Below are positions 1 through 64,000 of a stretch of 64,000 nucleotides of DNA, piece after piece. The translations under genes and the position numbers were made by a program. The number at the start of each line of letters is the position of its first letter. The stretch's first letter is position 1. Source of the stretch: Candidatus Dojkabacteria bacterium (GTDB lineage: Bacteria; Patescibacteriota; Dojkabacteria; JAOAGR01); contig AP026679.1 in the NCBI GenBank assembly GCA_025999155.1, positions 400,699 through 464,698 on the forward strand, read 5' to 3'. The notes under the pieces are model-generated. The model was given only the letters and a program-made list of their open reading frames with translations. It was not told the DNA's origin and did not search any database.

Positions 1-1
1 G

Positions 2-523
2 ATGTCAAATAATGGATTGCAAGAGGTAAATAATTTAGAATGGTTTTTTATTGACAACTTAAAGTGTGAAGAAGGTCTTGCTTACAGTATTTACAATGAA
101 GGATCCGTCTATTTTATCATCGAAGTTCAAGCTTTATGTATAAAGACATCTTTTACTTATCCTAAAAGAATCTCAAACGGATACGATGCAAAAAGATTAG
201 AAATGTTGATAGCGATATTAAGTAAAAAATTAGGCCTTCCTTTAGAAAATTGTGATATTTACGTAAACATTGTAGGAGGCATTAAAATCACAGATACAAG
301 TGCCGATTTAGCTGTTGCTGCAGCAATAATTTCTTCTTTTCAAAACAAACCATTAGCTGATAAACCATGTTTTATTGGGGAAATAAGTCTTACTGGCGAA
401 GTAAGAAAAATTCACAAACAAACAGAAAAAATTAAAAAAGCGAAAGAATACGGCTTCAAAAAAATATACTATGATAAAGTAATGCCAAATATCAAACTCT
501 TATTAGAACACAACACGTTATAA
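2..523 (+). CDS. radA: DNA repair protein RadA/Sms, C-terminal Lon-like domain (5'-truncated by window edge)
   Basis: The translation carries the RadA C-terminal Lon-protease-like domain motifs 'DLAVAAAIISS' and 'IGEISLTGEVR'. The ORF runs from the first base of the window, so the N-terminal zinc-finger and RecA-like domains lie outside it. Confidence 0.7.
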   Translation: MSNNGLQEVNNLEWFFIDNLKCEEGLAYSIYNEGSVYFIIEVQALCIKTSFTYPKRISNGYDAKRLEMLIAILSKKLGLPLENCDIYVNIVGGIKITDTSADLAVAAAIISSFQNKPLADKPCFIGEISLTGEVRKIHKQTEKIKKAKEYGFKKIYYDKVMPNIKLLLEHNTL

Positions 524-571
524 ATTGACCAGATGACTCAGTATTTTTGATAAACAATTTTACTAAAATCG

Positions 572-1270
572 TTAGTAATTATTAGTATGGCATATATTTT
601 CTGGTCGTGTTTCAGAAGGATTAAATAATCTAAAATCACGGACTGGCCATATTACAACAACCACACGTCCCTTAATGGTATTAACACTAGGATCTATCGA
701 TAGAAAGAATCTCGAATCGGCGCTCTGTCTCCTATTATCGCCTAATACAAATAAGTGTCCAGAAGGAACTATATATTCTTCTCCTTCTACCATTTTTGCT
801 CCGGAAGGCAACTCCGTAAGACGATTGACCGGTAAATAACTTTCATTCAATAATTCTCCGTTTCTGTATACTTTTCCCTCCTCAATCTTTATTCGATCTC
901 CTCCTAGTCCTATGACTCTTTTAATATAATCCTCATTATCATTTTTCTTGAATATAATTACATCACCATAAGTATAACCACGAAATAATGGAGTCAATTT
1001 ATCAGCTAATATGACATCTCCTCTACAAAAATTAGGTTCCATAGAAGGTCCTTCAATAGTATGAGGGGATACAATAAATAAATGAAACACAATAAATATT
1101 GCCAATGAAACAATCAAAACCTGAACAGAATCCAAAAACCACATAACTATACTTCCGATAAAAGCCACAAAAGGGCCCTTCCCAACAAAAAAATTAGCTA
1201 AACTAGTCTCATTTTCATCTGAAAGCAATAACCTTTTTAATCTTTCAGTGTCAACCCTGTGAATATTCAT
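572..1270 (-). CDS. lepB: signal peptidase I (S26 family)
   Basis: The N-terminal TM anchor is followed by the catalytic Ser box 'GPSMEPNF' and the conserved 'GDNRRQSADSR' box. Confidence 0.85.
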   Translation of the reverse strand: MNIHRVDTERLKRLLLSDENETSLANFFVGKGPFVAFIGSIVMWFLDSVQVLIVSLAIFIVFHLFIVSPHTIEGPSMEPNFCRGDVILADKLTPLFRGYTYGDVIIFKKNDNEDYIKRVIGLGGDRIKIEEGKVYRNGELLNESYLPVNRLTELPSGAKMVEGEEYIVPSGHLFVLGDNRRQSADSRFFLSIDPSVNTIKGRVVVVIWPVRDFRLFNPSETRPENICHTNNY

Positions 1271-1422
1271 GAATAACTAGAATTTAACATGAAAATCAAA
1301 AAAAAAGAAACATCGTGCGCTATAACTAGCTATTTTCTATAAATTACTTCTAAATCGAAAAAAGAATTTAGAAGGCAACTTTACTATAAATTTGGATAGA
1401 TCAGAGAGAGATGCTCAACACA

Positions 1423-2658
1423 TCATAAACTTTGCTCGATCTGCAACAACCGATTGAGCTTAGAATTATATTCTGATCCTTTATAGTACCCTGTTCTAAT
1501 GTATTCTGCTCCTAACCCTACACTTAAGTCAACTATAAAAGTATCTTCAGTCTCTCCATATCTATATGAACCAGTTAAATTCAGTCCATGTTTTCGAGCA
1601 CGTAAAGCGAAATATATAATTTCCGTAACAGTACCTATTTGCGTAGGTTTGAAAACGATATTATTTGCAGACTCAAGTAAAGCAACTTTTTCAAGCCTCT
1701 CTAAATTTGTAGCTGTAAGATCATCTGAAACTATTTGCATATTTTGTCTAATATCAGATGTCTGATCAATCAGCTCTTTCCATGCATAATAATCATCTTC
1801 TGCATAAAAATCTTCCAAAAAACTTAAACGAGTATTTCTAATAATATCCAAATACTTAGACAATAAAGCATGAGGTTCGCCATTGAAATTAGTATGATTT
1901 CTTGTCAAATTAGGAATTACATAATTATTATTATCGGATCTTTTGTACCGTGAAGCAGCCATATCTACACCTAAATCTAACTTTACTTTTGATCGAGTAA
2001 TCTGTTTAGTAAGATCCTCTAAGAACGTTTTTAAATTATGACGAGTATCATCTAGATCGAGTGTTTGAATAAATTTGAAAATCTGTATGAGATGCTTTTG
2101 ATAATCAAAACCATTCTTAGGAAAAATCAGCACTTCTTGTGCAGGGAGAATGTTTTGAGTACTATGTGAAGCAGATCTGTATATTGTAATGACAGGTATA
2201 GGTAAGCGATATTCAGAGTGAAGTTTGAAATTCGAACGATCGGAATAGTCGTGTAATACACGAATATATTTAAATAGAGGCAAATCTGACTCTAAAGCAC
2301 CCAATTTAGCGATAGTTTGGGATATAGCTGTAATTGTGTATATGCCTAAGCGATTACGCTCTATTGAATCATCAATTTTCAACAGAAGTTCATCCAAATG
2401 CTCCTGATCCATCGCATTTTGTCCTACTAACTCAGGAGCCACAATACGATGAATACTATCAATAATCATCGTTAAATTCTCTTCTTTAAGCCTTTTGATA
2501 TCGTGATCATATACATCCCTAAATTCATATTTGCTTTTGGTTGCAGCTATGGGAACCGAAGAAACAGCAGTATTACGATGAGTTGATATTTCTACTTCAA
2601 GAGTTGGTATACCTTGTGAATTAATAATTTGTCTTGCTTTAACAGATTTTATTCTCAT
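1423..2658 (-). CDS. enolase-family protein (divergent; several canonical catalytic residues not conserved)
   Basis: It aligns end to end with enolase. The N-terminus 'ARQIINSQGIPTLEVEI' matches enolase 'GREIIDSRGNPTVEAEV' and the C-terminus 'GSYRYGETEDTFIVDLSVGLGAEYIRTGYYKGSEYNSKLNRLLQIEQSL' matches '[27 protein letters not shown]...YNQLIRIEEAL'. The metal ligands in 'VDMAAS', 'LED' and 'SDDL' and the Lys of 'FKPTQIG' are present. No 'GDEGG' motif is found, and the His/Lys of 'SHRSGETED' and 'QIKTG' are replaced by Tyr/Arg. Confidence 0.6.
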   Translation of the reverse strand: MRIKSVKARQIINSQGIPTLEVEISTHRNTAVSSVPIAATKSKYEFRDVYDHDIKRLKEENLTMIIDSIHRIVAPELVGQNAMDQEHLDELLLKIDDSIERNRLGIYTITAISQTIAKLGALESDLPLFKYIRVLHDYSDRSNFKLHSEYRLPIPVITIYRSASHSTQNILPAQEVLIFPKNGFDYQKHLIQIFKFIQTLDLDDTRHNLKTFLEDLTKQITRSKVKLDLGVDMAASRYKRSDNNNYVIPNLTRNHTNFNGEPHALLSKYLDIIRNTRLSFLEDFYAEDDYYAWKELIDQTSDIRQNMQIVSDDLTATNLERLEKVALLESANNIVFKPTQIGTVTEIIYFALRARKHGLNLTGSYRYGETEDTFIVDLSVGLGAEYIRTGYYKGSEYNSKLNRLLQIEQSL

Positions 2659-3032
2659 TTTTCGTTATTTTCATAATAACGAATGAAGAAAATAATTCAA
2701 CTTTTTCTTATAGTATCTTATATAAAGATACCATTCTATACAATGTTGCACACAACGAGAATGATAGTGCTAAATCAAATATGCACTCAAGATTTTCAAA
2801 CTAATCATGTTAAAAAATCAACAAGTATGGGTGAATTTCAATGAATTAATAACAAACCGTATGTAAGAGTTATGGCAGAGATACGAATAGCGTTTACTAT
2901 GTATTAATTTCTTTAAATCAATTTTAGATAAACATAAATAAAAAATTCTCTTTTAAAATAAAAGAAAAACAAAAGACTCTAAAACACGTGAGATATACAA
3001 AATAATTCGAAGATAGAAACTACGAAAATAGC

Positions 3033-3329
3033 TCACTCAGGATAAACTCTTTTCCACTCACCATTTTCTTCGATCTCAACAATGATGGCGAGAACAGGAC
3101 ATACTTTTGCGGAATCAAGAACTCTCTCATAAATTTGTTCTTCACTCTCAACGACTACCCAATCACCATCCCTCGCTAATTCTCTTAAAGTTTCCAAAGT
3201 TACTTCTTTTTTTACTACAGCTTTACCCGATTCATCTAATTCGTAAATATTTGGCTCAGCTAATATACACGCCATTGCCGGGATGCACAAATCGCGATCT
3301 ACTTTGAATCTGTACTTTATCTTTGCCAT
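3033..3329 (-). CDS. small ferredoxin (single Fe-S cluster, Pyrococcus-type Cys spacing)
   Basis: 'DRDLCIPAMACI' is followed by 'AKVCPVLAIIVEIEE', giving C-x5-C...CP spacing like the Pyrococcus furiosus ferredoxin fold. Ala occupies the usual Asp/Cys second-ligand position, consistent with a 3-Cys cluster. Confidence 0.5.
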   Translation of the reverse strand: MAKIKYRFKVDRDLCIPAMACILAEPNIYELDESGKAVVKKEVTLETLRELARDGDWVVVESEEQIYERVLDSAKVCPVLAIIVEIEENGEWKRVYPE

Positions 3330-3651
3330 CGGATGAAATTATACACTAATTGGTTAAAATTCACAGACTGCGAATGCATACAACTGCCTAAAAAAGAGTG
3401 AATTATCATAATCGCCTATTAGTATATAAAAAATGGTATTAATAAAAGGACACAAGAGAAATTAATCATTGACATTTTAGTCATAAAATTAGCGTTATTT
3501 AATTCATGCTATGTAACTCGTCAATTTTTATAATTATTTGTTAGCGATACGAATCGAAACATATAAAACAAAAAACTTTAATTCAGTACAGTCAATTAGA
3601 TACATGAATCCATAGTGAAATTTATTCTGATTCAAATTATTAAGCTGAATC

Positions 3652-4452
3652 TTAAAATGTTAACAAATACAATAATTCTTCAAACATCACGCTAATTGGA
3701 TCAAATATGTCTTTCAATTCATGAGGAAAAACTATGCCAAATGCAAGGACTGGCAAAAGAAAAACTCCTAGAGGTACTGCTGTTTTCGTACTTAATTTTC
3801 TAGTAATTAGAAGAGGAAGTAAAACAACAGTAGCAAGCATATATGAAAACATAATAGAGTACAAAGCATGAGGCCATCCAAAATATATTCCTATAATCAC
3901 ACCCAATCGTAAATCTCCCTCCCCGATACCTTTACCTTTGGTAAGTAGGTATTGTATTGCAAAAAATGAAAACCCGAACACAACTCCTATCAACATATTT
4001 ACAAAATCAAAGGATCCACTAAAAACTAAATAAATGACTCCAAGGATCATCAACACAAAATTAAATAATTCAGGTAATTCCATATATAACAAATCACTAA
4101 TAAAATCACCCAAAATAAACCATAAAATAAAAAATATTAGCAGTGCGTAAACACTGTACCCAAATAATAAAACAGAAAAAACAGCAACAATACCGCACAA
4201 TAATTCAACAATTGGATATTGAATAGATATTTTAGATCCACAATGTCTACACATTCCTTTTTGCAGGATAAAGCTCAAAATAGGGATTAGTTCGATGGGG
4301 GATAATGTTTTATTGCAACTCATACAATGACTACGTCCTATCCACCAAGGCATATCTAGATGAATACGAATTATTAAAACATTCAAAAAACTACCCATTA
4401 TTGATCCGAAAATAAAAACAAAGCTGTAAAAAAATATATCTAGAAGTGTCAT
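3652..4452 (-). CDS. pilD: type IV prepilin leader peptidase (A24 family)
   Basis: It has an N-terminal Cys tetrad ('CMSCNKTL...CRHCGSKI'), a polytopic membrane body, and A24 peptidase family motifs ('GSFLNV', 'YPIVELL'). Confidence 0.75.
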   Translation of the reverse strand: MTLLDIFFYSFVFIFGSIMGSFLNVLIIRIHLDMPWWIGRSHCMSCNKTLSPIELIPILSFILQKGMCRHCGSKISIQYPIVELLCGIVAVFSVLLFGYSVYALLIFFILWFILGDFISDLLYMELPELFNFVLMILGVIYLVFSGSFDFVNMLIGVVFGFSFFAIQYLLTKGKGIGEGDLRLGVIIGIYFGWPHALYSIMFSYMLATVVLLPLLITRKLSTKTAVPLGVFLLPVLAFGIVFPHELKDIFDPISVMFEELLYLLTF

Positions 4453-4664
4453 ATATTTTTGATATTAAATAAATTTATAGTTATACTAAGCTAAATGGTA
4501 AATTCGCTCAACCCAGACTAACACAATTTTAAAAAAATTAATATTTTAATATACATTTAACGACAAAAATCTTATTTCCGACCATTCCACAACAAACAAG
4601 AAATACTTTTATCAAGTTAGTATTATATGACAAAATGAAGTTGTTACAGTATTATTTGATAGTA

Positions 4665-7184
4665 TTATTTTATAAGAATATTATTTCTTATTTTGTCAAT
4701 CTCCTGCTCTAAAAGTCTAATGTAAAGCTCATATCCCACAGCATTAATATGACCACTTTGTTCAGAGCCTAGAATATTACCCGATCCTCTTATTTCCAAA
4801 TCTCTTGATGCAATTTTAAACCCAGCCCCCAACTCTTGATTCTGTATAATAGCCTCAATACGAGAAACAGCATCTGGAGTGATCCATTCATCTTCGATTT
4901 TATTTTCTTCCAGAAGATTCTTTAATTGTAACAACTCTTTTGTAGGATTTTTGTGTAATTTAATAAACTCTTTTGTTTTTGGCAATACTAAATAGCAATG
5001 TGACTGTGTAGAACTTCTGCCTACACGACCCCGCAATTGATAAAGCTGCGCAAGCCCAAATTGATGAGCTTCATCAATAATAATTGTATTAACAGTCGGT
5101 ATATCTAAACCATTTTCGATAATAGTTGTGGCGATCATTACGTCATATTTTTTATTCATAAAAGCTAACATGATTTTTTCAAGTTTGTCTGAAATCATTT
5201 GACCATGACCAATACATATCTTAGTACCGGGGGGTAATTGCTGAGTTATCTCATTTGCGAATGTATCAATATCCTCGACTTTATTATGGACTACAAAAAC
5301 TTGTCCCTCTCTATCTAATTCAAACTTGATTTTTTCAGGAATTTCATCTTTAAAGATAATTTCAGTATGCACAGGTAATCTTCCCTTTGGAGGAGTTGCA
5401 ATTATACTTATATCCTTGATACCAGTAAGAGCCATTTGCAAAGTCCTCGGAATAGGTGTAGCAGACATAGATAACACATCCAGACTTGCTCGGAGTTTGC
5501 GAATCTTTTCCTTTTGTCGTACACCAAATCTCTGCTCCTCATCAATAATCAATAAACCTAAATTTGGAACTTCAACGTCTTTTGACAATAATCTATGAGT
5601 ACCTATCAAAATATCAATTTTACCTTCTTTGGCTAGCATCAGATTTTCTTTATTAGCCTTTGCTCCGTCAAAACGGGAGACTCTAGCAACTTTCACAGGA
5701 TAATTTTTAAAACGCTGTGAAAATACATTATAAAGTTGAGATACGAGTACGGTTGTAGGGGCAAGTACCATTACTTGTTTTTTTGATAATACAGCTTTTA
5801 ACGCGGCTCTCAATGCAATTTCTGTCTTCCCGAAACCTACATCTCCAATAATAAGCCTATCCATTGGCTTTGGTGATTCCATGTCTGACTTCACTTCATT
5901 TAAAGTCTTGATCTGATCTTCTGTAAGTTGAAATTCACATTCTGTTTCAAATTTTTCTTGTAATTCGCTATCTTTTTCAAATTCAATACCTTTTTCAATC
6001 GTTTTTTTAGCATAAATTTCAATTAATTCTTTTGCTATTTCTTCTACATTCTTTTTCAATTTTTTACGGATGCTATCCCATTCAGTAGTACCTAATTTTG
6101 TTAATTTTGGTATATGTCCTTCTACAGATACATATTTTGATATTCTGGACAATTGAGACAAAGGTACTAATAAACTATCTCCGTCAAGGTATTCTATGAC
6201 TACATAATCATTTGCATTTCCCAAAACTACTTTTGTCTCAATACCTTTATAAATACCTATTCCATGAGATTCATGGACCACGTAATCATTTATATTTATT
6301 TCATGATCGAAAAATTTATTAAACTTGGAATATTTGGATTGCTTAAATGGTTTTAAATTTAAAGTGCTTAAAGCTTCATAATCCGTCATTACAATAGTCC
6401 GAGATTTCTTTTCAATAAAACCTTTTTCAAGAGTAAAAGGTAATTCAATGTGTTGAATCTGTATACCTAAATCATTTTTGATAAAACTTTCCGGTAAATT
6501 TTTGTATAAACGACCTACATAATATATAGAAAAATCGGAATAATCTTTTAAAAATCTATTAAAAACCTGCCCGTTTCTATGAAAAAGTGGCAAATAACTT
6601 AACTCCAATTCATCAACAGTATTTGGTTTACTAAATCCATGTAATTCAATTTTGTTTTGTGTGAAAATAAAAGGTTTAATTGAAAATTTGTTATATTCTC
6701 CTATGACTTCAGGGATAAAATTAGTTTTATCTGGGTTAATATTCAAAATGATAGCATTATCGAGTAACTTGATAAGTCGTAAATTTACAGGATCTATTAA
6801 AACAATCTTTTCTACTACATCATCAAAAAATTCTATTCTATAAACTAAATCAGCAATATTTGAGAATAGAGTAACAACATCGCCTTTTACAGAGTACTGC
6901 ATTTGATCATATACTCTCTCAACACGTAAATAGTTGAACTCGGATAATTTGCTTATCAGGCTACTTAGGCTAAGTTTTTGATCTTTTGAGATAACGAATA
7001 TATCAAGCTCAGGATGAATAAACTGATCTGGTAGAAGTATTTGATTCTTTTTAGAAAGATTTGCAAGAAAGTACAAATACAACCTTGCAAAATCTACAGC
7101 CTGAAATTCCAATAATGTAGCAACATTAATATCGATACCGAAAGTTTTATGATCAAAAATCCTTGTTAAAAAATCATTCAACAC
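4665..7184 (-). CDS. mfd: transcription-repair coupling factor Mfd (N-terminally shortened, 839 aa)
   Basis: It carries the RNAP-interacting domain motif 'DYVVHESHGIGIYKGIE', the SF2 translocase Walker A 'GDVGFGKTEIALRAA', and the motifs 'DEEQRFGV' and 'QLRGRVGRS'. It is about 300 aa shorter than E. coli Mfd at the N-terminus, where the UvrB-homology module lies. Confidence 0.85.
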   Translation of the reverse strand: MLNDFLTRIFDHKTFGIDINVATLLEFQAVDFARLYLYFLANLSKKNQILLPDQFIHPELDIFVISKDQKLSLSSLISKLSEFNYLRVERVYDQMQYSVKGDVVTLFSNIADLVYRIEFFDDVVEKIVLIDPVNLRLIKLLDNAIILNINPDKTNFIPEVIGEYNKFSIKPFIFTQNKIELHGFSKPNTVDELELSYLPLFHRNGQVFNRFLKDYSDFSIYYVGRLYKNLPESFIKNDLGIQIQHIELPFTLEKGFIEKKSRTIVMTDYEALSTLNLKPFKQSKYSKFNKFFDHEININDYVVHESHGIGIYKGIETKVVLGNANDYVVIEYLDGDSLLVPLSQLSRISKYVSVEGHIPKLTKLGTTEWDSIRKKLKKNVEEIAKELIEIYAKKTIEKGIEFEKDSELQEKFETECEFQLTEDQIKTLNEVKSDMESPKPMDRLIIGDVGFGKTEIALRAALKAVLSKKQVMVLAPTTVLVSQLYNVFSQRFKNYPVKVARVSRFDGAKANKENLMLAKEGKIDILIGTHRLLSKDVEVPNLGLLIIDEEQRFGVRQKEKIRKLRASLDVLSMSATPIPRTLQMALTGIKDISIIATPPKGRLPVHTEIIFKDEIPEKIKFELDREGQVFVVHNKVEDIDTFANEITQQLPPGTKICIGHGQMISDKLEKIMLAFMNKKYDVMIATTIIENGLDIPTVNTIIIDEAHQFGLAQLYQLRGRVGRSSTQSHCYLVLPKTKEFIKLHKNPTKELLQLKNLLEENKIEDEWITPDAVSRIEAIIQNQELGAGFKIASRDLEIRGSGNILGSEQSGHINAVGYELYIRLLEQEIDKIRNNILIK

Positions 7185-7249
7185 GCGCTAATGATAACAT
7201 AAGACAATTTAAAGAGATAAATCTAAACGAATATTAGCAGAGTAAAATA

Positions 7250-7277
7250 TTGACTAAACAAGTACATGTAATACAAT
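7250..7277 (+). promoter_or_regulatory. sigma70-like promoter for the pheST leader (TTGACT-N16-TACAAT)
   Basis: A consensus -35 'ttgact' and a -10 'tacaat' with 16-nt spacing lie about 240 nt upstream of pheS, matching the expected 5' end of a T-box leader. Confidence 0.4.
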
Positions 7278-7283
7278 TATAAG

Positions 7284-7510
7284 TCAAGAGAAAAAGGCAT
7301 TTGGTGCGAGCCTTTTACCTCAGATTCCGAGGCAAAGGAATCGAATTTCAACAACAAAATATTTAAACAAAGGGCCCTGTATATAACACAGGGAATAGGG
7401 GTGGTAACACCGTTGAGTTTTATAATGGATAATGTAGCCGATCATGTTTCAATGGTCCCTAGATTCAGGCTTAATTTATTTAATCCTGAATCTAGGGATT
7501 TTTTATTTTA
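7284..7510 (+). promoter_or_regulatory. probable T-box riboswitch leader (tRNA-Phe responsive) upstream of pheST
   Basis: The T-box-like sequence 'aataggggtggtaacaccg' (7398-7416) fits 'AGGGUGGNACCG' with N=U, complementary to the A73 discriminator of tRNA-Phe. A Stem III-like hairpin 'ccctgtatataacacaggg' precedes it. A UUC-containing candidate specifier region 'cctcagattccgagg' lies about 90 nt upstream. It ends with a strong intrinsic terminator immediately 5' of pheS. Confidence 0.5.
7457..7510 (+). terminator. rho-independent terminator of the pheST leader (13-bp perfect stem + U-run)
   Basis: A 13-bp perfect stem 'ccctagattcagg ... cctgaatctaggg' is followed by 'attttttatttta' and ends 10 nt before the pheS ATG. 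The 5' arm 'cccta' can alternatively pair with 'taggg' of the T-box sequence to form an antiterminator. Confidence 0.65.
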
Positions 7511-7519
7511 TACAAACAA

Positions 7520-8503
7520 ATGCTCGACAAAATAGAAAAAATAAAAAAGAATTTTGAATACGATCTACAATCAGACATAAATGCTACCGAACTAAAACGT
7601 AAATACTTAAGTAAAAACTCTGAGCTTTATGCGATACTTAGTAATATAAAAAATCTACCACCTGAAGAACGAAAACATGTAGGATTACAGGTTAATGAGC
7701 TTAAAGATTATATTACTTCAGTAATAGAGCAACGTAGCGGTCACAATATTACAAAGACTTCGTATTCTCACATAGACGTTACTTTGCCAGGCAAAAGACA
7801 CAAACTTGGTACCTACCATCCCAATACATTAATAGCACGCGAAATGAATAATATTTTTAAGTCATTAGGATTTTCTGTGTATGCTGGACCTGAGATAGAA
7901 ACCGACGAATATGTCTTTGAAAAATTAAACTTGCCAAAGCATCATCCTGCAAGATCTCTCCAAGACACTCTAATTATAGAAGATCCGGAAATCATATTAC
8001 GTTCACACACATCTTCTGTAGAAATTCGTGCAATGGAAAACGAAAAACTTCCATTGCGTATTGTAGTACCAGGTAGAGCTTTTCGATATGAGGATTTGAA
8101 TCAAACAAATCACTTCGCTTTTTATCAGTATGAAGGACTAGCTGTCGGTAAAAATATTACAATGGCTGATCTGAAAGGAACTTTTGAAATTTTTGCGAAA
8201 ATGTTTTGGGGACCAGAAACACAAATTCGCATTAGAGCTAAATACTATCCACAAGTTGAGCCCGGATGTGGACTTGATGTGTTGTGTGGTTTTTGCCATG
8301 GTAAAGGATGCCCTGTGTGTAAAAGAAGAGGTTGGATAGAAATTGCAGGGGGGGGAATGGTCCATCCGAATGCATTAAGATCTGTAGGAATCGATCCAAA
8401 TATATACTCAGGGTTTGCCTTTGGAATAGGATTTGATAGGACAGTTATGCAAAAATATAAAATCGACGATATCAGAAAACTATACGATGGAACCCTTTAT
8501 TGA
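7520..8503 (+). CDS. pheS: phenylalanine--tRNA ligase alpha subunit
   Basis: Class II aaRS motifs are present ('FRYEDLNQTNHFAFYQYEG', 'GFAFGIGFDRTVM'). It contains a Cys-rich insert 'CGLDVLCGFCHGKGCPVCKRRGW'. Confidence 0.9.
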   Translation: MLDKIEKIKKNFEYDLQSDINATELKRKYLSKNSELYAILSNIKNLPPEERKHVGLQVNELKDYITSVIEQRSGHNITKTSYSHIDVTLPGKRHKLGTYHPNTLIAREMNNIFKSLGFSVYAGPEIETDEYVFEKLNLPKHHPARSLQDTLIIEDPEIILRSHTSSVEIRAMENEKLPLRIVVPGRAFRYEDLNQTNHFAFYQYEGLAVGKNITMADLKGTFEIFAKMFWGPETQIRIRAKYYPQVEPGCGLDVLCGFCHGKGCPVCKRRGWIEIAGGGMVHPNALRSVGIDPNIYSGFAFGIGFDRTVMQKYKIDDIRKLYDGTLY

Positions 8504-8536
8504 CCTATTTTTAATTATTTTTGAAATTTACAAATT

Positions 8537-11101
8537 ATGAGAATACCAATTAGTTGGCTAAAAGAATACGTAGATCTACCACAAGATCTCAAGACATTTA
8601 CCGATAAAATGTCCATGATTGGGCATATGTTGGATAAAATAGAAGTTACTGATACAGACACAGTGATCGATCTTGAATTGAGAGGTAATAGAGCAGACTG
8701 TTATGCAATTTTAGGATTAGCAAGAGAATGGTATGCATGTAATGGGGGAAGGTTTGATGTTCCGAATATAACAGCTGATACACAAGCAGCATTGAAATCA
8801 AAACAATACAGCAGCATTAAAGTAGAAATTCATTCATCAGATGTGTACAGATTCTATTCTACAGTCATTCGAGGAGTAAAAGTCAGGCCTAGTCCAGCAT
8901 GGCTACAATCACGTCTAAAAGATTACGGTATTAATCCCATCAATAACATAGTCGATATTACTAATTACGTTATGGTAGAAACAGGCATGCCGATGCATGC
9001 TTTTGATCTAGTAAAAATTGATGGTAACAGATTGATAATAAGAAACTCTCAAAAAGGAGAAAGATTTTTTACATTCGAAGGTACAGAAAAAGAATTGACT
9101 GGCACAGAAACTGTTTTTGCAAGCGAAAATTCTGTACTAGGTTTAGTAGGAATAATAGGATCAAAAGACTCCGGAATAAGTAATAATACACAAGATATAT
9201 TATTAGAATGCGCTGCTTACGACCGAGTAGCTATTCGAAAAACAAAAATAAGACTAAATCTACATACAGAAGCAGCACTTAGGCATTCGCATGATTTATC
9301 TGCATCTTTATGTGACTACGCTCTAGCAAGAGCTACGGATATGATTATTCAATTAGCTTGTGATGGGGACTACTCTTGTATCGAGGGGTACCATGACTAT
9401 TATCCAAACCCAGAAAAACCAAAGCAAATTTTATATAACCCATCAGAAGTAAAAAGACTTGGAGGCATAGATGTAGACGTAGATATTCAAGCAGATATTT
9501 TAAAACGATTAGAATTCAAAGTCGAAAAAAAAGAAAACTCAAATAATTTATTAATTACTGTACCTTTATTCAGAACTGATATATTTGAATCTGCAGATAT
9601 TGTCGAAGAAATTCTGCGTATTTATGGCTATGAGAACATTCCGTCAAGAATCCTTGAGGACACGATACCAGAGCCGATCATACTAAAGGATTTGGAAATT
9701 GAAGACAAGGTACGGGACTTATTAGTTAGCATGGGACTTAATGAAGTGATCACTGTTCCAATGGTGACTTTGGACGAATTAGAAAAAACATTTGATCCTC
9801 TAGCAAGTAGGGCAATACCTTTGATCAATCCGCCAACAAGCTACCATACGCATATGCGTACTAATATGTACACAACGCTATTACAAGTTGCAAAAAGAGT
9901 CATAGACCGTGGTGATAAAAATGTATCAATATTCGAGGTAGGTAAAATATATTTTAAACAAGATCAAAATAATCCGATACCGAATTTTCCTCATAAGCTA
10001 GAATTTCCTTATGTGGAAAAAAGAAAAATAAGCCTACTATTTGCTTCAAAAAAGAATGAATGGGATTTCTATCGAGTAAAAGGCATAATTGAAGAAACTC
10101 TTGATCAGTTAGGTATAAGTAACGTTGAGTACAACAGATATGAAAATCCGCAGTATGCTTTAGCCGCAGAAATTACTCAAAACGGCCTTAAAATTGGTTG
10201 TGTAGGCATAATAAACAATGCTATAAATAGGAACTTTGATATAATTCCAACCGTTTATGTGTCTATTTTAGATGTAGAAGCGCTGGTGAAAGCAGAAAAA
10301 ACCATGAAAAGTTATCTGCCTTATTCTCAATACCCGTCAATTGAACTTGACATGTCGGTGCTTGTGCCATTTGAAGTAGAGGCAGCTTCACTAAAAAAAG
10401 AAATCATCAAAAGTGGAAATAATCTCATCAGATCTGTCGAAATAGTTGATTATATTGAGAAATCAGGGAAAAAATCTATTTTATTCAGAATACACTATCA
10501 ATCTAAAGAGCGCACTCTATCTCTTGATGAAGTGAATGAATTACACATATTGATAGAGAATATTCTTAAATCGAGATTTGGTGTCATTATTCAGGGTAGA
10601 GACGATATACAGGATAAGATTATTCCAATAACAAATAAAAAGGAATTAATTAATAGGTCATCGAAAACATTATCCAATGTTCATCATGAATTAATTGAGT
10701 CAACGAATCGATTTATTGTCATTGGAAGAATATTAGAAGTCACAAAACACCCAAACGCAGATAAATTAGTAATATGTAAAGTAGATGTGGGTAAAGCTAA
10801 ACCAGAAAATACTTTATATCCTGATTACTTACAAATAATAACAGGGGCAGAAAATATCAGGCCTATAGAATCACATGGAAAAATTGTACCTGTCGCACTC
10901 CCAGGAGCAATAGTCAAATCTCATCATACAAGTGAAAAAATTAAAATAAAAATTAGTAAAATAAGAGGTGAAGTTTCGGAAGGCATGTTATGCTCTGCGG
11001 ATGAACTAGAATTAGATTACCCAGGATATGATGGAATTTTGATACTGGACGATGCGTTACGCGATAGGGTAGGTGAAGTGTTTGAACGTAAATCAATATG
11101 A
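8537..11101 (+). CDS. pheT: phenylalanine--tRNA ligase beta subunit with C-terminal tRNA-binding (EMAP/Trbp111-like) OB domain
   Basis: The N-terminus 'MRIPISWLKEYVDL' is followed directly by the B3/B4 motif 'GNRADCYAILGLAREW', then the B5 and catalytic-like core. The canonical tRNA_bind OB signature 'HPNADKLVICKVDVG...EGMLCS' sits at the extreme C-terminus (residues ~735-840) instead of near the N-terminus. Confidence 0.85.
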   Translation: MRIPISWLKEYVDLPQDLKTFTDKMSMIGHMLDKIEVTDTDTVIDLELRGNRADCYAILGLAREWYACNGGRFDVPNITADTQAALKSKQYSSIKVEIHSSDVYRFYSTVIRGVKVRPSPAWLQSRLKDYGINPINNIVDITNYVMVETGMPMHAFDLVKIDGNRLIIRNSQKGERFFTFEGTEKELTGTETVFASENSVLGLVGIIGSKDSGISNNTQDILLECAAYDRVAIRKTKIRLNLHTEAALRHSHDLSASLCDYALARATDMIIQLACDGDYSCIEGYHDYYPNPEKPKQILYNPSEVKRLGGIDVDVDIQADILKRLEFKVEKKENSNNLLITVPLFRTDIFESADIVEEILRIYGYENIPSRILEDTIPEPIILKDLEIEDKVRDLLVSMGLNEVITVPMVTLDELEKTFDPLASRAIPLINPPTSYHTHMRTNMYTTLLQVAKRVIDRGDKNVSIFEVGKIYFKQDQNNPIPNFPHKLEFPYVEKRKISLLFASKKNEWDFYRVKGIIEETLDQLGISNVEYNRYENPQYALAAEITQNGLKIGCVGIINNAINRNFDIIPTVYVSILDVEALVKAEKTMKSYLPYSQYPSIELDMSVLVPFEVEAASLKKEIIKSGNNLIRSVEIVDYIEKSGKKSILFRIHYQSKERTLSLDEVNELHILIENILKSRFGVIIQGRDDIQDKIIPITNKKELINRSSKTLSNVHHELIESTNRFIVIGRILEVTKHPNADKLVICKVDVGKAKPENTLYPDYLQIITGAENIRPIESHGKIVPVALPGAIVKSHHTSEKIKIKISKIRGEVSEGMLCSADELELDYPGYDGILILDDALRDRVGEVFERKSI

Positions 11102-11190
11102 AGTATGTTATTCATGATACGGCTGTAAAGCTGCTAAATAATCAGCGGTAAAAAGCAGAAGGATATACGTATAAAATAAATCGTCTAGAT

Positions 11191-11511
11191 TTAAGAGTTT
11201 TTATTTACAAAATCTTTTAATCGTCTATCAAGTTCCCTCCAATTCGGTAAAAATATGTTCATATAGCTCTTCCATAGAGGTCCATGGTTAGCCACCCTGA
11301 AGTGTAATAACTCATGCACAATCACATATTCTCCTAATTGTTTGTCCATTTCCAGAAGCTCATCATTAAAATTCAGATTCCCTTTTGTAGAACAAGAAGC
11401 CCATTTATTTCTCATAGGACGCAGATAAATAGAGGCTACTTTTACATCTAGTAAAGAAGCCCAAGATAATACGACAGCCTTAAATTCTGCTTTATCTTTC
11501 CAATAGTTCAT
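11191..11511 (-). CDS. DUF45/YgjP-like (M48/WLM-type) zinc metallohydrolase, HExxH
   Basis: The motif 'HELLHF' (HExxH) is present in a ~100-aa protein. Its start overlaps the hsdR stop by 4 nt, the known YgjP-type accessory position downstream of type I hsdR genes. Confidence 0.6.
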   Translation of the reverse strand: MNYWKDKAEFKAVVLSWASLLDVKVASIYLRPMRNKWASCSTKGNLNFNDELLEMDKQLGEYVIVHELLHFRVANHGPLWKSYMNIFLPNWRELDRRLKDFVNKNS

Positions 11512-14429
11512 TTGCTTTGACCAAGCAATAGTCTAAAAATATTGTCTACAATAGAAGTTAAATTATCAAGATCATCAATTGATTTATACAATTCTATAGT
11601 TACGTTTTGCCGTACCTCCCGCATCATATGCCCACTAAAACGCCACTCAGTATTTTCTTCCAAAATAGTTTTTATTCTTTTTGCGATACCTATTGAATTA
11701 TACGTAACTACTGGTTCAATTTCTTTATGCAGAAAAAAAGTTAAATCATCTAATTTCAATCTAGCCTGCTCTTTTTTACGAAGTTCATTCTTCTTGATCT
11801 CATCAAAAAGCATTTGAAGTGCTTCACCTGTTGATAATTGACGGTTTTCATACTGTTCCTGTATTTGCTTAGCACGTTCTGCCATCACAAACAAAAACGG
11901 GTCACCACTGTGTTCTTCAGCAACTTTTTGAATACTTTTGATCAAATTGATTACTTTTATATTGTCACTGTATCCTTTTTGTTTGATTATATCGATCGTT
12001 TTTTCATTTATCTCAATAATATCGTTAACAGGAATAAACCCATAAGCAACGATATGTTCTCTGACAAGCTCATAAGTCTTATTTAGTAATTCTTTATCAA
12101 TATATGTCTTTTTCGAATAAGCATTACGCACTATTTGATACATGGATGCAAATAATTTATAAGAATCTAAATAATTCCTCAAAAATGGATCTGGAGAAAT
12201 GATCTCATATAGCATCTCGCATTCTTTGTATTCTTTAAAAAATTCTTTTCTTTTATCTTTATCACGAAAGTATTCAATAAGATTATCCACATCTTTATCA
12301 TTAAAATTATTTTTAATCAGTCTCAGATATTCTGGTACTTTACTCTCCATTTTGCTTTTGAATGAAGCTTTTAAAAGATCAATATCCTTGACAGTAGCAT
12401 TTATCTCATCCGTATCAAAAGAAAGAGCTTGTTCGAGTTTTTCAAATATACCAATAAAATCAAGTACAAAACCATGTGGTTTTACCATTTCGAGTGCTTC
12501 GTTCTCATACGGTCTATTTACACGGGCAATAGTTTGTAGAAGTGTATGGTCACGCATCGGTTTGTCGAGATACATAGCATAGAGAATCGGCGCGTCAAAT
12601 CCTGTCAAAAGTTTTTCCGTAACAATCAGTATTTTAGGAAGTTCTCCGTATTGAGTAAAAGATTTTCTTATTTGTCGCTCTTTATTTTCATCAAGATGGA
12701 ATTCCTTTAGAAGTGGAGAGTCATTATTATTGCCAGTATATACGACAACAGAATATTCCGGTGGTAAATATTTATCTAAAGCCTTTTTATAATAGGCACA
12801 TGCTTCACGATCTACAGCAACCAAAAACGCCTTATAGCCTAATGGTTCGACATTTTTTCGGTAATGTTCTGCAACAAAACATGCAATCTTATCAATACGA
12901 TCCTTTGCCTTCAGGAAACTCTTGAGGTTTACAGCCTTATCTAAAATTTTATTTAATTCGTCTATATCAGAAATACCTTGAGCTTCTGTAAGTGATAAAA
13001 ATTCTTTATCTAATTGTTCATACGGTACACGCATCTCATTAGGTGCAAGATTGTAATATAGAGGCAATGTTGTACCATCAGCTATACTCTCGGAGATCGA
13101 ATATTTATGTAAGTAGCCTTTTTCATCATCCATGCCAAAAGTTTTAAAAGTACCTCTTCCATAAGCTGTTTTGTCAACAGGGGTACCTGTAAAGCCAATA
13201 TAAGTTGCATTGGGAAGGCCAGCCATAAGATAATTACCCAGATCGCCTCCGGTGGTCCGGTGTGCTTCATCAATGAGAACAAAAATATTACTGCGGGTAT
13301 TGATATTAGCCGGCATATCACGAAATTTATGAATCATAGAAACAATAATGCCGCGATAATCGCTTCTTAGAAGTTCGTTTAACCTTGCTATGTTGTAGGC
13401 ATGTTCTACATTATTGATACCGAGAGAACGTAAATTCTTGATCATCTGGTCTTCCAGTTCATTACGGTCAATCAAAAGTATAATGGTAGGTTTCTCATGC
13501 TTTGGTGCCTTAAAAAGCATTTCAGCAGCTTTTATCATAGTGTATGTTTTACCTGATCCTTGAGTGTGCCAGATGAGTCCCCGTTTCTTAACAGGATCGT
13601 GCGAGCGTTCTAGTATTTTTTCTACAGCCTGGACCTGATGCTGCCTCAAAATAAACTTACTGAGTTCTTCGTCCTTTTCGGCAAAGATTATGAAATTTTT
13701 TATAAATGCCAAAACCTGCGGGATAGAGAAAAAAGTTTTTACCTTTTTTTCAAGGTTTCCTGTCTCCTCTGCTTTCCAATTAAAAATATTTCTACGGACG
13801 GTATTCCATGTAACGCCATAATAAAAACCAATAGCTTCGGTGACCGTAAATATTTGTTCTGGAACAAAAAATTCTGGAGTTTCGTTATGATATCGACGAA
13901 TTTGATCAATTCCCAAGGCAATAGCTTCATCTTTAGTAGCATTTTTGCATTCTATGACCAAAACCGGGATACCGTTAATCAGAAAGACAATATCTTCCCT
14001 GTTACCGTAGTAGCCATTATACCAATAAAATTCTTCAGTTACTTCAAAGACATTGTTTTTGGGATTTTCGTAATCGATGACTATCAAATTCAGATCGCGA
14101 TTTTCTTCTTTGCAGTAATAGATGCCTTCATTTCGCAGATATTTCAAAAAATCCCGATTTCCGTAAATGTCCGGCTTTATAGAAGTAAATGTCTTGATGA
14201 GAGATGCTTTGTTTTCGGAATATTTTGGATTAAATTCCTTTACCTTAGCAAACAACAAATCTTCAAAATAGAGAGAGGCCGTCCGGCATCGCAGCTGAAT
14301 ATTATTTGATTCATTATTAAACCCCCTCCGTTTTTCTGCTTCGGATCTATCAACGTAAATCCAGCCAATCTCCTGAGCGTATTGTAGGATACGGGATTGA
14401 ACGGTTTTATGTTCGGTTGGTGTGTGCAT
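11508..14429 (-). CDS. hsdR: type I restriction enzyme R subunit
   Basis: It has the SF2 helicase motif I 'HTQGSGKTYTM', motif II 'LIDEAHRT' and 'GFTGTP', in a 973-aa protein with an N-terminal nuclease region. It lies immediately downstream of hsdS on the same strand. Confidence 0.9.
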   Translation of the reverse strand: MHTPTEHKTVQSRILQYAQEIGWIYVDRSEAEKRRGFNNESNNIQLRCRTASLYFEDLLFAKVKEFNPKYSENKASLIKTFTSIKPDIYGNRDFLKYLRNEGIYYCKEENRDLNLIVIDYENPKNNVFEVTEEFYWYNGYYGNREDIVFLINGIPVLVIECKNATKDEAIALGIDQIRRYHNETPEFFVPEQIFTVTEAIGFYYGVTWNTVRRNIFNWKAEETGNLEKKVKTFFSIPQVLAFIKNFIIFAEKDEELSKFILRQHQVQAVEKILERSHDPVKKRGLIWHTQGSGKTYTMIKAAEMLFKAPKHEKPTIILLIDRNELEDQMIKNLRSLGINNVEHAYNIARLNELLRSDYRGIIVSMIHKFRDMPANINTRSNIFVLIDEAHRTTGGDLGNYLMAGLPNATYIGFTGTPVDKTAYGRGTFKTFGMDDEKGYLHKYSISESIADGTTLPLYYNLAPNEMRVPYEQLDKEFLSLTEAQGISDIDELNKILDKAVNLKSFLKAKDRIDKIACFVAEHYRKNVEPLGYKAFLVAVDREACAYYKKALDKYLPPEYSVVVYTGNNNDSPLLKEFHLDENKERQIRKSFTQYGELPKILIVTEKLLTGFDAPILYAMYLDKPMRDHTLLQTIARVNRPYENEALEMVKPHGFVLDFIGIFEKLEQALSFDTDEINATVKDIDLLKASFKSKMESKVPEYLRLIKNNFNDKDVDNLIEYFRDKDKRKEFFKEYKECEMLYEIISPDPFLRNYLDSYKLFASMYQIVRNAYSKKTYIDKELLNKTYELVREHIVAYGFIPVNDIIEINEKTIDIIKQKGYSDNIKVINLIKSIQKVAEEHSGDPFLFVMAERAKQIQEQYENRQLSTGEALQMLFDEIKKNELRKKEQARLKLDDLTFFLHKEIEPVVTYNSIGIAKRIKTILEENTEWRFSGHMMREVRQNVTIELYKSIDDLDNLTSIVDNIFRLLLGQSK

Positions 14430-14556
14430 ATTTGGCCTCCATTAGCATCTGATATTGCATTTGATACAGAATTTTACCTTATTTATGTAAATTTATTTAT
14501 CCATTATGAATTTGGCCAAATATACATTTGTGATCTTTCACGCACGTTGTAATAAA

Positions 14557-14604
14557 ATACGCACCCGGTTGGGAATAATCGTAATCCGGTAGGCGTATTT
14601 TTTT
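14557..14604. terminator. hairpin + T-run between hsdS and hsdR (possible bidirectional terminator/attenuator)
   Basis: An imperfect ~10-bp stem 'atacgcacccgg...ccggtaggcgtat' is followed by 'ttttttt' on the + strand. Read on the minus (coding) strand, the hairpin is followed by the weaker U-rich 'tttatt'. Confidence 0.3.
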
Positions 14605-14624
14605 GCGTTCTGGATGAGACATTT

Positions 14625-15932
14625 TTATTCCTCCATTTTCAAAAAATCCAAATTTATCTTGTCTACCCTCACCCTTGCTGTCATTAATTCATGCAGCAAG
14701 GTACGAAAAAGTTCTTCAAGTTTTTGTTTTTTAGTGGTGTGATGTTCTATTTTTTGGTCGATGGTGGAGAGGATATCGACAATGGCTTGCTGCTCTATTT
14801 TATCAAATGTCACAGGTATTTTGATTTTTGTAAATTGACCTTTACTCAAAATATTTTTAGGTCCAAATGATGAAATATTCTTTATATAGCTTGAATAAAA
14901 AGTCAAAAGATAATAAACAAAGTTAAAGTTATATTTCTCATTACAAATAATGGAATTAATTTGTTGATTTGTGCAAGATATTTCTTTATAAGTTATGCCA
15001 GTTTTTCCTATTGTTGAACCAATACATACAAACATAACTGTGTTTTTAGGTAAAACTCTTGCAACAGATAGACCTTTGGATGATATTTTATTAATTGATT
15101 CATAAACAAATTTTGTTTTACCTAAATCAGAGGGTCCAATAAAATCAAATTCTTCTGGTTGATAATAGTCTTTAATCGATGTTCTTGGTGTTGTTCCTGT
15201 AATACAATTACCTAATTCCCCCAACCTCACCACCTCCCAGCTTTCGGGTATGGGGCCTATTTCGGTTTGTTTTTGGCTGGTTTCGACTCCGCTCAACCAG
15301 CCAATGCCTTCGGTAAAAAGCTTTTGCATCATTGATTTTTTGAGTTCTTTTGTGCGTTCTATGAGTGTTTTTTCCGTTTCAATGGCTTTCTGCACCGTTG
15401 AGAGAATAGCGGCAATCTTGCGCTGCTCGGGAAGTGGGGGAAGGGGGATAGAAAAAGCATTCAGCTCACTCCTATTGAAACCCGCTTGTACTGCTCTTCC
15501 ACCTCCTAATCCTTTAACGAAAATCTGAAAATCACGCTGATGCAAACGATAGTAAAGAAAAGAATTATCGATTTTTTCGGGATTATTTATGACTTTCACA
15601 ATTGCCACGTTTATTGCTCCGTGTTTTCCTCGAAGAATTTTGCCTACTGACCACCCATATCTTGCAATTAAAACGTCTTCCGGAGAAACCATCCTTAACT
15701 TACTGCTTATCGGGACATATGTAGCATAATCATCAGATTCATAATCTCTGATTTGTAAAAGTCTAACATAGCCTTCTTTCGGTTCATAAGTAAAAACTGA
15801 CTTCGGTGGTTGAGATCCTCCTTGAAATATACAAACCTCCCCCAACCTCACCACATCCCACTCCTTTGGCAGATGGCCGAGTTCGGTCATCTTGTAGCCA
15901 TTGGCTATCTCAGTATTTTTTTGTTCTTTCAT
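14625..15932 (-). CDS. hsdS: type I R-M specificity subunit (two TRDs)
   Basis: Two TRD N-boxes ('EWDVVRLGEVC', 'SWEVVRLGELG') and the central and C-terminal conserved HsdS helices ('LPPLPEQRKIAAIL', 'KIEQQAIVDILSTIDQKIE') are present. Confidence 0.9.
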   Translation of the reverse strand: MKEQKNTEIANGYKMTELGHLPKEWDVVRLGEVCIFQGGSQPPKSVFTYEPKEGYVRLLQIRDYESDDYATYVPISSKLRMVSPEDVLIARYGWSVGKILRGKHGAINVAIVKVINNPEKIDNSFLYYRLHQRDFQIFVKGLGGGRAVQAGFNRSELNAFSIPLPPLPEQRKIAAILSTVQKAIETEKTLIERTKELKKSMMQKLFTEGIGWLSGVETSQKQTEIGPIPESWEVVRLGELGNCITGTTPRTSIKDYYQPEEFDFIGPSDLGKTKFVYESINKISSKGLSVARVLPKNTVMFVCIGSTIGKTGITYKEISCTNQQINSIICNEKYNFNFVYYLLTFYSSYIKNISSFGPKNILSKGQFTKIKIPVTFDKIEQQAIVDILSTIDQKIEHHTTKKQKLEELFRTLLHELMTARVRVDKINLDFLKMEE

Positions 15933-15967
15933 ATTTACAATAGTTCAAAGCTCACTTATACATCTAC

Positions 15968-16262
15968 ATCGCTCCCTTCGACTTCGCTCCCTTCGGCTTC
16001 GCTCAGGGAGCGAGGGGACGGTGGTTGAGCGGAGCCGTCGGTGGTTGAGCGGAGCCGTCGGTGGTTGAGCGGAGCCGTCGGTGGTTGAGCGGAGCCGTCG
16101 GTGGTTGAGCGGAGTCGAAACCACCGACACAATTCAAATTCAAAGACTTCATTCCCTTCGATCTTGCTCCCTTCGACTTCGCTCCCTTCGGCTTCGCTCA
16201 GGGAGCGGGAAGACGGTGGTTGAGTGGAGTCGTCGGTGGTTGAGCGGAGCCGAAACCACCGA
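15968..16262. repeat. GC-rich tandem-repeat island: 15-mer x3, 20-mer 'gtcggtggttgagcggagcc' x5, then a second copy of the module with 20-mer x2
   Basis: Read directly from the sequence. The 15-mer 'gctcccttcg(a/g)cttc' occurs in triplicate and ends in a small hairpin 'cgctcagggagcg'. Five perfect or near-perfect 20-bp tandem units follow at ~16018-16117, ending in the stem-loop 'cggtggtt...aaccaccg'. The whole ~125-170-bp module is duplicated at 16141-16262 with only two 20-mers. GC content is ~60% in a ~33% GC background. Confidence 0.9.
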
Positions 16263-16563
16263 CATAATTCACATGACTACTCTCATTCATACACTTAGCC
16301 AGTTCATGCAATTTTTCAGGCATATTCATTATCAGCGCTTTCTTCTTTTTTCGACTCCATCCTTGTACCTGTTTCTCCCTGTAAAATGCTTCATCTATCC
16401 TGCTGTATTCTTCAAAATAAACTAATTTCACCGGCAAGCGCTTTTTTGTGTAATTCGATCCTTGGCCTGCCTGATGCTGTGCTAATCGTAATTCCAAGTT
16501 AGTTGTACTACCAGTGTAATAGCTACCATCTGCGCATTCCAATATATACATGTATCCTTTCAT
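16198..16563 (-). CDS. GIY-YIG nuclease domain protein (UPF0213/YhbQ-like); C-terminus runs into the repeat island
   Basis: The N-terminus 'MKGYMYILECADGSYYTGSTTNLELRLAQH...' has GIY-YIG motifs (Y..Y..GST, R, E, N). The C-terminal ~30 residues ('VGGFGSAQPPTTPLNHRLPAP') are encoded by the GC-rich repeats. It is inserted between hsdM and hsdS. Confidence 0.65.
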   Translation of the reverse strand: MKGYMYILECADGSYYTGSTTNLELRLAQHQAGQGSNYTKKRLPVKLVYFEEYSRIDEAFYREKQVQGWSRKKKKALIMNMPEKLHELAKCMNESSHVNYVGGFGSAQPPTTPLNHRLPAP

Positions 16564-18128
16564 ATTCCCAATCTTTCAATAATATTTTTTAATTTGCTAT
16601 TAATATCTACAGCTTCCATTTCTAACTCTTTTATCTCTTCCCATATCTCCTCGATTGGACGGTACTCTTCCTCCTCGCTAATGTGAATATAACGGCTCGG
16701 TGATATGTTGTAATCGTTTCTAACTATCTCTTCTTTAGCCACTATTTTGCTAAACTTATCAATCTCTTTCCAACCTAAAAATGTAGAAGTAATCTTTTCT
16801 ATTCCTTCATCAGTAATGTAGTTTTTTGGCGTACCTTTCGCAAACTCCTGCGAAGCATTGACTAAAAGCATCTTATTTTTGCGATCAGCAGGTTTATTTT
16901 TATTCAAAAAAATCACTATACCTGGCGCTGTTGTGTTGTAAAACAAATTTTCAGGTAGATACAAAACCCCTTCTATATAATCATTCTCGACAAACCACTT
17001 GCGTACTTGTTTTTCTTTGTTGGTATTTGCATTCCCAGATCCACGGCTTGCTGCACCAGTATCTAAAACAACAGCGGCTTTTCCCTCTTCCTTTAAACTT
17101 GCCAAAATATGCTGCATCCAACCCCAATCAGCACTTTGTTTACCAGGGAATCCAGCGCCATTCGGAAAGCGACCAAAGGTATCTGCATCATAATCCCTTT
17201 CATCAAACATATCCTGATTCCACATCGGATTGGCAACGACTCGATCAAAAGTCACTAAACGATTATTTTCGCGAAACTTGGGATTGCGAAAAGTATCGCC
17301 AATCTCTATGTGCCCCTCCATATCGTGGATAATCATATTCATATTTGCCATTGCCCATGTTTGAGGAACAAATTCCTGTCCATAAAGCTTAAGGGGTTGA
17401 AATTTTTTAATCTTTTTTGCTTTCATTTTCTCATTCAAAACAATTTGGCACTTGATGAGAAGCCCTGCAGAACCACAGCAAGGGTCATAAATCCACATAC
17501 CAGGCTCAGGGTCCATGATTTTTGCCATGATTAAACCAACTTCTTTGGGAGTATAGAATTCTCCAGCACTTTGACCGCCACCTTCGGCAAATTTTCGAAT
17601 CAGGTATTCATAGCTACGGCCAATGATGTCCGGTTCAACATCATCAAGCCCAAGCCTCTTTTGACTTATTTTTTCAATTAAATTAGACAGGCGGTCATCA
17701 TCAATATCCCGCACTCCGTGGGTGGTGGCGTTAAAATCTATGCGATCAATAATGCCCGAAAGTCTAGGATTTTCTCTCGCTATATCACGCAAATGAGATG
17801 TAAGTTTTTCTCCGATTTTATCGGTAAGTTTACGGATAACAGACCAAACAGGTTCTTCGGGATTTTCGGGTCTAAAAGGTATATAAAAACGAACTAGTTT
17901 TTTATCACGATCTACCAGTTCAAAAGCCTTTGCTCGCGAACCAACTTCTTTAGCAAATCTGTCGATTTCATCGTCAAATACATCACAAAGCCTTTTTACA
18001 AAGATTAAAGGTAAAATAAAATCTTTATACTTGCTAGCATCCTGAGCGCCTCGAATGCTACAAGCAGCATCCCATATCCATGATTCCATTGATTTGTTTA
18101 ATTCATTGTTTTTAGATTCTTTTGTCAT
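16560..18128 (-). CDS. hsdM: type I R-M N6-adenine DNA methyltransferase subunit
   Basis: It has the HsdM N-terminal helical domain, the SAM motif 'DPCCGSAGLL' and the catalytic motif 'ANPMW' (an NPPF/W variant). Its stop overlaps the GIY-YIG ORF start by 4 nt. Confidence 0.85.
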   Translation of the reverse strand: MTKESKNNELNKSMESWIWDAACSIRGAQDASKYKDFILPLIFVKRLCDVFDDEIDRFAKEVGSRAKAFELVDRDKKLVRFYIPFRPENPEEPVWSVIRKLTDKIGEKLTSHLRDIARENPRLSGIIDRIDFNATTHGVRDIDDDRLSNLIEKISQKRLGLDDVEPDIIGRSYEYLIRKFAEGGGQSAGEFYTPKEVGLIMAKIMDPEPGMWIYDPCCGSAGLLIKCQIVLNEKMKAKKIKKFQPLKLYGQEFVPQTWAMANMNMIIHDMEGHIEIGDTFRNPKFRENNRLVTFDRVVANPMWNQDMFDERDYDADTFGRFPNGAGFPGKQSADWGWMQHILASLKEEGKAAVVLDTGAASRGSGNANTNKEKQVRKWFVENDYIEGVLYLPENLFYNTTAPGIVIFLNKNKPADRKNKMLLVNASQEFAKGTPKNYITDEGIEKITSTFLGWKEIDKFSKIVAKEEIVRNDYNISPSRYIHISEEEEYRPIEEIWEEIKELEMEAVDINSKLKNIIERLGI

Positions 18129-18512
18129 AGTACAAGCAAGATTAAGCTTATTTTATGATATTTTCTATTTATCAAGATAATTACCATCAAATATATTTCG
18201 AATCCTGCTACACACCGTAGGTTATGTTATCTGCGCCTCAATTTTTTACTGTATTTCAATTGATATTTTAATTAATATCACAATTTAATTTGTTTAACTT
18301 TGTGAGGTAGAATTTACCATAAATCAAACCAATACCCCTATTATTTTATTACAAATATAGCAACTAAATACATCAATAACTTATCTACTATGTATAAAAC
18401 AATTAGAAAACATTTAATTTTTCTATCATATGTGAGACACAGTTGGATTTAGTTTCACCAAATCAAAAAAGCACATATGTACAGATATTGTACAAATATA
18501 GTATAATACTCC

Positions 18513-18743
18513 ATGGGAAAAGGTATGAATGGAGAACCAAAATTAAGCAAAGGCGCAGCTCATAGCAGTCTTGAAATAAAACCCCAAGAAGGTCATGAAC
18601 TCCGTGAAAAGGTATTCAGGGCTTTATTCTTTGGAGCAGGTTTAGGGTTAGGTCTAGGACTAGGAGGTATACTGGCACGAATTCATGCTGCATTTAGCTT
18701 AGAAACTGCTGGAGAGTTGTTCAAATGGATAACAGCCCCATAA
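18513..18743 (+). CDS. hypothetical small protein with (GL)n repeat
   Basis: This 76-aa ORF contains 'GAGLGLGLGLGG' and has a higher GC content than its surroundings. It sits alone in a 1.2-kb low-coding region. No recognisable domain was found. Confidence 0.3.
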   Translation: MGKGMNGEPKLSKGAAHSSLEIKPQEGHELREKVFRALFFGAGLGLGLGLGGILARIHAAFSLETAGELFKWITAP

Positions 18744-19330
18744 AGCTATCTGTTATTAGATGGTAAGAAGAGTCCTAGCAGTCTCTTACCTGTGATAATA
18801 TCTTAGAATGACTTATAGTTTTTAGTCACTGTCATTTGTTAAGTTGTTAGTTTACAAGCTACTCATAATATGATTTGGTTCTGCTGAATTGTCGGGTTGG
18901 AAGTGGATATAAAGCATGACAAATTTTTGGCCATTTCTACCTGTTTATAAGCATTTAACCATTGTACATTCTCTTTTCAGATATACCCGCAAGTTTATAC
19001 AAAAACGATAAAACCGGTCGATAGAGATCAATGTTAAAATCATATCTTTATACTGAGCATCCTGGGCTTCACGCATGCTACTGATAATTATCCAAAGGAC
19101 AGATTATCATATGATTTTTTTACCTCATCTCTCACACTATTAAAACTTTAACTTACCAGTAACTGTACGGTGTAGAACAATATTCTCAACATGATACCTT
19201 ATTTTTATTGTCTCTACGGATAAACTGACGAGACATTAGTATATATAAATTTGTTGAATATATAGCAATTCTTTTTATTTACCTATAAAATTACTATTGC
19301 TAAAAAACACATTATGAAGTAAAATTAACC

Positions 19331-19867
19331 ATGAGCAAAGGAAAAAAACCACAAGATCTGGAATTATTAGAAGGTCTGTTTTCTACAGATCCGAAGCATG
19401 AAGATCCTCAAGAAACTGCTAAATATGAACCACGACGAAGACCAAGTATAGCGTGGGGACTTTCAGAAGCCTTTAGGCAAACAGGAGCAGATGTACAAAT
19501 AATCGTGAGAGGGGTAATGGGTCTTTGCAAGTCATGTGGAAAAATTGCTGGAGGTATAGTGGGATCTGTTGGTAGATTTGCTTGTCTCGGTTTTGCAATC
19601 CCTACTGCTGCTCTTCTATCATTGTTTTCTAGAGGCAATAATTTTGCCGATGCTTACGCTGTTACCTTAGCTGAAGTTAATAGATCTCCTATTTTTCAAA
19701 AGCTGATTGGTGGTTTGGTTATCTTAGCTTGGTATGGTCGGTTGGTTCGTGAAGAGATACTACCGCACCCTCTAGAAGTTGCCAATGGTATCTACATAGA
19801 TTTCTCCGCGCGATGGGATGCTGCTCAAGCTTGGCTACAAATGTTGGGAAATATGTGGCAAAGATAA
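19331..19867 (+). CDS. hypothetical protein
   Basis: This 178-aa ORF is relatively GC-rich and has no recognisable motif. It contains a 'CKSCGK' dyad and a hydrophobic segment. Confidence 0.4.
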   Translation: MSKGKKPQDLELLEGLFSTDPKHEDPQETAKYEPRRRPSIAWGLSEAFRQTGADVQIIVRGVMGLCKSCGKIAGGIVGSVGRFACLGFAIPTAALLSLFSRGNNFADAYAVTLAEVNRSPIFQKLIGGLVILAWYGRLVREEILPHPLEVANGIYIDFSARWDAAQAWLQMLGNMWQR

Positions 19868-20042
19868 CACATTGAAGAATTGTGTTTCATATAATACTTA
19901 TGCGAAAGTATTTCTATTGAATCAAAAAGCCCATCTAGCAAGTGCATAATAGAGTCACGATTTGTTATGTTTGCTCCTTTGGGTACAAATCTCTAGACCA
20001 AACAAAAAAAAAACTATATAATCCGTACACAGAAATTCATAT

Positions 20043-20231
20043 ATGGCAGCTACACCTAAAAAAAGACATAGCAAGTCAAGACGTAATAACCGAAGGTCGC
20101 ATCATATGAGGATAGCTCGAGAATTAGTTGCTATATCCAAGTGTCCAAATTGTGGTGTGTTAAAGACGCCTCATCAAGTATGTTGGAATTGTGGTCACTA
20201 TAAAGGACAATTAATCAAGAAAGCGTTATAA
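20043..20231 (+). CDS. rpmF: 50S ribosomal protein L32 (bL32), zinc-ribbon type
   Basis: It has a basic N-terminus 'KKRHSKSRRNNRRSH' and CPNC...CWNC zinc-ribbon spacing typical of bL32. Confidence 0.85.
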   Translation: MAATPKKRHSKSRRNNRRSHHMRIARELVAISKCPNCGVLKTPHQVCWNCGHYKGQLIKKAL

Positions 20232-20268
20232 GTTTTACTTATTTTATAGTGGTGATAATCTTACTTGT

Positions 20269-20718
20269 ATGAGGAGTATTAGAGACCCTAGACACATAGC
20301 ACGAGTCCTTGCAGTTATTCATTTATATAATAATTTCTTTGGTCAAAGCTATCCCGTAGAGAAATGGAATGTTGATGACCTAGAAATCGGTAATTATTCA
20401 ACTAGGTTAAAAAATGCTATAGTCCAAGGAGTACAGGAAAAGCATAACGAAATTGATGAATTAATTAACAAATACTCCCATCCTGTAAAAACTACAGATC
20501 TAGACCTTGTGCAATTAACTATTTTGAGAGTTGCAGTATGTGAAGGTTTTTTACTGCAGTTAGTTCCTCCAAAGGTCGCAATAGATGAAGCAATTGAACT
20601 AACAAGAGACTTTGGCATGGAATATTCCGTAGATAAAATAGCAGGAATACTAGGCAATATTTATAATCATATTGTAACAAACACTACTGACAAACATAAT
20701 ACGTGCTTTGTTTTATAA
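20269..20718 (+). CDS. nusB: transcription antitermination factor NusB
   Basis: The all-helical protein has the NusB signature 'VAIDEAIELTRDFG' (compare E. coli 'VAINEAIELAKSFG') and 'RVLAVIHLY'. Confidence 0.75.
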   Translation: MRSIRDPRHIARVLAVIHLYNNFFGQSYPVEKWNVDDLEIGNYSTRLKNAIVQGVQEKHNEIDELINKYSHPVKTTDLDLVQLTILRVAVCEGFLLQLVPPKVAIDEAIELTRDFGMEYSVDKIAGILGNIYNHIVTNTTDKHNTCFVL

Positions 20719-20914
20719 AGATTTCGATTTTTGTACGCGTACCAGACACCAGCATATCTAAGTTATAAATCTAAAAAACCTAACATACTATTTTTCTAGT
20801 TAAATACAGCTTTTACTTCTAAAGGATTTCTTCTTAATTTATTACGGTAATATAGTATAAATAACATGACTTAGTTTGATATTTTATATATAGTATAATA
20901 TTATACAAATTTAA

Positions 20915-21694
20915 ATGGAGGGAAGTCACGACAGAGAAGGAAGCACTCATATTTATAGAAAATCTGCATGGATTTTGACAGGTACCGATGAAGTCGTAAC
21001 AGCATCAAGGTTACAAATTCTATTTTATCAAGCACTTAGAGAAGAACACGAAACAACTTTCACTTATGAAATACGACCATTTTGTTGGGTTACAGGCGAA
21101 GGATTGATAGGCAGCTCCCGTAAACATAGAGGTAGAAGTAGCGGTATTAGTAACACAGGAAAATTAGACGCTCATCATATCGTACCTGTCGATTGGGTAT
21201 TAGAAGAGATGCGAAAAAACTGTACAAATGAGCAAATTCATAAATACATACATAATGAATATCGAAATAACCCAACAGATCCAGTCTTTCTGTTATTGCA
21301 GAAAATAATTAAAATTACGTACAGTAGCGAGAATGGAGTACTGATAGATCCTGATTACCATGAAAAGCTACACAGTAAATGTGGAAATAATCCTGAAACA
21401 TTAATAGAATTTATGCGTATTCGGTGTCTGGTAACTTATCGACAGTTACAGAACGACACAGGTGATAAAATACCTCGTGAAGTAGTAGTTGACGGAACTG
21501 TTAGACCCGGCAAACCGTTTATTTTAAAGAGGTGGACTTCATTAATGGCTGATAGAGGACTATTTCCTGTAAATATAGATACAGCTAATCAAAAATCAAA
21601 CTACGTGTACAAGCCCACGTTTCTAGACAAACTCAAAACAGAATTTAACCAATTTCGATCCGACAGCACAAATATCAGTTTAAGAAGAAGTTAA
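20915..21694 (+). CDS. hypothetical protein with HNH-nuclease-like motif
   Basis: 'LDAHHIVPV...' is followed by 'NGVLIDPDYHEKLH', giving HH...N...H...H spacing reminiscent of the HNH beta-beta-alpha-Me core. It has no other recognisable domain and abuts tRNA-Ser. Confidence 0.35.
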   Translation: MEGSHDREGSTHIYRKSAWILTGTDEVVTASRLQILFYQALREEHETTFTYEIRPFCWVTGEGLIGSSRKHRGRSSGISNTGKLDAHHIVPVDWVLEEMRKNCTNEQIHKYIHNEYRNNPTDPVFLLLQKIIKITYSSENGVLIDPDYHEKLHSKCGNNPETLIEFMRIRCLVTYRQLQNDTGDKIPREVVVDGTVRPGKPFILKRWTSLMADRGLFPVNIDTANQKSNYVYKPTFLDKLKTEFNQFRSDSTNISLRRS

Positions 21695-21832
21695 TCTAAA
21701 AATATTAAGGCTAGTCATGTATCGGTCTACTTTTTATTTACTAATCCAAACTGCTTTTTATACATCCATTAAATCATACTAAAACAATGGCTTATTCTTT
21801 ACTCGACTATTTTAAAATAGTAATTTAGCTCC

Positions 21833-21925
21833 TGGCGGAGAGGGCGAGATTCGAACTCGCGGCAGCCTATGAAAGACCGCACCGCTTTTCGAGAGCGGCT
21901 CCTTAAACCACTCGGACACCTCTCC
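21833..21925 (-). tRNA. tRNA-Ser(CGA): tRNA-Ser (anticodon CGA), long variable arm, encoded CCA
   Basis: The reverse complement folds as 'GGAGAGG...GTGG...' with anticodon stem CCGCT/AGCGG and loop CTCGAAA, a long variable arm, the T-loop 'GTTCGAATC' and a 3' 'GCCA' end. Confidence 0.8.
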
Positions 21926-21959
21926 AAAAACACAAAATATTAAATCAAAGTTTTAAGAA

Positions 21960-23516
21960 CTATTTTATAAGCCTATAACAAACAACTTTATCTCCTGTCT
22001 GCAATTCTACATTTGGGTCCAACATTATGCCACATTCCATTCCCGTATTAATTTCTTTGACATTATCTTTATTATGTCTGAGAGAAACAATCTTACCCGA
22101 AGCAACCTTCTCATTTTTTCTCATCACATATACATTATAACCTTTGATTATCTTTCCTTTATTCACTCTAACCCCTAGCACAAACTTACCGTTACTGAGC
22201 TGGAATACCTGCAAAACATTGCCTTCCCCTACAATTTCTTCACTAGAATCTGCATCTACAAGTCCTAACATAGCTAATTCAATTTCTTCTAACATTTCAT
22301 AGATTACATTGTACTCACGTAGGATAACACCTGAATTCTCAGCAAATTTAGAAACTTTGTAGTCTACTTTTACATTAAAAGTCAGTATTATAGCTCCACG
22401 AATTTTAGCTACATCTACATCATTTATAGTGACATTTCCTGTACGTTTCTCGACAATGTTCAATCGGACACCTTCTACTTCAAGTTTATTTAATCCATGA
22501 GTAATAGCCTCTATAGATCCTTGAGTATCAGCAACTAGTATGATGTTTAACTTCTTGATATTTTCCTCTTCTTCATCGACAGCTAACATGGATAAAATAT
22601 CAGCTTTACTGAATTTGTTGTGATTTTCTTGTCTTTGCTCATTAAATGATTTTTGCTTAGAAATTTCCCGGGCGACATTTTCTTTGACATAGGTTCTGAC
22701 AATTTCCCCCAGCTCTAAGACTTTTGGAATACCAACAATTTTTACGGGCATTGATTCAATTGCAGAATCAATAGTTTTATTTTGATCGTTGATTATTGCT
22801 CTAATCCGACCGTATATACATCCACCTACGGCATATTCACCTCTTTTTACTTCACCTGCTTTTACAATTACAGTAGCAATGGGACCTAAAGACTTATCTA
22901 CGGACGACTCAAGTACTATACACTCCGAAGTAAATTCAGCATTAGATATGTCAGTAAACTTATATAATTCATTTATTTCAGCTACTAAATTAATCAAATC
23001 TAGTAGCTTATCTACATTAGTACCAAGCTTCGCAGATATTTCTACATAGGGAATGTCTCCTCCATAACCTTCTAGCATAATCTCTTCCATAGCCAGCTCC
23101 CTTTTGACTTTTTCCACGTTTGCACCTGAGACGTCAATTTTATTTATAGCCACAATGACATGTGTTCGTATTTTTTTCAAAAGCCCAATAACCTCCTTCG
23201 TTTGCGGCATGACACCATCATCAGCAGCGACAACTAATATCACAATATCCGTTATTTTTGCTCCCCTTTCACGCATTGCAAAAAATGCCTCATGCCCTGG
23301 AGTATCAATAAAAGTTATAGGTTTATTATCATATCGAATTTGATAAGCCCTAACTTGCTGTGTAATACCTCCATATTCGCGTTCTGCTATATTTGTCTTA
23401 AGAATGTAGTCGAGTAGAGTAGTCTTTCCATGATCTACATGACCCATGATAGTGACAACAGGTGCCCGATACTGCCTATTTACAGACATGAAATTGTTTT
23501 TATCGTTTTTACTCAT
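21960..23516 (-). CDS. infB: translation initiation factor IF-2 (short form)
   Basis: The G-domain motifs '[12 protein letters not shown]', 'DTPGH' and 'NKID' are followed by IF-2 domains II-IV, in a 518-aa protein. Confidence 0.9.
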
Positions 23517-23732
23517 AATGCTACAAGATTTTAAACTAAAAAAACTATTTATACCAAATTTTTCGTAAGTTTGAATAAATCTAACACAAATACCGCCGAA
23601 ATATTGCTATCAGAAATAAACAAAGAAATACAGGTCTAAGATCTTAAGATAAAAAGACCTACCACAGTCCACCAAGTAAAATTATTATCAACTTCAAAAT
23701 AGAATTTAAAACCAAAAGTAATTTAAATCCTA

Positions 23733-25292
23733 TTACTTAGCCGTAGCCGTCGCTCGTATTTCTCTTATTACAGTAACCTTTACAATACCGGGATAAGTCT
23801 GGGTAGACTCTATCTCTTTTGCTATATCATTTGATAGGATAATTATAGCATCATCGTTCATTATTACAGGGTCTACGAAAACTCTTACCTCTCGTCCTGC
23901 TTCGACAGCATAAGCTTCTTTTACTCCTTCATATTTTTTCGCGATTTCCTCTAATGCTTTGATACGTTTGACATAATCCTCTACATTACCATAACGAGCT
24001 CCCGGCCGTGCTGCAGAATTAGCATCAGCTATGTATACGAGTGCTGATTCCATACATACTGGATCTTTTGCCATATGATGAGCATACATAGCATTAATGA
24101 CTTCAGGTCTTAACTTTAACTTAATTCCAATCTCTTCTCCTAATTGCATATGATCTCCCTCTTTTTCGTGTGTTATGACTTTACCGATATCATGCCACAA
24201 TGCACATTCTTTTGCTAACTGTACATCTAATCCCAATTCACTGGCGGCACGCTCTACAAAACTGACAACCTCAAGGACATGTGTTGCAAGACATTGACCA
24301 TAACTAAATCGGTACTTCATACGACCAAGATATTTGAGATGCTCCAAAGACAAATTTGGAAATCCTGCTTTATAAGCAATTTCTTCTCCATCCTTGATAA
24401 TTTGCTTCGCTATTTCTAAACGGGCCTTTTGTACATATTCTTCTATACGGGCAGGATTTATGCGACCGTCTTTGATCAATTTAGTCAGGGCAATCTTCGC
24501 TAATTCTCTTCTAAGTGGATCAAAACACGATATCACTATGTAATCATCTGATTCATCGAGTATTAGATTGACACCAGTAATTTTCTCGAATGTTTTGATG
24601 TTTCTACCTTCTTTGCCAATGATCTTTCCTTTTACTTCTTCACCATCCACAGGAAATACAGATGTCGTATATTCTGCAACATAATCTGTAGCTGATGATG
24701 TCATAGCATCAATTATTATTTCTCTTGCTAGTGTTTCAGATTCTTTAGTTAGTTTTTCTCTATAAGTTCGTATTTGATTAGCAAAATCTTTTTCTAGAAA
24801 ACTTTTCATGTCTTCCATCAATTTTTCCCTAGCCATATCAGGCGTCATACCAGCAATTTCAGCCAATTTTTCAGCTATGGAGTTTCTTTCTTTTTTCAAG
24901 TTTTGCTTTTCTTGCTCGAGGATTTCTTCTTCTTTATCTAATTTTTTCTCTTTTTCTAATAAAAAGTTTGTTTTTTGTTCAAGAATTTTTTCTCGTTCTA
25001 GTAAAGATTTTTCTAGCTCTACAGCAGACTTTTTAATTTCTATAGCATCTTTTTGGGCTTGTTGGCGAATCTTTTCTGCTTCTTGTTTAGCATCTTCAAT
25101 TTTTTTTGCGGATAATTCATCCAATAGTTTGATTTTTTCCTCATCACTGAGGAATTGAGTTTTATTAAGAGCATCATCTTTTTCTTTTTGAAGAATGCGA
25201 TTTTTATTATATAGATAAACTGATGCTACTATACCAACAATAGCTAAAACAAAAGCAAATATAGTTATTCCTGTCATAATATTTTTTCTCAA
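23733..25292 (-). CDS. rny: ribonuclease Y
   Basis: An N-terminal TM helix and coiled-coil are followed by the KH domain motif 'GKIIGKEGRNIKTFEKITGVNLILDE' and the HD domain motif 'HDIGKV'. Confidence 0.9.
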   Translation of the reverse strand: MRKNIMTGITIFAFVLAIVGIVASVYLYNKNRILQKEKDDALNKTQFLSDEEKIKLLDELSAKKIEDAKQEAEKIRQQAQKDAIEIKKSAVELEKSLLEREKILEQKTNFLLEKEKKLDKEEEILEQEKQNLKKERNSIAEKLAEIAGMTPDMAREKLMEDMKSFLEKDFANQIRTYREKLTKESETLAREIIIDAMTSSATDYVAEYTTSVFPVDGEEVKGKIIGKEGRNIKTFEKITGVNLILDESDDYIVISCFDPLRRELAKIALTKLIKDGRINPARIEEYVQKARLEIAKQIIKDGEEIAYKAGFPNLSLEHLKYLGRMKYRFSYGQCLATHVLEVVSFVERAASELGLDVQLAKECALWHDIGKVITHEKEGDHMQLGEEIGIKLKLRPEVINAMYAHHMAKDPVCMESALVYIADANSAARPGARYGNVEDYVKRIKALEEIAKKYEGVKEAYAVEAGREVRVFVDPVIMNDDAIIILSNDIAKEIESTQTYPGIVKVTVIREIRATATAK

Positions 25293-25447
25293 ATATAAAA
25301 CTAACCTGATAATTCATCGATATAATAGTCTCTTTTTAAATTAATTTTTAATCCAAAGTCCATAATTATATTAAGGCTTACGAGAATTAACAGGTCAGAA
25401 TATTATAAATCAATTTGAGTAAATCTACCAAAAACAAATCAATCCTC

Positions 25448-25987
25448 TTACGGAGTATTTACTTGAAATATTGATAGTAATGCAGGCAATTCTATAATTC
25501 TAAGGATTAAACTCAAAGCCAATATACTTAGAGCAATATGTACAAACATACCCCAAAAAGTATCGTCTCTATATTCTAAATAATTTTTCACAGTCAATAT
25601 TTTATTTAGGAAATCATTTTTAGGTTTGGTTATATTTAAATATAAAAAGACAAAATAAACTATTGCATTAGCCAAAGCCGCTATAAAAGTAGATAAATCA
25701 AAAGTTATATCATTCTTCCTGTAAGAAATAGTTATTTCGTGCGTACTGGAATAAATCGGCATAATCAAAAATGCAAGTAATGCAAAACCAAACGAAATAT
25801 CCAAAATACCTAGAAAATGGACAAAACCTAATTTACTTCTATCCACAACCATATGAGGAATCAGATTCAATACAAAGTATACCAATAGACCAACAAAAAA
25901 CGCAGGTAATACACCGAGTTTATATTGCATCACTATAAAAACAGATACAAGTATATTTGCAGTCAAAAACATAATCGATTTTAACAA
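25448..25987 (-). CDS. hypothetical polytopic membrane protein
   Basis: It has 5-6 predicted TM helices and no recognisable motif. Confidence 0.4.
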   Translation of the reverse strand: MLKSIMFLTANILVSVFIVMQYKLGVLPAFFVGLLVYFVLNLIPHMVVDRSKLGFVHFLGILDISFGFALLAFLIMPIYSSTHEITISYRKNDITFDLSTFIAALANAIVYFVFLYLNITKPKNDFLNKILTVKNYLEYRDDTFWGMFVHIALSILALSLILRIIELPALLSIFQVNTP

Positions 25988-26160
25988 TAAATCAGAATAA
26001 AGACTAATGTGATAATAAAAACAAGATCATTAAATCACTATTTCATCCAAATCATTTATAGTGACATACGAACTTTATAACAAGTAAATTCCGAGCCAAT
26101 GTACTAGTTATTAACTAGAGAATTTAACGATAAAAATAGAGATAGAGAATGTACCGTAAA

Positions 26161-26236
26161 TGGAGCGAAAGACGGGATTCGAACCCGCGACCTTCTCCTT
26201 GGGAAGGAGACATTCTACCACTGAACTACTTTCGCT
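26161..26236 (-). tRNA. tRNA-Gly(CCC): tRNA-Gly (anticodon CCC), encoded CCA
   Basis: The reverse complement is 'AGCGAAAGTAGTTCAGTGGTAGAAT...GGTTCGAATCC...CGCTCCA', with anticodon stem TCTCC/GGAGA and loop TTCCCAA. Confidence 0.8.
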
Positions 26237-26311
26237 TACGTAATATTTTAACACAGGGCCCCAAACTTACATCAAATTATTAATCAATAAATACTTACTC
26301 AAAATACTTTA

Positions 26312-26692
26312 TCAAATAGACATCCGCAAAATTGTCAAAAGAAAGGCTGCTAAGACATTTACTACACCGGCAAAAAGCATACTAAGCAATATCAAATTAA
26401 ATATTTGATTTAAATCTTGTAGCGAATTTTTAGGATCTTTTAAAACCTGTTTTATACCAATAGCAACACAATAAGAAGTGTAATACTGCACAAAAGCTAA
26501 TGATGCGATAAATAGAGTAGGGTATAAAATAAAAGGATTTGATTTCGTAAATAAAACATAGAAGAATAGCAATAAAGAGACCCCCAAACTGGCAAAGCCA
26601 ATATTTCTACGTAGTATTAAATCTTTGCCGGATATATTACATATTTTTGTTGTTTGAGAGTCTTGGTTTTGTGAATTCTGATCTTTTTCCAT
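26312..26692 (-). CDS. hypothetical small membrane protein
   Basis: This 126-aa protein has 3 TM helices and no motif. Confidence 0.35.
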   Translation of the reverse strand: MEKDQNSQNQDSQTTKICNISGKDLILRRNIGFASLGVSLLLFFYVLFTKSNPFILYPTLFIASLAFVQYYTSYCVAIGIKQVLKDPKNSLQDLNQIFNLILLSMLFAGVVNVLAAFLLTILRMSI

Positions 26693-26788
26693 TTCCGTTT
26701 ATCTCAGAATTAAGAACTGATGCCTGTAAATAAACACGGCAAGGAACAATAAAAAACTAGTTATGTTATTTTATTCAGGCAACTAAAC

Positions 26789-28048
26789 TTATACTCCTAG
26801 ACCTACAAACTCACCGTTTTCATAAATGACTAATTCCCTTCCATCTTTTAATTTCGCTGTCACTCTACGATTCGAAGTACTAATAATATCCGTATGTATA
26901 GCAGAATCATTAAACCCCATGGCTTTCAATTCCTCATCCGAATATTTTTCTTGATTTGCTATGGCATCTCGATAACTTTGTCCGAGAGCTATGTGAGTAT
27001 TACCATATTCGCCACCGAAATTCTCATCAAACAAAGTATTAGCCATAATCCTATCTATACGTGAGAATCTCTTGTCTGTCAGACTAAACTCTCCTACACG
27101 CCTTGCGCCTTCATCTGTTTCTAACATAGCTTTCAATGCTTCATAATTTTCATCTGCTGAATAATTGACAACATTACCATCTTTAAACTCCAACCTAATA
27201 CCTCTAATTATCTGTCCGTTGCGATATAGAGGCTGATTAAACTTTATCCAGCCATTTGTATATCGAGCATCCGGTGAAGTGAATACTTCAAAACTAGGAA
27301 TATTTCGGCCAGTACCTCCGCAAAATACTCTTTCTGATCCCATAACTATGTGTAAATCAACATCTTCACCTTTGACATGCAAAGATTCAATTCCTAAAGA
27401 ATTTAACTTATCGATAATTTGTTGAGTTTTGCGCATTGTATCCCTATGTCTAGCGATTGGATCCTCTTCATCAAGATAGCAAGCTTTTATTACTTGATCC
27501 CAATATTCTTCTATCGTCATAGAAGCGGCTTCTGCCATAGCAGGTGATGGATAGTCTGTCAGTACCCAAGTAAGTTTGCCCTCGTACTCTTTTTTAAACC
27601 GCATATCCATATATTTCTTCCAGACTCTGTTTCTCTGTGCTATACGACTCTGATCTATACCTTGATAATAATTATGATCATATGTAGAAAGTAGCAATAC
27701 CACATGATCAATTGCATCAACTCTTGCTTTAATATAATCCTCCGGGAAGAAATTTAATTGTTCTTCATTTGCTAATTCATAAAAAAGTCTCGTTTCATCT
27801 CTATCTCTTTCAAGTTCAGCCGGCAAATAACATAAGATCATATGAGCGCCAGATTTTAAAATTGCCTCTTGTAAAGGCAGTAACATTGGCTTTGCAATCT
27901 CATTTAACATTACATATACAACTTCGCCCTTTTTCACTCCTTCGCCAGAATTTAAAGCAAAATTAATTAAAACATTTGCTAAGTTTTTTAATATTTTTTC
28001 TTCTGGAATGTAAATGTTATTTATATATACGTTTTTTGACATAGGCAT
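26789..28048 (-). CDS. M29-family aminopeptidase (AmpS/PepS-like)
   Basis: The overall length and its motif pattern resemble thermophilic aminopeptidase T/S ('NIYIPEEKILKNLANVLINFALN', the C-terminal metal-ligand region 'GEYGNTHIALG'). Confidence 0.55.
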   Translation of the reverse strand: MPMSKNVYINNIYIPEEKILKNLANVLINFALNSGEGVKKGEVVYVMLNEIAKPMLLPLQEAILKSGAHMILCYLPAELERDRDETRLFYELANEEQLNFFPEDYIKARVDAIDHVVLLLSTYDHNYYQGIDQSRIAQRNRVWKKYMDMRFKKEYEGKLTWVLTDYPSPAMAEAASMTIEEYWDQVIKACYLDEEDPIARHRDTMRKTQQIIDKLNSLGIESLHVKGEDVDLHIVMGSERVFCGGTGRNIPSFEVFTSPDARYTNGWIKFNQPLYRNGQIIRGIRLEFKDGNVVNYSADENYEALKAMLETDEGARRVGEFSLTDKRFSRIDRIMANTLFDENFGGEYGNTHIALGQSYRDAIANQEKYSDEELKAMGFNDSAIHTDIISTSNRRVTAKLKDGRELVIYENGEFVGLGV

Positions 28049-28055
28049 TTTTTAA

Positions 28056-29375
28056 TTATTTTTTTGATAAAAATTTATTACTTAAGTATAGACCTTTTTT
28101 AATTAATTCAACATCATAATTCTCATTTACTCCATGCATGTTACAATCCTCATTTCCAAGCCCTAATGAAATTACAGGCACTTTCAGAATAGATTGAAAT
28201 GTACCTGCAACAGGCACTATAGCCCCACATAACTTGAAATAGCAATCTTTCCCGTACACTTCATGAGCTATTGATTTGAGTTCGGTTGCATAAGCATTAT
28301 TCACGTCAATTAATATAGGCTCACAAGCTTCGCTAAATTCTAACGAATAATCGGCATAACTTGGTATATGTGTTTGTAGATAATTTTTAAAAGCATTCAA
28401 AACTTCTTTTGAGTTATGTTTTGGTGAAATTCTAAAATTTATTTTCGCAACTGCACTGCCAGGAATTGCATTTCTAAATCCTTCCCCCAGATACCCGGCA
28501 CTGAGAGTAGTAACCTCCGCAGAAGTCAAATAACCATTCTGTAAATAAAAATTCATTGTATTATTAAACCTCACTTTAGCTCCAGTATTATTAAGGAAAG
28601 TAGCCTCATCAAATGGCATACTTTCACTATCTTTTACTAAATTCTCATCTATACCTGTCAGAGTGTTGTCAAGCCCAGGTAAGATCAAAACTCCACTAGC
28701 ATCATGCATACCAGCTATTAATTGTGATAGCACATGAGCAGCGTTCGGTATGGTACCGCCATATAAGCCTGAATGGTTATCTTTTTGTGAAGTTGTAACT
28801 TTGAGAATCACATTAACTATACCTCTAAAACCCGTCTCGATCACTGGATGAGACATAGTCAATTCACCATCCGAAAAAAACACAAAATCACACTTCAGCT
28901 CATCTGCATAATCTTGTACAAACTTGTCGAGTAGGGGAGAACCAGTCTCTTCATTTCCCTCGATCATAAAAATTACATTGTATCTTAATTGACTTGTTTG
29001 GATTAATTCGATTACTGTGAAAAGATGTATCAAGATTTGTCCTTTATTATCAACGACCCCTCGAGCGTATAATTTATCATTATCTTCATATAGTTCGAAA
29101 GGATCATTTTTCCAACCTTCATCTTGCGAAGCCGGCTGTACATCATAATGACCGTAAATCAATACCGTATTAGCATCTGGTGAGACTACATATTTACCAA
29201 GCACTATATCATTACCATAACCTGAAACTAACTTAACATCAAAACCAAAACGACTCATCAATTCATACAGCCATCTTGCGGCGGCAGCAACATCGGATTT
29301 GTACTTTTCATCTGTAGAAATGCTTTTAAAACTTACAAATTCTTTTAGTAAGTTTTTGTAATTTTCGTAATTCAT
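28056..29375 (-). CDS. M20-family metallopeptidase/dipeptidase
   Basis: It has the M20 motifs 'GHYDVQPA', 'DNKG' and 'EGNEETGS' and dimerisation-domain-like regions. Confidence 0.7.
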   Translation of the reverse strand: MNYENYKNLLKEFVSFKSISTDEKYKSDVAAAARWLYELMSRFGFDVKLVSGYGNDIVLGKYVVSPDANTVLIYGHYDVQPASQDEGWKNDPFELYEDNDKLYARGVVDNKGQILIHLFTVIELIQTSQLRYNVIFMIEGNEETGSPLLDKFVQDYADELKCDFVFFSDGELTMSHPVIETGFRGIVNVILKVTTSQKDNHSGLYGGTIPNAAHVLSQLIAGMHDASGVLILPGLDNTLTGIDENLVKDSESMPFDEATFLNNTGAKVRFNNTMNFYLQNGYLTSAEVTTLSAGYLGEGFRNAIPGSAVAKINFRISPKHNSKEVLNAFKNYLQTHIPSYADYSLEFSEACEPILIDVNNAYATELKSIAHEVYGKDCYFKLCGAIVPVAGTFQSILKVPVISLGLGNEDCNMHGVNENYDVELIKKGLYLSNKFLSKK

Positions 29376-29515
29376 AATTAATAGCTAAGATTTAGATCTA
29401 TATTCTATCAATATTTTAATTCTTTGTAATAAAATATAAAGTATTTGAATAAATATCAGAGTCAAGATATTACGGATTTAGCTATTTTGTGCTAAGATTA
29501 AGTCAAATCATTATA

Positions 29516-29592
29516 CGGGGAGTAGTTAAGTTGGCTATAACGCTTGGTTTGGGACCAAGAGGGCGGAGGTTCGAGTCCTCTCTCCCCGACCA
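29516..29592 (+). tRNA. tRNA-Pro(UGG): tRNA-Pro (anticodon UGG), encoded CCA
   Basis: The sequence 'CGGGGAG...CTTGGTTTGGGACCAAG...GGTTCGAGTCC...CTCCCCGACCA' gives a perfectly paired 7-bp acceptor stem and the anticodon loop TTTGGGA. Confidence 0.8.
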
Positions 29593-29706
29593 TTGATGCA
29601 ACAATTTCCTTTGAAATAAACAGTTAATACAAGCAGAACATATTTTCAGCATAGATGAGTTTATTCAATACTTTGTTTATAATTTACGCGAGCTATATAA
29701 ATTGAC

Positions 29707-29826
29707 ATGAGTGAAGATAATGGATTATTAAAAGGAGTATGGTGTTGTTGCTCTTGTGGATGTGTCTTACTTGTGTTGGTAGCTCTCATGCTGTTGTGTT
29801 CTCTTCTTAATCTAATCTTTGCTTGA
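29707..29826 (+). CDS. possible 39-aa Cys-rich hydrophobic peptide (MSEDNGLLKGVWCCCSCGCVLLVLVALMLLCSLLNLIFA)
   Basis: This ORF was read manually and falls below the ORF-track size cutoff. A 'tataaat' element lies just upstream of the ATG, so it may be leaderless. It combines a CCCSCGC cluster with a single TM helix. Confidence 0.25.
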   Translation: MSEDNGLLKGVWCCCSCGCVLLVLVALMLLCSLLNLIFA

Positions 29827-29930
29827 TTGATTCAAGGTTTAATTACAGTTTTATGATCGTAAAAATCTAACATATTAAAAGTTTAAATCTATTTGATAAT
29901 AATTGTTTTAGTATTTGTCTAGAATTATTC

Positions 29931-30176
29931 ATGGATAATACCAATCAAAAACCTAACAATATTTCTTCGCTATCAATGCAGTCATATCAAGCTGGTGGAT
30001 TAGAGCCAAGCACCGTATTACTCAACCCTACAACAGCGACAAAGCTTACGGATACAACCGAATCTAAATTTAAAAAATTTATAGTTATTGCAGCAGCTTT
30101 AATTGTAGAATTAATCGTTCCAATGTTATGTGTTTTACTTGCATGTGCGGTATCTATACTGTATAGACTAATTTAA
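29931..30176 (+). CDS. hypothetical small C-tail-anchored membrane protein
   Basis: This 81-aa protein has a polar N-terminus and a C-terminal TM helix 'IVIAAALIVELIVPMLCVLLACAVSILY'. Confidence 0.35.
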   Translation: MDNTNQKPNNISSLSMQSYQAGGLEPSTVLLNPTTATKLTDTTESKFKKFIVIAAALIVELIVPMLCVLLACAVSILYRLI

Positions 30177-30356
30177 AATGTATTTTTATCAAAAATTAAA
30201 TGTCTCAATCTTATTCATTCTTTGTTTATACGAATCTTAAAACATGCAAGAAGATGAGAATATATTTCTTTTAGTACAGATGATTCTACATTTTAAATAA
30301 ATACACATTTACAGTGTTCAACTAAAATCAATATTAGGTTAAACTTTATCGTATCT

Positions 30357-31238
30357 ATGTCTCATGATTCACACAATACACAAAACAATGCAGGCATCAA
30401 TAGTCTGCACATAAACTCCACACAAAATAGTCAATACCATCCAACAAATGTACACACTGTATCAATAGGAAATACAGTATATTCCCAACAGGCACATCCA
30501 TCGACATATCAAGGTCCCCAGAATCCTCAAGTAGCCCAAATGCCTCAGTCAACTCCACAAATGCCAGGAACTACTAATTCTCCTAATTATGTCTACAATC
30601 CTGCTTATGTGATAAGACAAGCCGAAAACAATGATTCAAAAGTACTTATAAAAATATTTGCTATTACATGCGGTATAATATTGATAATATGTTTATGTTC
30701 TGTGGTTTGTTTTGTTATTTATGCCCTATCTCTCGAGACACCGAGCACAGTAGGATCAACTAATACATCAATTACACAAACTACACCTACACCAAAATCT
30801 ACAAATCAGGCGGGTTCAGTGTCTGTCACTCCTACACCAAAAAGCCAACCTCCAGTGCAATCAACATATAAAGTCGGGGAAAAAATACTAATAGATGACT
30901 TAGAAATCACTGTCGAAGAAGTAAAAGATGACGTAATAGCAAAATTCCCAGTAGAAGGGAAAAAATATATAGCAGTCTTCATATATGCCAAAAATAATGG
31001 CACAAAATCTGTGAGTGTAAACTCAAGCGATTTCAAATTAAAGACATCGGACAATACTCAATACAGCCCATCTGTTGTAGAAAAGACAGAGCCAAATTTT
31101 GGTTACGCTAGTATAGATCCTAATACCGCAGTCAGAGGATGGGTAACTTATGAAATACCACAAGAAGCTAAGGGACTGTCGTTGATTTACACCTCAAATA
31201 AAGGATCTACAAAAATTACGGTTGATTTGGGATTATGA
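30357..31238 (+). CDS. membrane-anchored DUF4352-domain protein (paralogue 1)
   Basis: A Q/N/P-rich N-terminus, one TM helix and an S/T/P-rich linker are followed by a C-terminal DUF4352-like Ig-type domain ('YKVGEKILIDDLEITVEEVKD...KKYIAVFIYAKNNGTKSVSV...AVRGWVTYEIPQEAKGLSL'). Confidence 0.6.
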   Translation: MSHDSHNTQNNAGINSLHINSTQNSQYHPTNVHTVSIGNTVYSQQAHPSTYQGPQNPQVAQMPQSTPQMPGTTNSPNYVYNPAYVIRQAENNDSKVLIKIFAITCGIILIICLCSVVCFVIYALSLETPSTVGSTNTSITQTTPTPKSTNQAGSVSVTPTPKSQPPVQSTYKVGEKILIDDLEITVEEVKDDVIAKFPVEGKKYIAVFIYAKNNGTKSVSVNSSDFKLKTSDNTQYSPSVVEKTEPNFGYASIDPNTAVRGWVTYEIPQEAKGLSLIYTSNKGSTKITVDLGL

Positions 31239-31350
31239 GATTGATTGAAAGGGTGTATAGGCATTTTATCGACAATTACATACCATTATTATCACATGCG
31301 ATGATGAGTATTAACTGTTCTTCGACCGTCATTATAAACTCAATACTGAG

Positions 31351-32220
31351 TTGAACTTTATCATATCTATGTCTCAGGATTCACAGAATAAAAAAACTGA
31401 AATCGGCATCGGCAGTGAAAACATAAACACTGAACAAAATAAACAGGATGAAATATACTTCGTTGAGAAAAAGTTAGAAGATATGTTCAGAGACAATACT
31501 GCATCATCTGAGCATGCCAGTCAGACAACATCTCGACCACCTGATTATCTCGTCAATATTGCAAATGAGACAAAACAGCCTGAAATAGGTATTTTTTCCT
31601 TTTTTAAAAGCATATTTAATGGGATAATGTGGATCCTCAAACACAGATTATTAGATATCTTTTTAAAGATGTCTATTTTTGTTCTTCTGACTTTCTTGTA
31701 TCTTAGTGTAAAGAGCATGAACAACTCAAAGAATGATTCTACCACGTCCACATCAACATCATCATCGACATCAACACCAACGCCCCAGGGAAGCTATCTC
31801 TATATTACTCCTACACCGACAAACCGACCTCCAGTGCAATCAACATATAAAGTTGGGGAAAAAGTAATTGTAAATGACTTAGAAATCACTGTAGAAAAAG
31901 TAAAAGATGTAGTAGCCAAATACCCTACAGAAGGCAAGAAATATATAGCAGTATTACTGTACATAAAAAATAATAAAACAAAATCTGTCAGCATAAGCGA
32001 GCGATATGATTTCATATTAAAAGCATCGGATGATAGTCAATATAGTCCATCCATCGTAGAAAAAACAGATCCGGCCTTAGGTTTTGCAACTGTTTTTCCG
32101 GACAATGCAGTGAGAGGATGGATCACTTATGAAATACCAAAAGAAGCTAAAGGTCTATCGTTGGTTTTTGATTCGTCAATTACTGGAGGGAGTTTAATCA
32201 AAGTAGAACTAGGATTGTGA
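31351..32220 (+). CDS. membrane-anchored DUF4352-domain protein (paralogue 2, tandem duplicate)
   Basis: Its C-terminal ~150 aa are ~70% identical to the upstream paralogue ('PPVQSTYKVGEKVIVNDLEITVEKVKD...AVRGWITYEIPKEAKGLSL'). The upstream leader and 'MS(H/Q)DS' start are also duplicated. The N-terminal regions diverge. Confidence 0.6.
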   Translation: MNFIISMSQDSQNKKTEIGIGSENINTEQNKQDEIYFVEKKLEDMFRDNTASSEHASQTTSRPPDYLVNIANETKQPEIGIFSFFKSIFNGIMWILKHRLLDIFLKMSIFVLLTFLYLSVKSMNNSKNDSTTSTSTSSSTSTPTPQGSYLYITPTPTNRPPVQSTYKVGEKVIVNDLEITVEKVKDVVAKYPTEGKKYIAVLLYIKNNKTKSVSISERYDFILKASDDSQYSPSIVEKTDPALGFATVFPDNAVRGWITYEIPKEAKGLSLVFDSSITGGSLIKVELGL

Positions 32221-32452
32221 GATTGATCGAGAGAGTGTAGGCGGGAGTAGAATATTGTTGATCTCTAAGTTCAATATTCTTTATTATTTGTCTTATTAAT
32301 CAATTCTAGGAATATTACCAATATAAGTTTACCGTATTTTTTATTCATATTTGAAGCTAGCAGCATCTTGTAACCTTAATGAATAAAATTCGACAATTTA
32401 ATTTTTTTATAGTAAAATTCTATAAACATTATATATTTAATCGATTAACATC

Positions 32453-32830
32453 ATGCCTAAAATTAGAAACGTAGGGACAAAAACAATTGAAAGAGATGGG
32501 AAGACAGTTGGCAGAGTTGATTATTATGAATCAGCAGGTCAAGAAGGCACATGTATTTGTAATTTATACGTAGAAGAAGCTTATCGACGTCAGGGAATAG
32601 GGTCTGCACTTGTGGAAGAAGTACTAAGAGATTCAAAAACACAACCACCTTTTTTTGCTTATATACGAGCGAATAGAAGGGGAGTACTTAATCAAGGATC
32701 TTACCAGCTTTTCCTAAAATTAGGTTTTAAGCCAATAAATAAACTTGGCCTACAGATAGGCGATGATGGAGAGAGGTATAAGGTAATGGAAGAGACACAA
32801 AGCTATAAAATATCGAAAATAATTCTATAA
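32453..32830 (+). CDS. GNAT-family N-acetyltransferase
   Basis: It has the acetyl-CoA motif A 'RRQGIGSALVEEVL' in a 125-aa protein. Confidence 0.65.
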   Translation: MPKIRNVGTKTIERDGKTVGRVDYYESAGQEGTCICNLYVEEAYRRQGIGSALVEEVLRDSKTQPPFFAYIRANRRGVLNQGSYQLFLKLGFKPINKLGLQIGDDGERYKVMEETQSYKISKIIL

Positions 32831-32859
32831 ATCAAAACTTCTTTCTTAAACAAGCAAAA

Positions 32860-35418
32860 TCAGCACTCCCCCCACACCCTATCAATTACTTTTTTGATTT
32901 TTTCTTCGTAGGTTTTGATCATTTCTCGAAGGCTGTCTATCACCCTCCGCTCGGCTTCGATTTTTTCGACAATACACTGCTGGATGTCAAGTGGCGGAAG
33001 GGGGATTTGATATTCCTGTATAAAAAAAGCTGGTACTCTCTGTAATCCACCTGTACCTGTCATCATTTTAGCCCCTTCTTTTATGAATCTATTAGACGAA
33101 ATATACGGATAAATGTATTCAGAAACAATTTTTTCTTTAATTGGTCTTAAAACATGAAGTTCACTTGAACCAAAGCCTATTCCATTTTTTAAATTACGTG
33201 CAATTCCGGACTTACCATTTTCAAAACAAGGAGTAACTTTGGCAACTAAAACGTCGTTTTCTTTGAAATTTGTATAACCTTTGTATACTTCTGAAAGTTT
33301 TTTTTCTTTTTTAGGTATAATATCCTGTACTGTACCAATATCTTCCATAGGTAAAAATGAAACGGTTATGTCGTCATTAAGGTTGGCAACCTCAGATTTT
33401 TTTGGATTTATCTCACACACCTCCCCCAACCTCACCATGGGCCAGCCGTTGGCTAATTCTTCTTTTTTTTCGGGATGTTGGGCAAGGTAGTTTTTTAATT
33501 CTTCTTCGAGATAGGTTTCTATATCAGGCTTCCAGGCATCTATCACCTGCCTGCAGCCGTCGATAAGCTTCTGATAGCCTTCTATCTCTGCCACTATCTC
33601 CTGCTGCACTTCAAGGGGTGGGAGGGGGATTTGAATTTCAATAAAATCTGATGTTGGTATAGTTCTTCTGCGGTTGGCTGTCCCTATCATTTTTGACTTA
33701 TAAATTTTTCGTGCTTGTTTAGAACGAAATATTATTTCCAAATAAGGGATGTAACTATCAGTTTCTTTTTTTAACTTCCAAATGTTGTATGCAGGACTTA
33801 CAGCTGCAACTTCATATTTTGTTTGAAAACCAAGGACACCTTCATCAATAGGAAAGCCAACCACTAATTCATTTTTAAAAACTTTTTTATAGTTCTGAGT
33901 GTTTTTGCTTGCTATACGTTTTTTAAACTTTTCTTCTTGATCGATCAGCCCTTTGTACATAGTAATAGACATAATTGGCAAATTCTCATTGCCAGCTCTG
34001 TCCTTTCCAGATAATTCTATAACTTCCCCCAGCTTCACCATCGGCCATTTTTGGTGTTTGCGTTTTTCTACCACTCTATATCTATCGCCGGTGAGGTTGT
34101 ATTCGCCGTTTTCGGCAAGTGTTGATTTTTTGACGAGTAGGGGACTACATGGCTTATTTTCTAGCGTGAATTCGTCTACTTTATTCTTTCTAACAGCATT
34201 TTTATACTCCAAAATGACTTGTAAAGCATCAGGTAAATCATTCTTATCGATAGGACGGCGTTGTGCTCCTAAATCATAACCATCATTCTCAACCTTGATA
34301 AATAATATGCTGTCAGTTTTCCTCGCCAAATCCTTATCTATCAATAAAATCGAAGTCTTGACCCCCGAATAAGGCAAAAAAACCCCAGCCGGTAACGAAA
34401 CTACCGCATATAGATTAGCATCCTCTACTAATCTTTTTCTAAGTTGCTTGTATGCTTTAGCACTTTGGAAAATAATCCCTTCCGGTACTACTATTCCTGC
34501 CCTGCCATTGTAAATGCTCAAATGATCAATTATATAATCAACAAACAAAACCTCTGCTCGTTTTGACTGAATAGAAAAACGACTATGTGGCATTATGCCC
34601 CCTTTAGGAGTCATAAATGGTGGATTAGCCAAAATAACGTTAAAATTATCATCCCATCTGTCAGTACTACTCAGAGTGTCATACTCGTATATGTGAGGTT
34701 CACGAATATCATGCAAAAACATGTTCACAAGCGATATTCTCACCATATCAGGCGAAATATCATAACCAACAAGATTATCAGTCAATCTATCCCTTTCCGA
34801 AGGACTAAGAGGAGTATCCTTATTTTGATCCAAAATATATTTATACGCAGAAATCAAAAAACCAGCAGTACCACAAGCAGGATCGCAGATCTTATCGTTT
34901 TTAGTTGGTTCTACAGCATGTACTATAAAATCAATAATATGCCTCGGCGTACGAAATTGCCCAGCTCCACCTTGTGCAGCCATCACCGACAAAAGGTATT
35001 CATAAGCATCTCCCAGGTCTTCACTATGCTCGTATTCGAATTCATCAATGACCTTTAGGAATAAATTCAAAGTCTCAGGACTATTAAATGACAAAAAAGC
35101 ACCTCTAAAAATATCCCTAAAAATTTGTTCAATATTGGGATTTAATGACATTTTCTCCAGGGCTTCCTTGTATAATTTCAGCCTGTTTTCACCTCCTAGA
35201 CCCGGATCCATAAGCTTACTCCATGCATATTTCTCGTACTCCCCACGAAAAAACGTCCTTTGACCACCCATTGCCTCAGACTTGCTGTCCATATAATCCA
35301 TAAATTTATAAATCAAAGCTAGCGTGATCTGCTCCACTTGGGCCTTTGGATCAGGTATTTTGCCTACTAGAATATCACGGGCAGTATCTATTCTTCGTTT
35401 TGTCTCTGCATTTAACAT
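32860..35418 (-). CDS. fused type I-like R-M methyltransferase-specificity protein (HsdM domain + two TRDs)
   Basis: The N-terminal ~420 aa carry the HsdM helical N-domain 'IDTARDILVGKIPDP...ALIYKFMD', the SAM motif 'DPACGTAGFLI' and the catalytic motif 'LANPPFMTPKGG'. The C-terminal ~430 aa carry two TRDs, each with an N-box ('WPMVKLGEVIEL', 'WPMVRLGEVCEI') and a conserved HsdS helix ('LPPLEVQQEIVAEIEG', 'LPPLDIQQCIVEKIEAE'). Confidence 0.8.
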   Translation of the reverse strand: MLNAETKRRIDTARDILVGKIPDPKAQVEQITLALIYKFMDYMDSKSEAMGGQRTFFRGEYEKYAWSKLMDPGLGGENRLKLYKEALEKMSLNPNIEQIFRDIFRGAFLSFNSPETLNLFLKVIDEFEYEHSEDLGDAYEYLLSVMAAQGGAGQFRTPRHIIDFIVHAVEPTKNDKICDPACGTAGFLISAYKYILDQNKDTPLSPSERDRLTDNLVGYDISPDMVRISLVNMFLHDIREPHIYEYDTLSSTDRWDDNFNVILANPPFMTPKGGIMPHSRFSIQSKRAEVLFVDYIIDHLSIYNGRAGIVVPEGIIFQSAKAYKQLRKRLVEDANLYAVVSLPAGVFLPYSGVKTSILLIDKDLARKTDSILFIKVENDGYDLGAQRRPIDKNDLPDALQVILEYKNAVRKNKVDEFTLENKPCSPLLVKKSTLAENGEYNLTGDRYRVVEKRKHQKWPMVKLGEVIELSGKDRAGNENLPIMSITMYKGLIDQEEKFKKRIASKNTQNYKKVFKNELVVGFPIDEGVLGFQTKYEVAAVSPAYNIWKLKKETDSYIPYLEIIFRSKQARKIYKSKMIGTANRRRTIPTSDFIEIQIPLPPLEVQQEIVAEIEGYQKLIDGCRQVIDAWKPDIETYLEEELKNYLAQHPEKKEELANGWPMVRLGEVCEINPKKSEVANLNDDITVSFLPMEDIGTVQDIIPKKEKKLSEVYKGYTNFKENDVLVAKVTPCFENGKSGIARNLKNGIGFGSSELHVLRPIKEKIVSEYIYPYISSNRFIKEGAKMMTGTGGLQRVPAFFIQEYQIPLPPLDIQQCIVEKIEAERRVIDSLREMIKTYEEKIKKVIDRVWGEC

Positions 35419-35430
35419 AGATTCATAAAT

Positions 35431-37911
35431 CTACACAAAAGCATTCAGATCAATATTTTTACGGATAAAATCAACAACCAAGTCCAAAATTGTTTGTAGA
35501 TTTTCGATATCTTCAAGAGATAATTTAGGATTGGTACAAAGCCTGGAATACTGCTTACTATCGATAATATCACGAATATCTCCATCAGTAACATATATCT
35601 CAATAAAATCCCTCAATAGTTTCCTATCGACATCAGGATTATGAGCATTTAAAAATTTAGTAAAAACCTCGTCTATCAAATCATCCTTTGTCTTAATCTT
35701 AGGAATACGACCGAGAATATAGCCAATTATTTCCTTCACCGAAACCTTTCTATTCACATCTAAAGCCTTAGCTAATTTATCCAAATTAAAGTAATATTCT
35801 GGTTTATTAAATAAATTCTGATCTACATACTCTTCTAACTTATCATACTCCTGATCCTCATAAAGCCTATTGATAATAGGATCAATCTTCACATCATCAG
35901 CAAATCTATCAAAAAACTTCCTATCTATCTTCATACCTTCGGCACCAATATGCGTTTTGGTAATAGTTTTGATTGGATCAGGAATAGATATGGTTACCTC
36001 ATCGATACTTATAGATTTAGTCTCGTCCGGTGAGTCTATCCTCTCACTTGATATCGGTAATTTCAAAACCCGATCATAATCAAATTTCTCCTCAAAATAC
36101 TCACAATTAGCAAAGAAATCAAAAAGATAAAATTCTTTCTTGTCTATCTTGATTTCTTGGCCATTTTCATCGGTATAGGAAAAAGTATGTGTACGCGTAC
36201 CACGCCCTTTGATCTGAATAAAATCAGTAGGTGAAAAAATCGGCCTCATCAGACAAATATTCAAAATATCCTGACAATCATATCCCGTCGTCATCATATT
36301 GACTGTCACACATACGCGTGTCTTGCTTGATTTGTAGCCTTCTTTGAATTTTGTCACACCATTGAGATTATTATTAGCAAATTTCTGTGCATAGCTTTGT
36401 GCATCATGAATATTCGATGTTACTTGTACCGCAAAATCAGAATTATACATTCCTGGCCAATATTGATCAGCTAAGTGATTGAGAATAGCTGTAATCTTTG
36501 ATGCATGATTTTGACTCACACAAAATACCAGAGTCTTGCCAATTTCCCCGCTTATCGGATCTCTCAAAGCATTATCCAAAAAAGCCTTACAAAAAGCGTT
36601 ATTTGTCTCTCTTGAGAAAAATCTTTTCTCAAAATCCTTTGAAAAAAAGACTTTTTCACTTTCATCTCCTTCCTCAGTACGTACTACCGTAGCATAGCCC
36701 TGATCAGAGAGTAATTGTGTAGTGATATGAGTTCTAGCATCATATACGACTGGATTGATTAGGTAGCCATCTTTGACTCCATCTATCAAACTATAGCGAA
36801 ATGTAGGTTCGCCCGATGGACATCCAAATGTATTATAAGTATCCAATAATTGACGACGTTCAAAAGCCCTAGGATCTTCTTGACTTAATTTCTCAATGTC
36901 TACATTCCTTAGATAATCTCTAGGTGTAGCAGTAAGTCCTAACTTATACCCAATGAAATATTCAAATACATCACGACTATTGCCCGAAATCGATCTATGC
37001 GCCTCATCCGAAATCACTAATTGAAAATCATGGGGAAGAAATAATCTACGATACCTATTATCCTTCAATAAACTCTGAACCGTAGTGACCACAATATCAG
37101 CGCTATTCCAAACATCACGATTCTCTTTATAAATCACTACCCTGAAATCTTTTTTGAGTAATTGAACAAAACTTTGATATGCCTGATTTTCTAATTCTAT
37201 CCTGTCCACTAAAAAAAGTACCCTTATGGCATTTCTAGTTTTTAAAAATAGTTTAATGATAGCCGCAGATAATAGAGTCTTACCTGTACCCGTCGCCATC
37301 TCCAATAAAAACCTTGTCTTACCTTCTTTTACAGCTTGTTGGATAGCATGGATAGCCTTGAGTTGGTAATGTCTGAGAAATTTTAGTTGATTATCTTTGA
37401 TAAATTTTTGCCTTGTAGATTCATCTAGCCACTCAGGATGACTCTTATAATCACTTATCTGAGTCAAGACTACAAAATCACTTTCGACTTTTTCACTAGC
37501 TAAGGCATCAAAATCAAATTTGTACTCTTTGACTCCTTCTATTGATTTTAAAGAAGGAAATTTCTCGATCTGTACAGGATTACCATGGTTCAAATCCCAG
37601 AAATAATGAGTTTCACCATTGGACAAAATTACATAATTTACACCCATGGCCCATGCATATTCACGGGCTTGTTCTTTAGCATCCAAAGGATCTTTATGAG
37701 CAGCCTTCGCCTCAATAACTATGATTGGAGATTGATTATCATCAAGAAGTACATAATCTATAAACCGTACTCCTGATCCATCTCCAGTATTTATATGTAC
37801 TGTAACTTCAGTTCTGACATTTGCTCTCTTGCCATTGGTATTTTCTAGCATCCAACCGGCCTCTTCCAGTAATTTGTTGATTTTCAACCTGGCATCAGAT
37901 TCTTTTGGCAT
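35431..37911 (-). CDS. type I-like restriction subunit: N-terminal PD-(D/E)xK (HSDR_N/Mrr-like) nuclease + SF2 DEAH helicase
   Basis: The N-terminus 'RFIDYVLLDD...IIVIEAKAAHKD' is a D...EAK nuclease core. Helicase motif I 'LEMATGTGKTL', motif II 'VISDEAHRS' and motif VI-like 'QIKGRGTR' follow. It lies 12 nt upstream of the fused MS gene on the same strand. Confidence 0.75.
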   Translation of the reverse strand: MPKESDARLKINKLLEEAGWMLENTNGKRANVRTEVTVHINTGDGSGVRFIDYVLLDDNQSPIIVIEAKAAHKDPLDAKEQAREYAWAMGVNYVILSNGETHYFWDLNHGNPVQIEKFPSLKSIEGVKEYKFDFDALASEKVESDFVVLTQISDYKSHPEWLDESTRQKFIKDNQLKFLRHYQLKAIHAIQQAVKEGKTRFLLEMATGTGKTLLSAAIIKLFLKTRNAIRVLFLVDRIELENQAYQSFVQLLKKDFRVVIYKENRDVWNSADIVVTTVQSLLKDNRYRRLFLPHDFQLVISDEAHRSISGNSRDVFEYFIGYKLGLTATPRDYLRNVDIEKLSQEDPRAFERRQLLDTYNTFGCPSGEPTFRYSLIDGVKDGYLINPVVYDARTHITTQLLSDQGYATVVRTEEGDESEKVFFSKDFEKRFFSRETNNAFCKAFLDNALRDPISGEIGKTLVFCVSQNHASKITAILNHLADQYWPGMYNSDFAVQVTSNIHDAQSYAQKFANNNLNGVTKFKEGYKSSKTRVCVTVNMMTTGYDCQDILNICLMRPIFSPTDFIQIKGRGTRTHTFSYTDENGQEIKIDKKEFYLFDFFANCEYFEEKFDYDRVLKLPISSERIDSPDETKSISIDEVTISIPDPIKTITKTHIGAEGMKIDRKFFDRFADDVKIDPIINRLYEDQEYDKLEEYVDQNLFNKPEYYFNLDKLAKALDVNRKVSVKEIIGYILGRIPKIKTKDDLIDEVFTKFLNAHNPDVDRKLLRDFIEIYVTDGDIRDIIDSKQYSRLCTNPKLSLEDIENLQTILDLVVDFIRKNIDLNAFV

Positions 37912-38063
37912 TATTTTCTACACAGACTAAATAAAAATGTAAATCTCTCGATAATTATAATATTTATTCATTAGTTTTTGTTGAAAAGCTTTTATTCATG
38001 AGTAATAAAAAATAGGGAAGTACAGAGACTTCCCTTGATTATAGATTAGCTTATACTTGGCTA

Positions 38064-38537
38064 TTATTCGGATTTGATAGTTATTTGCTTTGGCTTATTC
38101 TGGGCAACCTTTGGTAGTTTCAATTCTAAAACACCGTTTTTCATCTTAGCTTCAATCTTTTCTACGTCTACATCTCCCGGCAATGTAAATGTCTGCTCAA
38201 AATAAGTCTCTAATCTATTCAAATAATATTGTCTGCCTTCTTCAGACTTTTCTTCCTCTTTCTTACCGCCTTTGATTCTGACTACATTGCCCTCGACTTG
38301 TACATCTACATTATCTTTATCAACTCCAGGTAATGCCATTTTGATGAAATAATTTTCATCTTCTTCCCAGACATCAGCCATCGCCATATTGTAATTAAAA
38401 CTAGGCATCAGTGATCTATTAAATACATCATCAAACCATGACTGCATGGATAATAATTCATCCAACATATTCCTTAGAGGTGAATATGCTGGGTTTGTTA
38501 ATGATCTTTTATTATTGTTTATTCTCATTATTCTCAT
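38064..38537 (-). CDS. Hsp20/alpha-crystallin small heat-shock protein (start reassigned to SD-proximal ATG)
   Basis: The alpha-crystallin domain reads '...FIKMALPGVDKDNVDVQVEGNVVRIKG...GVLELKLPK'. A strong RBS 'AAGGAGGG' sits 7 nt upstream of the ATG at 38537 (protein MRIMRINNN...). The ORF-track start at 38654 adds an unlikely hydrophobic leader. Confidence 0.75.
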   Translation of the reverse strand: MRIMRINNNKRSLTNPAYSPLRNMLDELLSMQSWFDDVFNRSLMPSFNYNMAMADVWEEDENYFIKMALPGVDKDNVDVQVEGNVVRIKGGKKEEEKSEEGRQYYLNRLETYFEQTFTLPGDVDVEKIEAKMKNGVLELKLPKVAQNKPKQITIKSE

Positions 38538-38632
38538 AGTTCCCTCCTTTTTAAATAAAGATAAAATTTTTATAAATAAACCAAAAACTAATTTAAATAC
38601 ACTAAAAATATTAATATAAAGGCCAGATGGCC

Positions 38633-38677
38633 ATGCTGGATAGTAATCCAGCATACTAGATCATTTATGCAATGATC
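38633..38677. promoter_or_regulatory. two adjacent palindromes in the Hsp20 / 617-aa-ORF divergent region (candidate operator)
   Basis: 'ATGCTGGAT-AGTA-ATCCAGCAT' (perfect 9-bp arms, 38633-38654) is followed by 'GATCATttatgcaATGATC' (38659-38677), ~95 nt upstream of the Hsp20 start. It matches neither CIRCE nor HAIR consensus. Confidence 0.3.
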
Positions 38678-38878
38678 TATTCAGTTATTTACTTTTAGAG
38701 ATATTTGTGTGCTAGATGAATCCTAAAACCTTCAACATTTTTCGTATTAGGATCATCGTGCATTAGCAGTCTAACACTATGCCTGCTAATTGTCAATACC
38801 CTCTACCATCTGCTAATTATTTTAATTGATAGTCCAGATTTAATTAGAAGTTTATGAAAATTTTGTGTATGCTTAAAC

Positions 38879-40732
38879 GTGGAAAATTTCGTATATGCTG
38901 AAGAACTAGAACTCAGTGTTGTAGAACATAGACTCATTACATTATTTGAATTAATGGAAAAACACGGAGTGAAGGTTTTTTATCCTGCACTAATCTTTAA
39001 TGAGACTTTCTGGCTACTTCCCATCCAAAAGCGCATAAACATAATCGAACACAATCAAAAAGAGTGGCTAGATGATTATCCGATACATGATGCATTGTTT
39101 TATTTCGATCCTTTTTACATCGATCTACTAAAGTCTATCCGACTAACATACTTTTCTTACACCCGGATCAGATTCGAACAACTTATTGAGATATTCAAAA
39201 TCAAAAATAAGTACACTATCAATTCTTTCGTAAGCTTCAGCGACTCCAATAATGCACAAAATATCCTAAATGAATTAACCCTAAGAAGCGAAGATTTCAA
39301 ATACTTACCATCACATTCGAAAACATTACTTGGAAAAATATTTGCAATAGATTTTTATGCCCATTACAGAAATAAGAAAAATTACAAATACCTTATTCTT
39401 ACATACAATTTTAGCTTTGATATATGGGAGAGTTTCTTTGAATCGCTTAACAAAATAGCTAGCTCAAAAGATGAAAATATCACAGAAAATGTTGAATTTC
39501 TAATAATTTTTCTATCAAAATTCGGCTATCAACAATTCCATAAAAATCTAGAAAATTACAAAGCCTTATCTAAAGCTATCGAAGCAGGTATTATCAATCA
39601 CGACTATCTGTCAATCGAAGATATTAGTCCAACAAAAAAATATGATTATATTATCTTCGATGAAATACTATCTATAGCGCCAACAGAAATACTCATCAAA
39701 TACGAACGCGAATATTATCATCGTTTTGGCCGTCTGGTATATACTGATAGACAAGACGAAAAAACAGCATTAGATAAAATAACAATAATTCAATCTCAAA
39801 TAACTTCGGAAATAGAACCACAACTAATAAATAATTTGTATTATGAACTTATTTGGCAAAGATATACAAATACTCAACTAACAGATTTCATAGAGAAATG
39901 TATAACGGTATTTGAAAGAGACATGTTTTCCCTCTCTATAATCGGACTACATCTCATAACGGTGATGATCAAACATCTCAAGCATGATGGAAAATTACAA
40001 ATCCTAGATTATTACAATGACAAACCAAAAAACTTACTCTACAACGACAAATACGGATTACTAAGATTTATTGTGAATAGTAACCATTACATAAGTATTC
40101 TATCATCATTTAGTGATATTCAAGCTAACTACCAATTAAAATCGATTGATGATCTATTAAAGGAAGAAGTACTCGAAAATAAAGAAAAAGTATTTTATTT
40201 AGGTGATTTGCTTCATTTCCTACTAGAAGATCATAAACTCTTCAAAGAATTTTTTGATGAAAAAAAATTCACTTTTTACGATAAAATCACTGCTATATCG
40301 AAAAAGTACAAACCTTATTACTTTTTACGTTCAAAGAAGATTTTAACATTTGGATTAGGTACTTTGCTTTACCATATAGGCTACAAAAAGTTTTATAGAG
40401 AATTCAAAACAACAGCTAAATTAGACTTATTGTCTAATGTACCAGAAGCAAAAATATATGAGTCTTATAGCAAAGAAATCATTGTAGATATGGTACCCGT
40501 ATGCATAACAAAATTTAAAGATAATGAAGATTTAATCATATCATTCGATAAGGATTCAAAAATCAACGAGCACATCAAAAAAATTCTACAAGAATCTTAC
40601 ATGAAGATAGACGAATTTTTCGATTTTCTAAATAAATATCAAGACAAAATACTAGAAACTATCAAACAAACTCAATCGCAGCCATATCGCAATTATAAAA
40701 TTCTCATCACTACCAATGTACAAACTCAGTAA
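38879..40732 (+). CDS. large hypothetical cytoplasmic protein (617 aa), GTG start, no recognisable domain
   Basis: The uninterrupted 1.85-kb ORF is K/N/I/Y/F-rich, with no TM segments and no NTP-binding or catalytic motifs I can recognise. Confidence 0.5.
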   Translation: MENFVYAEELELSVVEHRLITLFELMEKHGVKVFYPALIFNETFWLLPIQKRINIIEHNQKEWLDDYPIHDALFYFDPFYIDLLKSIRLTYFSYTRIRFEQLIEIFKIKNKYTINSFVSFSDSNNAQNILNELTLRSEDFKYLPSHSKTLLGKIFAIDFYAHYRNKKNYKYLILTYNFSFDIWESFFESLNKIASSKDENITENVEFLIIFLSKFGYQQFHKNLENYKALSKAIEAGIINHDYLSIEDISPTKKYDYIIFDEILSIAPTEILIKYEREYYHRFGRLVYTDRQDEKTALDKITIIQSQITSEIEPQLINNLYYELIWQRYTNTQLTDFIEKCITVFERDMFSLSIIGLHLITVMIKHLKHDGKLQILDYYNDKPKNLLYNDKYGLLRFIVNSNHYISILSSFSDIQANYQLKSIDDLLKEEVLENKEKVFYLGDLLHFLLEDHKLFKEFFDEKKFTFYDKITAISKKYKPYYFLRSKKILTFGLGTLLYHIGYKKFYREFKTTAKLDLLSNVPEAKIYESYSKEIIVDMVPVCITKFKDNEDLIISFDKDSKINEHIKKILQESYMKIDEFFDFLNKYQDKILETIKQTQSQPYRNYKILITTNVQTQ

Positions 40733-42522
40733 TAACTGATACCAGAAAATGGTCTGAGTGAAACCATAGAGATGAATAAGAAAACACAAACGCCGATTAA
40801 CACAGATGTGTACACAAAGACTAGATACCTCGAAATATTAGTTGTAATTTCTAACTGTTTTTTAACTGTAGCTGTGTCAACTAAATTAAACGAAGATGTA
40901 TATTGAGCAGAGACATTTATATCAGCATTTCGTTTCGTGATAGAAATATCACTCTCAAGCTTGATCGGATATCTTATTTTAGACTCTGGTGGTATCAGAA
41001 ATGATGAAATTTCGTCAAAATCAGACCGTAAAGAATCTATGTTAGTTGATATATCTATTTTTGATACTTGAATAATTTGAGATGTATGATTGTGGAATTC
41101 TAATGTCAAATTTTGGTTAAGACTTGAATACGAATCTATTTTTAATTCTAATTTTTTATCGATATCTAACGGTTTATAGACTTGAGTCAATGGTTTAACG
41201 ATAAAGTACGCTTCTTGTTTGAAAAAATCACTTATCTCGCTTTCATCATAATAATGACCAAATTTGATGTGATGATAATTATTATTATCAAAATATATTG
41301 TTCCACCTGAGGATAAATACCAGGCAGGATCAACAACTACCCATTTAGACCCGTCCCAAAATTCCGTCCACACGTGTTGATATGTAATAAAAGTATCTCT
41401 TTTTAAAGGCTGTATAGGAAAGACATAGCCAAAAACCCCCCTAGATTCGATGTCGAATTTCTCCAAAATATTACGATATATATAGTTTAGCTCCACAACA
41501 TTCACATCAAATTTATTTTCGGTGATACTATTAGTTGTAAATGAATTTACTTTGTAATCATTGATTTTAAATCTTTTTAAGACCTGTATATAGATATCTT
41601 TGGCTATATCATATGCTTTCTTATTTTCCTTGTTAATTGTTTTTGCAATCTCATCTAAATAAGTATAATGTCTGTATTTATAAGTATTTTGCTGATGATA
41701 GACATCTTCATCAGAATCGGTAGTTTTAATATAACCTTTTAAGGCAGTATCTTGTTTATTATTTATATAAATGAAATTATTTTCGAATTTGAGAGACTCA
41801 ATGTCTGATCGAAAATTTTCATAATAAACACTCTGATACTTAGTATGATAAGGCAAAAAGATTTTATCAATTTGACTGCCATCTTTTAGTTCAAACTCAT
41901 AATCTGCGTCTCGTCCAATAAGAAATACAATACTAGACTCTAAATTATTTTTTGAATAAAAGTGATAGACATCATATTCTCCATCAGACTCTACATCAGC
42001 ATTACCATATACATAGGCTACATCACCAATACTCTTAGGATATCTGACGGATATATCAAAAGTTATAGAAGGATCATTTTCAGAGAATGTCGGTATAAGA
42101 ATAGCCTTTTGTATGCCGTGATTGATCAATATATCTTTGATTCGAAATGATATTTGCCATTGAAACGTTTTGTTTTGACCAATGACAGGCTCTACAAATT
42201 CAACTACTAATTTATAAATACCAGTATTCGATGACTTATTTAATTGAACTACTTCGATACGTGTAGGAGATTTTGATACGTCAAGCCCCTCAGGTTCGAA
42301 AGGTAAAAGAAACTCGAATTTCTTTAAATAATTATTAGCTACCTGATTACTTGTTACAAATTCATATTTTACATTCGTTGATCCGTTCTCATTGATTTCA
42401 TAAATTGCTTTAATATCATGCTTGAAGTCTACAGCGAAAACCTTGTTATCCTGCAACAAAAAATATACAAAAAGAAATAAAAATAATCCTACAAGCTTGT
42501 ACAAAGAAGAGAAATCTCTCAT
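40726..42522 (-). CDS. secreted/C-terminally anchored protein with transglutaminase-like core (catalytic Cys not apparent)
   Basis: An N-terminal signal/TM helix and a C-terminal TM helix flank a central 'GVFGY...TYQHVWTEFWDGSKWVVVDPAWY' region. That region resembles the His/Asp half of the transglutaminase-like fold, but the usual G-x-C motif is absent. Confidence 0.35.
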   Translation of the reverse strand: MRDFSSLYKLVGLFLFLFVYFLLQDNKVFAVDFKHDIKAIYEINENGSTNVKYEFVTSNQVANNYLKKFEFLLPFEPEGLDVSKSPTRIEVVQLNKSSNTGIYKLVVEFVEPVIGQNKTFQWQISFRIKDILINHGIQKAILIPTFSENDPSITFDISVRYPKSIGDVAYVYGNADVESDGEYDVYHFYSKNNLESSIVFLIGRDADYEFELKDGSQIDKIFLPYHTKYQSVYYENFRSDIESLKFENNFIYINNKQDTALKGYIKTTDSDEDVYHQQNTYKYRHYTYLDEIAKTINKENKKAYDIAKDIYIQVLKRFKINDYKVNSFTTNSITENKFDVNVVELNYIYRNILEKFDIESRGVFGYVFPIQPLKRDTFITYQHVWTEFWDGSKWVVVDPAWYLSSGGTIYFDNNNYHHIKFGHYYDESEISDFFKQEAYFIVKPLTQVYKPLDIDKKLELKIDSYSSLNQNLTLEFHNHTSQIIQVSKIDISTNIDSLRSDFDEISSFLIPPESKIRYPIKLESDISITKRNADINVSAQYTSSFNLVDTATVKKQLEITTNISRYLVFVYTSVLIGVCVFLFISMVSLRPFSGISYY

Positions 42523-43412
42523 ATATACGCTATGAAAATACTTAAAATAACAACAATCGCAATATATTCTAACAAAATCTTGTATGAAAAAGTTCCCTCT
42601 AATTTATGATAAAAAACAGCTGATGCCAGGTAAAAATAAACTACATTTAAAACAGCATTATTATTAACTCCGAAAAAAGGAATCACCATCCCAAAAAAAC
42701 TAACAAATATTGCAAATAACATTGCTATAAACATATTTAGACTGGTAACAAGCCCTTTTTTATATAAATAAAATAACAAGTAAATAAAACTAATTAATGC
42801 ACAAACAAAAAATAGTACTTCTGTCGTAATAAGATTATTCGATTTATAGGATAGAAGAGTCAAATTAACAGTAAAATACGAAAACAATTTAAAAATATGC
42901 ATGACAGTCTCACTTCTGATATAAAATTTTTTATACTTTTTCTGCCTATCATAAACATAAGTAAATTCCAATGGTAAATAGTAAAAATAGAGTAAATGCA
43001 AAATAGATGTAGATATTATCATCACAACAGAAACAAATGGATCTCGATTTATAATCCAATAAAATATCAAAGAAAATAAAGTGAACATAGGATAGCATAA
43101 ATGATTAATTAATAAATCAGAGAGGATATGCTTATAAAAAGATGCAACGTGATTACTTATATATTTGTAAGTAAAATATCCTTCAAATATAAAAACAATT
43201 ACAAAAAAACCTGAAATAACCTGATAATATAACTCATAGAGAGTATAATCTATATTCGCTAATACACTTAATATGATGACAATTACGAGAGTATAAACAA
43301 TAGACCTGAGCAACAACGCTGTAGGTGAGATTTTATCAACGAACTGTTTAGCCCAAGCGGTTTTCAAGTTATTAAAATCGACTAAATGCATAAAAAAAGA
43401 GGGCGACTTCAT
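42519..43412 (-). CDS. hypothetical polytopic membrane protein (translationally coupled to downstream TGase-like gene)
   Basis: It has 8-9 TM helices and its stop overlaps the downstream gene start by 4 nt. Confidence 0.45.
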   Translation of the reverse strand: MKSPSFFMHLVDFNNLKTAWAKQFVDKISPTALLLRSIVYTLVIVIILSVLANIDYTLYELYYQVISGFFVIVFIFEGYFTYKYISNHVASFYKHILSDLLINHLCYPMFTLFSLIFYWIINRDPFVSVVMIISTSILHLLYFYYLPLEFTYVYDRQKKYKKFYIRSETVMHIFKLFSYFTVNLTLLSYKSNNLITTEVLFFVCALISFIYLLFYLYKKGLVTSLNMFIAMLFAIFVSFFGMVIPFFGVNNNAVLNVVYFYLASAVFYHKLEGTFSYKILLEYIAIVVILSIFIAYI

Positions 43413-43920
43413 ATTTCTTAATCAATTTAACATATCTGTAGATTTTATCTATTTTCTATATAAGTATAAAAGTTATCAGTATATTTAGTAGACACTGTGG
43501 AAATTTGTAAAACTGTATTTTAACTCTAATTCTTCAATAATTTGAATGTGTAAAAATCGTAGGATTTATTTTACTCTTTCGTCTGACTTATTACTAGTTT
43601 TACAAGATTTGATAATAAAATTTCCTTTGTATAATAATACGATACTGGGTCTTTTAATAGTAAAACTTTAATTACCTTTCTACATTTTGTTTTACTTGTA
43701 TACATGGTATTTATACGTTCTTATGCTGAATAGAATAAGAAGAACTCATCGTTAATTAATGTCATCTTTTTTACGTACTTTATACACACTCTATCCAAAC
43801 AAAAATTATTGTCTAATAGACTTCTCCACATAAGTGTGTAGTACAAAAATAAATAATTTTTTTTATAGGAAAAAATGGAAATTTATAAATGATAAGATTT
43901 GTGTTACCATAACATTAATT

Positions 43921-45066
43921 ATGCAACTCAATGTCACTAAAACTAACTTACAAAAAACATTATCTGCCGTAAGTAGGGCTGTAAGTTCTAAACCTACCAT
44001 TGATGTACTACGAAATATAGCTTTGGAAGCAAAAAAAGGGTCTTTGAGGGTAACTGCGACTGATTTAGAATTATCTATCAGTACCTATGTGGGTGTTGAC
44101 CTGATTGTACCAGGAGCTACAACTGTTCTAGCTAAGACATTTATTGAATTTGTATCGCTTCTACCAGAAGGAAATATTTCTCTGACTCTAGAAAATAACG
44201 AATTAAAAGTAGAAACTGACAAAATCAAATCTAAATTTGCTACTATTCCGTATGAGGAGTTCCCAGAATTGCCTCAAGTAAACGAAACCTGTGAATTAAT
44301 TTTCAAGGTTGAAAAGAATGTGTTCATTCAAGCTATCGATAAAACAACTTTTGCTGCTGATAGAAGTGGTATCAGTCAACCAGTATTTTCAGGTATATTA
44401 TTTGAGAAAAGTCACGGGAATATCAATTTAGTTTCGACAGATAGATATAGATTATCCAGATACTCATTACATTTGGATCAGCCGTCAAAATTCGAGACTT
44501 TACCGGTTATTCCATATATTGCACTAGAACATGTTGCAAGGTTGTGTGCTGACTCAGAAGATGATTATGTTGAAGCTTTTCTTATAAATAAAAACAATCA
44601 AGTACTATTCAAAAGTGGTCGTATTGAGATTACCACTAGTCTTATTGATGGTGAGTTTCCTAACTATCAGGCATTTATGCCCCAAAATACAGTATGCACT
44701 TATAAAATCCTTGTGAGAGACTTTGTAGACGCTGTGAAATTATCAAATGTTTTTGCGAAAACGGAAGATTCTATAAAAGTTGTAATAAAGAAAAATTTGA
44801 GTACAGATCACATCTTATTAAGTTCAAAAGTATCTGAAGTTGGCGAATATCAAAGTGAGTTAAAAGTTGAAATTATCAAGGAGGAAGAAAATATAGAGGT
44901 TAACTTCAGCCCGAAGAAAATTCTTGATGTTTTAGCTAGAGTGTCTACTGAGTATGTATATCTCGATATAGTAGTGCATCCTAGAACTGAACACAGAATG
45001 GCTATTTTCCGTGAAGAAGGTAATGATAACTTCTTACATCTACTTACGCCATTAGTAGGAGCATAA
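43921..45066 (+). CDS. dnaN: DNA polymerase III beta sliding clamp
   Basis: 'MQLNVTKTNLQKTLSAVSRAVSSKPTIDVLRNIALEA...' shows the three-domain clamp pattern. The start is placed at the ATG at 43921, giving 381 aa, rather than the longer ORF-track start. Confidence 0.85.
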   Translation: MQLNVTKTNLQKTLSAVSRAVSSKPTIDVLRNIALEAKKGSLRVTATDLELSISTYVGVDLIVPGATTVLAKTFIEFVSLLPEGNISLTLENNELKVETDKIKSKFATIPYEEFPELPQVNETCELIFKVEKNVFIQAIDKTTFAADRSGISQPVFSGILFEKSHGNINLVSTDRYRLSRYSLHLDQPSKFETLPVIPYIALEHVARLCADSEDDYVEAFLINKNNQVLFKSGRIEITTSLIDGEFPNYQAFMPQNTVCTYKILVRDFVDAVKLSNVFAKTEDSIKVVIKKNLSTDHILLSSKVSEVGEYQSELKVEIIKEEENIEVNFSPKKILDVLARVSTEYVYLDIVVHPRTEHRMAIFREEGNDNFLHLLTPLVGA

Positions 45067-45105
45067 TTGTAATCAGGATTAATTTAATCTTAAATAAACA
45101 GGTAT

Positions 45106-46605
45106 TTATTTTAAATTCCAGTACTTTTCTAGTGCTTTGAGTGCTACCTTCTCGTCGCTCCATTCTATGTCTTTTCCTCCAATATCTATCGTTTTTTCAT
45201 GACCTTTACCTAGTATTAATACAGTGTCATCTGCGTCTGCATTTTTAATAGCAAAATGTATAGCATTTATACGACAGTTTTCATTTGGTTCGTCAAAACG
45301 AACTATAAACTTTTGTTGAGTATTATCGTACTCTAAACCATCATAATAACTGTGTATTACAAAATCCACATCCTGATTTTTAAAGCCTTGAATAATTTGG
45401 TTATTAATTTCAAAAAGACTTTCTCTTCGAGAGTCGTCTGCTGTAATAAGGATATTATCCGCATAATTAAAAGCTATTTTACCCATAACAGGCCTTTTGG
45501 ACTTATCTCTTTCACCTGTACACCCGAATATAACCCATAATCTCCCTTTAGTTTTAACTGATTTTAAGACATTTTCCATTCCATTGGATGTATGGGCGAA
45601 GTCTATTATCACTTGCGGTTTTTGGTGAATTACTTGCATACGACCAGGGATATTTTTCAGATTTTTTATGCCTCTTGCACACGCTTCAGGATTAGAATCA
45701 TTAAATCCATAAAATATACTAAAAGCAGCAAGTGCATTAAATAAGTTATATTGACCTAAAAGCCTCACGGAAGTCTGATATTGCTTACAATCTTTACAAA
45801 CATTATTTACTGATTTTGCTGTAATTTGTTGAATATTACCTTTTTCTTGTACTTCAATAATGAAATTTTCGAGTTTTATTTTTTCGATATCTTCGATTCC
45901 GTACTCTAGAAGACGATAATTATTATATTTATATTTCCTGTCTAATATTTCCTTTAAAAAGGTATATGATTTATTATCGTTTTTATTTAAAGCTATGGCA
46001 CCACCTTCCTTCAGTAAGCCTATTAACTTTGATTTAGCTAATGCATAATTTTCCCAATTCCCATGATAGTCTAGATGTTCATTGGTGATGTTTGTGAATC
46101 CTATAGCATCAAATTGTATGTTATGTACTCTATACTGGTCTAGAGCATGGGAAGTACATTCCAAGATAAATAGATTTGCTCCTTTTTCTTCATATTCGAT
46201 TATTAGTTTACGAATTTCTGATGCTAAAGGAGTGGTACGATGAGTTTCCTTGTAAGTTTTTTCATATCCTTCTTTATCATGTAATAAAAGTGCTTTTATT
46301 GCTTTTAGATAATTTTTTTGTTTGAGATTGGATAAAAATGTTTTTATAGAATAAGCTAAGAATGAGCCTGACTTCATTTCAAAGTCAATATATTCATCCT
46401 GAAATTTAGCTCCAACTGTAGTTATCAGTAAAGGAGTGTAGCCATGTTCTTTGGCTATTTCATATAGGTAATGGCATGTTGTTGTTTTTCCATCAGTACC
46501 GGTGATGCCTAAGTAAGGTAAAGATTGATTGAGAGGGTATCTTTTTGAGGCCAGCCAACTATCTAAGTACCAATATATTTTTTTTAATTTTCGTAACAGA
46601 TTCAT
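45106..46605 (-). CDS. Mur ligase family protein (MurE-like central + C-terminal domains; short N-terminus)
   Basis: The P-loop 'GITGTDGKTTT' lies ~33 aa from the N-terminus, followed by 'IDFAHTSNGMENVL' (compare MurE 'VDYAHTPDALE'). The N-terminal UDP-binding domain of MurC/D/E/F is largely missing. Confidence 0.5.
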   Translation of the reverse strand: MNLLRKLKKIYWYLDSWLASKRYPLNQSLPYLGITGTDGKTTTCHYLYEIAKEHGYTPLLITTVGAKFQDEYIDFEMKSGSFLAYSIKTFLSNLKQKNYLKAIKALLLHDKEGYEKTYKETHRTTPLASEIRKLIIEYEEKGANLFILECTSHALDQYRVHNIQFDAIGFTNITNEHLDYHGNWENYALAKSKLIGLLKEGGAIALNKNDNKSYTFLKEILDRKYKYNNYRLLEYGIEDIEKIKLENFIIEVQEKGNIQQITAKSVNNVCKDCKQYQTSVRLLGQYNLFNALAAFSIFYGFNDSNPEACARGIKNLKNIPGRMQVIHQKPQVIIDFAHTSNGMENVLKSVKTKGRLWVIFGCTGERDKSKRPVMGKIAFNYADNILITADDSRRESLFEINNQIIQGFKNQDVDFVIHSYYDGLEYDNTQQKFIVRFDEPNENCRINAIHFAIKNADADDTVLILGKGHEKTIDIGGKDIEWSDEKVALKALEKYWNLK

Positions 46606-46610
46606 TTTTT

Positions 46611-47552
46611 TTATTTTAAACCTAATATTCTTTTTGCTTCTTCTTCCTGTTGTTTTTGGATCTCATCTAGTAATTTCAAGTTTCTTATGGTTTCGGCTTG
46701 TCTTATATCTTCTATTGTTATATCTGCTGGAATTACACCTTGTTTTTTAAGTTGATCTATAATTTCTGAATATTTTATATCATAATATCTATCTATTTTC
46801 TCTTGTAAAGCCTTAAAATCGTGTAAGGGAATATATATACCTTCCGCCCATCTCATAAACCAATTTTGTTTTTTAGGTGGGGGTTTATAAGGTAGGTGAG
46901 CCTCCATGATCATTTGGATATTTTTTCTGTCTTCTTGAGAGAATAAAATTTGAATTCTTTGGGGTGAAGCCAATATGGTCTCGACATACATCACTTCCTG
47001 ATTTTCTTTGTAGTAATATGCATACTCTAATAATTGTCCCCACGCGTATATCTCTATACTTTCTCCTTCACCTATTTCAATTCCTTGTTTAGTTAACCGA
47101 TAAACAGTATCTTTTGCAGGAACGGAAGCACTCACATATATGGCAAAGAAAAAAGCTAGTACTACAGCGATAAGCATGAATTGTTTTGCAAGTACTCCAA
47201 TAAAAATAATAAACATGATTATGAGCCCTACTGTCCAATACCATTGTTTATCACGTTTTATGCTAAGTCTTGATGGTGCTACCCACTGATAGTAAATATC
47301 CTCTGGCGGGGAAGGGTATAATTCAGGGAATATTAATGCTTTTTTTTCTTGAAAGGTTAGGTTACGATTCTTGATTTGTTTAATAATTGGATTAATGTCC
47401 TTTGGTTTAGGACTACCGGCCATTAAACTATTTGCTTTTTGAAGGCTTGTTCTGTATTGATCTGGATTAATCAATTGTGATTCTATTAGATTCTTAGAGT
47501 AATTATTTACTTCTTCTTCTAATTTCTTTAATTGCTCTTGATAATTTGTCAT
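46611..47552 (-). CDS. hypothetical membrane protein
   Basis: It has a coiled N-terminus, two central TM helices and no motif. Confidence 0.4.
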   Translation of the reverse strand: MTNYQEQLKKLEEEVNNYSKNLIESQLINPDQYRTSLQKANSLMAGSPKPKDINPIIKQIKNRNLTFQEKKALIFPELYPSPPEDIYYQWVAPSRLSIKRDKQWYWTVGLIIMFIIFIGVLAKQFMLIAVVLAFFFAIYVSASVPAKDTVYRLTKQGIEIGEGESIEIYAWGQLLEYAYYYKENQEVMYVETILASPQRIQILFSQEDRKNIQMIMEAHLPYKPPPKKQNWFMRWAEGIYIPLHDFKALQEKIDRYYDIKYSEIIDQLKKQGVIPADITIEDIRQAETIRNLKLLDEIQKQQEEEAKRILGLK

Positions 47553-47561
47553 GATTGATTG

Positions 47562-48968
47562 TTACAGATTAGTTGGGCGTGGTATACTACTATTTAACAT
47601 TTGTTCTAATTCTTCAGATTTGAATTTTAATTCAATTTTCCCACTTTTTTGAGCCAGATCTTTATAATACCCATCATATACGCCTCTAAGGTATTTATCT
47701 ATTATTTCATCAACAGTTTCCTGATTATGAGTTTTTATTCTTTGTGCTGTTGGATTGATATCGGCAAATACAGCGAAGTACGATCCTTTAGGTATTTTGT
47801 TTAATGCTGTAATTTGCGCTGGTATAAAAGTATCACTCCCTTTTGCTTCGAATAACTTTATACTATTTTCTGGTCTTGTTAAAAATTCTAAAAATTTGAC
47901 TGATTGTTCATAGTAAGGCAGATAAGATGGTATGACTAAGGACTGAGAAAGAGATAAGTTTCTGATAGTAGAAATTTGTGGAGGTATTGCTGTAGCAAAG
48001 TTTAGATTTGGATTAAGTCGTATTATTTCATCAATATCTTTACTATTTACTATGACAATTGAGGTTTTACCTTCTGCAAATGTTTTTATGTCATTACCTA
48101 AAGAATCATCCCAAATTTTTTGTGTAGTGAATTCTGTGTAAAATTTCAAAGCTTCTTCAAATTTACTATCAAGAGCATATTTCTTTGTTTTAGAGTCATA
48201 AAAACTAGCATTATTCTGCATAATTAATAGTTTTAATATGTCTTTCGCATTAGTAACATTTTTGGGTGATCCTATTGCTGCTCCCGATCGGATGATTTTC
48301 TCTATTTGTTTTTTGTCACTGTTTATAGTCTTTTCAGTCTTTGTTATTGATTTTGCTTTGATAGCTAATCCTGTCCAGTCTAGCTTATTAAAATCTTCCT
48401 CGGTAAAGTTTATTTCAGCTAGATGATCACGATTATATGCTATTACTAGACTATTAAATCGAAATGGGACACCATACACAAGAGTATTTAAAGTATTATT
48501 ATCAAGAATCGTTTTTGTGTACCGACTCAGAATAGTGTTAGAAGTAATAGGTAGCAATTGTGTGTATACTTCATCTATCCAGGATTCGTCAATTTCGACA
48601 ATGTCACCCATATTTGGGGATGACGAAGTGAGTCTTGTGATAATTCTATTTTTGTAGTCTGTATCAGATTGGACTTCAAGTTTAACCTTGATTAGAGGAT
48701 TCTCAGCTTCAAAATCTCTTATAATGTTTTCCATCACTTCCTGATTGATCGATCGAGTCCAGAATTTTATTGTCACTGGTGTTTCTACAACAGTTTGTTG
48801 CTTTGGTAAAAACACTAAAATTATGCCAATGATCAATGCTGTAATTATTAACCCTAATAATGTAAAAACTATAAACTTGTTTTGTATAATTAAATCTTTT
48901 AACAGCTGTCCCTTTCGACTTGTAGTAGAGGAATTATTTGGTATATTTTGATTTTGTGGTATCGGCAT
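47562..48968 (-). CDS. membrane-anchored extracellular solute-binding protein family 1-like
   Basis: An N-terminal TM anchor is followed by 'IKFWTRSINQEVMENIIRDFEAENPLIKVKLEVQSD...GDIVEIDESWIDE', the typical N-lobe pattern of sugar-type ABC substrate-binding proteins. Confidence 0.45.
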   Translation of the reverse strand: MPIPQNQNIPNNSSTTSRKGQLLKDLIIQNKFIVFTLLGLIITALIIGIILVFLPKQQTVVETPVTIKFWTRSINQEVMENIIRDFEAENPLIKVKLEVQSDTDYKNRIITRLTSSSPNMGDIVEIDESWIDEVYTQLLPITSNTILSRYTKTILDNNTLNTLVYGVPFRFNSLVIAYNRDHLAEINFTEEDFNKLDWTGLAIKAKSITKTEKTINSDKKQIEKIIRSGAAIGSPKNVTNAKDILKLLIMQNNASFYDSKTKKYALDSKFEEALKFYTEFTTQKIWDDSLGNDIKTFAEGKTSIVIVNSKDIDEIIRLNPNLNFATAIPPQISTIRNLSLSQSLVIPSYLPYYEQSVKFLEFLTRPENSIKLFEAKGSDTFIPAQITALNKIPKGSYFAVFADINPTAQRIKTHNQETVDEIIDKYLRGVYDGYYKDLAQKSGKIELKFKSEELEQMLNSSIPRPTNL

Positions 48969-49056
48969 ATTAAATTTTAGAATTACATACTTAGTGTGTA
49001 AATAAAAACCTAGTCATTTTATCAGAATTCGTATATTCTTTTTTATAGTATATAGA

Positions 49057-50136
49057 ATGAGCCCGCAATTTGCACAAAGTGTTCATGATGATATAGCTTT
49101 TTTATTACAACAGTTGCGCTCATCGAATTGCCCTGAAGAATTACGTTCGGAAGTAGAGCGCAAATTAGGAATAATCATCAAAACAGCGCAATTTGGCGGA
49201 TTTTCTACTGAATTTGAGAAAATTACTAAATATGTAGAATGGATTTCCCGTATACCATGGGGAAAATATACAGTTGATAATCTTTCTCTAGCTAATGTAA
49301 AAAAGACTTTAGATAAGCATCATTATGGAATTGAGAAAGTAAAAGAAAGAATACTTGAGTACATATCCATCATGAAATTAAAGATGGATCAAGAAAAGAC
49401 TAACGTTGTGAGAGCTCCAGTGATGTGTTTTGTCGGGCTTCAGGGAATCGGCAAAACTAGTCTTGCAAAAGCTATTGGTGAGGCGATGGGACGATCAACA
49501 GTCAGAATTGCTATGGGAGGTCTGGGTTCTACTTATGAGTTACGAGGTAAGCCAAAAACAGAACCAGATGCAGAGCCTGGACAAATTATCAAAGCTTTAA
49601 TTAATGCTGGTAGTATGAATCCACTAATTATACTTGATGAGATGGATAAAGTCTCGGGGAATATAGCGCTAAGAAAAGATTTTATGGCAATACTACTTGA
49701 AATATTGGATCCAGAACAGAACTATGCTTTTCGCGACCATTATATTGATTACCCTGTAGATTTATCTAAGGTGTTTTTCATTGCTACCGCGAATAATCTA
49801 GGAAATGTATCCGCTGCTTTATTGGATCGCTTGGAGGTGGTTCGATTCTATTCATATTCAGATGAAGAAAAAGAAGTCATTGGTAAGTTATATCTACTAC
49901 CTAATATTATGCAGGAAGTTGGATTAACATCTGAACAATTAGAGTTCACTGATGATGCTTGGCCTACTATTGTGAGACCTTTAGGATTTGATGCCGGTAT
50001 TCGCCAATTAAAACGCAATCTGTATTCTATTTGCAGAAAAGTCGCAAAAATTATAGTCCTTGGTAAAGCTAAAAAAGTGATTATTAATTCAAACAATGCA
50101 AAATCTTTTATAGACGAAAGTTTTGCCGTGATGTAA
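49057..50136 (+). CDS. Lon-like AAA+ ATPase module lacking the Lon N domain and the S16 protease domain (359 aa)
   Basis: It is collinear with E. coli Lon residues ~240-590: 'WISRIPWGKY...HYGIEKVKERILEYI', Walker A 'GLQGIGKTS', Walker B 'ILDEMDK', 'LLEILDPEQNYAF', 'FIATANN' and 'LDRLEVV'. It ends at the linker where the protease domain should begin. Confidence 0.7.
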   Translation: MSPQFAQSVHDDIAFLLQQLRSSNCPEELRSEVERKLGIIIKTAQFGGFSTEFEKITKYVEWISRIPWGKYTVDNLSLANVKKTLDKHHYGIEKVKERILEYISIMKLKMDQEKTNVVRAPVMCFVGLQGIGKTSLAKAIGEAMGRSTVRIAMGGLGSTYELRGKPKTEPDAEPGQIIKALINAGSMNPLIILDEMDKVSGNIALRKDFMAILLEILDPEQNYAFRDHYIDYPVDLSKVFFIATANNLGNVSAALLDRLEVVRFYSYSDEEKEVIGKLYLLPNIMQEVGLTSEQLEFTDDAWPTIVRPLGFDAGIRQLKRNLYSICRKVAKIIVLGKAKKVIINSNNAKSFIDESFAVM

Positions 50137-50323
50137 GCATTATAAGTTTTTTACTTGCAATAACTATAGCTTAACACAACGTCCCCGATGTATACTACAA
50201 ATATAAAGGGATTTAAAAAGCCTCTCTGATGGATACTCCTAATTGTACTAAATTGGAGTATTTTTCAGATACGAAAAATAAACATAATATAATCTACATT
50301 ACTCTAGATTATTTTAGATTACC

Positions 50324-50929
50324 TTATCTATTCTCTTCCCATTCGGTAGAGTAGAGAATATCTTCAATAGCTAGTCTATAATCATAAATTTCATCTTCCT
50401 TGAACCAAACAGCTAATTCTCTTTCGGCTTCTTCAACGGAGCTTGATGCGTGAATCAAATTACGTGCTGCTCGGTCGGCTTCATCTGCAAGTACATATGA
50501 ATCTATCGTGTAATCACCTCGTATTGTACCAACATCAGCATCAAGCGGACTACCATGTCCTACAAGTTTTCTTACATGATCGATAGCATGGGCCCCTTCG
50601 ATTACCATGACTAATACTGGTCCAGCGAGCATAAATCTAACTAGTCTTCTTTGTACATCTTCTGCAATTTTTATTGGATCCATGTTTAATTCTATGCCTC
50701 TCTTTTTATATGACTCCAATGTACGTGTGCCGCTTTTCAATTTTTCTTCATCTGACCAATAATAATGTGCTTTTGCTTGTTCTTCTGTAGCCTTGAGAAA
50801 TTTCATAGCTACAATTTTTAGGCCTTTTTTTTCGAAGCGTGAAATTATTTCGCCCATTAGCCCTCTTTGTACAGTATCTGGTTTTAGTAGTACTAATGTT
50901 CTTTGGTATGATAATGGTTTATTTTGCAT
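50324..50929 (-). CDS. ndk: nucleoside diphosphate kinase (with ~50-aa C-terminal extension)
   Basis: It has the NDK motifs 'RTLVLLKPDTVQRGLMGEIISRFE' and 'NLIHASSS'. Confidence 0.85.
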   Translation of the reverse strand: MQNKPLSYQRTLVLLKPDTVQRGLMGEIISRFEKKGLKIVAMKFLKATEEQAKAHYYWSDEEKLKSGTRTLESYKKRGIELNMDPIKIAEDVQRRLVRFMLAGPVLVMVIEGAHAIDHVRKLVGHGSPLDADVGTIRGDYTIDSYVLADEADRAARNLIHASSSVEEAERELAVWFKEDEIYDYRLAIEDILYSTEWEENR

Positions 50930-51109
50930 AGCGATTTATTTTAGCATTAATCAATGCCCAATTACTAATGTACTATAAATTTATTTAAAATCCATTAAAT
51001 AATATTGAGATATTTGTGTTGTTATATTATTTAACACTTTGTAAACGTTCAAAACCAATTTATACATTGTTGATTAGATCACAATTCAGTTGTAATATTT
51101 GAGTCTAAA

Positions 51110-52321
51110 ATGAATGTTTACTTATTAGGATTAATTACTTTCTTAAATGCTTCTTGTATCGGACTGGTAATCCCGGTAATGTTTAATTATGCTTCTAGTT
51201 TAGGTCTTGATAATGTCTTAGTAGGTTTACTCTTTGCTACTTTTCCTTTTGCCCAGTTCTTGGCAACCCCAGTAATTGGAAGATTGTCGGATAGATATGG
51301 GCGCAAAACTTTACTTGTAATTTCGTTATTGGGAACTTTTTTTGCTTCGTTGATTCAAGCTTTGGCTACTAATGGATGGATGTTATTTTTGGGAAGATTT
51401 TTGGACGGGATTACAGGAGGCAACACTTCGGTAGTACAAGCAGCGATTGCTGATTCTGCAAAAAATAAAGATAAGACTTTTGAATTTGCTTTATCTGGAG
51501 CGGCACATGGTTTGGGATTTCTTTTTGGTACTCTTTTAGCTTTATTTATTTCTAGAATTGGCAATTTTTACGTTTATATGAGTGCGGCTTTCCTTGCACT
51601 CATTGCAACAGCGATTACATTATTTTTTCTTCCAGAAACTAATTTGTACAGAGAAACAAAACCTTTAAATGTAGTAGAGTTAGTATTTTTACAAATATTT
51701 AGAGCTTTCAAATTACCTGTGATAAGAGATATTTTGATAATAAGCTTGGTAACTGGTATATCTCTTATGCTTTTCCAAGTTACTTTTCAGCCTTATATAA
51801 CAATGAATTTCGGATACGGTCAGGATGAAATTACACAAGTTATGATATTAAATGGATTGATGAGTATAGCTTTTTTAGGGTTAAAGTGGATTGTTGATAG
51901 GTTTGGTTTGATTCGTTTATTAAAGTTGACGTTTTTACTAAGATTGTTAGTCTTTTTAATTCTCGCACTAATTATTGATAGATATGTTTTTTGGGGGGCT
52001 ATGCTGATTCTTGCAGTTACTAATTTAGTTGGTAGACCTGTGATTTCTAATATGATTAGTAATTATGCAAGAAAAGAGGATCAGGGTGCTGCAATGGGTG
52101 TTGCTGAGAGCATGTATTCTATAGGATTAATTATCGGACCGTCGATATTTTCAATCGCTACAATTCCCCTAAATAATGGCTTTACTCTGGGATTCGAAAT
52201 GCTAAATAATGCTCTAATTACTACAGCAAGTAATTACACACTCCCTTTTTATTTTATGGCATTAATTAGTTTGATTACTTATGTTCATGTCATTAAATTT
52301 ACTAAGCAAATTGAGTCATAA
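51110..52321 (+). CDS. MFS transporter (paralogue 1)
   Basis: A 12-TM pattern with the MFS motif A-like 'GRLSDRYGRK'. It is ~65% identical to the MFS at 55575-56834. Confidence 0.7.
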   Translation: MNVYLLGLITFLNASCIGLVIPVMFNYASSLGLDNVLVGLLFATFPFAQFLATPVIGRLSDRYGRKTLLVISLLGTFFASLIQALATNGWMLFLGRFLDGITGGNTSVVQAAIADSAKNKDKTFEFALSGAAHGLGFLFGTLLALFISRIGNFYVYMSAAFLALIATAITLFFLPETNLYRETKPLNVVELVFLQIFRAFKLPVIRDILIISLVTGISLMLFQVTFQPYITMNFGYGQDEITQVMILNGLMSIAFLGLKWIVDRFGLIRLLKLTFLLRLLVFLILALIIDRYVFWGAMLILAVTNLVGRPVISNMISNYARKEDQGAAMGVAESMYSIGLIIGPSIFSIATIPLNNGFTLGFEMLNNALITTASNYTLPFYFMALISLITYVHVIKFTKQIES

Positions 52322-52468
52322 TCTGCCTCCGCTTGTTTCTCTGTCGCCTTGAGAAACTTAATAGCTACGATTTTAGGATCCTTTTGTTTATACCATTAAG
52401 TCTCTTTGAACGGCATCTGGTTTTAATATGACTACAGTTCTTTGATAAGAAGATGCTTTCTTAGACAT
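52322..52468 (-). pseudogene. ndk 5' fragment (duplicated, truncated remnant)
   Basis: The minus strand translates to 'MSKKASSYQRTVVILKPDAVQRDLMV*', compared with ndk 'MQNKPLSYQRTLVLLKPDTVQRGLMGEI'. The DNA is ~80% identical to 50775-50929. Homology continues out of frame ('PKIVAIKFLKATEKQAEA') up to the MFS1 stop codon. Confidence 0.75.
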
Positions 52469-52565
52469 AATCTGCCATTTTTAACATTCAAAATAAATAA
52501 GTATATAATGCGACTCATTTGCATTATTTATATTTTACTATATAATCGGCAGGTGTATCTCGTTA

Positions 52566-52945
52566 TGGTAAGAAAATATTCGGTCAAAAGGCAAAGAATA
52601 CTACAACTTTTTGAAGATCATCATATATTGACTGCTAATGAGATTGTACGATTATTACCAGATATTGATCGCGCTACGATTTATCGTAATTTAAAGTATT
52701 TTGTTGAAACTGGTGAAATTCGCCAATTGCAAATACAAAAAAATGTTATGAGTTACGAGCGTTTTAATCCAGATGATATGCATCAGCATTTCTTATGTCG
52801 TAATTGTAATAAAGTCTTAAAAATATATGGAATAGACAAAAACTATATTCAAAGTAAATTGCCACATGATGTGAATGTAGAGTTTATAGATTTAAATGTA
52901 ATAGGTGTATGTGATGAATGTAGCTCCGTTTTAAAACCTTGTTGA
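52566..52945 (+). CDS. Fur-family metalloregulator (Fur/Zur/PerR-like)
   Basis: 'SVKRQRILQLF...LTANEI...IDRATIYRNLKYF' forms the wHTH. The C-terminus carries metal-site residues 'HQHFLCRNCNKV...CDEC'. The start is moved to the ATG at 52566 because the longer ORF overlaps the ndk remnant. Confidence 0.7.
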
Positions 52946-52991
52946 AATATAGTTATTCAAAATATCACATTACCAAATTATTAAAAGTCTT

Positions 52992-53948
52992 ATGAGAGTA
53001 GCTTTCGTAGGTAAAGGTGGCAGTGGGAAGACCACTATTGCATCATTATTTGCATCATTTTTAGCATACAAAAAGCAGAAAAATATATATGTGGTTGATG
53101 CTGATCTTAATAGGAATATAGCAACACAATTAGGAATTGATACTAGTTCTGTACCAAAATTAAGTGATCCCGAAAATCAAACAAAGATACGTTTGTGGTT
53201 AATGGGCATTCGTCACGATATACCTGAAAATAATTTAAAGTACTTCAAAAAAACGACTCCTCCGCGTATTGGTTCAAATATAATAAAAATATCTGACATT
53301 GATTCCTATCCTGTATTAAGAGAATATTTTATAGGAGATTCTATTAAGCTTGCAGAGATAGGTGAATATGACAAAAGCCTAGTTGCAAAAAATTGCTATC
53401 ACGGGTCATTGAGTATTTTAGAAAATATTTTGAGTCATCTAGATGATAGAGAAGGCTGGTTTGTTGTTGATATGGTAGCAGGGACAGATGCCTTTGTGGG
53501 ATCTTTGTTTGTACAGTTCGATTATATCTTTGTTGTTGCAGAACCTACACGCAATTCACGAGAAGTAGTTCGTCAGTTTGATGAATTAGCAATGCATACG
53601 GGCACTCAACATATATTCAAAATTATTGGTAATAAGGTTGAAAGTTTTGACGATGTCGATTTTATAAAATCTTTTAGTAAAAACTTAGAGTTCCTATATG
53701 CTTTCAAAAAGTCTGACTACATAAAAAGGGTTGAAATAACTGATTCGAAATTTGAAATTCAAAAACTTGAAAAAGATAATCTAAATGTATTGGAATCTCT
53801 TTTTACATATGTAGCAAAGAAGACAATTGACCCTAATGCAAGATTGGAATTATTGCGCAAATGGCACTATAAGGTAGCTATGGATCATTCTGGAGAAGAC
53901 AGAGATATTTTACTTAATCAAATAGCTAACGAGATATTATTTAATTGA
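52992..53948 (+). CDS. CooC/MinD-family P-loop ATPase (putative metallocentre-assembly ATPase)
   Basis: It has the deviant Walker A 'VGKGGSGKTT', 'VVDADLNRNIA' (compare CooC 'DADPDANLA') and 'DMVAGTDAF...VVAEPT...IGNKV'. The CooC 'CxC' Ni motif is replaced by 'NCYHG'. Confidence 0.55.
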   Translation: MRVAFVGKGGSGKTTIASLFASFLAYKKQKNIYVVDADLNRNIATQLGIDTSSVPKLSDPENQTKIRLWLMGIRHDIPENNLKYFKKTTPPRIGSNIIKISDIDSYPVLREYFIGDSIKLAEIGEYDKSLVAKNCYHGSLSILENILSHLDDREGWFVVDMVAGTDAFVGSLFVQFDYIFVVAEPTRNSREVVRQFDELAMHTGTQHIFKIIGNKVESFDDVDFIKSFSKNLEFLYAFKKSDYIKRVEITDSKFEIQKLEKDNLNVLESLFTYVAKKTIDPNARLELLRKWHYKVAMDHSGEDRDILLNQIANEILFN

Positions 53949-53958
53949 ATTTAGTAAT

Positions 53959-55323
53959 ATGAATGTTTTTATTGGAGAAAATTCATTGCAGGATTTTTTA
54001 AACCCTTCTAATATATTTACCCCACTGGTCGAACTACCATCTTCATTAAATACATTTATTGATAGAAACGTCAGAATTTTCATTAAATTAATGTCACATA
54101 CTTCGCTTTTTAATATAAAACACGTAACAGTTTATTCGATGCTAGCACGCACACGAATAGCTGGTAAGCGCTTTCTTGTAGAGAGTTCTTCGGGGAATAC
54201 TGCACTAACATTAAGTATTCTAGCTAAGTACTTTGGATATAAAAAAACAAAATTCTTTTTTTCCCATAGGGTACCTATCGGAAAATTGAATTTGATTAAA
54301 CTTCTTGCTGATGAAATAGAGGTAAATAAAGAGCCTTTATGTCCTGATAAGAAAGATCCAAATTCTTCTATAAACAAAGCAAAATCAATTGCACAAGAGT
54401 CTGATTTTTTAAATCTAGATCAGTATTCTAATCCAGCAAACCCACAGGGGCATTTTGAAGTCACAGGACAACAAATTTTAGAACAATTTGAGTATGCCAA
54501 TTTGCATGTTGATTATCTTTTTGCTGCTGTAGGAACAACCGGAACTATTGTAGGTACTTCGTTGAAACTTAGGGAAAGATTTCCAAGTTTAAAGACAATA
54601 GGAGTAGCGTCTGCCGATGATATGGTTCGGCTTGGTGCTAGATCAAAAAATTTACTTGAAGAGATAGATTTTGAATGGAAATCTCATGTCGACGACTTAG
54701 TGGAGGTAGACGTACAGACAGCTTTTGTCAATTCTATCAATCTTGTGAAATCAGGAATATTAGTTGGACCGTCTACCGGTCATATATTTGGTGGAATCCT
54801 AAAATATGTAGGTGAGAATAATGTCAACAATGCGAACATTGTATTTGTCTCATGTGATACATTTTTACCGTACGTAGAAGAATATATCAAATATTTACCG
54901 TCTGAATATATGGCAAGTGTCATAAATGAAGATCTAGCTTTGAATTACGCTAAAGTACAAGCTAAATTAGCAGGAAGGAATTATATGGACTATAGAATTG
55001 AAGCAGATGTTTTTATAGAGAGGTATCGAAATCTTGACAATAACAGTATTTGTATTGATATAAGAAAAGATAGTGAGTATTCAGCATTTAGGTTACAAAA
55101 TGTCGAAAGGATTCATGAGCAAGATTTAGAGGACGAAACAGTCCAGTCCAGTATAATTAATAATCTGAAGAGTTACAATTCGGTATATGTAATAGATTGT
55201 GGTATGTCAGACATGGCGAAATTACTTAGTCTCATCTTGAGACAAACAGAGGTAAATGCGTATTGGGTAGATGGAGGTATGGACTACATTTCTAAAAACT
55301 GGCCTGAATTAATTGTTCGTTAG
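53959..55323 (+). CDS. CysK-like PLP-dependent beta-replacement enzyme fused to C-terminal rhodanese domain
   Basis: The N-terminal ~320 aa align with O-acetylserine sulfhydrylase: 'TPLVEL', PLP-Lys region 'LFNIKHV', 'LVESSSGNTA', 'QYSNPANPQGHFEVTG' (compare CysK 'QFSNPANPEIHEKTTG') and 'AAVGTTGTIVG'. The C-terminal ~110 aa are rhodanese-like with active-site Cys in 'YVIDCGMSDMA'. Confidence 0.7.
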   Translation: MNVFIGENSLQDFLNPSNIFTPLVELPSSLNTFIDRNVRIFIKLMSHTSLFNIKHVTVYSMLARTRIAGKRFLVESSSGNTALTLSILAKYFGYKKTKFFFSHRVPIGKLNLIKLLADEIEVNKEPLCPDKKDPNSSINKAKSIAQESDFLNLDQYSNPANPQGHFEVTGQQILEQFEYANLHVDYLFAAVGTTGTIVGTSLKLRERFPSLKTIGVASADDMVRLGARSKNLLEEIDFEWKSHVDDLVEVDVQTAFVNSINLVKSGILVGPSTGHIFGGILKYVGENNVNNANIVFVSCDTFLPYVEEYIKYLPSEYMASVINEDLALNYAKVQAKLAGRNYMDYRIEADVFIERYRNLDNNSICIDIRKDSEYSAFRLQNVERIHEQDLEDETVQSSIINNLKSYNSVYVIDCGMSDMAKLLSLILRQTEVNAYWVDGGMDYISKNWPELIVR

Positions 55324-55574
55324 TATTTAAGAGTTGATTTTGTAATTATAAATTTACTCAGAATGAATTTCAGTGTAATTTCATCATTCGTATATTGCGT
55401 GATATTTCAACCATCCTGATACTGTTGTTTAATTGATCATGTCCTTGTGAATCGGAGAATTAATAGTTCATCTTTGGCTCAGTCAAAGTCATTTATTTTT
55501 ATATGTTTTTACTTGCATAATGTTTATTCTAGGTTAACATTGTGTTAGAATCGCGAGCATATTTTTTTAGGGAT

Positions 55575-56834
55575 ATGGGATCAAAGAGACTGATATTTAT
55601 AGTGGGGTTAATTTCTTTTTTAAATGCCCTTACTTTAGGTGCTATTATTCCAGTAATTTATACTTATGCTTCAAGCTTTGATTTAAACGATGCTTCAATA
55701 GGTGTACTTTTTGCTACTTTTTCTCTTGCTCAATTTTTTGCGACTCCAGTTATAGGTAGATTATCAGATAAATATGGACGTAAACCTCTATTAGTCATTT
55801 CACTATCTGGTACATTTGTTGCTTCACTAATTCAAGCTTTTGCTACTAGCGGATGGATGTTATTTTTGGGAAGGTTTTTGGACGGAATTACAGGAGGGAA
55901 CAATTCGGTCGCTCAGGCTGTGATAGTAGATTCTGTTGAAGAAAAAGATAGACCATTTGGGTTTGCTGTATTTGGAGCTGGTTTTGGTTTAGGTTTTCTT
56001 GTCGGCCCAGTGATTTCTCTATTTATCTCTAAAATAGGAAACTCTTACGTATTTTCATTTTCAGCTTTACTTGCTTTAGTGACAACATTGATAGCATTAT
56101 TTGTCCTTCCCGAAACAAATTTGAATAGAGAAACTAAACCACTAAATTTTGTAGAGGTACTTTTTTTAGAAATATTTCGAGCTATGAAAATGCCGATAAT
56201 AAGGGATATTTTGTTAATTAATTTTATTACAGCTCTTTCTACCGCTATTTTTCAAATAGCATTTCAGCCTTACATAACCGTAAATTTCGGTTATGGTCAA
56301 GATCACATTTCATATGTATTGATACTAAATGGAGTTATTAGTATAGCATTTTTGGGGTTTGTTAAACGTCTAAGCGATAAATTTGGATTAAATAATCTAC
56401 TTAGATTAACATTTTTAATTAGATTTTTAACGTTTTTGGTTCTTGCAGTAATTGTTAACAAATTAATTTTTTGGATTGTCATGGTAGTCTTAGGTTTTAT
56501 AAATTTATTTAGTAGACCAGTTATTTCTACTATGATTAGTAATTATTCCAGAAAAGAGGACCAGGGGACCGTTATAGGTGTAGCAGAGAGCATGTTTTCA
56601 CTTGGATTAATCATTGGACCATCATTATTCTCATTAACTTCACTTCCCAAAAATTCGGGATTTAGTCTAGGAAGCCAAACATTAACAAATTTATTAATAA
56701 ATTCTGCTAATAATTATACGCTTGCATTTTATCTAATGGCAGTAATAAGTTTGTGTGCTTTTGTCTATGTATTAAGGTTTACAGCTATCGTTGAGAAAAT
56801 GTTTTCTACCCATAAGAAGGAAATAGACTTTTAA
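55575..56834 (+). CDS. MFS transporter (paralogue 2)
   Basis: It has the same family and motif ('GRLSDKYGRK') as paralogue 1. The start is taken at the ATG at 55575 (MGSKRL...) by alignment with paralogue 1. Confidence 0.7.
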   Translation: MGSKRLIFIVGLISFLNALTLGAIIPVIYTYASSFDLNDASIGVLFATFSLAQFFATPVIGRLSDKYGRKPLLVISLSGTFVASLIQAFATSGWMLFLGRFLDGITGGNNSVAQAVIVDSVEEKDRPFGFAVFGAGFGLGFLVGPVISLFISKIGNSYVFSFSALLALVTTLIALFVLPETNLNRETKPLNFVEVLFLEIFRAMKMPIIRDILLINFITALSTAIFQIAFQPYITVNFGYGQDHISYVLILNGVISIAFLGFVKRLSDKFGLNNLLRLTFLIRFLTFLVLAVIVNKLIFWIVMVVLGFINLFSRPVISTMISNYSRKEDQGTVIGVAESMFSLGLIIGPSLFSLTSLPKNSGFSLGSQTLTNLLINSANNYTLAFYLMAVISLCAFVYVLRFTAIVEKMFSTHKKEIDF

Positions 56835-56898
56835 TCAACGTATACAAAAGCAATTGATTTCAATCATTTATATCACATCTTCATGTAGTTTTTTGTGA

Positions 56899-56974
56899 TG
56901 GAGCCACTTGTGGGATTTGAACCCACGACCTGCGGTTTACGATACCGACGCTCTACCAGCTGAGCTAAAGTGGC
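56899..56974 (-). tRNA. tRNA-Thr(CGU): tRNA-Thr (anticodon CGU), encoded CCA
   Basis: The reverse complement is 'GCCACTTTAGCTCAGCTGGTAGAGC...ATCGTAA...GGTTCAAATCC...AAGTGGCTCCA', with anticodon loop ATCGTAA. Confidence 0.8.
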
Positions 56975-57036
56975 ATGTTAATTTGTTTATCGATTATAAT
57001 ACAAATAGATTACAAAATTCCATTTAATAATCTAGG

Positions 57037-58122
57037 ATGCAAATAGTACAACAAAACGAAATATCTCTAGCTGACATTGTCGCTGTGCTAAGACGAAATG
57101 GGCTTATTATATATCCGTTTGACACTTGTTATGGATTAGTATGTGATCCTACCAATCAAGTTGCCGTTGATAAATTGTTAAAATACAAGGCCCGAAGAGA
57201 AGGTAAGGCTATTTCTGTGACTGTAAAGGATATTGCAATGATAGAAGAGTATGCTGTAATTAATGATACAGCTCGTAATTTTATTCAAAACTTCTTGCCG
57301 GGACCTTTTACTGTCGTTTTACAATCCAGACATAAATTTGCTGATGGAATAGAAGCAGAAAATGGCACAATAGGTATTCGTATCCCCAATTATAGACCTA
57401 TTGTAGATCTGGTTGGTTTGTATGGGTCACCTTTGACATCTACTTCAGCCAATCAAAGCTATCAAAAAACTCCTTACAAAATTTCTGATATTTTGGATTA
57501 TGCAAATAGACGCGATTTAGATTATATAGATCTAATAGTAGATGCTGGTGATCTTCCTAAAAACCCTCCTTCCACGGTTATTGATTTTTCTAACGATAAT
57601 ATTCATGTATTGCGAAAAGGATCAATAATCCCAGAGGGAGCAGACTTTAGTCAACGGGTCTCAAATTCGGTCGCTGACACTATAGCGATCGGCAAAGAAT
57701 TGATGCAAAAATATAGAACAAATCTCCAATATAGACCTGTGATATTTGCCTTACAAGGAGATATGGGAGCAGGGAAAACTCATTTTACTAAAGGATTAGG
57801 ACTAAGCTTAGGAGTCAAAGAAGAAATCAATTCACCAACATTTGTTATTGTAAACGAATATAATTTAGATACAGGAAATAAGTTATATCATATTGATACT
57901 TGGCGGTTAGACATATCTGCTGACTTTCACGAACTAGATGAAATCCAATTTGTTAATATGCTAAGAAAGGAAGGAGATTCATATAATGCCATCTCAATTG
58001 AATGGTCTGATAAAATTGTTGATTATTTGAATAAAATAGATAGCAATATCAAGCTTATATGGGTTGAGATTGTCATCGATTATCAAAGTCCTAATAAACG
58101 AATTATTAAATGGAGTGAGTAA
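57037..58122 (+). CDS. TsaC (YrdC-domain) :: TsaE fusion protein for t6A37 tRNA modification
   Basis: The N-terminal ~200 aa form the YrdC/TsaC domain ('IYPFDTCYGLVCDP', 'LTSTSANQS'). The C-terminal ~150 aa form TsaE ('ALQGDMGAGKTHFTKGLGLSLGV...SPTFVIVNEY...YHIDTWRL'). Confidence 0.7.
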   Translation: MQIVQQNEISLADIVAVLRRNGLIIYPFDTCYGLVCDPTNQVAVDKLLKYKARREGKAISVTVKDIAMIEEYAVINDTARNFIQNFLPGPFTVVLQSRHKFADGIEAENGTIGIRIPNYRPIVDLVGLYGSPLTSTSANQSYQKTPYKISDILDYANRRDLDYIDLIVDAGDLPKNPPSTVIDFSNDNIHVLRKGSIIPEGADFSQRVSNSVADTIAIGKELMQKYRTNLQYRPVIFALQGDMGAGKTHFTKGLGLSLGVKEEINSPTFVIVNEYNLDTGNKLYHIDTWRLDISADFHELDEIQFVNMLRKEGDSYNAISIEWSDKIVDYLNKIDSNIKLIWVEIVIDYQSPNKRIIKWSE

Positions 58123-58139
58123 TTATGTTATAGTGCGAT

Positions 58140-58844
58140 ATGTCGATTGGTAATTTTGAATTTGAGGTTGTAGAGAACCAGTTAATAGTTGAGAAAATCC
58201 GTCTATTAAGAGTAAAGCCAAATATTCCAGTTGATTTTCAAGCAGGTCAGTATTTTTCTTTTAAAATAGCTGATAAAGTAAATAGATCTTATTCTGTTGC
58301 TTCTCCTCCTAATCGCCAAACTATAGAATTTCTTGTAGAGATAATAGAAGGTGGTTTAGGATCGACTTTCATTGATAATCTTAGAGTGGGGGATAAATTT
58401 GATGCCATTGGTCCTTTAGGTTTTTTTACTTTAGAAAAAACGGGTGCATTGGAAGATGATAATCCTATTATTTTTGTAGCTACAGGTAGTGGCATATCAC
58501 CAATTAGATCTATGTTATACGATTTATTGGAGAATAAAAAAACTTCTCGCGAGATATACTTATATTTTGGCTTAAGATATGATGAAAGAGCTTATTTTTT
58601 TGAAGAATTTGGTAATCTAGTATCAATCTATCCTAATTTGAAGTTTTATCCTGTTATTTCACGACCCAGTGCTAAATGGAATGGATTTGTTGGTTATTGT
58701 CAAGATGTAATTCGGCAACGCCCATTGATACATAATGCACGGATATATGTCTGTGGTAGCAATAAAAACGTCGAAAGTATTATAAATAATTTAGTTTCTT
58801 TTGGTTATGATAAAAATAAAATTTTTCATGAAAAGTTTGGTTGA
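58140..58844 (+). CDS. ferredoxin-NADP reductase-family FAD/NAD(P)-binding oxidoreductase
   Basis: It has the FAD motif 'RSYSVAS', 'GGLGSTFI' and the NAD motif 'FVATGSGISPIRSM'. Confidence 0.65.
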   Translation: MSIGNFEFEVVENQLIVEKIRLLRVKPNIPVDFQAGQYFSFKIADKVNRSYSVASPPNRQTIEFLVEIIEGGLGSTFIDNLRVGDKFDAIGPLGFFTLEKTGALEDDNPIIFVATGSGISPIRSMLYDLLENKKTSREIYLYFGLRYDERAYFFEEFGNLVSIYPNLKFYPVISRPSAKWNGFVGYCQDVIRQRPLIHNARIYVCGSNKNVESIINNLVSFGYDKNKIFHEKFG

Positions 58845-58857
58845 TGATTTAGTTTTG

Positions 58858-60669
58858 TTAAAGACGGGTTCGTCTGAGTGACAGTCGAATTTCCTCTCCT
58901 TTTCCCTGTGGTGCTGGTGGATCAACTTCTTCTCGGGCAACTGGTAAATCATTTTGAATTAACCATAGAGCAAAAGTATCTGCGATGTTGAGTTGATTAA
59001 GTACGATATAGTGTAACATAGCTTGTACAAATCGGTATTTTCCTATCTTGATAACATTCTCTATGTCCTCACCTAAGGTCCATTTACATCTTTGCCAGTG
59101 ATAAGTGATTTCATTTGGTGCTTTTTCGTCGAAGCCATTTTCTTTCCCATACAAAGAATGCATAAATCTATTTAGAGAATAACCTATAGGAGATACAATA
59201 GCATATTTTAACAACGGGTGCATATCTACAAACATCGTCCAGTCTGGGAGTGCTATGTTATATTGGTTTTCCGCTCTTTTCAGAACATACCTATCCGCGG
59301 GTGTGTAATGTGCGAGGAAGGGGAATTTTTTGAAACCCTGAGTAATAAGTTCTATAAATACAAAAAACTTCAACAAATTTTCCCGTATATCCCTATCACT
59401 AGTACTGTTCGCTGTAAACGTCATCACACGTAATTTCTTTCCTTTTTCTCCTAATTTATTTAGTAATGGGGCAAAAGTATTTTGAAAAATTCCGTGAGGG
59501 GACAGTGTTTGATAAAGTATCGGTAAAGCCATTTTGATCAATTTAAGTCGGTTTACCGTCGCACGCATTGTTTCAAGAGTATTCTTATCCAGTGGGGCAT
59601 GCCTTTGTTTGGTATTTTCGTATAAAATTGCTATGTTTTCGATAATAAAGTTATAAATAACCTGAAGATTTTTTTCTGGTTCGTATGCAATAGATGATAT
59701 TAGGTTTAATTGTCTAGTAATTCTGTGTAACTTCCTTAAATGTTTTTGATGTAGATGAGGGTCAAGATCTTCGTTATATGCGTCCTCAAGTTGTACTAAT
59801 ATGTATTCAAAATATTCTATAAGGGGAGCTCTGTAATTATGATCAAGGTCTTGAAAGTCCACCTTGTCTTTGTCAAGATTATGAGAAGCTATGGATGTTA
59901 TTGTTCGATGTATTTCGCTTATAAAATAGTTAAAAGAGAAAGTAGATGATGAAAGTTTACGTTGTTTTCCATTCTTTGATTGCGAGTCTATTTTATATGG
60001 TACATGTGAATCATTTACAGAGTCTTGTGAAGCATGCGATGAGTTTGATGTAATACCGTACACTTTCTCTAATTGTCCTAATAATACTTTTAATTTTTGT
60101 GATACATCGGTGATGCGACTACTAGGCATTTGCATACTGTTAATTTGAGTCAAATAGTTACTGCCAAGACTATGTATCTCCTTGATTTGGTGTTGGATTT
60201 GGGGGTGAATTGTTTTGTATACAGTCAAATAATTACCTACAATCTGTTCAAAACGTGATGCTAAGGCCTGTATTCTTTGGTCTAAAGGTTCACCTGATCC
60301 CAATGTAGATTCATGCAGTATACCTATATGATAAGGAGGTTGATTAGGTATAAATTCGGTGTCGAAAAATATTATTTCTATTTCATTAGGATCAATACCT
60401 TCTTCATTTGCTATTCGCTCGAGAGCTTCAAATGCGGATGTAACACTGTCTGTTTGTGTCGCAGCTTGTCCCAGAAATAATTCGGCATAATTTATTATCT
60501 GTTGTCCTCTATTTGGTCCTAAAATACTTTTAATCTTCTTTTGTCCTGAAGGTACGGCTTGGATGCCACCAATGCCTACACTTTCTAATCTTTCTGCTGT
60601 AGATTGCCCAACCGAATGAAGTACCGTTAGTGGTGTGTTGCTTTGCCTTGTTAGATTAAGACTGTGCAT
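58858..60669 (-). CDS. hypothetical protein (603 aa) with N-terminal HhH-like segment
   Basis: The N-terminal 'LTVLHSVGQSTAERLESVGIGG' looks helix-hairpin-helix-like. Nothing else is recognisable. Confidence 0.4.
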   Translation of the reverse strand: MHSLNLTRQSNTPLTVLHSVGQSTAERLESVGIGGIQAVPSGQKKIKSILGPNRGQQIINYAELFLGQAATQTDSVTSAFEALERIANEEGIDPNEIEIIFFDTEFIPNQPPYHIGILHESTLGSGEPLDQRIQALASRFEQIVGNYLTVYKTIHPQIQHQIKEIHSLGSNYLTQINSMQMPSSRITDVSQKLKVLLGQLEKVYGITSNSSHASQDSVNDSHVPYKIDSQSKNGKQRKLSSSTFSFNYFISEIHRTITSIASHNLDKDKVDFQDLDHNYRAPLIEYFEYILVQLEDAYNEDLDPHLHQKHLRKLHRITRQLNLISSIAYEPEKNLQVIYNFIIENIAILYENTKQRHAPLDKNTLETMRATVNRLKLIKMALPILYQTLSPHGIFQNTFAPLLNKLGEKGKKLRVMTFTANSTSDRDIRENLLKFFVFIELITQGFKKFPFLAHYTPADRYVLKRAENQYNIALPDWTMFVDMHPLLKYAIVSPIGYSLNRFMHSLYGKENGFDEKAPNEITYHWQRCKWTLGEDIENVIKIGKYRFVQAMLHYIVLNQLNIADTFALWLIQNDLPVAREEVDPPAPQGKGEEIRLSLRRTRL

Positions 60670-60804
60670 AACAGCAAACTTTCGTGAGGGATATATACCA
60701 ATAATATAATTATACTATATAGTAATACTATCGAAAAAGTACAACAGACTCTTATGTTTTCAACGAATCACGCAGAGTTATAATACTAAATGTAGGAGAC
60801 TGGT

Positions 60805-61092
60805 TTATCTAATATGGCTTCTTAGTGTTTCGGATAACTTGGGTTTGTGTACGTAATAATATACAGCGGACGCTATCACAGCCCAGACAAATCCCGGTAA
60901 AAAGAAACTTACCAACAAAATAGTGATCCACAAACCCCTGTCTTTGATATCATTTCTAAAGGCGTGGATGAGACATAGACACCAGAAAGCAAATATGCAA
61001 ATTACTACAATCAGTAGGATACAGACTACGGAACAAGATATTATAGGACCAATCTGTAAAAATAAATCTGCCGTATTTTGATATTCTGACAT
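60805..61092 (-). CDS. small membrane protein, PLD-nuclease N-terminal (PLDc_N)-like
   Basis: 'FRNDIKDRGLWITILLVSFFLPGFVWAVIASAVYYYV' matches the PLDc_N pattern F(R/K)xD...W.L.LLxxP..GxxxY. Confidence 0.35.
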   Translation of the reverse strand: MSEYQNTADLFLQIGPIISCSVVCILLIVVICIFAFWCLCLIHAFRNDIKDRGLWITILLVSFFLPGFVWAVIASAVYYYVHKPKLSETLRSHIR

Positions 61093-61105
61093 ACAAGTAA
61101 TTTAC

Positions 61106-62566
61106 TTAGAATTTATGATTATCTGTTCTATTACGAAAATTTTTTACAATAGAAATTAGATTTTCATCATCTCCTTTGTTGCCCATAATCTGCATACCTA
61201 TTGGCATACTATTTTCATCTTTTCCGGCAGGAAATGCTAGAGCTGGTATACCAGCAAGATTAGCAGTGACTGTATATACATCTTCTAAATACATTTCGAG
61301 AGGATTTGTAAGTGTACTGCCTATCTTTAATGCAGATGAAGGAGTTACTGGACTCAAAATAAAGTCTACATTAGTTAAAATATCTTGTAGGTAGTGAAGT
61401 ATATAATTTCGTATGATTTGGGCTTTTTTATAGTATGCATCCACATATCCTTCCGATAAAATAAACGCTCCTAAGAAAACTCTTTTTTTTGCTTCATTAG
61501 TAAACCCTTCTGTTCTAGATTTTGTGAATAGATCTTCCCAGCTATTTACACCAAAGCTAGCAAAATCATAATTAGAAATTTTTATTTTATTTGCTAAATG
61601 ACCATATCTTGTGCCATGATAACGAGCTAGATTTGTACTGGCTTCTGCCATTGCCGTTATGTAATATGTTGGGATGGTATAGTCAAATACAGGAAATTTT
61701 ACTTCTATAGCTTCATAACCTAAATCTGTGAACTGTTGCACTGTGTGTAAATAAAGATTTCTTGTATTTTCATTAATACCGTCAGGAACGAGATCTAGTG
61801 AAAAAGCAAATTTTTTTAGTAGTGGGCGTCTATTCTTATATTCTACGTATGTCATATCATATCCGTCACCACCCTCTAATATAGGGAAGAGTATTTCAAT
61901 ATCTTCTGGTGTTTTGGCAAAGGGTCCAACCGAATCCAATGATGATGCGTACGCTATGCATCCAAACCTTGAAATTCTACCATAAGTAGGTTTTAAACCG
62001 TAAACACCGCAAAAACTTGCAGGATTACGTATAGATCCTCCAGTATCTTCACCTATCGCAAATGCGCACATATCAAGAGCTAAAGCTGCAGCTGAACCTC
62101 CTGATGAGCCTCCCGCAACTCTAGTTTGATCAAATGGATTTTTAGTCACTCCATATGCTGAATTCTCCGTAGATCCTCCAAATCCCCATGAATCCATATT
62201 TGTTTTACCCAATAAAATAGCCCCTTCATCGAGTAGTTTTTTTACTACGGTTGCATCATATACACTATCCGTTTGTTCGAGGTATTTATCTCCAGCTGTG
62301 GTAGGAGTTCCTCTAGCTAAAAAAGAGTCTTTTATAGCAAAAGGTACACCAAGAAGTTTTTTCGTAGATCCCTGTTGACGCATTTCATCTGCTGCACGAG
62401 CTTCTTCTAAAATTTGATCTCTATTACGTACAAATATGTATGCGTTATAAATATGGTTTATTTTTTCAATTCTGTTTAAATAGAATTCACATAATTCAAC
62501 AGCAGTTAATTCTCCAGATTGATATTTGTCAAGAATTTTTTTTACACTTAAACCAATAAGCTCCAT
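61106..62566 (-). CDS. gatA: Glu-tRNA(Gln) amidotransferase subunit A (amidase signature family)
   Basis: The amidase signature 'GGSSGGSAAALA' and the Ser-cisSer-Lys context are present, with GatA-like termini. Confidence 0.85.
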   Translation of the reverse strand: MELIGLSVKKILDKYQSGELTAVELCEFYLNRIEKINHIYNAYIFVRNRDQILEEARAADEMRQQGSTKKLLGVPFAIKDSFLARGTPTTAGDKYLEQTDSVYDATVVKKLLDEGAILLGKTNMDSWGFGGSTENSAYGVTKNPFDQTRVAGGSSGGSAAALALDMCAFAIGEDTGGSIRNPASFCGVYGLKPTYGRISRFGCIAYASSLDSVGPFAKTPEDIEILFPILEGGDGYDMTYVEYKNRRPLLKKFAFSLDLVPDGINENTRNLYLHTVQQFTDLGYEAIEVKFPVFDYTIPTYYITAMAEASTNLARYHGTRYGHLANKIKISNYDFASFGVNSWEDLFTKSRTEGFTNEAKKRVFLGAFILSEGYVDAYYKKAQIIRNYILHYLQDILTNVDFILSPVTPSSALKIGSTLTNPLEMYLEDVYTVTANLAGIPALAFPAGKDENSMPIGMQIMGNKGDDENLISIVKNFRNRTDNHKF

Positions 62567-62617
62567 AAATTGATTTAGAGAATAAATATACTTACGCTTA
62601 TTGTAACATCGTTTTTA

Positions 62618-63994
62618 TCATTTAGATAGAATGTAAAACATTCCAAATATTAAAATTATAAAGCCTGAAATTATCGGTGATAAAAATTCTGCTTGTTTCC
62701 CAAATTTTTCATCGACTCGTATTTTTGTTTTCCCTTTAAGTATTAGGGATCCAAGTAATATGATGGAACTAGCAAGTCCTAAACTAAACGTAAACACAGT
62801 TATCAGTCCAAGATCAATACGCCCTAAACTCGTAAATGCGAATAATAATGATAATGCATCTATACAAGGTATCATTCCTCCAGATATGCCAGCATAAAAT
62901 AAACTCCATTTATTTGTAATATCAATTAATTTATTATTTTTTAAAATATTTCTAGAAGATTGAGCTTTCTTTCCGTACAGATATAAATATTTGTAATTTT
63001 TATATGCTTTATAACCATTATAAAAAAGGATTAAGCCTAGACCGATAAATAAAAACGCACTAATTCGTTCTATCATACTAATTACTACTTGTGCTTCTGA
63101 AGTACGATTCAAGAGTAATAACATAAAGCCTAGTATAAATATAACTAAAGTATGAGCTAATGTGACAGATAACCCTATTATCATAATATCATAGACGTTT
63201 GCGCCTTTTTTACTTACTAATACTGTAGCCATAATACTTTTTCCATGTCCTGGTGTTGCAGCGTGTAAAGCTCCTGCAATAAATGCAAAAAATAATGCAG
63301 GAAATAGCGCTAATGGATTACTAAAATCATAGTATCGAATATTGTTAATTAATTGCGTTGATAAGTTTCTGATATTATCCATTAAATTAATATTAGATAG
63401 TGAATTTTGTTCTTTTTCGTTTATATTATCTGTAAATTTAAACGTTGTTATATATGTACCAAATTCCAGATTCTCCTGAGGTGTTTCAATTTTTTGAAGT
63501 TTATTTCTTTCTGAAATATTGTCTTCATAAAGGATAGAGTCACCATAGAAGTCGTTTGGTAGATGTCTTTTACTATATACCGCGTGTACTGTGTTAATTT
63601 CCTGTATAGATGGATTTTGAGCTTTAAGATTTATCGAGATATAGTCATTCAAACTTCTAAAATCTCTTTTATTAATTGGTTCAGATGAGATATATTCGAA
63701 TCTTATATTTTGGTTATTAAGTTTTACTGATAAATAAGGTGCTATTGAATTTTCATAGTACAACCTCAATTCTTCATTGGTTGTAATGTTATCATTATTA
63801 GCGTCTATTTCAGGATATACTGCATCTATTACGGCGGGGTCTATTCTAAGACGATAATTTAGATATATTTCAGTATTTTTATAGTTAAATATTAATTCTG
63901 TGATCACTAATGGTTGAGGATGTGCTTTGATTTGATAAGTACTAAATAGGATTAGTATAGAAGTAAAGATACATGTGTAAATAAATTTAAGCAT
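62618..63994 (-). CDS. NicO/RcnA-like Ni/Co transporter-family membrane domain fused to ~230-aa N-terminal extracytoplasmic domain
   Basis: An N-terminal signal peptide and a large non-membrane domain are followed by a C-terminal TM domain with 'GALHAATPGHGKS' (compare NicO/RcnA 'HALEPGHGK'). Confidence 0.4.
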   Translation of the reverse strand: MLKFIYTCIFTSILILFSTYQIKAHPQPLVITELIFNYKNTEIYLNYRLRIDPAVIDAVYPEIDANNDNITTNEELRLYYENSIAPYLSVKLNNQNIRFEYISSEPINKRDFRSLNDYISINLKAQNPSIQEINTVHAVYSKRHLPNDFYGDSILYEDNISERNKLQKIETPQENLEFGTYITTFKFTDNINEKEQNSLSNINLMDNIRNLSTQLINNIRYYDFSNPLALFPALFFAFIAGALHAATPGHGKSIMATVLVSKKGANVYDIMIIGLSVTLAHTLVIFILGFMLLLLNRTSEAQVVISMIERISAFLFIGLGLILFYNGYKAYKNYKYLYLYGKKAQSSRNILKNNKLIDITNKWSLFYAGISGGMIPCIDALSLLFAFTSLGRIDLGLITVFTFSLGLASSIILLGSLILKGKTKIRVDEKFGKQAEFLSPIISGFIILIFGMFYILSK

Positions 63995-64000
63995 ATGATT

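Follow-up and report, generated by a model that had tools for sequence, protein, structure and literature searches.

A large family of protease-less, Lon-derived AAA+ ATPases with remodelled pore loops in CPR bacteria

A single ORF at 49057..50136 on the forward strand of the window (the whole stretch of 64,000 nucleotides of Candidatus Dojkabacteria DNA that was analysed) runs from an ATG start to a TAA stop and encodes a protein of 359 residues. As judged by comparison of sequences, it is intact and strongly conserved, and it belongs to a large family in ultra-small (CPR) bacteria that keeps only the ATP-driven motor of Lon, and this family of protease-less Lon ATPases is apparently undescribed. 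The whole ORF, with its stop codon, was assigned to subfamily A of the family, and the exact 359-residue protein was also recovered from three independent samples. It is almost certainly a functional, stand-alone member of the family.

The domain content of the protein was determined by profile and structure searches. The protein is collinear with residues ∼250–580 of LonA, comprising the three-helix bundle NTD3H, the AAA+ domain and the lid. Pfam placed AAA at residues 123–264 (3.4e-17) and Lon_lid at residues 287–340 (4.9e-13), and reported neither LON_substr_bdg (PF02190) nor Lon_C (PF05362) in the 359 residues. Likewise, the match to NCBIfam TIGR00763 (endopeptidase La; E = 1.9e-98) was limited to profile positions 256–574 of 795, with a score of 330.9 bits that lies below the curated cut-off of 608.05; the score against NF008053 was 247 bits (cut-off 891), and three other members of the family also fell below the whole-protein LonA cut-offs. 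The best solved structures were those of LonA and LONP1, with matches of 1e-66 to 1e-77 (7.7e-77 for B. subtilis 3m6a) and alignments spanning query residues 15–354 without large gaps. The AF2 model (mean pLDDT 88.8) displays helices at residues 3–22, 27–45 and 51–65, followed by the α/β domain of the AAA+ module and the lid, and superimposes on LonA/LONP1 chains with a Foldseek TM of ∼0.8.

From the model and the alignment, the N-terminal three-helix bundle (aa 1–66; 49057..49254, +) is equivalent to the NTD3H of LonA. The Lon-type lid, the small AAA+ subdomain with sensor-2 R316, is encoded together with the short C-terminal tail at 49852..50133 (+). This tail matches the beginning of the linker that in LonA leads to the protease domain, and the protein ends there. 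The first-pass annotation had described the ORF as collinear with the middle of Lon and as stopping at the linker before the S16 domain, and the Pfam, TIGR00763 and structural alignments all agree. It had also placed the start of the ORF inside the long helix; this needs correction, the actual start being the NTD3H bundle that follows the long helix.

All the ATPase residues of the HCLR clade, which takes in Lon and ClpXP/ClpAP (PMC7239648), are present in the protein (K133, T134, D194, E195, N246, R258 and R316). Walker A was located by alignment as GLQGIGKT (aa 127–134; 49435..49458, +), with K133 and T134 invariant in 219/219 family members and a family signature of G[LIV]QG, whereas that of LonA is GPPG. 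Walker B, LIILDEMDK, with the invariant D194 and E195, is followed by an altered pore-loop-2 region (49624..49689, +), and the stretch 49735..49836 (+) encodes the pre-sensor-1 (PS1) β-hairpin DHYIDYPVDLS, sensor-1 N246 and the trans-acting arginine finger R258. In the numbering of Y. pestis Lon, K362, T363, D423, E424, N473, R484 and R542 are kept in 218–219 of the 219 members. The β-hairpin, a feature defined as in PMC7239648, aligns with that of LonA without a gap. Its Y229 is the equivalent of LonA Y456, a position occupied by Y in 192 members and by F in the other 27, and the LonA aromatic cluster Y294/W297/Y456 is conserved in the family.

Homologous loci in species-level genomes all carry a comparable gene (81/81), with ORFs of 316–472 aa that end at query positions ∼347–359. 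The protein matches listed, 120/120 in each of two listings (240/240), are likewise short ORFs with AAA and Lon_lid only. Over loci and listed proteins the lengths are 254–472 aa, mostly 340–430, and identity to the query goes down to 43% among the matches listed. The family is spread over the Microgenomates group of the Patescibacteria (Dojkabacteria, Levy-, Woese-, Gottesmanbacteria and others). In the longer members P0128, P0146, P0147, P0153 and P0159, the extensions are Q/P/S-rich low-complexity tails without a Pfam domain. When 60 family sequences were placed in a tree with 40 LonA sequences, all 60 fell under one node, with a stem ∼8 times the median internal branch; on this phylogeny the family is monophyletic and old. 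Furthermore, a family profile scored representatives at 405–586 bits versus at most 367 bits for canonical Lons of 770–880 aa, among which those of Chloroflexi/Ktedonobacterales are the nearest relatives by profile score. Identity to LonA representatives over the AAA+ region is 31–51% (median 42%).

The top scorers of the profile search (P0121–P0144) were considered as fused ancestors and rejected, being Lon proteases with two or three tandem AAA+ modules. Their identity to the query is only 33–40%, the family signature is missing from them, and their scores are high because several AAA+ modules add up. The AT-rich P0265 was similarly dismissed as a canonical Lon of CPR bacteria, since it lies in a non-CPR context, tig-clpP-clpX-lon. 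Family proteins are named ‘ATP-dependent Lon protease’ by JGI and ‘AAA family ATPase’ by NCBI, which is a systematic mis-annotation. NCBIfam and Pfam hold no model dedicated to a protease-less Lon family, and the literature searched gave no account of a Lon ATPase without a protease domain from CPR bacteria.

The truncated domain content relative to LonA would also be expected of a lon pseudogene in decay, in which only the middle of a once full-length gene survives after its 5′ and 3′ portions have gone, and it is the sole observation in favour of one. Comparison with a 93%-identical orthologue (L001) gave a dN/dS of 0.031 (dN 0.040, dS 1.32, with synonymous sites nearly saturated), indicating strong purifying selection; the value for the neighbouring ndk was 0.054. 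A dN/dS of 1.23 for the upstream solute-binding gene was set aside as not meaningful, its codons having been paired by position with no prior alignment; a pN of 0.69 suggested that the genes compared are not collinear. Remnants of lost domains were sought with HMMs built from 81 LonA N regions and 76 LonA C domains, in six-frame translations of the window and 86 loci (1.41 Mb). The N-region HMM recognised its positive controls L085 and L086 (234 and 202 bits) but gave no match in the window or in loci of the family, and over the 1.41 Mb the S16 HMM recognised only positive controls and the C-terminus of RadA (window 2–520). No remnant of a Lon N domain or of S16 was thus seen in the window and 84 related loci, and tblastn with an approximate E. 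coli Lon N and C probe found none either. The spacers on both sides are short. Upstream, 88 bp (48969..49056) separate the ORF from the divergent solute-binding protein gene (47562–48968, −), too few to encode a Lon N domain, and contain no match to one. Downstream, the 187 bp (50137..50323) before the convergent ndk (50324–50929, −; PF00334 in orthologous loci) have stops in all three forward frames and no S16 match; the first-pass annotation had likewise placed ndk on the other strand, with no protease ORF downstream. Promoter and terminator scans around the ORF yielded fewer hits than shuffled sequence, or no more. With the frame intact, the same length and ends in at least 81 genomes and in the 240 protein clusters listed (down to 43% identity), the catalytic residues invariant and the base composition similar to that of the surroundings, the pseudogene reading is refuted and retains virtually no probability; the earlier preference for a stand-alone AAA+ protein is strongly upheld by the selection, the constant architecture and the absence of remnants. 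A component of anti-phage defence or of a mobile element, in the manner of BrxL, which is Lon-like, or of other AAA+ proteins of defence systems, was also considered, as type I restriction-modification genes occur elsewhere in the window and the protein gave weak generic AAA matches to PADLOC models (best DolB, 35.9 bits). However, these matches cover the generic P-loop region only, the neighbours are housekeeping genes (murE-like ligase, dnaN, ndk, fur) in a synteny conserved with relatives, members of subfamily B lie inside a core gene cluster, infB-rpsO-pnp-rnj-ftsK, and no compositional anomaly is present, all of which makes a role in defence very improbable.

Sites that are at least 90% conserved in LonA yet variable in the family are almost all found in the two pore loops (388, 394, 395, 397 and 398 in pore loop 1; 434, 436 and 439 in pore loop 2). 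The motifs had at first been described as intact, and this holds for Walker A and B, the sensors and the arginine finger but not for pore loop 1, where RGHRRTY[IV]GxMPG of LonA is represented by RGKPKTEPDAEPG. The remodelled loop, RGKPKTEPDAEPGQ (aa 163–176; 49543..49584, +, by alignment with LonA), has E169-P170 in place of the LonA pair Y398-I/V399, and D171 and E173 in place of G400 and M402. Its segment K-T-E-P-D-A-E is without any aromatic or bulky hydrophobic residue, and the tandem arginines R395/R396 of LonA are changed to [SP]-[RK]. The acidic residues are conserved in the family, with D in 175 and E in 22 of 219 members at position 400, and E in 214/219 at position 402. Position 398 is Y in 81/82 LonA representatives, whereas in the family (n = 219) it is E in 83, F in 32, H in 20, N in 15 and other residues in the rest. 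Only 43/219 members have F or Y there, and an aromatic residue anywhere at 397–399 was found in 53/219 (38/162 in subfamily A and 15/57 in subfamily B); the pore-loop-1 Tyr is gone from about 75–80% of the family. In pore loop 2 the G434/P436 motif is lost, and subfamily A typically has a two-residue insertion in this region (VSGNIALRKDFMA).

Substrate contacts in Y. pestis Lon are made by M284 and by Y398/I399 (PMC7239648). The first of these is aligned with F49 in the NTD3H loop GGFS (aa 47–50), and the equivalent position is aromatic in 196/219 family members (Y in 110, F in 86). As read from these alignments, selection has been relaxed or has changed direction precisely in the pore loops, where substrate is gripped.

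The acidic channel, the lost aromatic paddle and the missing protease lead us to read the family as a non-proteolytic, LonA-descended machine for ATP-driven remodelling or a chaperone-like activity, an explanation that, taken as a whole, we favour with modest confidence. In its descent from LonA the family kept the NTD3H, the AAA+ domain and the lid, and gave up the S16 protease, the coiled-coil helix and the N-terminal domain for substrate recognition. Assembly into a Lon-like ring and hydrolysis of ATP are predicted from the invariant catalytic residues and the trans arginine finger. The stability of the LonA hexamer leans heavily on the protease-domain ring, and isolated LonA AAA+ modules oligomerise poorly, so that ring formation in the family is a prediction from the invariant arginine finger. 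The feeding of polypeptide into a protease would have been given up, and most members appear to have abandoned the canonical aromatic pore-loop grip on substrate. What would remain is an axial channel with fixed acids (D/E at LonA 400, E at 402, and E169 in addition in the query) below an NTD3H entrance loop with a conserved aromatic residue. The clients of such a ring would probably be basic or otherwise specific, and it would not act as a general unfoldase.

The term unfoldase in the first-pass annotation is unsupported as stated, with the pore-loop-1 Tyr replaced by Glu and the LonA conservation missing from both pore loops, and a classical unfoldase role is doubtful on these alignments. 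A stand-alone hexamer that threads polypeptide hand-over-hand like LonA, without degrading it, would be in keeping with the intact ATPase site, the NTD3H and the PS1 β-hairpin with its Y456 equivalent; the entrance-loop aromatic could grip substrate, and F-L or Y-L is still present in pore loop 1 of some members. However, the substrate contacts of LonA come from Y398/I399 (PMC7239648), and the query loop offers neither aromatic nor bulky hydrophobic side chains, with R395/R396 reduced and G434/P436 lost, so we consider this mode of action quite improbable. Threading may nevertheless persist in some lineages, because pore loop 1 still contains F or Y in about a quarter of members. The stand-alone ATPases ClpX and HslU, which serve the separate peptidases ClpP and HslV respectively, offer a precedent for a split Lon or two-component protease, in which the ATPase ring would work with a peptidase (S16-only or otherwise self-compartmentalising) encoded elsewhere in the genome. 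In keeping with this, the C-terminus of the protein coincides with the interdomain linker of LonA, pore loop 1 still has an aromatic residue in ∼25% of members, and the peptidase searches covered the window and the fetched loci, so an unlinked partner gene could escape them. Against it, clustering of the neighbours at 82 loci revealed no peptidase family adjacent to the family gene (0/82), the neighbour families being pnp, rpsO, RNase J, UDG, ftsK, ndk and similar, and no S16 signal apart from the C-terminus of RadA was found over the 1.41 Mb around family genes. Moreover, most members lack the Y398 paddle used for translocation, and pore loops 1 and 2 have both diverged. Relative to LonA there is no family-wide insertion other than the two-residue pore-loop-2 insertion of subfamily A, and the C-terminal tails (…FAVM, …IGVYS and …GTLS in subfamily A) are shorter in subfamily B; no recognisable docking motif, in a loop insertion or a tail, was seen in the alignment to be conserved across subfamilies, although such a motif may escape recognition. 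Some members end in …VYS, which resembles an HbYX proteasome-activating motif; this was rejected as a defining feature, since the residues line up with LGVQRF of the LonA linker and are not shared by the family as a whole. The only S16-fold sequence in the window is the Lon-protease-like C-terminal domain of RadA/Sms (window 2–523; Pfam ChlI 1.4e-09, Lon_C 3.8e-05; PDB 5lkm RadA, 5.6e-31), and the S16-like match at 2–520 was excluded as a partner, since it belongs to a non-proteolytic DNA-repair protein 48 kb away. A split Lon is in our view unlikely, and we lean towards the family working without any peptidase partner.

The family resembles LonA (TIGR00763; MEROPS S16, subfamily A) in the fold and domain order of residues ∼250–580, and in its conserved Walker A and B, sensor-1, Arg finger, sensor-2 and PS1 β-hairpin. 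LonA, however, has the LON N domain, the long helix and the S16 Ser-Lys protease, all three of which are absent from the family, and it combines a pore-loop-1 Tyr with a GPPG Walker A where the family has an acidic pore, an altered pore loop 2 and GxQG. With ClpX and HslU the family shares the stand-alone ATPase, the AAA+ clade, the pre-sensor-1 hairpin and the trans arginine finger, but their aromatic-hydrophobic pore loops, peptidase-docking elements and usually adjacent peptidase gene were not found in the family. LonC (Meiothermus Lon-like-Ms) is ATP-independent, having kept its protease while its AAA-like domain is degenerate and non-hydrolysing. Both are natural derivatives of Lon in which one of two activities was given up, and the family is the reciprocal of LonC, with an intact ATPase site and no protease. 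ClpB/Hsp104, non-proteolytic disaggregases of the same AAA+ clade, are together with the chaperone activity of Lon precedents for useful work by an AAA+ ring without proteolysis; yet these rely on aromatic pore loops and on N or adaptor domains, which the family protein lacks. A chaperone role of LONP1 is mentioned in PMC9657610.

The gene order around the family was compared between the two subfamilies. In subfamily B the gene sits within the infB-rpsO-pnp-rnj-ftsK core cluster, with pnp as the co-directional gene directly upstream in 36/49 loci, RNase J up to four genes downstream in 43/50 (at +1 in 26/50) and spacers of often only 1–60 bp in the pnp-gene-rnj stretch. In subfamily A the linkage to pnp and rnj is seen in 2/30 and 2/29 loci, and it is absent from the query gene's own lineage. 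Since two loci of subfamily A keep the pnp-gene-rnj order, the arrangement is ancestral as judged from these gene orders, namely a co-directional, tightly spaced cluster rpsO-pnp-[gene]-rnj whose linkage was lost in the lineage of the query. Such a cluster suggests clients linked to RNA turnover or to ribosomal or RNA-binding proteins. A functional tie to RNA decay is a tentative proposal that we rate as less than probable, and the linkage could be inherited gene order without functional meaning. The acidic pore argues against direct threading of nucleic acid. More speculatively, and with low probability, the acidic-pore, protease-free Lon ring might power RNA decay in CPR bacteria of the Microgenomates group as an ATP-dependent motor, partnering PNPase and RNase J, whose genes flank it in the ancestral order, and maybe stripping or remodelling basic RNA-binding or ribosomal proteins from RNA.

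According to a published classification, every Lon contains both ATPase and protease domains (PMC9569914). The family is a large, ancient natural exception to this ATPase-plus-protease plan, a motor without protease or recognition head. It amounts to a natural experiment on whether an AAA+ ring of the Lon type can form in the absence of the protease ring, and on what an acidic, non-aromatic pore binds. If these reduced genomes are without a true Lon, their protein quality control would be organised unlike that of model bacteria. The tight pnp-[gene]-rnj order in dozens of lineages is furthermore a lead towards a connection between an AAA+ motor and RNA turnover. Were the proposed part in RNA decay true, a Lon ring would hold the place that DEAD-box helicases have in other degradosomes, and the family would be the first natural Lon lineage to have permanently traded proteolysis for remodelling.

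The gene is the single ORF at 49057–50136 (+), with an ATG start, 359 codons and a TAA stop. Pfam analysis of its product found an AAA domain (residues 123–264) and the Lon-specific lid (287–340), but no substrate-binding N domain of Lon and no S16 protease domain. TIGR00763, the endopeptidase La model of NCBIfam, matched with E = 1.9e-98 over profile positions 256–574 of 795 only, and the score of 331 bits is well under the curated cut-off of 608. In phmmer searches of PDB sequences, residues 15–354 aligned with the NTD3H and AAA+ regions of Lon from B. subtilis, Y. pestis, E. coli, Meiothermus and human mitochondria (E = 1e-64 to 1e-77). The AlphaFold2 model (28 homologues as input, mean pLDDT 88.8) has three helices at the N-terminus, followed by an α/β AAA+ domain and a helical lid, and superposes on LonA and LONP1 chains in Foldseek with a TM of ~0.8. 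Profiles, PDB alignment and model all bear out the first-pass annotation, which had described a Lon-like core with neither N nor protease domain. The ORF start, placed there inside Lon's long helical region, is instead that of the NTD3H three-helix bundle, which follows the long helix. The flanks are as described: the solute-binding-protein gene 88 bp upstream is divergent, and ndk, 187 bp downstream, is convergent.

The homologue search from the gene listed 120 matches (48–93% identity), all of 254–455 aa, most of 354–420, and all carrying Pfam AAA and Lon_lid only; a second search, from a Levybacteria member 48% identical to the gene, listed another 120, of 321–360 aa, with the same domains. 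Using tblastn with one genome per species, at least 594 matching stretches were obtained, of which the best 80 loci were kept and verified. In all 81 loci and the window the match-carrying ORF (316–472 aa) ends within a few residues of query 347–359. By their record titles, the hosts are Patescibacteria (CPR) from the Microgenomates group: Dojka-, Gottesman-, Woese-, Levy-, Shapiro-, Ames-, Roizman- and Woykebacteria. Several metagenome-assembled contigs (loci L029, L039, L043, L045, L048, L049, L053, L058, L072 and others) are labelled ‘uncultured Gammaproteobacteria’, ‘Pseudomonadales’ or ‘Bathyarchaeia archaeon’; they share the infB-rpsO-pnp-AAA-rnj-ftsK order with Microgenomates genomes, and these labels are therefore probably wrong.

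Among 1.84 billion cluster representatives searched by profile, the single-module short proteins scored 405–586 bits and canonical Lons of 770–880 aa at most 367, the top-scoring named ones being from Chloroflexi/Ktedonobacterales. In a simple neighbour-joining tree, 60 sequences of the family were compared with 40 canonical ones; every family member fell under one node, on a stem ~8 times as long as the median internal branch. The family sample as a whole is biased to sequences resembling the two queries. NCBIfam has no model for the family; the four members tested match TIGR00763 only, all sub-threshold. In the sources the proteins go by ‘AAA family ATPase’ or ‘ATP-dependent Lon protease’, and our full-text literature search found no paper on such protease-less Lon-type proteins. 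Some members (P0128, P0146, P0147, P0153 and P0159/P0289) bear Q/P/S/N-rich low-complexity tails of 100–320 residues, mostly N-terminal and one C-terminal; no additional domain was found in the tailed proteins, and P0289 has extra ‘QPQQPQVQPVQFGQQ’ repeat copies relative to P0159.

The first-pass annotation had weighed a decaying lon pseudogene against a stand-alone AAA+ unfoldase, favouring the latter. Comparison with the orthologue L001 (93% protein, 83% nucleotide identity) gave dN 0.040, dS 1.32 and dN/dS 0.031, which speaks against a pseudogene; the neighbouring ndk has a dN/dS of 0.054, so the gene is constrained at least as strongly. HMMs of the N regions (n = 81) and C-terminal protease domains (n = 76) of canonical Lons from the profile search were run against the window and all 86 fetched loci, translated in six frames (1.41 Mb). 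No N-domain or S16 remnant was found, the only matches being two positive-control Lon loci and window 2–520, and both flanking spacers contain stops in all frames. An identical protein is present in three independent metagenome samples, and base composition is uniform over the gene's region. The dN/dS and the lack of remnants effectively exclude a decaying lon pseudogene, and we are highly confident that the gene is a functional stand-alone member of its family. The family is intact, strongly selected and ancient, and consists of the Lon NTD3H and AAA+ module alone.

The match at window 2–520 is the C-terminus of RadA/Sms, as identified by PDB 5lkm (5.6e-31): 173 aa at window 2–523 (+), cut by the left window edge, whose last domain, the Lon-protease-like P domain, provides the one S16 fold of the window. 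From the AAA+ gene to ndk, the spacer measures 187 bp in the window (50137–50323) versus 82 bp in L001 (11081–11162); the window's ~105 additional AT-rich bases hold no ORF and no predicted terminator.

Conservation was examined in an alignment of 219 family sequences, 82 canonical LonA representatives and two LonA fragments, numbered after Y. pestis Lon, whose functional residues have been described (PMC7239648). K362/T363 (Walker A), D423/E424 (Walker B), N473 (sensor-1), R484 (trans arginine finger) and R542 (sensor-2) are kept in 218–219 of the 219 members and make up an invariant ATPase site; the PS1 β-hairpin tyrosine and the Y294/W297 aromatic cluster are also retained.

The pore loops, by contrast with this invariant site, are systematically altered. 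Of the positions that are ≥90% conserved in LonA and lack any majority residue among family members, nearly all belong to pore loop 1 (388, 394, 395, 397, 398) or pore loop 2 (434, 436, 439). At Y398, the translocating tyrosine, 81/82 LonA have Y; the family column (n = 219) holds E 83, F 32, H 20, N 15, S 14, R 11, Y 11 and others, with Glu169, then Pro, in our gene. Beside this position, acidic residues are newly fixed at G400 (D in 175, E in 22) and M402 (E in 214 of 219), resulting in the motif D-[AS]-E-P-G-Q. M284 in the NTD3H loop, which in Y. pestis Lon touches substrate above the pore (PMC7239648), corresponds to Y/F in 196/219 members and to F49 in the gene. Two subfamilies are distinguished: A (n = 162, including the gene and Dojkabacteria), with Walker A G[LIV]QG[IV]GKT and a 2-residue insertion in pore loop 2, and B (n = 57, other Microgenomates-group lineages), with GL[VA]GTGKT and no such insertion. 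An aromatic residue occurs at any of 397–399 in 38/162 and 15/57 members, respectively.

The gene's neighbourhood comprises dnaN, a Mur ligase, a membrane protein, the solute-binding protein, the gene, ndk, an MFS transporter, fur and others; these housekeeping neighbours, in an order conserved with the nearest relatives, give no functional hint. Subfamily-B loci differ strongly from this and very consistently read, on one strand, infB, an NrnA-like DHH protein (weak match), rpsO, pnp, the family gene, (UDG), RNase J, ftsK and rodZ-like. The PNPase gene is directly upstream in 36/49 of them, and RNase J directly downstream in 26/50 and within four genes in 43/50; the spacers in a Levybacteria locus (L055) are 48 bp and 3 bp. 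Two subfamily-A loci (L006 and L033) retain this arrangement, which therefore predates the A/B split and was lost in the gene's lineage; ancestrally, the family gene lay between those of the RNA-degrading enzymes PNPase and RNase J. This synteny may reflect inherited gene order and not shared function.

The conserved gene between infB and rpsO (L055 6294–7310 and homologues at −3 in subfamily-B loci; ~310–340 aa) has no Pfam match at 1e-5 and a weak DHH/NrnA nanoRNase similarity (PDB 5o4z, 3e-06; NCBIfam NrnA, 26 bits); this member of the RNA-related cluster may encode an NrnA that has diverged strongly or lost its activity. In one Dojkabacteria-type clade (L003, L007, L010, L014, L016–L018, L020, L022, L027) a small ~80-aa ORF is convergent with the AAA+ gene, often with a 4-nt overlap; past it, on the minus strand, lie an ~800-aa protein that by its sequence looks VirB4/TraC-like and membrane proteins, possibly the T4SS-like cluster described for Patescibacteria.

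Elsewhere in the window, PheT (phenylalanyl-tRNA synthetase beta chain, 854 aa; 8537–11101, +) carries its tRNA_bind domain (727–824) C-terminally, after the FDX-ACB domain. In bacterial PheT this domain is N-terminal, and the window protein may be a domain permutation. Type I restriction-modification genes at 11508–14429, 32860–35418 and 35431–37911 (all −) encode HsdR (973 aa), a fused methylase and specificity protein (N6_Mtase + Methylase_S, 852 aa) and an adjoining second HsdR-like helicase (826 aa).

The profile search also returned Lons of 890–1675 aa (P0121–P0144; L086 6001–8886) with two or three tandem LonA-type AAA+ modules, then a single Lon_C, and no Lon N domain. Pore loops contain Y/F in both modules of the dual-module proteins inspected (P0123, P0125, P0131, P0133, P0135) and are degenerate in several triple-module ones (P0122, P0132, P0139, P0142). 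P0133 is encoded two genes after a normal LonA of 785 aa, and L086 has a canonical lon at 2865–5222. Some may be assembly artefacts (P0125 has two near-identical repeats); they share only the common Lon AAA+ fold with the family and are otherwise unrelated.

The gene product resembles the motor of LonA (NTD3H + AAA+). Of five defining LonA features tested, it lacks four (N domain, S16 domain, a score above the curated cut-off and the pore-loop tyrosine), and it should therefore be neither classified nor annotated as a Lon protease. Judged by its residues, it would be a catalytically competent HCLR-clade AAA+ ATPase, having the features tested. LonC-type proteins keep the protease with a dead ATPase, and the present family is their mirror image. 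The fold is ordinary; the architecture, the pore chemistry and the conservation over a whole CPR supergroup are unusual.

The invariant trans arginine finger suggests that the protein would form a ring that hydrolyses ATP. Isolated LonA AAA+ modules oligomerise poorly, and assembly may not occur without a protease ring. The aromatic paddle, the R395/R396 pair and the pore-loop-2 motif are lost and fixed acidic residues are gained, which suggests that most members would not thread polypeptides in the LonA manner. These altered loops weaken a classical unfoldase, which we consider improbable, and of the earlier proposal it is the stand-alone part that holds, through the dN/dS, the lack of remnants and the constant family architecture. 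More likely, particular and plausibly basic clients would be bound or remodelled at an acidic channel whose entrance loop is aromatic.

With no protease, recognisable docking motif or adjacent peptidase gene, the protein is most likely a non-proteolytic remodeller, and we lean slightly towards its acting with no peptidase partner. The chief alternative is a split protease, in which this ATPase part would serve a peptidase encoded at an unlinked site; neighbour clustering (82 loci) found no recurrent peptidase gene, and we regard this reading as unlikely. A defence-system role is effectively excluded. Judging from the pnp/rnj linkage, the remodeller's clients may be connected to RNA turnover or ribosomal proteins, a functional link to RNA decay being a tentative and rather doubtful proposition. 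As a rule, Lon always combines an ATPase with a protease; the family, whose function we infer, is a clear and testable exception.

Follow-up and report, generated by a model that had tools for sequence, protein, structure and literature searches.

In the aes cluster, a CysK-fold O-phosphoserine enzyme is paired with an Orn/DAP-type PLP decarboxylase, and in the mycobacterial CysM-CysO-MoeZ system an O-phosphoserine-specific CysK-fold enzyme needs a rhodanese-containing sulfur-delivery partner. AMA synthase, Fda4, SbnA, CmnB and Tln5 use O-phosphoserine for C-N bond formation by β-substitution (PMC12751119; bioRxiv 10.1101/2025.10.30.685158). From O-phosphoserine and L-Asp, AMA synthase makes an aminopolycarboxylate that chelates Zn2+ (PMC12751119, PMC8829947), and AMA serves as a Zn2+ metallophore (PMC8829947, PMC8319579). 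Fda4, a PLP-dependent 'cysteine synthase' with a rhodanese-like domain encoded in the fusadapamide cluster of Fusarium poae, condenses O-phosphoserine with the amino acid L-Ala, and this cluster includes an MFS transporter gene (PMC12751119). Production of [S,S]-EDDS by the aes cluster of Amycolatopsis japonicum is controlled by Zur, and members of Zur regulons are known to range from metallophore clusters and COG0523 proteins to zur operons under their own control (PMC6103462).

A 64-kb stretch of a Candidatus Dojkabacteria genome (the window) carries a three-gene core (52481-55323) encoding a Fur-family regulator, a CooC-like ATPase and a PLP enzyme of the PALP family fused to a rhodanese domain (PALP::RHD), in which the ATPase and PLP genes are spaced by 10 bp and overlap in several relatives. 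All open reading frames, motifs and repeats described in a sequence-only reading of this DNA were found where it had placed them, and its domain calls (FUR, CooC-like ATPase, PALP, rhodanese and MFS) held in Pfam and profile searches. Our literature search found no published account of a fur/ATPase/PALP::rhodanese module, in line with the claim that no described system has this architecture; the claim needs qualifying, since two characterised fungal enzymes, AMA synthase and Fda4, already show the PALP-rhodanese architecture. The features of the locus are as follows.

50324-50929, minus strand: ndk, nucleoside diphosphate kinase (Pfam NDK, 3e-41)
51110-52321, plus strand: MFS1, DHA1/TetA-like transporter (Pfam MFS_1, 4e-49)
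52318-52469, minus strand: decayed, frameshifted 5' ndk fragment (nucleotide match to ndk)
52481-52509, plus strand: promoter-like site, TTAACA - 17 nt - TATAAT (consensus match only)
52509-52523, no strand: palindromic operator, TGCGACTCATTTGCA
52565-52945, plus strand: Fur-family repressor, 126 aa, Zur-like by context (Pfam FUR, 6e-17)
52992-53948, plus strand: CooC-like SIMIBI P-loop ATPase, 318 aa (profile against PDB, AF2/Foldseek)
53959-55323, plus strand: AMA-synthase-like PLP enzyme fused to rhodanese, 454 aa (Pfam PALP, 2e-36)
55472-55497, plus strand: terminator-like hairpin and T-run in the gap between the PLP gene and MFS2 (consensus match only)
55542-56834, plus strand: MFS2, DHA1/TetA-like transporter (Pfam MFS_1, 4e-56)

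The regulator, whose probable ATG lies at 52565, contains two CxxC pairs (C78/C81 and C116/C119) and an H73-x-H75 motif. It scored 19.9 bits against the NCBIfam Zur model (cutoff 167), its best, though weak, NCBIfam matches were PerR models, and it is equidistant from PerR, Fur and Zur structures; its designation as Zur-like follows from the zinc context of relatives. The promoter-like site upstream agrees with the consensus at 11 of 12 positions, the best match in the region, and its -10 box abuts a 15-bp palindrome of 7-1-7 form (TGCRAC-N3-RTTGCA; family consensus TGCAAC-N3-GTTGCA). The palindrome lies upstream of fur, where a search for a Fur/Zur box had been proposed, and relatives also carry it; in an exact-match scan of the 64-kb window, TGCRACTNANTTGCA occurred only at 52509-52523, with no operator upstream of MFS1 or MFS2. 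Twelve loci from many phyla have the box in front of the module, and in locus L017 one copy lies 5' of the ATPase operon and two lie within the fur-znuA intergenic region. At least 13 non-redundant exact matches were counted in 1.31 Mb of loci, with about 0.3 expected, nearly all of them immediately 5' of a fur, ATPase, cobW or znuA gene.

The trio is conserved in CPR bacteria and DPANN archaea, in some Gammaproteobacteria and in one cyanobacterium. An ATPase profile search of non-actinomycete species-representative genomes placed PALP::RHD next to the ATPase in 19 of 22 and a Fur-family gene adjacent in 15 of the same 22, and the ATPase-PALP::RHD adjacency was seen in eight individual loci. 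This linkage is far above chance; the sequence-only reading had named separate distribution of the three genes as refuting it, and they instead form a conserved linked unit. COG0523 genes adjoin the module in L001, L010, L013 and L038, with the ZigA zinc-chaperone model as best match and the L038 copy passing the curated ZigA cutoff (612 vs 600 bits), and znuABC-type transporters adjoin it in L017 and L038, their binding proteins being nearest to AztC and AdcA, both zinc types. Actinomycetes have the ATPase by itself, next to znuA, znuB, cobW or fur in four loci and also next to SulP-β-carbonic-anhydrase fusions. The proposed Fur/Zur-type control in a metal context is accordingly backed, for zinc, by the operator and by the neighbours in relatives: many bacteria and archaea of ultra-small size have this putatively self-regulated unit beside zinc-uptake genes. 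No iron-uptake, Fe-S, CODH, hydrogenase or urease gene was present in any locus examined, no dedicated exporter or chelate importer was conserved with the window-type module in these loci, and neither znuABC nor COG0523 genes occur in the 64 kb of the window.

PALP::RHD also occurs without the ATPase (L003 and L007), and some copies of it (L003 and L017) have AhpC-type peroxiredoxins in the vicinity. A variant module (L028, L031, L033, L038 and L077) adds an Orn/DAP-type decarboxylase, which with PLP::RHD makes a pairing as in SbnA/SbnH, and its PLP domain scores best as CysM/CysK. Three of these five loci encode cysteine desulfurases of two classes, SufS-type in L031 and L077 and IscS/DndA-type in L033, suggesting that at least the variant works with sulfur and not nitrogen; no cysteine desulfurase was found in the window or in any window-type locus. 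These desulfurases lend some support to the suggestion of the sequence-only reading that the rhodanese domain would supply persulfide sulfur.

The ATPase family (about 264 clusters at 50% identity with E<=1e-30) is closest to CooC1 (PDB 3KJE) by sequence (6e-23, family profile against PDB), and CooC1 was also the top Foldseek match of its AF2 model (pLDDT 91), while Pfam gave a weak CbiA/AAA_31 match confined to the N-terminal P-loop. The window protein has a deviant Walker A (GKGGSGKT) and a family-specific C-terminal helical extension of about 60 aa with conserved motifs of its own. As the sequence-only reading had recognised, the CxC motif is replaced by 'NCYHG', and C135-Y-H137 (codons 53394-53402) aligns with the CYC of CooC1. 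C135, Y136, H137 and H149 are among the 58 invariant columns, C-x-H is retained even in fusion proteins, and the family has a single conserved Cys. Since an invariant Cys-x-His replaces the CxC of CooC, a Cys2His2 site is predicted in the ATPase dimer, through which the protein would bind and move metal.

In the PALP::RHD family, K54 (codon 54118-54120), SSGN, C128 (54340-54342), Q155, H165 and R228 are invariant in 27 of 27 distinct homologues and C414 (55198-55200) in all 26 complete ones; the PLP catalytic motifs are all intact, and the PLP lysine and rhodanese Cys, whose absence had been named as refuting, are both present. The rhodanese loop is of the canonical GlpE type (C-x-x-G-x-x-S/T) in most members and degenerate in Dojkabacteria (CGMSDMA), where the window protein scored 19 bits against Pfam Rhodanese, below the 22.2-bit gathering score. 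The family profile matched AMA synthase (8H4Q/8H4H) over its full length (1e-124), and AMA synthase gave the top Foldseek matches of the AF2 model (pLDDT 91.4), at 26-27% sequence identity. Against the SbnA model the window protein scored 117 bits (cutoff 350). Of the suggested SbnA/CntL-type β-replacement, the SbnA-like character stands; CntL is nicotianamine-synthase-like and not a PLP β-replacement enzyme.

The two MFS genes are indeed paralogues, with 62% amino acid identity over 402 aa (about 65% had been estimated), but their bracketing of the cassette recurs in no other lineage, only MFS2 being shared, and that with the closest relative alone. This 95%-identical relative, L098, retains MFS2 3' of the module (98.5% nucleotide identity) together with the terminator-like hairpin and T-run before it, and none of the other loci has an MFS2 homologue close to the module. 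MFS1, which falls far below every NCBIfam Tet cutoff, is missing from L098 and has 71.5% nucleotide identity to the L098 MFS. In L098, ndk directly adjoins fur across a 90-bp gap, which is matched by the 96 bp between the ndk fragment and the fur start in the window. This duplicated fragment is real: a frameshift and a deletion of 15 nt set it apart from the 5' end of ndk (50762-50930), to which it is 72-77% identical; compared with each ndk, identity is 72.6% to the window copy and 66.7% to that of L098. The fragment is a recombination scar marking the ancestral ndk|fur junction; ndk is the left boundary of the ancestral locus, outside the module. MFS1, a paralogue peculiar to this genome, was inserted in the ndk-fur interval and represents, with the scar, a later rearrangement. 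The locus had been called a recent mosaic, and a mosaic it is, by its unequal identities to L098 (84-85% for fur and ndk, 95-98.5% for ATPase, PALP and MFS2); 'recent' does not fit the ndk fragment, an old and degraded piece at 67-73% identity. In the cyanobacterial locus L033, an unrelated BT1-type MFS gene overlaps the PLP::RHD gene.

From the observed gene content, motifs, linkage, operator conservation and zinc-gene neighbourhood of relatives, we consider the chances about even that the trio is a mobile, autoregulated zinc-limitation module, in which a putative zinc-handling ATPase is combined with a β-substitution enzyme making a small metal ligand; zinc is most likely the sensed metal. 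The metal-loaded repressor would bind TGCGACTCATTTGCA, abutting the -10 box of its own promoter, and its release upon zinc scarcity would allow expression of the ATPase and PLP::RHD genes. The dimerising CooC-type ATPase, offering its Cys2His2 site, would most likely be an ATP-driven zinc-handling or insertion factor. PLP::RHD would most likely form a PLP-aminoacrylate from O-phosphoserine (or O-acetylserine), to which a nucleophile is then added to give a small 2-amino-2-carboxyethyl-type metal ligand, either an aminopolycarboxylate resembling toxin A or AMA or, should the rhodanese Cys deliver sulfur, a thio-analogue; a sulfur nucleophile stays an option beside nitrogen because of the decarboxylase and cysteine desulfurases encoded in the sister variant. 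MFS2 is a possible accessory exporter, which may export the product in the window lineage. Against this zinc-ligand reading, the lack of a conserved exporter or importer in the window-type module is odd for a secreted metallophore, the resemblance to AMA synthase amounts to 26-27% identity, the regulator is not assignable to Zur by sequence, and znuABC and COG0523 are missing from the window. We also know of no metallophore pathway that employs a CooC-type ATPase. Also against it stand the invariant C128 (within ICPDPxDP), which has no counterpart in AMA synthase, the invariant rhodanese Cys and the desulfurases of the variant.

The same two cysteines, invariant in every complete homologue examined, lead to a doubtful but serious alternative, a sulfur relay, in which a persulfide on C414, loaded by a cysteine desulfurase or thiosulfate, attacks the PLP-aminoacrylate or takes its sulfur from cysteine β-elimination, with C128 as resolving thiol, to yield cysteine, cysteine persulfide or a thioether/thiol compound. 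The ATPase would then be a sulfur or metal-sulfur partner, for example a carrier of a Cys/His-ligated cluster like Mrp/Nbp35, which fits poorly with its single conserved Cys. The canonical rhodanese loop of most members, the independently recruited desulfurases and CysM/CysK-like PLP domain of the variant, and the precedent of mycobacterial CysM with its rhodanese-containing partner argue for such a relay; the degenerate, sub-threshold Dojkabacteria domain, the lack of a desulfurase in window-type loci and a neighbourhood related to zinc rather than to Fe-S or sulfur assimilation argue against it, and making cysteine from cysteine-derived sulfur would be circular. Moreover, both characterised PALP-rhodanese enzymes perform C-N chemistry (PMC12751119), and one of them, AMA synthase, also keeps the rhodanese Cys.

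The tight spacing or overlap of the ATPase and PLP genes suggests a complex, and CooC, UreG and HypB are encoded beside their clients. The ATPase could be a dedicated insertion factor for a putative metal site built from C128, ICPDPxDP, C414 and the C-terminal Cys of many members, the enzyme being a zinc-limitation isozyme of a housekeeping reaction rather than a metallophore synthase. We regard this as rather improbable: a metal site is known neither in CysK-fold enzymes nor in AMA synthase, PALP::RHD exists without the ATPase, and CPR genomes rarely keep amino-acid biosynthesis, even though the actinomycete ATPase adjoins a different zinc enzyme, β-carbonic anhydrase fused to SulP, and alternative isozymes are common in Zur regulons (PMC6103462). 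A regulator that responds to iron, manganese, nickel or peroxide instead of zinc, in a module serving the metal or stress in question, is quite unlikely given the ZigA-matching COG0523 proteins, the zinc-type binding proteins and the absence of iron, Fe-S and nickel-enzyme genes from the loci; it would suit the weak PerR matches, the Mn and Fe types within the ZnuA family of binding proteins, the nearby AhpC-type peroxiredoxins and the handling of nickel by CooC itself. We give very little credence to ligand catabolism like that proposed for ZigA/HutH, in which the PLP enzyme would degrade cysteine or another zinc-buffering ligand to free zinc, the rhodanese trapping released sulfide and the ATPase collecting the metal. 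No exporter would be needed, ZigA-type proteins co-occur and CysK-fold enzymes can have cysteine desulfhydrase activity, but the idea is purely analogical, the data favour no catabolism and the decarboxylase- and desulfurase-type variants look biosynthetic. That three unrelated housekeeping genes are neighbours by chance, as the weak individual family scores of the window proteins might suggest, is practically negligible, being refuted by adjacency and a shared operator conserved across phyla and domains.

Among solved structures, the nearest homologue of PLP::RHD is AMA synthase of Aspergillus oryzae (PDB 8H4H, apo; 8H4Q, with O-phosphoserine), which has the same CysK-fold PLP and C-terminal rhodanese-like domains. 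It is fungal, has SSGST where the window family has SSGNT, carries Gln in place of the invariant C128 and lacks the ICPDPxDP motif of the prokaryotic family, and has no known accompanying CooC-like ATPase or Fur-type regulator. Fda4, like PALP::RHD by description (PLP plus rhodanese-like), liberates L-Dap for an NRPS together with an FAD oxidoreductase, without metal regulation or an ATPase. Like the variant module, SbnA/SbnH of staphyloferrin B biosynthesis combine a CysK-fold O-phosphoserine β-substitution enzyme and a PLP decarboxylase of the Orn/DAP type, but neither they nor aes include a rhodanese domain or CooC-like ATPase, and they need SbnB-type partners that the module lacks. In CysM-CysO-MoeZ the rhodanese resides on MoeZ, unlike the fused domain of the window protein, and the ubiquitin-like carrier CysO is needed, of which none was seen with the module; that system has no zinc link. 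CooC1/AcsF, which insert nickel into CO dehydrogenase/acetyl-CoA synthase, are nearest to the ATPase in sequence and fold, with the deviant Walker A GKGGxGKT and a metal motif at the same position; this motif is CxC in CooC1/AcsF and invariant C-Y-H in the window family, which is further set apart by its C-terminal extension (~60 aa) and by zinc genes, instead of CODH/ACS genes, as neighbours. The COG0523 proteins (ZigA, ZagA/YciC and ZNG1) are G3E GTPases with a CxCC motif, whereas the window protein is a MinD/CooC-type ATPase, but the two would be alike in nucleotide-driven putative metal delivery induced by zinc limitation under Zur, and COG0523 genes physically adjoin the module in several genomes.

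ORF calls in the AT-rich window (GC ~32%) reproduced exactly the positions given in the sequence-only reading, and its domain assignments were confirmed by Pfam and NCBIfam. The genes in and around the trio, namely the Fur-family gene, the CooC-like ATPase and the PLP enzyme fused to a rhodanese domain (PALP::rhodanese), are as follows.

50324-50929, - strand: ndk (ORF with a Pfam NDK match)
51110-52321, + strand: MFS1, generic DHA1-type MFS transporter (ORF)
52565-52945, + strand: Fur-family gene (ORF; the ATG at 52565 is the probable start)
52992-53948, + strand: CooC-like P-loop ATPase (ORF)
53959-55323, + strand: PALP::rhodanese protein (ORF)
55542-56834, + strand: MFS2, generic DHA1-type MFS transporter (ORF)
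57037-58122, + strand: TsaC-TsaE fusion (single ORF; Pfam 8e-43 and 1e-27)
58140-58844, + strand: FNR-like reductase (ORF)

TsaC/Sua5 (threonylcarbamoyl-AMP synthase) and TsaE both belong to the t6A tRNA-modification pathway, and their fusion is kept in the closest relative, L098. The ndk product is 201 aa long and its Pfam NDK match is broken into two stretches, indicating an insertion of ~35-40 residues in the middle of an enzyme of otherwise ~140 aa. The ORF at 49057-50136 (+), likewise kept in L098, encodes 359 aa that include the Lon AAA+ module and the Lon lid, and no Lon protease domain. The segment 16001-18000 has a GC of 0.417 against a background of ~0.32 and may hold rRNA/tRNA genes or foreign DNA.

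The trio read from the window as a cassette proved to be a conserved unit in relatives. The CooC-like ATPase lies directly 5' of PALP::rhodanese homologues in the neighbourhoods of a metagenome contig (L001), Absconditicoccus praedator (L002), L005/6 and Dojkabacteria-type contigs (L010, L011/12 and L013/14), and a Fur-family gene adjoins the pair in every one of these except L002. PALP::rhodanese directly 3' and an adjoining Fur-family gene were also found for P0129 and P0231, two ATPase homologues picked solely for their long contigs. With each species represented by a single genome, the ATPase profile matched at least 587 species, and the best 80 loci, 22 non-actinomycete and 58 actinomycete, were used for neighbourhood counts. 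The 22 comprise CPR bacteria (Dojkabacteria, Berkelbacteria, Saccharibacteria, Parcubacteria, Spechtbacteria and Paceibacterota), Iainarchaeum, Woesearchaeota, Gammaproteobacteria MAGs and a single cyanobacterium; PALP::rhodanese comes after the ATPase in 19 of them, and a Fur-family gene adjoins in 15. In none of the 58 actinomycete loci does PALP::rhodanese accompany the ATPase. Mobility genes flank the module repeatedly, including SSB, FtsK and a relaxase (L015 619-5056), IS transposases (L002 4676-4954 and 7441-8076; L010 1704-2661) and serine recombinases (L017 12360-12966; L024 9453-10886), consistent with horizontal spread of the module across phyla.

PALP::rhodanese also occurs alone. 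Its most abundant stand-alone cluster (P0013, 288 member sequences) is without the ATPase, and in the context retrieved for it (L007 5428-6729) genes for a radical-SAM/SPASM enzyme and for a methyltransferase are found a few genes further 3'. A small DUF805 membrane protein was seen near PALP::rhodanese in three independent contexts (L003 5082-5597, L005 9709-10224 and L022 9658-10113), one of them a stand-alone alphaproteobacterial copy beside AhpC and a nitroreductase.

The Fur-family protein matches Pfam FUR (PF01475) at 6.2e-17 and 62 bits (cutoff 23). It contains C78-x-x-C81 and C116-x-x-C119, the structural Cys4 zinc site, together with H73-Q-H75, and these residues line up with those of PerR 2FE3 and Zur 3MWM. 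The NCBIfam Zur model gave 19.9 bits against a cutoff of 167, and PerR models scored higher, also far under their own cutoffs. By hand alignment with S. coelicolor Zur, the regulatory site being taken as C79, H84, H85, H86 and H87, residues H85 and H87 are kept and C79, H84 and H86 are not. Sequence and structure-based alignment do not single out Zur, Fur or PerR; it is the context of neighbouring genes, not the sequence, that makes the regulator Zur-like.

A palindrome, TGCGACTCATTTGCA, lies 5' of fur at 52509-52523 and is the sole exact match to the family pattern in the 64-kb window. It abuts the -10 hexamer of TTAACA-17-TATAAT (52481-52509), by consensus the region's best promoter-like match. 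The family box has a 7-1-7 structure with the consensus TGCAAC-N3-GTTGCA and stands 5' of fur or cobW-fur in L098, L010, L011, L013 and L015 (two copies in L015), preceding a ZigA-like cobW-fur-ATPase-PALP operon in L010 and L013. The operator layout expected of Zur-type control over zinc-uptake genes is seen in relatives, not in the window: in L017 one box lies 5' of the ATPase operon and two more occupy the intergenic region between the divergent fur and znuA. Across all fetched loci (1.31 Mb) there were at least 13 non-redundant exact matches against ~0.3 expected, nearly all immediately 5' of fur, ATPase, cobW or znuA; their carriers are Dojkabacteria, Saccharibacteria, Parcubacteria and Gammaproteobacteria MAGs. 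Since the box is conserved 5' of the module or fur across phyla, regulator, operator and cargo appear to move together and the regulator to be autoregulated, as is known for zur genes located in operons (PMC6103462). A Fur/Zur box was looked for upstream of both fur and the MFS genes; it was found 5' of fur and 5' of neither MFS gene, where, as elsewhere in the window, only two-mismatch matches occurred at chance level (6 found, 3.6 expected). A terminator-like hairpin between the PLP gene and MFS2 (55472-55488) is kept in L098. In L005 the fur-ATPase gap (5121-5195) carries another palindrome, two copies of TGTTAA-N3-TTAACA replacing the family box, which suggests that regulator and operator co-diverged.

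The ATPase has the deviant Walker A VGKGGSGKTT, as in dimerising SIMIBI ATPases, and its nearest solved relative is CooC1, both by profile (E 6e-23) and by fold. Whereas CooC1 binds nickel through C-x-C (C-Y-C), the window ATPase has C135-Y-H137 at the aligned position; this C-Y-H motif, histidine included, is invariant in 26/26 diverse members, as is H149, and the members share a family-specific C-terminal extension. By homology, a homodimer would offer a Cys2His2 site where CooC binds metal. A ligase or kinase of BioD/CobQ type was rejected on the MinD/CooC deviant Walker A with its signature Lys and the metal motif at the CooC position. The family comprises ~264 clusters at 50% identity (E<=1e-30), and rare fusions to a SAM methyltransferase or HAD phosphatase domain retain C-x-H (CHH in P0281, 575 aa; CFH in P0312, 562 aa). 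CooC nickel-insertion ATPases are encoded with CODH or ACS, but neither accompanies this family in the annotated neighbourhoods, and Pfam found no CODH/ACS genes in the window region.

The neighbours of the module point to zinc instead of nickel. COG0523 genes adjoin it in L001, L010, L013 and L038 and score best with the ZigA zinc-metallochaperone model, the Woesearchaeota copy exceeding the curated ZigA cutoff. Transporters of znuABC type lie 3' of the module in L017 and L038, and their binding proteins reach the highest scores with AztC and AdcA, both zinc types. In four of the best 80 loci the stand-alone actinomycete ATPase is beside znuA, znuB, cobW or fur. Genes for CODH, ACS, hydrogenase, urease, iron uptake or Fe-S assembly did not turn up in the neighbourhoods examined. 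In Saccharothrix and Streptomyces (neighbour ORFs chosen with GC3 filtering in Streptomyces) a stand-alone C-x-H ATPase lies 5' of a gene that fuses a SulP transporter with a beta-carbonic anhydrase (L056 8152-10698, L085 9664-12288); a further MinD-like ATPase and a HAD hydrolase are encoded close by. Beta-carbonic anhydrase is a Cys2His zinc enzyme and could be the client of the actinomycete ATPase. That the module is a conserved, zinc-responsive unit seems to us quite probable.

A YibE/F-family membrane protein was also observed beside the Fur/ATPase module in five loci (L017 11584-12141, L023 7837-9201, L027 5055-6434, L034 3052-4155 and L077 12998-14089), the L023 copy having a His-rich C-terminal tail, HSHGHSHGH; the family member may be an uncharacterised metal transporter of the module's own regulon. 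The 64-kb window itself contained no CobW, ZnuA, desulfurase, decarboxylase or YibE/F homologues by phmmer.

Alignment located both the PLP lysine and the rhodanese cysteine of the third protein. Its fold-type-II PLP motifs are intact and invariant or nearly so (Schiff-base K54, S77-S78-G79-N80, G192-T-T-G195 and S272), and C414 does not vary among the complete homologues examined. Positions 4-454 of the family profile, rhodanese included, align with residues 8-479 of 8H4Q (E 1e-124 against 8H4Q/8H4H), the fungal synthase of aspergillomarasmine A (AMA); the next matches (CBS, CysK, CysM and SbnA, ~1e-40) cover the PLP domain alone. Foldseek with the predicted model (pLDDT 91.4) retrieved AMA synthase in its apo form and with O-phosphoserine (E 9e-36), identified by entry titles. 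R228 is invariant in the family and kept in AMA synthase, whereas the invariant C128 of the prokaryotic ICPDPxDP motif is a Gln there. Curated cysteine synthase models were not passed (cysKM 110.7 vs 344, CysM 94.5 vs 413, cysK 92.3 vs 351), nor was the SbnA model TIGR03945 (116.7 vs 350), and no SbnB-like partner gene was found in the neighbourhoods examined. CntL, to which the sequence-only reading had also likened the protein, belongs to an enzyme class other than PLP beta-substitution, and that comparison was dropped. Pfam Rhodanese scores 19 in the window protein against a gathering score of 22.2, owing to a degenerate loop in the Dojkabacteria clade: most relatives have the canonical GlpE-type C-x-x-G-x-x-[S/T/R], the window protein and its clade C-G-M-S-D-M-A.

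AMA synthase converts O-phosphoserine and L-Asp to toxin A and then AMA, Fda4, a PLP enzyme with a rhodanese-like domain, joins O-phosphoserine and L-Ala, and SbnA, CmnB and Tln5 catalyse analogous reactions (PMC12751119; bioRxiv 10.1101/2025.10.30.685158). AMA itself is a Zn2+ metallophore (PMC8829947, PMC8319579). By analogy, the module's enzyme would perform a beta-substitution with an amine or sulfur nucleophile, and we tentatively favour, short of thinking it probable, an aminopolycarboxylate chelator as its product. The leading alternative is a sulfur enzyme that works through a persulfide, and the evidence on it divides between two forms of the module. In a sister variant (L028, L031, L033, L038 and L077) an Orn/DAP-type PLP decarboxylase stands between the ATPase and a more CysM-like PALP::rhodanese that retains the C128 motif. 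Cysteine desulfurases are encoded in three of these five loci, of SufS type in L031 and L077 and of IscS/DndA type in L033, a difference that indicates independent recruitment; their presence argues that the rhodanese cysteine truly takes persulfide sulfur, at least in that variant. The window-type module, which has no decarboxylase, is however not accompanied by a desulfurase, either in the window-type loci or in the 64-kb window. The variant's decarboxylase recalls SbnH and EDDS chemistry and argues for small-molecule synthesis. Its Aminotran_5 genes were considered as phosphoserine aminotransferases supplying O-phosphoserine and rejected, being the SufS- and IscS/DndA-type desulfurases. In the cyanobacterial L033, a MerC-family protein and an AcrB-type RND pump (12127-14881) follow a BT1-type MFS gene.

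The MFS genes, which had been taken to bracket the cassette, recur nowhere but in L098 among the loci examined. Their products are 62% identical and reach 146 (MFS1) and 179 bits (MFS2) with the Tet(A)-class efflux model (cutoff 475). L098, whose ATPase protein is 95% identical, has the order ndk(-)|fur-ATPase-PALP-MFS-tsaCE and lacks MFS1 and the ndk fragment. The latter (52318-52469) is real, as had been claimed; it is frameshifted and 67-73% identical to either ndk (window or L098), and is itself not recent. The mosaic as such stands, since ATPase, PALP and MFS2 match L098 at 95-98.5% of nucleotides and fur and ndk at only 84-85%, indicating recombination. The position of the fragment is that of the ancestral ndk|fur junction, and MFS1 is a genome-specific insertion or retention with ~72% nucleotide identity to MFS2-type genes. 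The BT1-type MFS gene overlapping PALP::rhodanese in L033 is unrelated; beyond it the module keeps no transporter consistently, and no conserved exporter was found 3' of window-type PALP::rhodanese genes, whose neighbours are heterogeneous. In the best-supported reading MFS2 would be an optional exporter in this lineage.

Taken from the sequences, the trio is best read, with the odds about even, as a mobile, autoregulated zinc-limitation module, pairing a putative zinc-handling C-x-H ATPase with an AMA-synthase-like beta-substitution enzyme that would make a small metal ligand. Bolder, and on balance unlikely, is the joint proposal that the C-x-H ATPases, in parallel with COG0523, form a class of zinc metallochaperones or insertases that had gone unrecognised, with an obligate AMA-synthase-like partner in a horizontally spread zinc-acquisition unit. 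The pair would then operate in CPR bacteria, DPANN archaea and other small-genome organisms as a minimal plug-in with its own repressor and operator, and the partner would make an aminopolycarboxylate or thio-aminocarboxylate zinc ligand. If true, this would be the first metallophore-type pathway in such ultra-small organisms and would give the fungal AMA synthase family a prokaryotic origin.

To our knowledge, almost nothing is known of how ultra-reduced CPR and DPANN organisms respond to zinc scarcity, and the module offers a concrete hypothesis for it. The orphan CooC-like branch (~264 clusters, at least 587 species, common in Streptomyces) gains a zinc context, not one of nickel and CODH; we found no publication tying it to zinc, the CooC-like papers found all concerning CODH. 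AMA is a lead inhibitor of metallo-beta-lactamases, and the prokaryotic homologue family of its synthase revealed here holds candidate biocatalysts or sources of new chelators. The invariant rhodanese cysteine, C128 and the sister-variant desulfurases may together explain the rhodanese domain on AMA-synthase-type enzymes. Regulator, operator and cargo travelling together between phyla would exemplify a mobile, self-regulated metal-homeostasis cassette, and with its ATPase COG0523 would no longer be the sole nucleotide-driven zinc-chaperone family but one of two. The literature found does not describe the module; Zur-controlled metallophore and chaperone loci are already known, a composition like that of this module is not.

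Follow-up and report, generated by a model that had tools for sequence, protein, structure and literature searches.

The window, that is, the whole 64-kb stretch of DNA analysed here, carries an operon in which the gene for a Fur-family repressor is followed by the gene for a CooC-like ATPase and, last, by a gene encoding a pyridoxal phosphate (PLP) enzyme joined to a rhodanese domain. This operon is new here, and its conservation extends over ultra-small prokaryotes, both CPR bacteria and DPANN archaea. The features of the locus are as follows:

51110..52321, (+): Tet(A)-like MFS transporter, paralogue 1, a possible exporter (MFS_1 E=4e-49), of uncertain membership in the module
52481..52546, (+): two overlapping sigma-70-like promoter candidates (TTAACA-17-TATAAT and TTTGCA-17-TATAAT), 5' of the Fur-family gene
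52506..52526, no strand assigned: perfect palindrome TAATGC-N9-GCATTA, a candidate Fur-family operator at which the repressor would bind
52565..52945, (+): Fur-family metal-sensing regulator, 126 aa from the ATG at 52565 (Pfam FUR E=6e-17)
52992..53948, (+): CooC-like P-loop ATPase, 318 aa (best solved match CooC1, 3kje)
53959-55323, (+): target ORF encoding the PLP/rhodanese protein
53959..54873, (+): fold-type-II PLP (PALP) beta-replacement domain, residues 1-305 (Pfam PALP)
54118-54120, (+): codon of K54, PLP domain
54196-54198, (+): codon of N80, PLP domain
54340-54342, (+): codon of C128, PLP domain
54640-54642, (+): codon of R228, PLP domain
54772-54774, (+): codon of S272, PLP domain
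54874..54993, (+): helical linker (CDTxxPYxxEYxKxL...NEDL), conserved in the alignments
54994..55323, (+): rhodanese-like domain, residues ~346-454, stop codon included (profile and alignment)
55198-55200, (+): codon of C414, the Cys at the rhodanese active-site position
55472..55488, (+): terminator-like hairpin followed by a T-run, a candidate and likely the end of the three-gene operon
55542..56834, (+): Tet(A)-like MFS transporter, paralogue 2, flanking the operon and of uncertain membership in the module

The two promoter candidates were the best-scoring ones in the 6-kb region (11/12 and 10/12), where the total number of such sites was not above chance, and the palindrome overlaps the -10 element of one candidate and the -35 element of the other. 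It is the sole zero-mismatch copy in the 64-kb window, a search of which returned no further copies beyond chance, and comparable TGCA-containing palindromes occupy the same position in the related loci L010, L008, and L011. An alternative TTG start of the regulator gene at 52442 would fall upstream of the promoter candidates. The ATPase and PLP/rhodanese genes are separated by only 10 nt, and terminator-like sites numbered four in the region against 2.5 expected. The two MFS paralogues are mutually 62% identical, and paralogue 1 scored 146 bits with the Tet(A/B/C) family, which is below the cut-off. Both were rejected as conserved partners of the operon, being confined to the genome of the window.

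The target ORF starts with ATG and encodes 454 amino acids without an internal stop, so that a PLP domain of the O-acetylserine-sulfhydrylase superfamily and a rhodanese domain are covalently fused in one uninterrupted frame, as had been proposed in a sequence-only reading of this DNA. The same fusion was also found elsewhere, in 48 prokaryotic homologues from independent assemblies that show 31-67% identity and have both domains colinear. A frameshift, a missed stop, or an assembly artefact is ruled out by the continuous ORF together with these colinear homologues. The motifs named in the same reading were located at residues 76-82 (SSSGNTA), 155-162 (QYSNPANP), and 414-419 (CGMSDM). The AF2 model of the protein (pLDDT 92, pTM 0.85) superposes across 489 columns, covering both domains, on the fungal aspergillomarasmine A (AMA) synthase, an enzyme in which the PLP plus rhodanese architecture is already known, with solved structures. 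In sets of 5.8 billion and 1.8 billion proteins the PLP/rhodanese family proved rare, yielding about 47 clusters and about 35 full-length 50%-identity representatives, respectively, and a large score gap separates it from CysM. A literature search on the prokaryotic members found none, returning only the paper on Fusarium Fda4 and those on AMA. One fusion protein (P0319) shows methyltransferase matches in its N-terminal part, all of them sub-threshold.

The PLP domain matches Pfam PALP over residues 20-300 (E=2e-36) and has the hallmarks of fold type II, namely the Schiff-base lysine, the Asn loop (S/T-S-G-N-T), the Gly-rich loop for the PLP phosphate, and the Ser at pyridine N1. In 20 aligned sequences K54, S77-S78-G79-N80, Q155, G192-T-T-G195, R228, and S272 were invariant, and the catalytic K/N/S residues are kept in nearly all of the approximately 65 family members examined. 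This intact and invariant catalytic set is consistent with the earlier proposal of an active PLP enzyme. A comparison with CysK, CysM, SbnA, and CBS had been suggested alongside it, and the target is not an orthologue of CysK, CysM, or SbnA. Orthology with any of the four families was discarded, as the NCBIfam curated cut-offs were all missed (score/cut-off: SbnA 116.7/350; cysKM 110.7/344; CysM 94.5/413; CysK 92.3/351; CBS 98.9/510).

AMA synthase is the closest solved relative of the target, ranking first in the sequence comparison (E=3e-45) and also in the fold comparison, which spanned both domains (E=3.5e-38). Its PLP domain scored 376 bits against the family profile, compared with 122-175 bits for CysM, CysK, CBS, and SbnA. 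Identity to AMA synthase over the PLP domain is 33% for the target and 47% for a member from Saccharibacteria. The target has the two domains, the N-terminal extension, the NVK lysine motif, the PGxR[ST] motif, and the CDxPxPYxxEY linker of the AMA-synthase (PLP plus rhodanese) family, and it is a member of that family. The linker, modelled as helices H303-312 and H324-337, is held in common with AMA synthase and is missing from CysK and CysM. Within the family, the prokaryotic rhodanese-bearing members constitute a distinct subfamily because, unlike AMA synthase, they carry SSGNT and Cys128 throughout. Arg228, which stands in PGxR[ST] as it does in AMA synthase, hints at an anionic leaving group and may point to a substrate of the O-phosphoserine type.

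A housekeeping cysteine synthase of the CysM/CysK2 type, in which the rhodanese domain would allow the use of thiosulfate and the neighbouring genes would be coincidental, agrees with the CysK/CysM-superfamily PLP domain, with its CysM-like PGxR motif, and with the JGI annotation of the homologues as 'cysteine synthase/rhodanese-related sulfurtransferase'. This explanation is nevertheless very improbable in view of scores at about one third of the curated cut-offs for cysKM, CysM, CysK, and SbnA, of the rarity of the family and its wide score gap to CysM, and of a Fur-family/ATPase operon conserved across phyla and two domains of life.

As a single sequence, the C-terminal domain matched Pfam Rhodanese over residues 358-444 with E=0.0019 and 19 bits, below the gathering score of 22.2. 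The assignment of this domain as rhodanese-like held up in the comparison of a profile, built from the last 115-140 residues of 18 members, with solved rhodaneses (6mxv 2e-33, 1yt8 1e-18, GlpE 7e-12), in the precomputed PF00581 match carried by most homologues, and in the superposition of the AF2 model on AMA synthase; the order of secondary-structure elements in the model also fits the rhodanese fold. The domain carries the (I/L)D(V/I)R and GG motifs of rhodaneses, D367 and G440 are invariant, and the rhodanese Cys, previously placed in a CGMSDM loop, is Cys414, which is invariant in 48 of 48 prokaryotic members. In rhodaneses the catalytic Cys opens a six-residue, usually cationic, loop (CxxGxR[ST]). 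The target loop, CGMSDMAK, has no basic residue inside it and an Asp at +4, and throughout the Dojkabacteria clade of the target the catalytic loop is degenerate and acidic (CG[MLF]SD[MAT]AK), whereas most other family members carry a canonical CxxGx[RK]S or CxxGxRS loop that looks catalytically competent.

Cys128 and Cys414 occur together in all 48 rhodanese-bearing prokaryotic members, and Cys128 is missing in 14 of the 17 members that have no rhodanese domain. The AMA-type fungal members are also without Cys128, and one of them has a Ser for the rhodanese Cys. A C-terminal Cys is present in about 35 of the 48 prokaryotic members, those of the target's Dojkabacteria clade not being among them. 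The loop that bears Cys128 aligns with the active-site-entrance loop of the CysK/CBS family, and we take the CBS loop 191-202 to be its counterpart. In addition, a separate CysM-like PLP-rhodanese lineage (L024-L047), only 25-30% identical to the target's lineage, shares with it the ATPase partner and the Cys-x-Asp...Asp-Pro loop. Its genes cluster with those for a cysteine desulfurase, of the IscS type in some genomes and of the SufS type in another, as well as with those for a LysA-like decarboxylase and MFS/MerC transporters. A distant match (P0170) combines ThiS, ThiF, PALP, and Rhodanese in a single polypeptide. The strict co-occurrence of Cys128 with the rhodanese domain and the desulfurase-clustered parallel lineage suggest that the idea of a direct coupling between sulfur mobilisation and beta-replacement, put forward from the sequence alone, is viable. 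No cysteine desulfurase was found within approximately 6 kb in any locus of the target clade, and the ORFs examined in the 64-kb window included no sulfur-assimilation, serine-biosynthesis, Suf, or Znu genes.

The fusion alone does not imply sulfur chemistry, because the characterised fungal PLP-rhodanese enzymes, AMA synthase and Fda4, make C-N bonds from O-phosphoserine and amines, with no sulfur needed. The target could similarly be an AMA-like C-N ligase that joins O-phosphoserine, once or repeatedly, to the amine of an amino acid (e.g., Asp), giving an aminopolycarboxylate zincophore of the marasmine/EDDS type that MFS or other transporters would export; cysteines and rhodanese domain alike would then be structural, regulatory, or anion-binding accessories, and the ATPase merely a co-regulated metallochaperone. 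Besides the membership of AMA synthase in the family, with its 376-bit score and with both domains and the motifs in common, and the use of O-phosphoserine and amine nucleophiles by both fungal enzymes, it is relevant that AMA is a natural Zn2+ metallophore (PMC8829947, PMC8319579) and that the prokaryotic genes lie in neighbourhoods resembling those of Zn homeostasis. Moreover, a single enzyme would be enough, which suits tiny genomes, and the operon in the window is flanked by two Tet-like MFS exporters. However, such a ligase leaves unexplained the 48/48 invariance of Cys128 and Cys414 alongside the loss of Cys128 and, in one case, of the rhodanese Cys in the AMA-type fungal clade, and likewise the C-terminal Cys of most members, the tight coupling to the ATPase, and the desulfurases of the parallel lineage, while the Asn loop reads SSGNT in the target and SSGST in AMA synthase, and the MFS genes are not conserved at other loci. 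We regard the C-N ligase as somewhat unlikely, yet as the main rival of the sulfur version set out below and only slightly less likely than it.

The ATPase encoded upstream has a deviant Walker A motif (GKGGSGKT; K8 and K13) and matches CooC1 (3kje) over residues 1-227 with E=3e-9, its NCYHG being aligned to QCYCR. C135 and H137 are invariant in seven orthologues, in which only one Cys and one His are conserved, and C-Y-H is present in 80 of the 80 GTDB relatives examined. Since the ATPase family greatly exceeds the enzyme family in size (at least 1194 relatives, with members from Streptomyces and cyanobacteria among them) and often occurs without a PLP/rhodanese gene, co-transcription need not mean joint catalysis. 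As a clue to function, the Streptomyces ATPase loci offer only an adjoining gene for a SulP transporter/beta-carbonic anhydrase fusion, with no PLP-rhodanese gene there. CooC has been reported to insert metal in an ATP-dependent manner, with nucleotide binding coupled to its metal site, and SIMIBI ATPases such as NifH, Mrp/NBP35, and CooC to handle metal-sulfur centres (PMC9164220).

Of the 11 PLP-seeded loci, 8 have the ATPase gene immediately 5' of the PLP/rhodanese gene and 7 have an adjacent Fur-family gene; at least 10 further GTDB loci likewise have a Fur-family gene next to it. The pair of ATPase and PLP/rhodanese genes was also found in at least 14 further species-level genomes, which are distributed over Dojkabacteria, Berkelbacteria, Saccharibacteria, Parcubacteria, Gracilibacteria, and Iainarchaeum. 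Genes of COG0523 are adjacent in L001, L008, and L038, the last of which also has ZnuA and an ABC ATPase, while YibE/F proteins with His-rich tails were observed in L010, L019, L020, and L030, and the regulator of L032 is Zur-like. As judged from gene content, the conserved operon partners point to metal homeostasis, not to housekeeping cysteine synthesis. The regulator in the window gave NCBIfam matches to PerR, Fur, and Zur that were all below cut-off; by the same models a Zur-like subtype was obtained for Micavibrio only, no Zur, Fur, or PerR class was reached for the CPR genomes, and in several of these the best score of the regulator was PerR-like. Oxidative-stress genes are located near some loci, namely those for SOD (L012), AhpC and a nitroreductase (L005), and SOR (L009).

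These neighbours bear on the possibility of a redox or metal switch, in which Cys128 and Cys414, alone or together with the C-terminal Cys, would be linked as a disulfide or ligate Zn, Ni, or Fe, either gating the PLP site as the Bateman module gates CBS or swapping metal with the Cys-Tyr-His site of the ATPase, so that the enzyme would be a client or adaptor of the metallochaperone. The position of Cys128 in a loop of the active-site-entrance type, its strict co-occurrence with the rhodanese domain, the CooC-type partner with a predicted interfacial Cys/His site, the oxidative-stress genes, and the PerR-like scores of several CPR regulators all fit such a switch. It remains improbable, considering that genes repressed by Zur or Fur normally encode acquisition functions or metal-independent substitutes, not metal-requiring clients, that most rhodanese loops of the family look catalytically competent, and that the parallel lineage, with its desulfurases, speaks for a flux of sulfur.

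Sulfur might also flow in the reverse direction, the PLP domain being a cysteine/cystine lyase whose persulfide is trapped on Cys128/Cys414 and passed to the ATPase, or to another acceptor, for the building or repair of metal-sulfur centres, as a minimal SufU-independent mobilisation of sulfur under metal stress. CysK-family enzymes catalyse the beta-elimination of cysteine, rhodanese domains are persulfide carriers, and both the handling of metal-sulfur centres by SIMIBI ATPases and the Fur-family regulation of the module agree with this flow. Nonetheless, the dedicated cysteine desulfurase of the parallel lineage would make a second mobiliser redundant, one conserved Cys and one His are an atypical ligand set for an Fe-S scaffold, and Arg228 together with the kinship to AMA synthase points to an O-phosphoserine-type substrate, such that there is little chance, in our judgement, that the enzyme works in this direction.

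Overall, the best explanation has at its core, as we consider probable, a beta-replacement enzyme that is regulated by metal starvation and produces a chelating amino acid, and in its sulfur version, proposed here tentatively and at less than even likelihood, this amino acid is made from the rhodanese persulfide. When metal is scarce, the repressor would leave the promoter-overlapping palindrome and the operon would be expressed. Lys54-PLP would bind an O-activated serine, most likely O-phosphoserine, with the phosphate held by Arg228, and the leaving group would be eliminated to give the aminoacrylate. The nucleophile would be sulfur in the form of a Cys414 persulfide, loaded by a cysteine desulfurase that may be encoded elsewhere in the genome, and Cys128, in its loop at the mouth of the PLP site, would relay the sulfur or resolve a mixed disulfide; the C-terminal Cys could join this relay in most family members, not in the Dojkabacteria clade of the target. 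From this a thiol- or thioether-type amino acid would result, for example cysteine or a lanthionine-type S-bridged analogue of marasmine, which could serve as a metal ligand and act alongside, and possibly with physical contact between enzyme and partner, the co-transcribed ATPase, taken here as a metallochaperone. Zinc is the most likely metal of the operon; against naming the metal, the CPR regulators are not classable as Zur, Fur, or PerR.

Against the sulfur version, making plain cysteine from cysteine-derived sulfur would be a futile pathway. The C-N chemistry of AMA synthase and Fda4 and the lack of a desulfurase near the loci of the target clade also count against it, as do the acidic, sub-threshold rhodanese loop of the target and the fact that the link to desulfurases comes from a different PLP lineage. 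In its most extended form, our proposal describes a hitherto undescribed zinc-starvation module in CPR and DPANN, some cyanobacteria, Melainabacteria, and Micavibrio, composed of a Zur-like repressor, a new-class Cys-Tyr-His metallochaperone, and a persulfide relay of two or three cysteines that would yield a thiol/thioether (lanthionine-like) zincophore, from which fungal AMA synthase would be derived by loss of the relay and a turn to amine nucleophiles; taken as a whole, this scenario is speculative and unlikely to hold in every part.

The three-gene module recurring across CPR and DPANN would offer a testable handle on trace-metal acquisition and allocation in these organisms. Besides, the uncharacterised Cys-Tyr-His ATPase family may supply metal chaperones of a second type, beside COG0523. 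AMA inhibits metallo-beta-lactamases through the removal of Zn2+, and prokaryotic relatives of its synthase whose active-site signature differs could provide new biocatalysts or new chelators. If sulfur is indeed used, the enzyme would be the first example of a PLP beta-synthase that carries its own persulfide donor.

Among known systems, the nickel-insertion ATPase CooC1 of Carboxydothermus hydrogenoformans (3KJE) is the best solved match over the full core of the ATPase, with which it has in common the deviant Walker A and its signature lysine. The Cys-x-Cys metal motif of CooC1 is aligned to the Cys-Tyr-His of the ATPase, the second Cys being replaced by His in 80/80 relatives, and in contrast to CooC1 the ATPase has a C-terminal extension of approximately 90 residues and no CODH in its genomic contexts. 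For the sulfur-coupling idea, the nearest precedent is the CysM/CysO/MoeZ system of Mycobacterium tuberculosis, in which a CysM-type enzyme uses O-phosphoserine and a protein-bound sulfur donor fed via a rhodanese domain. The target differs from it in having no ThiS-like carrier, E1, or JAMM protease, and in having the rhodanese fused to the PLP enzyme. SbnA/SbnH of staphyloferrin B and CmnB are examples of Fur-regulated metallophore pathways with a CysK-family enzyme that uses O-phosphoserine, and the parallel lineage, with its fold-type-III decarboxylase and MFS transporter beside the PLP enzyme, resembles the SbnH/SbnD setting. SbnA, however, has neither a rhodanese domain nor an equivalent of Cys128, and no SbnB-like dehydrogenase is present here.

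Fda4, from the L-Dap module of fusadapamide in Fusarium poae, is a PLP enzyme of the 'cysteine synthase' family with a rhodanese-like domain, for which O-phosphoserine is the precursor of the electrophile; it joins O-phosphoserine to L-Ala, and a FAD oxidase then releases L-Dap for the NRPS (PMC12751119). These partners, the FAD oxidase and the NRPS, have no counterpart at the target, and the likeness to Fda4 is by description only. AMA synthase of Aspergillus (PDB 8H4H, apo; 8H4Q, with O-phosphoserine) has, like the target, a PALP domain followed by a C-terminal rhodanese domain, and both proteins share the N-terminal extension xNxFxGxxAxxDFxxP, an NVK without the usual Asp-Arg, the PGPR[ST] motif, and the CDxPxPYxxEY linker, the PGPRS of AMA synthase matching the PGxR[ST] of the target family. 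Unlike the target, AMA synthase has Gln at the position of Cys128 and SSGST in place of SSGNT; it is eukaryotic and has no C-terminal Cys motif in the residues compared, and we know of no ATPase or Fur partner for it. It forms C-N bonds, and the Zn2+-chelating nature of its product agrees with the metal-homeostasis neighbourhood of the prokaryotic genes.

The 454-aa PLP-rhodanese open reading frame is the last gene of a three-gene operon, which was arranged together with its surroundings as follows:

51110-52321: Tet(A)-like MFS protein; this gene and its paralogue at 55542-56834 (62% identical) flank the operon
52506-52526: perfect palindrome TAATGC-N9-GCATTA, unique in the window, overlapping both of the promoter-like sites that lie just upstream of the Fur-family gene and are the two strongest of the region
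52565-52945, + strand: Fur-family regulator (Pfam FUR, E=6e-17), 46 nt before the ATPase gene
52992-53948, + strand: P-loop ATPase, 318 aa, 10 nt before the PLP-rhodanese gene
53959-55323, + strand: PLP-rhodanese protein, ATG start, 454 aa, uninterrupted
55472-55488: terminator-like hairpin 3' of the PLP-rhodanese gene
55542-56834: second Tet(A)-like MFS paralogue

The sequence-only reading had described a CysK-like PLP enzyme fused to a rhodanese, and the motifs it quoted were all recovered (SSSGNTA at residues 76-82, QYSNPANP at 155-162 and CGMSDM at 414-419). Pfam placed PALP at residues 20-300 (E=2e-36), and the single-sequence Rhodanese match at residues 358-444 was weak and sub-threshold (E=0.0019, 19 bits vs a cut-off of 22.2). 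When the C-terminal parts of 18 family members were made into a profile, it matched the solved rhodaneses 6mxv (2e-33), 1yt8 (1e-18) and GlpE (7e-12), as well as PspE and YgaP, and the rhodanese assignment is secure. Moreover, the AlphaFold model, built from a 20-sequence alignment, was confident (pLDDT 92, pTM 0.85), and its 489 aligned columns with the best PDB match covered both domains. A missed stop or frameshift as the origin of the fusion is ruled out, since 48 prokaryotic homologues from independent assemblies are colinear across both domains. The protein is 100% identical to a database entry, a hypothetical protein from a Candidatus Dojkabacteria MAG, and the window has a G+C content of ~33% and a gene content typical of CPR.

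Other genes of the window were noted as well. Sua5/TsaC (residues 17-195) and TsaE (210-340), usually separate proteins of the t6A tRNA-modification pathway, are fused in one 361-aa ORF (57037-58122). Two type I restriction-modification systems were found: the first (11508-18128) has a GIY-YIG nuclease ORF (16198-16563) between hsdS and hsdM, and the second (32860-37911) has methylase and specificity domains fused in an 852-aa ORF. A 359-aa Lon-like AAA+ module (49057-50136) carries the Lon lid domain without the protease domain, and a 201-aa nucleoside diphosphate kinase (50324-50929, - strand) matched NDK in two stretches, which suggests an insertion or extension relative to the usual ~140 aa. 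Tandem DUF4352 proteins of 293 and 289 aa (30357-32220) are probably secreted paralogues, and the 603-aa ORF at 58858-60669 (- strand) had no Pfam match at E<=0.001.

The best solved match of the partner ATPase was the nickel-insertion ATPase CooC1 (3kje, E=3e-9, full core). Its NCYHG motif aligns with the QCYCR of CooC, whose Cys-x-Cys makes up its interfacial metal site, and a Cys-Tyr-His (C-Y-H) triplet stood at that position in 80 of 80 GTDB relatives; Cys135 and His137 were the only invariant potential ligands in seven orthologues. CooC is an ATP-dependent Ni insertase with its metal site coupled to nucleotide (review PMC9164220). We infer that the ATPase may be a metallochaperone; that the PLP-rhodanese protein would be the client of such a chaperone, or a redox or metal switch, appears unlikely. 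The ATPase family carries no family name and, with at least 1194 database matches, is much larger than the enzyme family, ranging over CPR, DPANN, cyanobacteria, Micavibrio and nearly every Streptomyces or Kitasatospora match. It also occurs without the enzyme, in two CPR loci with a Fur-family gene as sole neighbour and in Streptomyces/Kitasatospora, where it adjoins a SulP transporter-beta-carbonic anhydrase fusion.

With the PLP-rhodanese protein as seed, 11 distinct loci were obtained, some from Absconditabacteria/SR1 genomes and one on an archaeal contig. The ATPase gene lay directly upstream in eight of them and a Fur-family gene adjoined in seven; in locus L002 the ATPase and PLP-rhodanese genes overlap by 23 nt. 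In an ATPase-seeded scan of GTDB species representatives, a full-length PLP-rhodanese gene came after the ATPase gene in at least 14 further genomes (Dojkabacteria, Berkelbacteria, Saccharibacteria, Parcubacteria, Gracilibacteria, Iainarchaeum and three small MAGs with a Gammaproteobacteria label), most of which also have a Fur-family gene. In a few extra loci the PLP-rhodanese gene was split or cut by a contig end. Counterparts of the flanking MFS paralogues were found in none of the other loci fetched.

Genes related to metal homeostasis recurred beside this module. COG0523 (cobW) was found in L001, L008 and L038, the last with a ZnuA-type binding protein and an ABC ATPase as well; YibE/F membrane proteins with His-rich tails were found in L010, L019, L020 and L030, while the loci from Micavibrio and Rhodospirillaceae have a His-rich membrane protein, and Micavibrio also a clearly Zur-like regulator. 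COG0523 beside Fur-family genes is reportedly a recognised mark of zinc regulons, as attributed to Haas et al. 2009. Zinc would be the best guess for the metal of the module, and only a guess, since the CPR regulators are not assignable to Zur, Fur or PerR. Besides, 7 kb from the module (62618-63994, - strand) lies the gene for a NicO-family (Ni/Co-type) membrane transporter, whose N-terminal extracytoplasmic region spans ~230 residues. In locus L009, from which the C-Y-H ATPase is absent, the PLP-rhodanese gene is preceded by genes for a 74-aa Cys-rich repeat peptide (GQGCGCKNGQGRGQGC...; 3479-3703) and, downstream of that, for an Mrp/ApbC-type ATPase with a CPHC motif, an SfLAP-like protein and a DUF134 protein.

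Regarding the identity of the enzyme, the comparison with cysteine synthases gave a negative answer: curated models for SbnA, cysKM, CysM, CysK and CBS all scored the protein at 92-117 bits against cut-offs of 344-510, so that it is an orthologue of none of them. The best solved relative by sequence was 8h4q/8h4h, annotated 'Rhodanese domain-containing protein' (E=3e-45; CBS and CysK ~1e-18), and Foldseek ranked the same entries first, naming them aspergillomarasmine A (AMA) synthetase, apo and in complex with O-phosphoserine (OPS), at E=3.5e-38, followed by CBS at ~4e-22. A housekeeping cysteine synthase is very improbable. AMA synthase (AMAS) residues 7-344, reconstructed from a printed alignment, scored 376 bits against the prokaryotic family profile, compared with 358-441 for undisputed members lacking the rhodanese domain and 122-175 for CysM, CysK, CBS and an SbnA homologue. 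AMA synthase joins OPS to L-Asp and then to toxin A, and SbnA and CmnB perform the same condensation but with L-Glu (PMC12751119; bioRxiv 10.1101/2025.10.30.685158). AMA is a natural Zn2+ metallophore (PMC8829947, PMC8319579).

The family is small: at 90% identity it forms ~47 clusters in a set of 5.8 billion proteins, and a score gap then separates it from CysM. When 1.84 billion representatives were scanned exhaustively with HMMER, ~35 full-length prokaryote-type sequences came up, together with AMA-type members from fungi (Puccinia, Ceraceosorus, Ophiocordyceps and Mycena), a copy of the prokaryote type in the yeast Ascoidea and a more numerous group of PALP-only relatives. Further CysK-family fusions included P0170, a single 801-aa ThiS+ThiF+PALP+Rhodanese protein, and, among P0166, P0319 and P0364/P0367/P0369, CysRS+PALP (~769 aa), a methyltransferase-like N-terminus joined to a prokaryote-type PLP-rhodanese (765 aa), and proteins of 617-922 aa in which an AMA-family PALP follows a large N-terminal domain that resembles fold-type-I PLP enzymes.

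Invariant positions in the 20-sequence alignment were K54, S77-S78-G79-N80, Q155, G192-T-T-G195, R228, S272, D367, G440 and two cysteines: Cys128, which sits in an EPxCPD loop of the PLP domain, and Cys414, which occupies the active-site position of the rhodanese. Both cysteines were present in 48 of 48 rhodanese-bearing prokaryotic members, and Cys128, which aligns to the active-site entrance loop of CysK/CBS enzymes, was missing from 14 of 17 members without the rhodanese domain. A C-terminal Cys (PRxxxxxC) was found in ~35 of the 48, the Dojkabacteria clade that includes our protein being without it. Most prokaryotic rhodanese loops are of a catalytically competent type (e.g. CRSGNRS, CQRGVRS); that of the window protein, CGMSDMAK, is degenerate. 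The family members in fungi are of two kinds, as seen when the Ascoidea rubescens copy (P0337) was compared with 8h4q, P0346, P0352, P0361 and P0363: the AMA type, and the Ascoidea copy, whose complete prokaryotic three-cysteine signature suggests acquisition by horizontal transfer.

A second, CysM-like PLP-rhodanese lineage, 25-30% identical to the family studied here, was found in eight ATPase-seeded loci (L024, L027, L029, L031, L032, L033, L038 and L047) from Melainabacteria, an Oculatellaceae cyanobacterium, Micavibrio (two loci), Rhodospirillaceae, Spechtbacteria, Lithacetigena and Woesearchaeota. Its protein (CysM 158 bits, Rhodanese 36 bits) likewise carries a Cys in the C-x-D...D-P loop, and its rhodanese loop reads CPVGEKT. 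The operons run in the order cysteine desulfurase, C-Y-H ATPase, LysA-like fold-type-III decarboxylase and PLP-rhodanese (e.g. L029 4790-11633), optionally with a BT1/MFS transporter, a MerC-like protein, a Fur/Zur regulator, COG0523 or ZnuA, and look like biosynthetic clusters for an exported sulfur-containing metabolite. Lanthionine is a sulfur isostere of diaminopimelate, and we therefore speculate that the product might be lanthionine-like and then decarboxylated. Since the cyanobacterium and Micavibrio have an IscS-type desulfurase and Spechtbacteria a SufS-type one, two desulfurase classes were recruited to the same cluster, which is the strongest argument for sulfur flow through the rhodanese in these ATPase-linked systems; for the family in the window, such a flow would be supported only by analogy. 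Sulfur mobilisation in the reverse direction has little probability.

Taken together, membership in the AMA-synthase family, the fact that AMA chelates Zn, the conservation of the Fur/ATPase operon and the metal-homeostasis neighbours make it probable that the protein is a beta-replacement enzyme under the control of metal starvation, and that it converts an O-activated serine into an amino-acid derivative that chelates metal. As to the nucleophile, we tentatively favor sulfur, which would arrive as a persulfide on Cys414, because Cys128 and Cys414 are strictly conserved, the signature is lost in AMA-type enzymes and the parallel operons contain desulfurases. An AMA-like amine nucleophile is the default by homology and is nearly as likely, although neither version goes beyond a possibility. 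The persulfide proposal is close to that of the sequence-only reading, now set in a metal context.

Our literature search returned nothing on the prokaryotic family members or their cysteine signature, nor on the Fur and Cys-Tyr-His ATPase operon or its CPR/DPANN distribution. The PLP-rhodanese fusion itself is already known from AMA synthase, whose structure was reportedly solved in 2023, and from Fda4, and the literature on AMA synthase and its relatives indicates that the characterised members form C-N bonds. The fusion noted at first is confirmed as an observation, and the interpretation given with it is supported in part. Fda4 was characterised in 2025 (PMC12751119). With the window protein AMAS has 33% identity, and with members from Saccharibacteria and Iainarchaeum 47% and 41%; it shares with the family the N-terminal extension, PGPR[ST], the CDxPxPYxxEY linker and the unusual NVK lysine motif without Asp-Arg. 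In contrast, position 128, a Cys in the rhodanese-bearing prokaryotic members, is Gln or Pro-Ala in the AMA-type members of fungi; most of these have SSGST instead of SSGNT, and their rhodanese Cys is variable, being replaced by Ser in Mycena.
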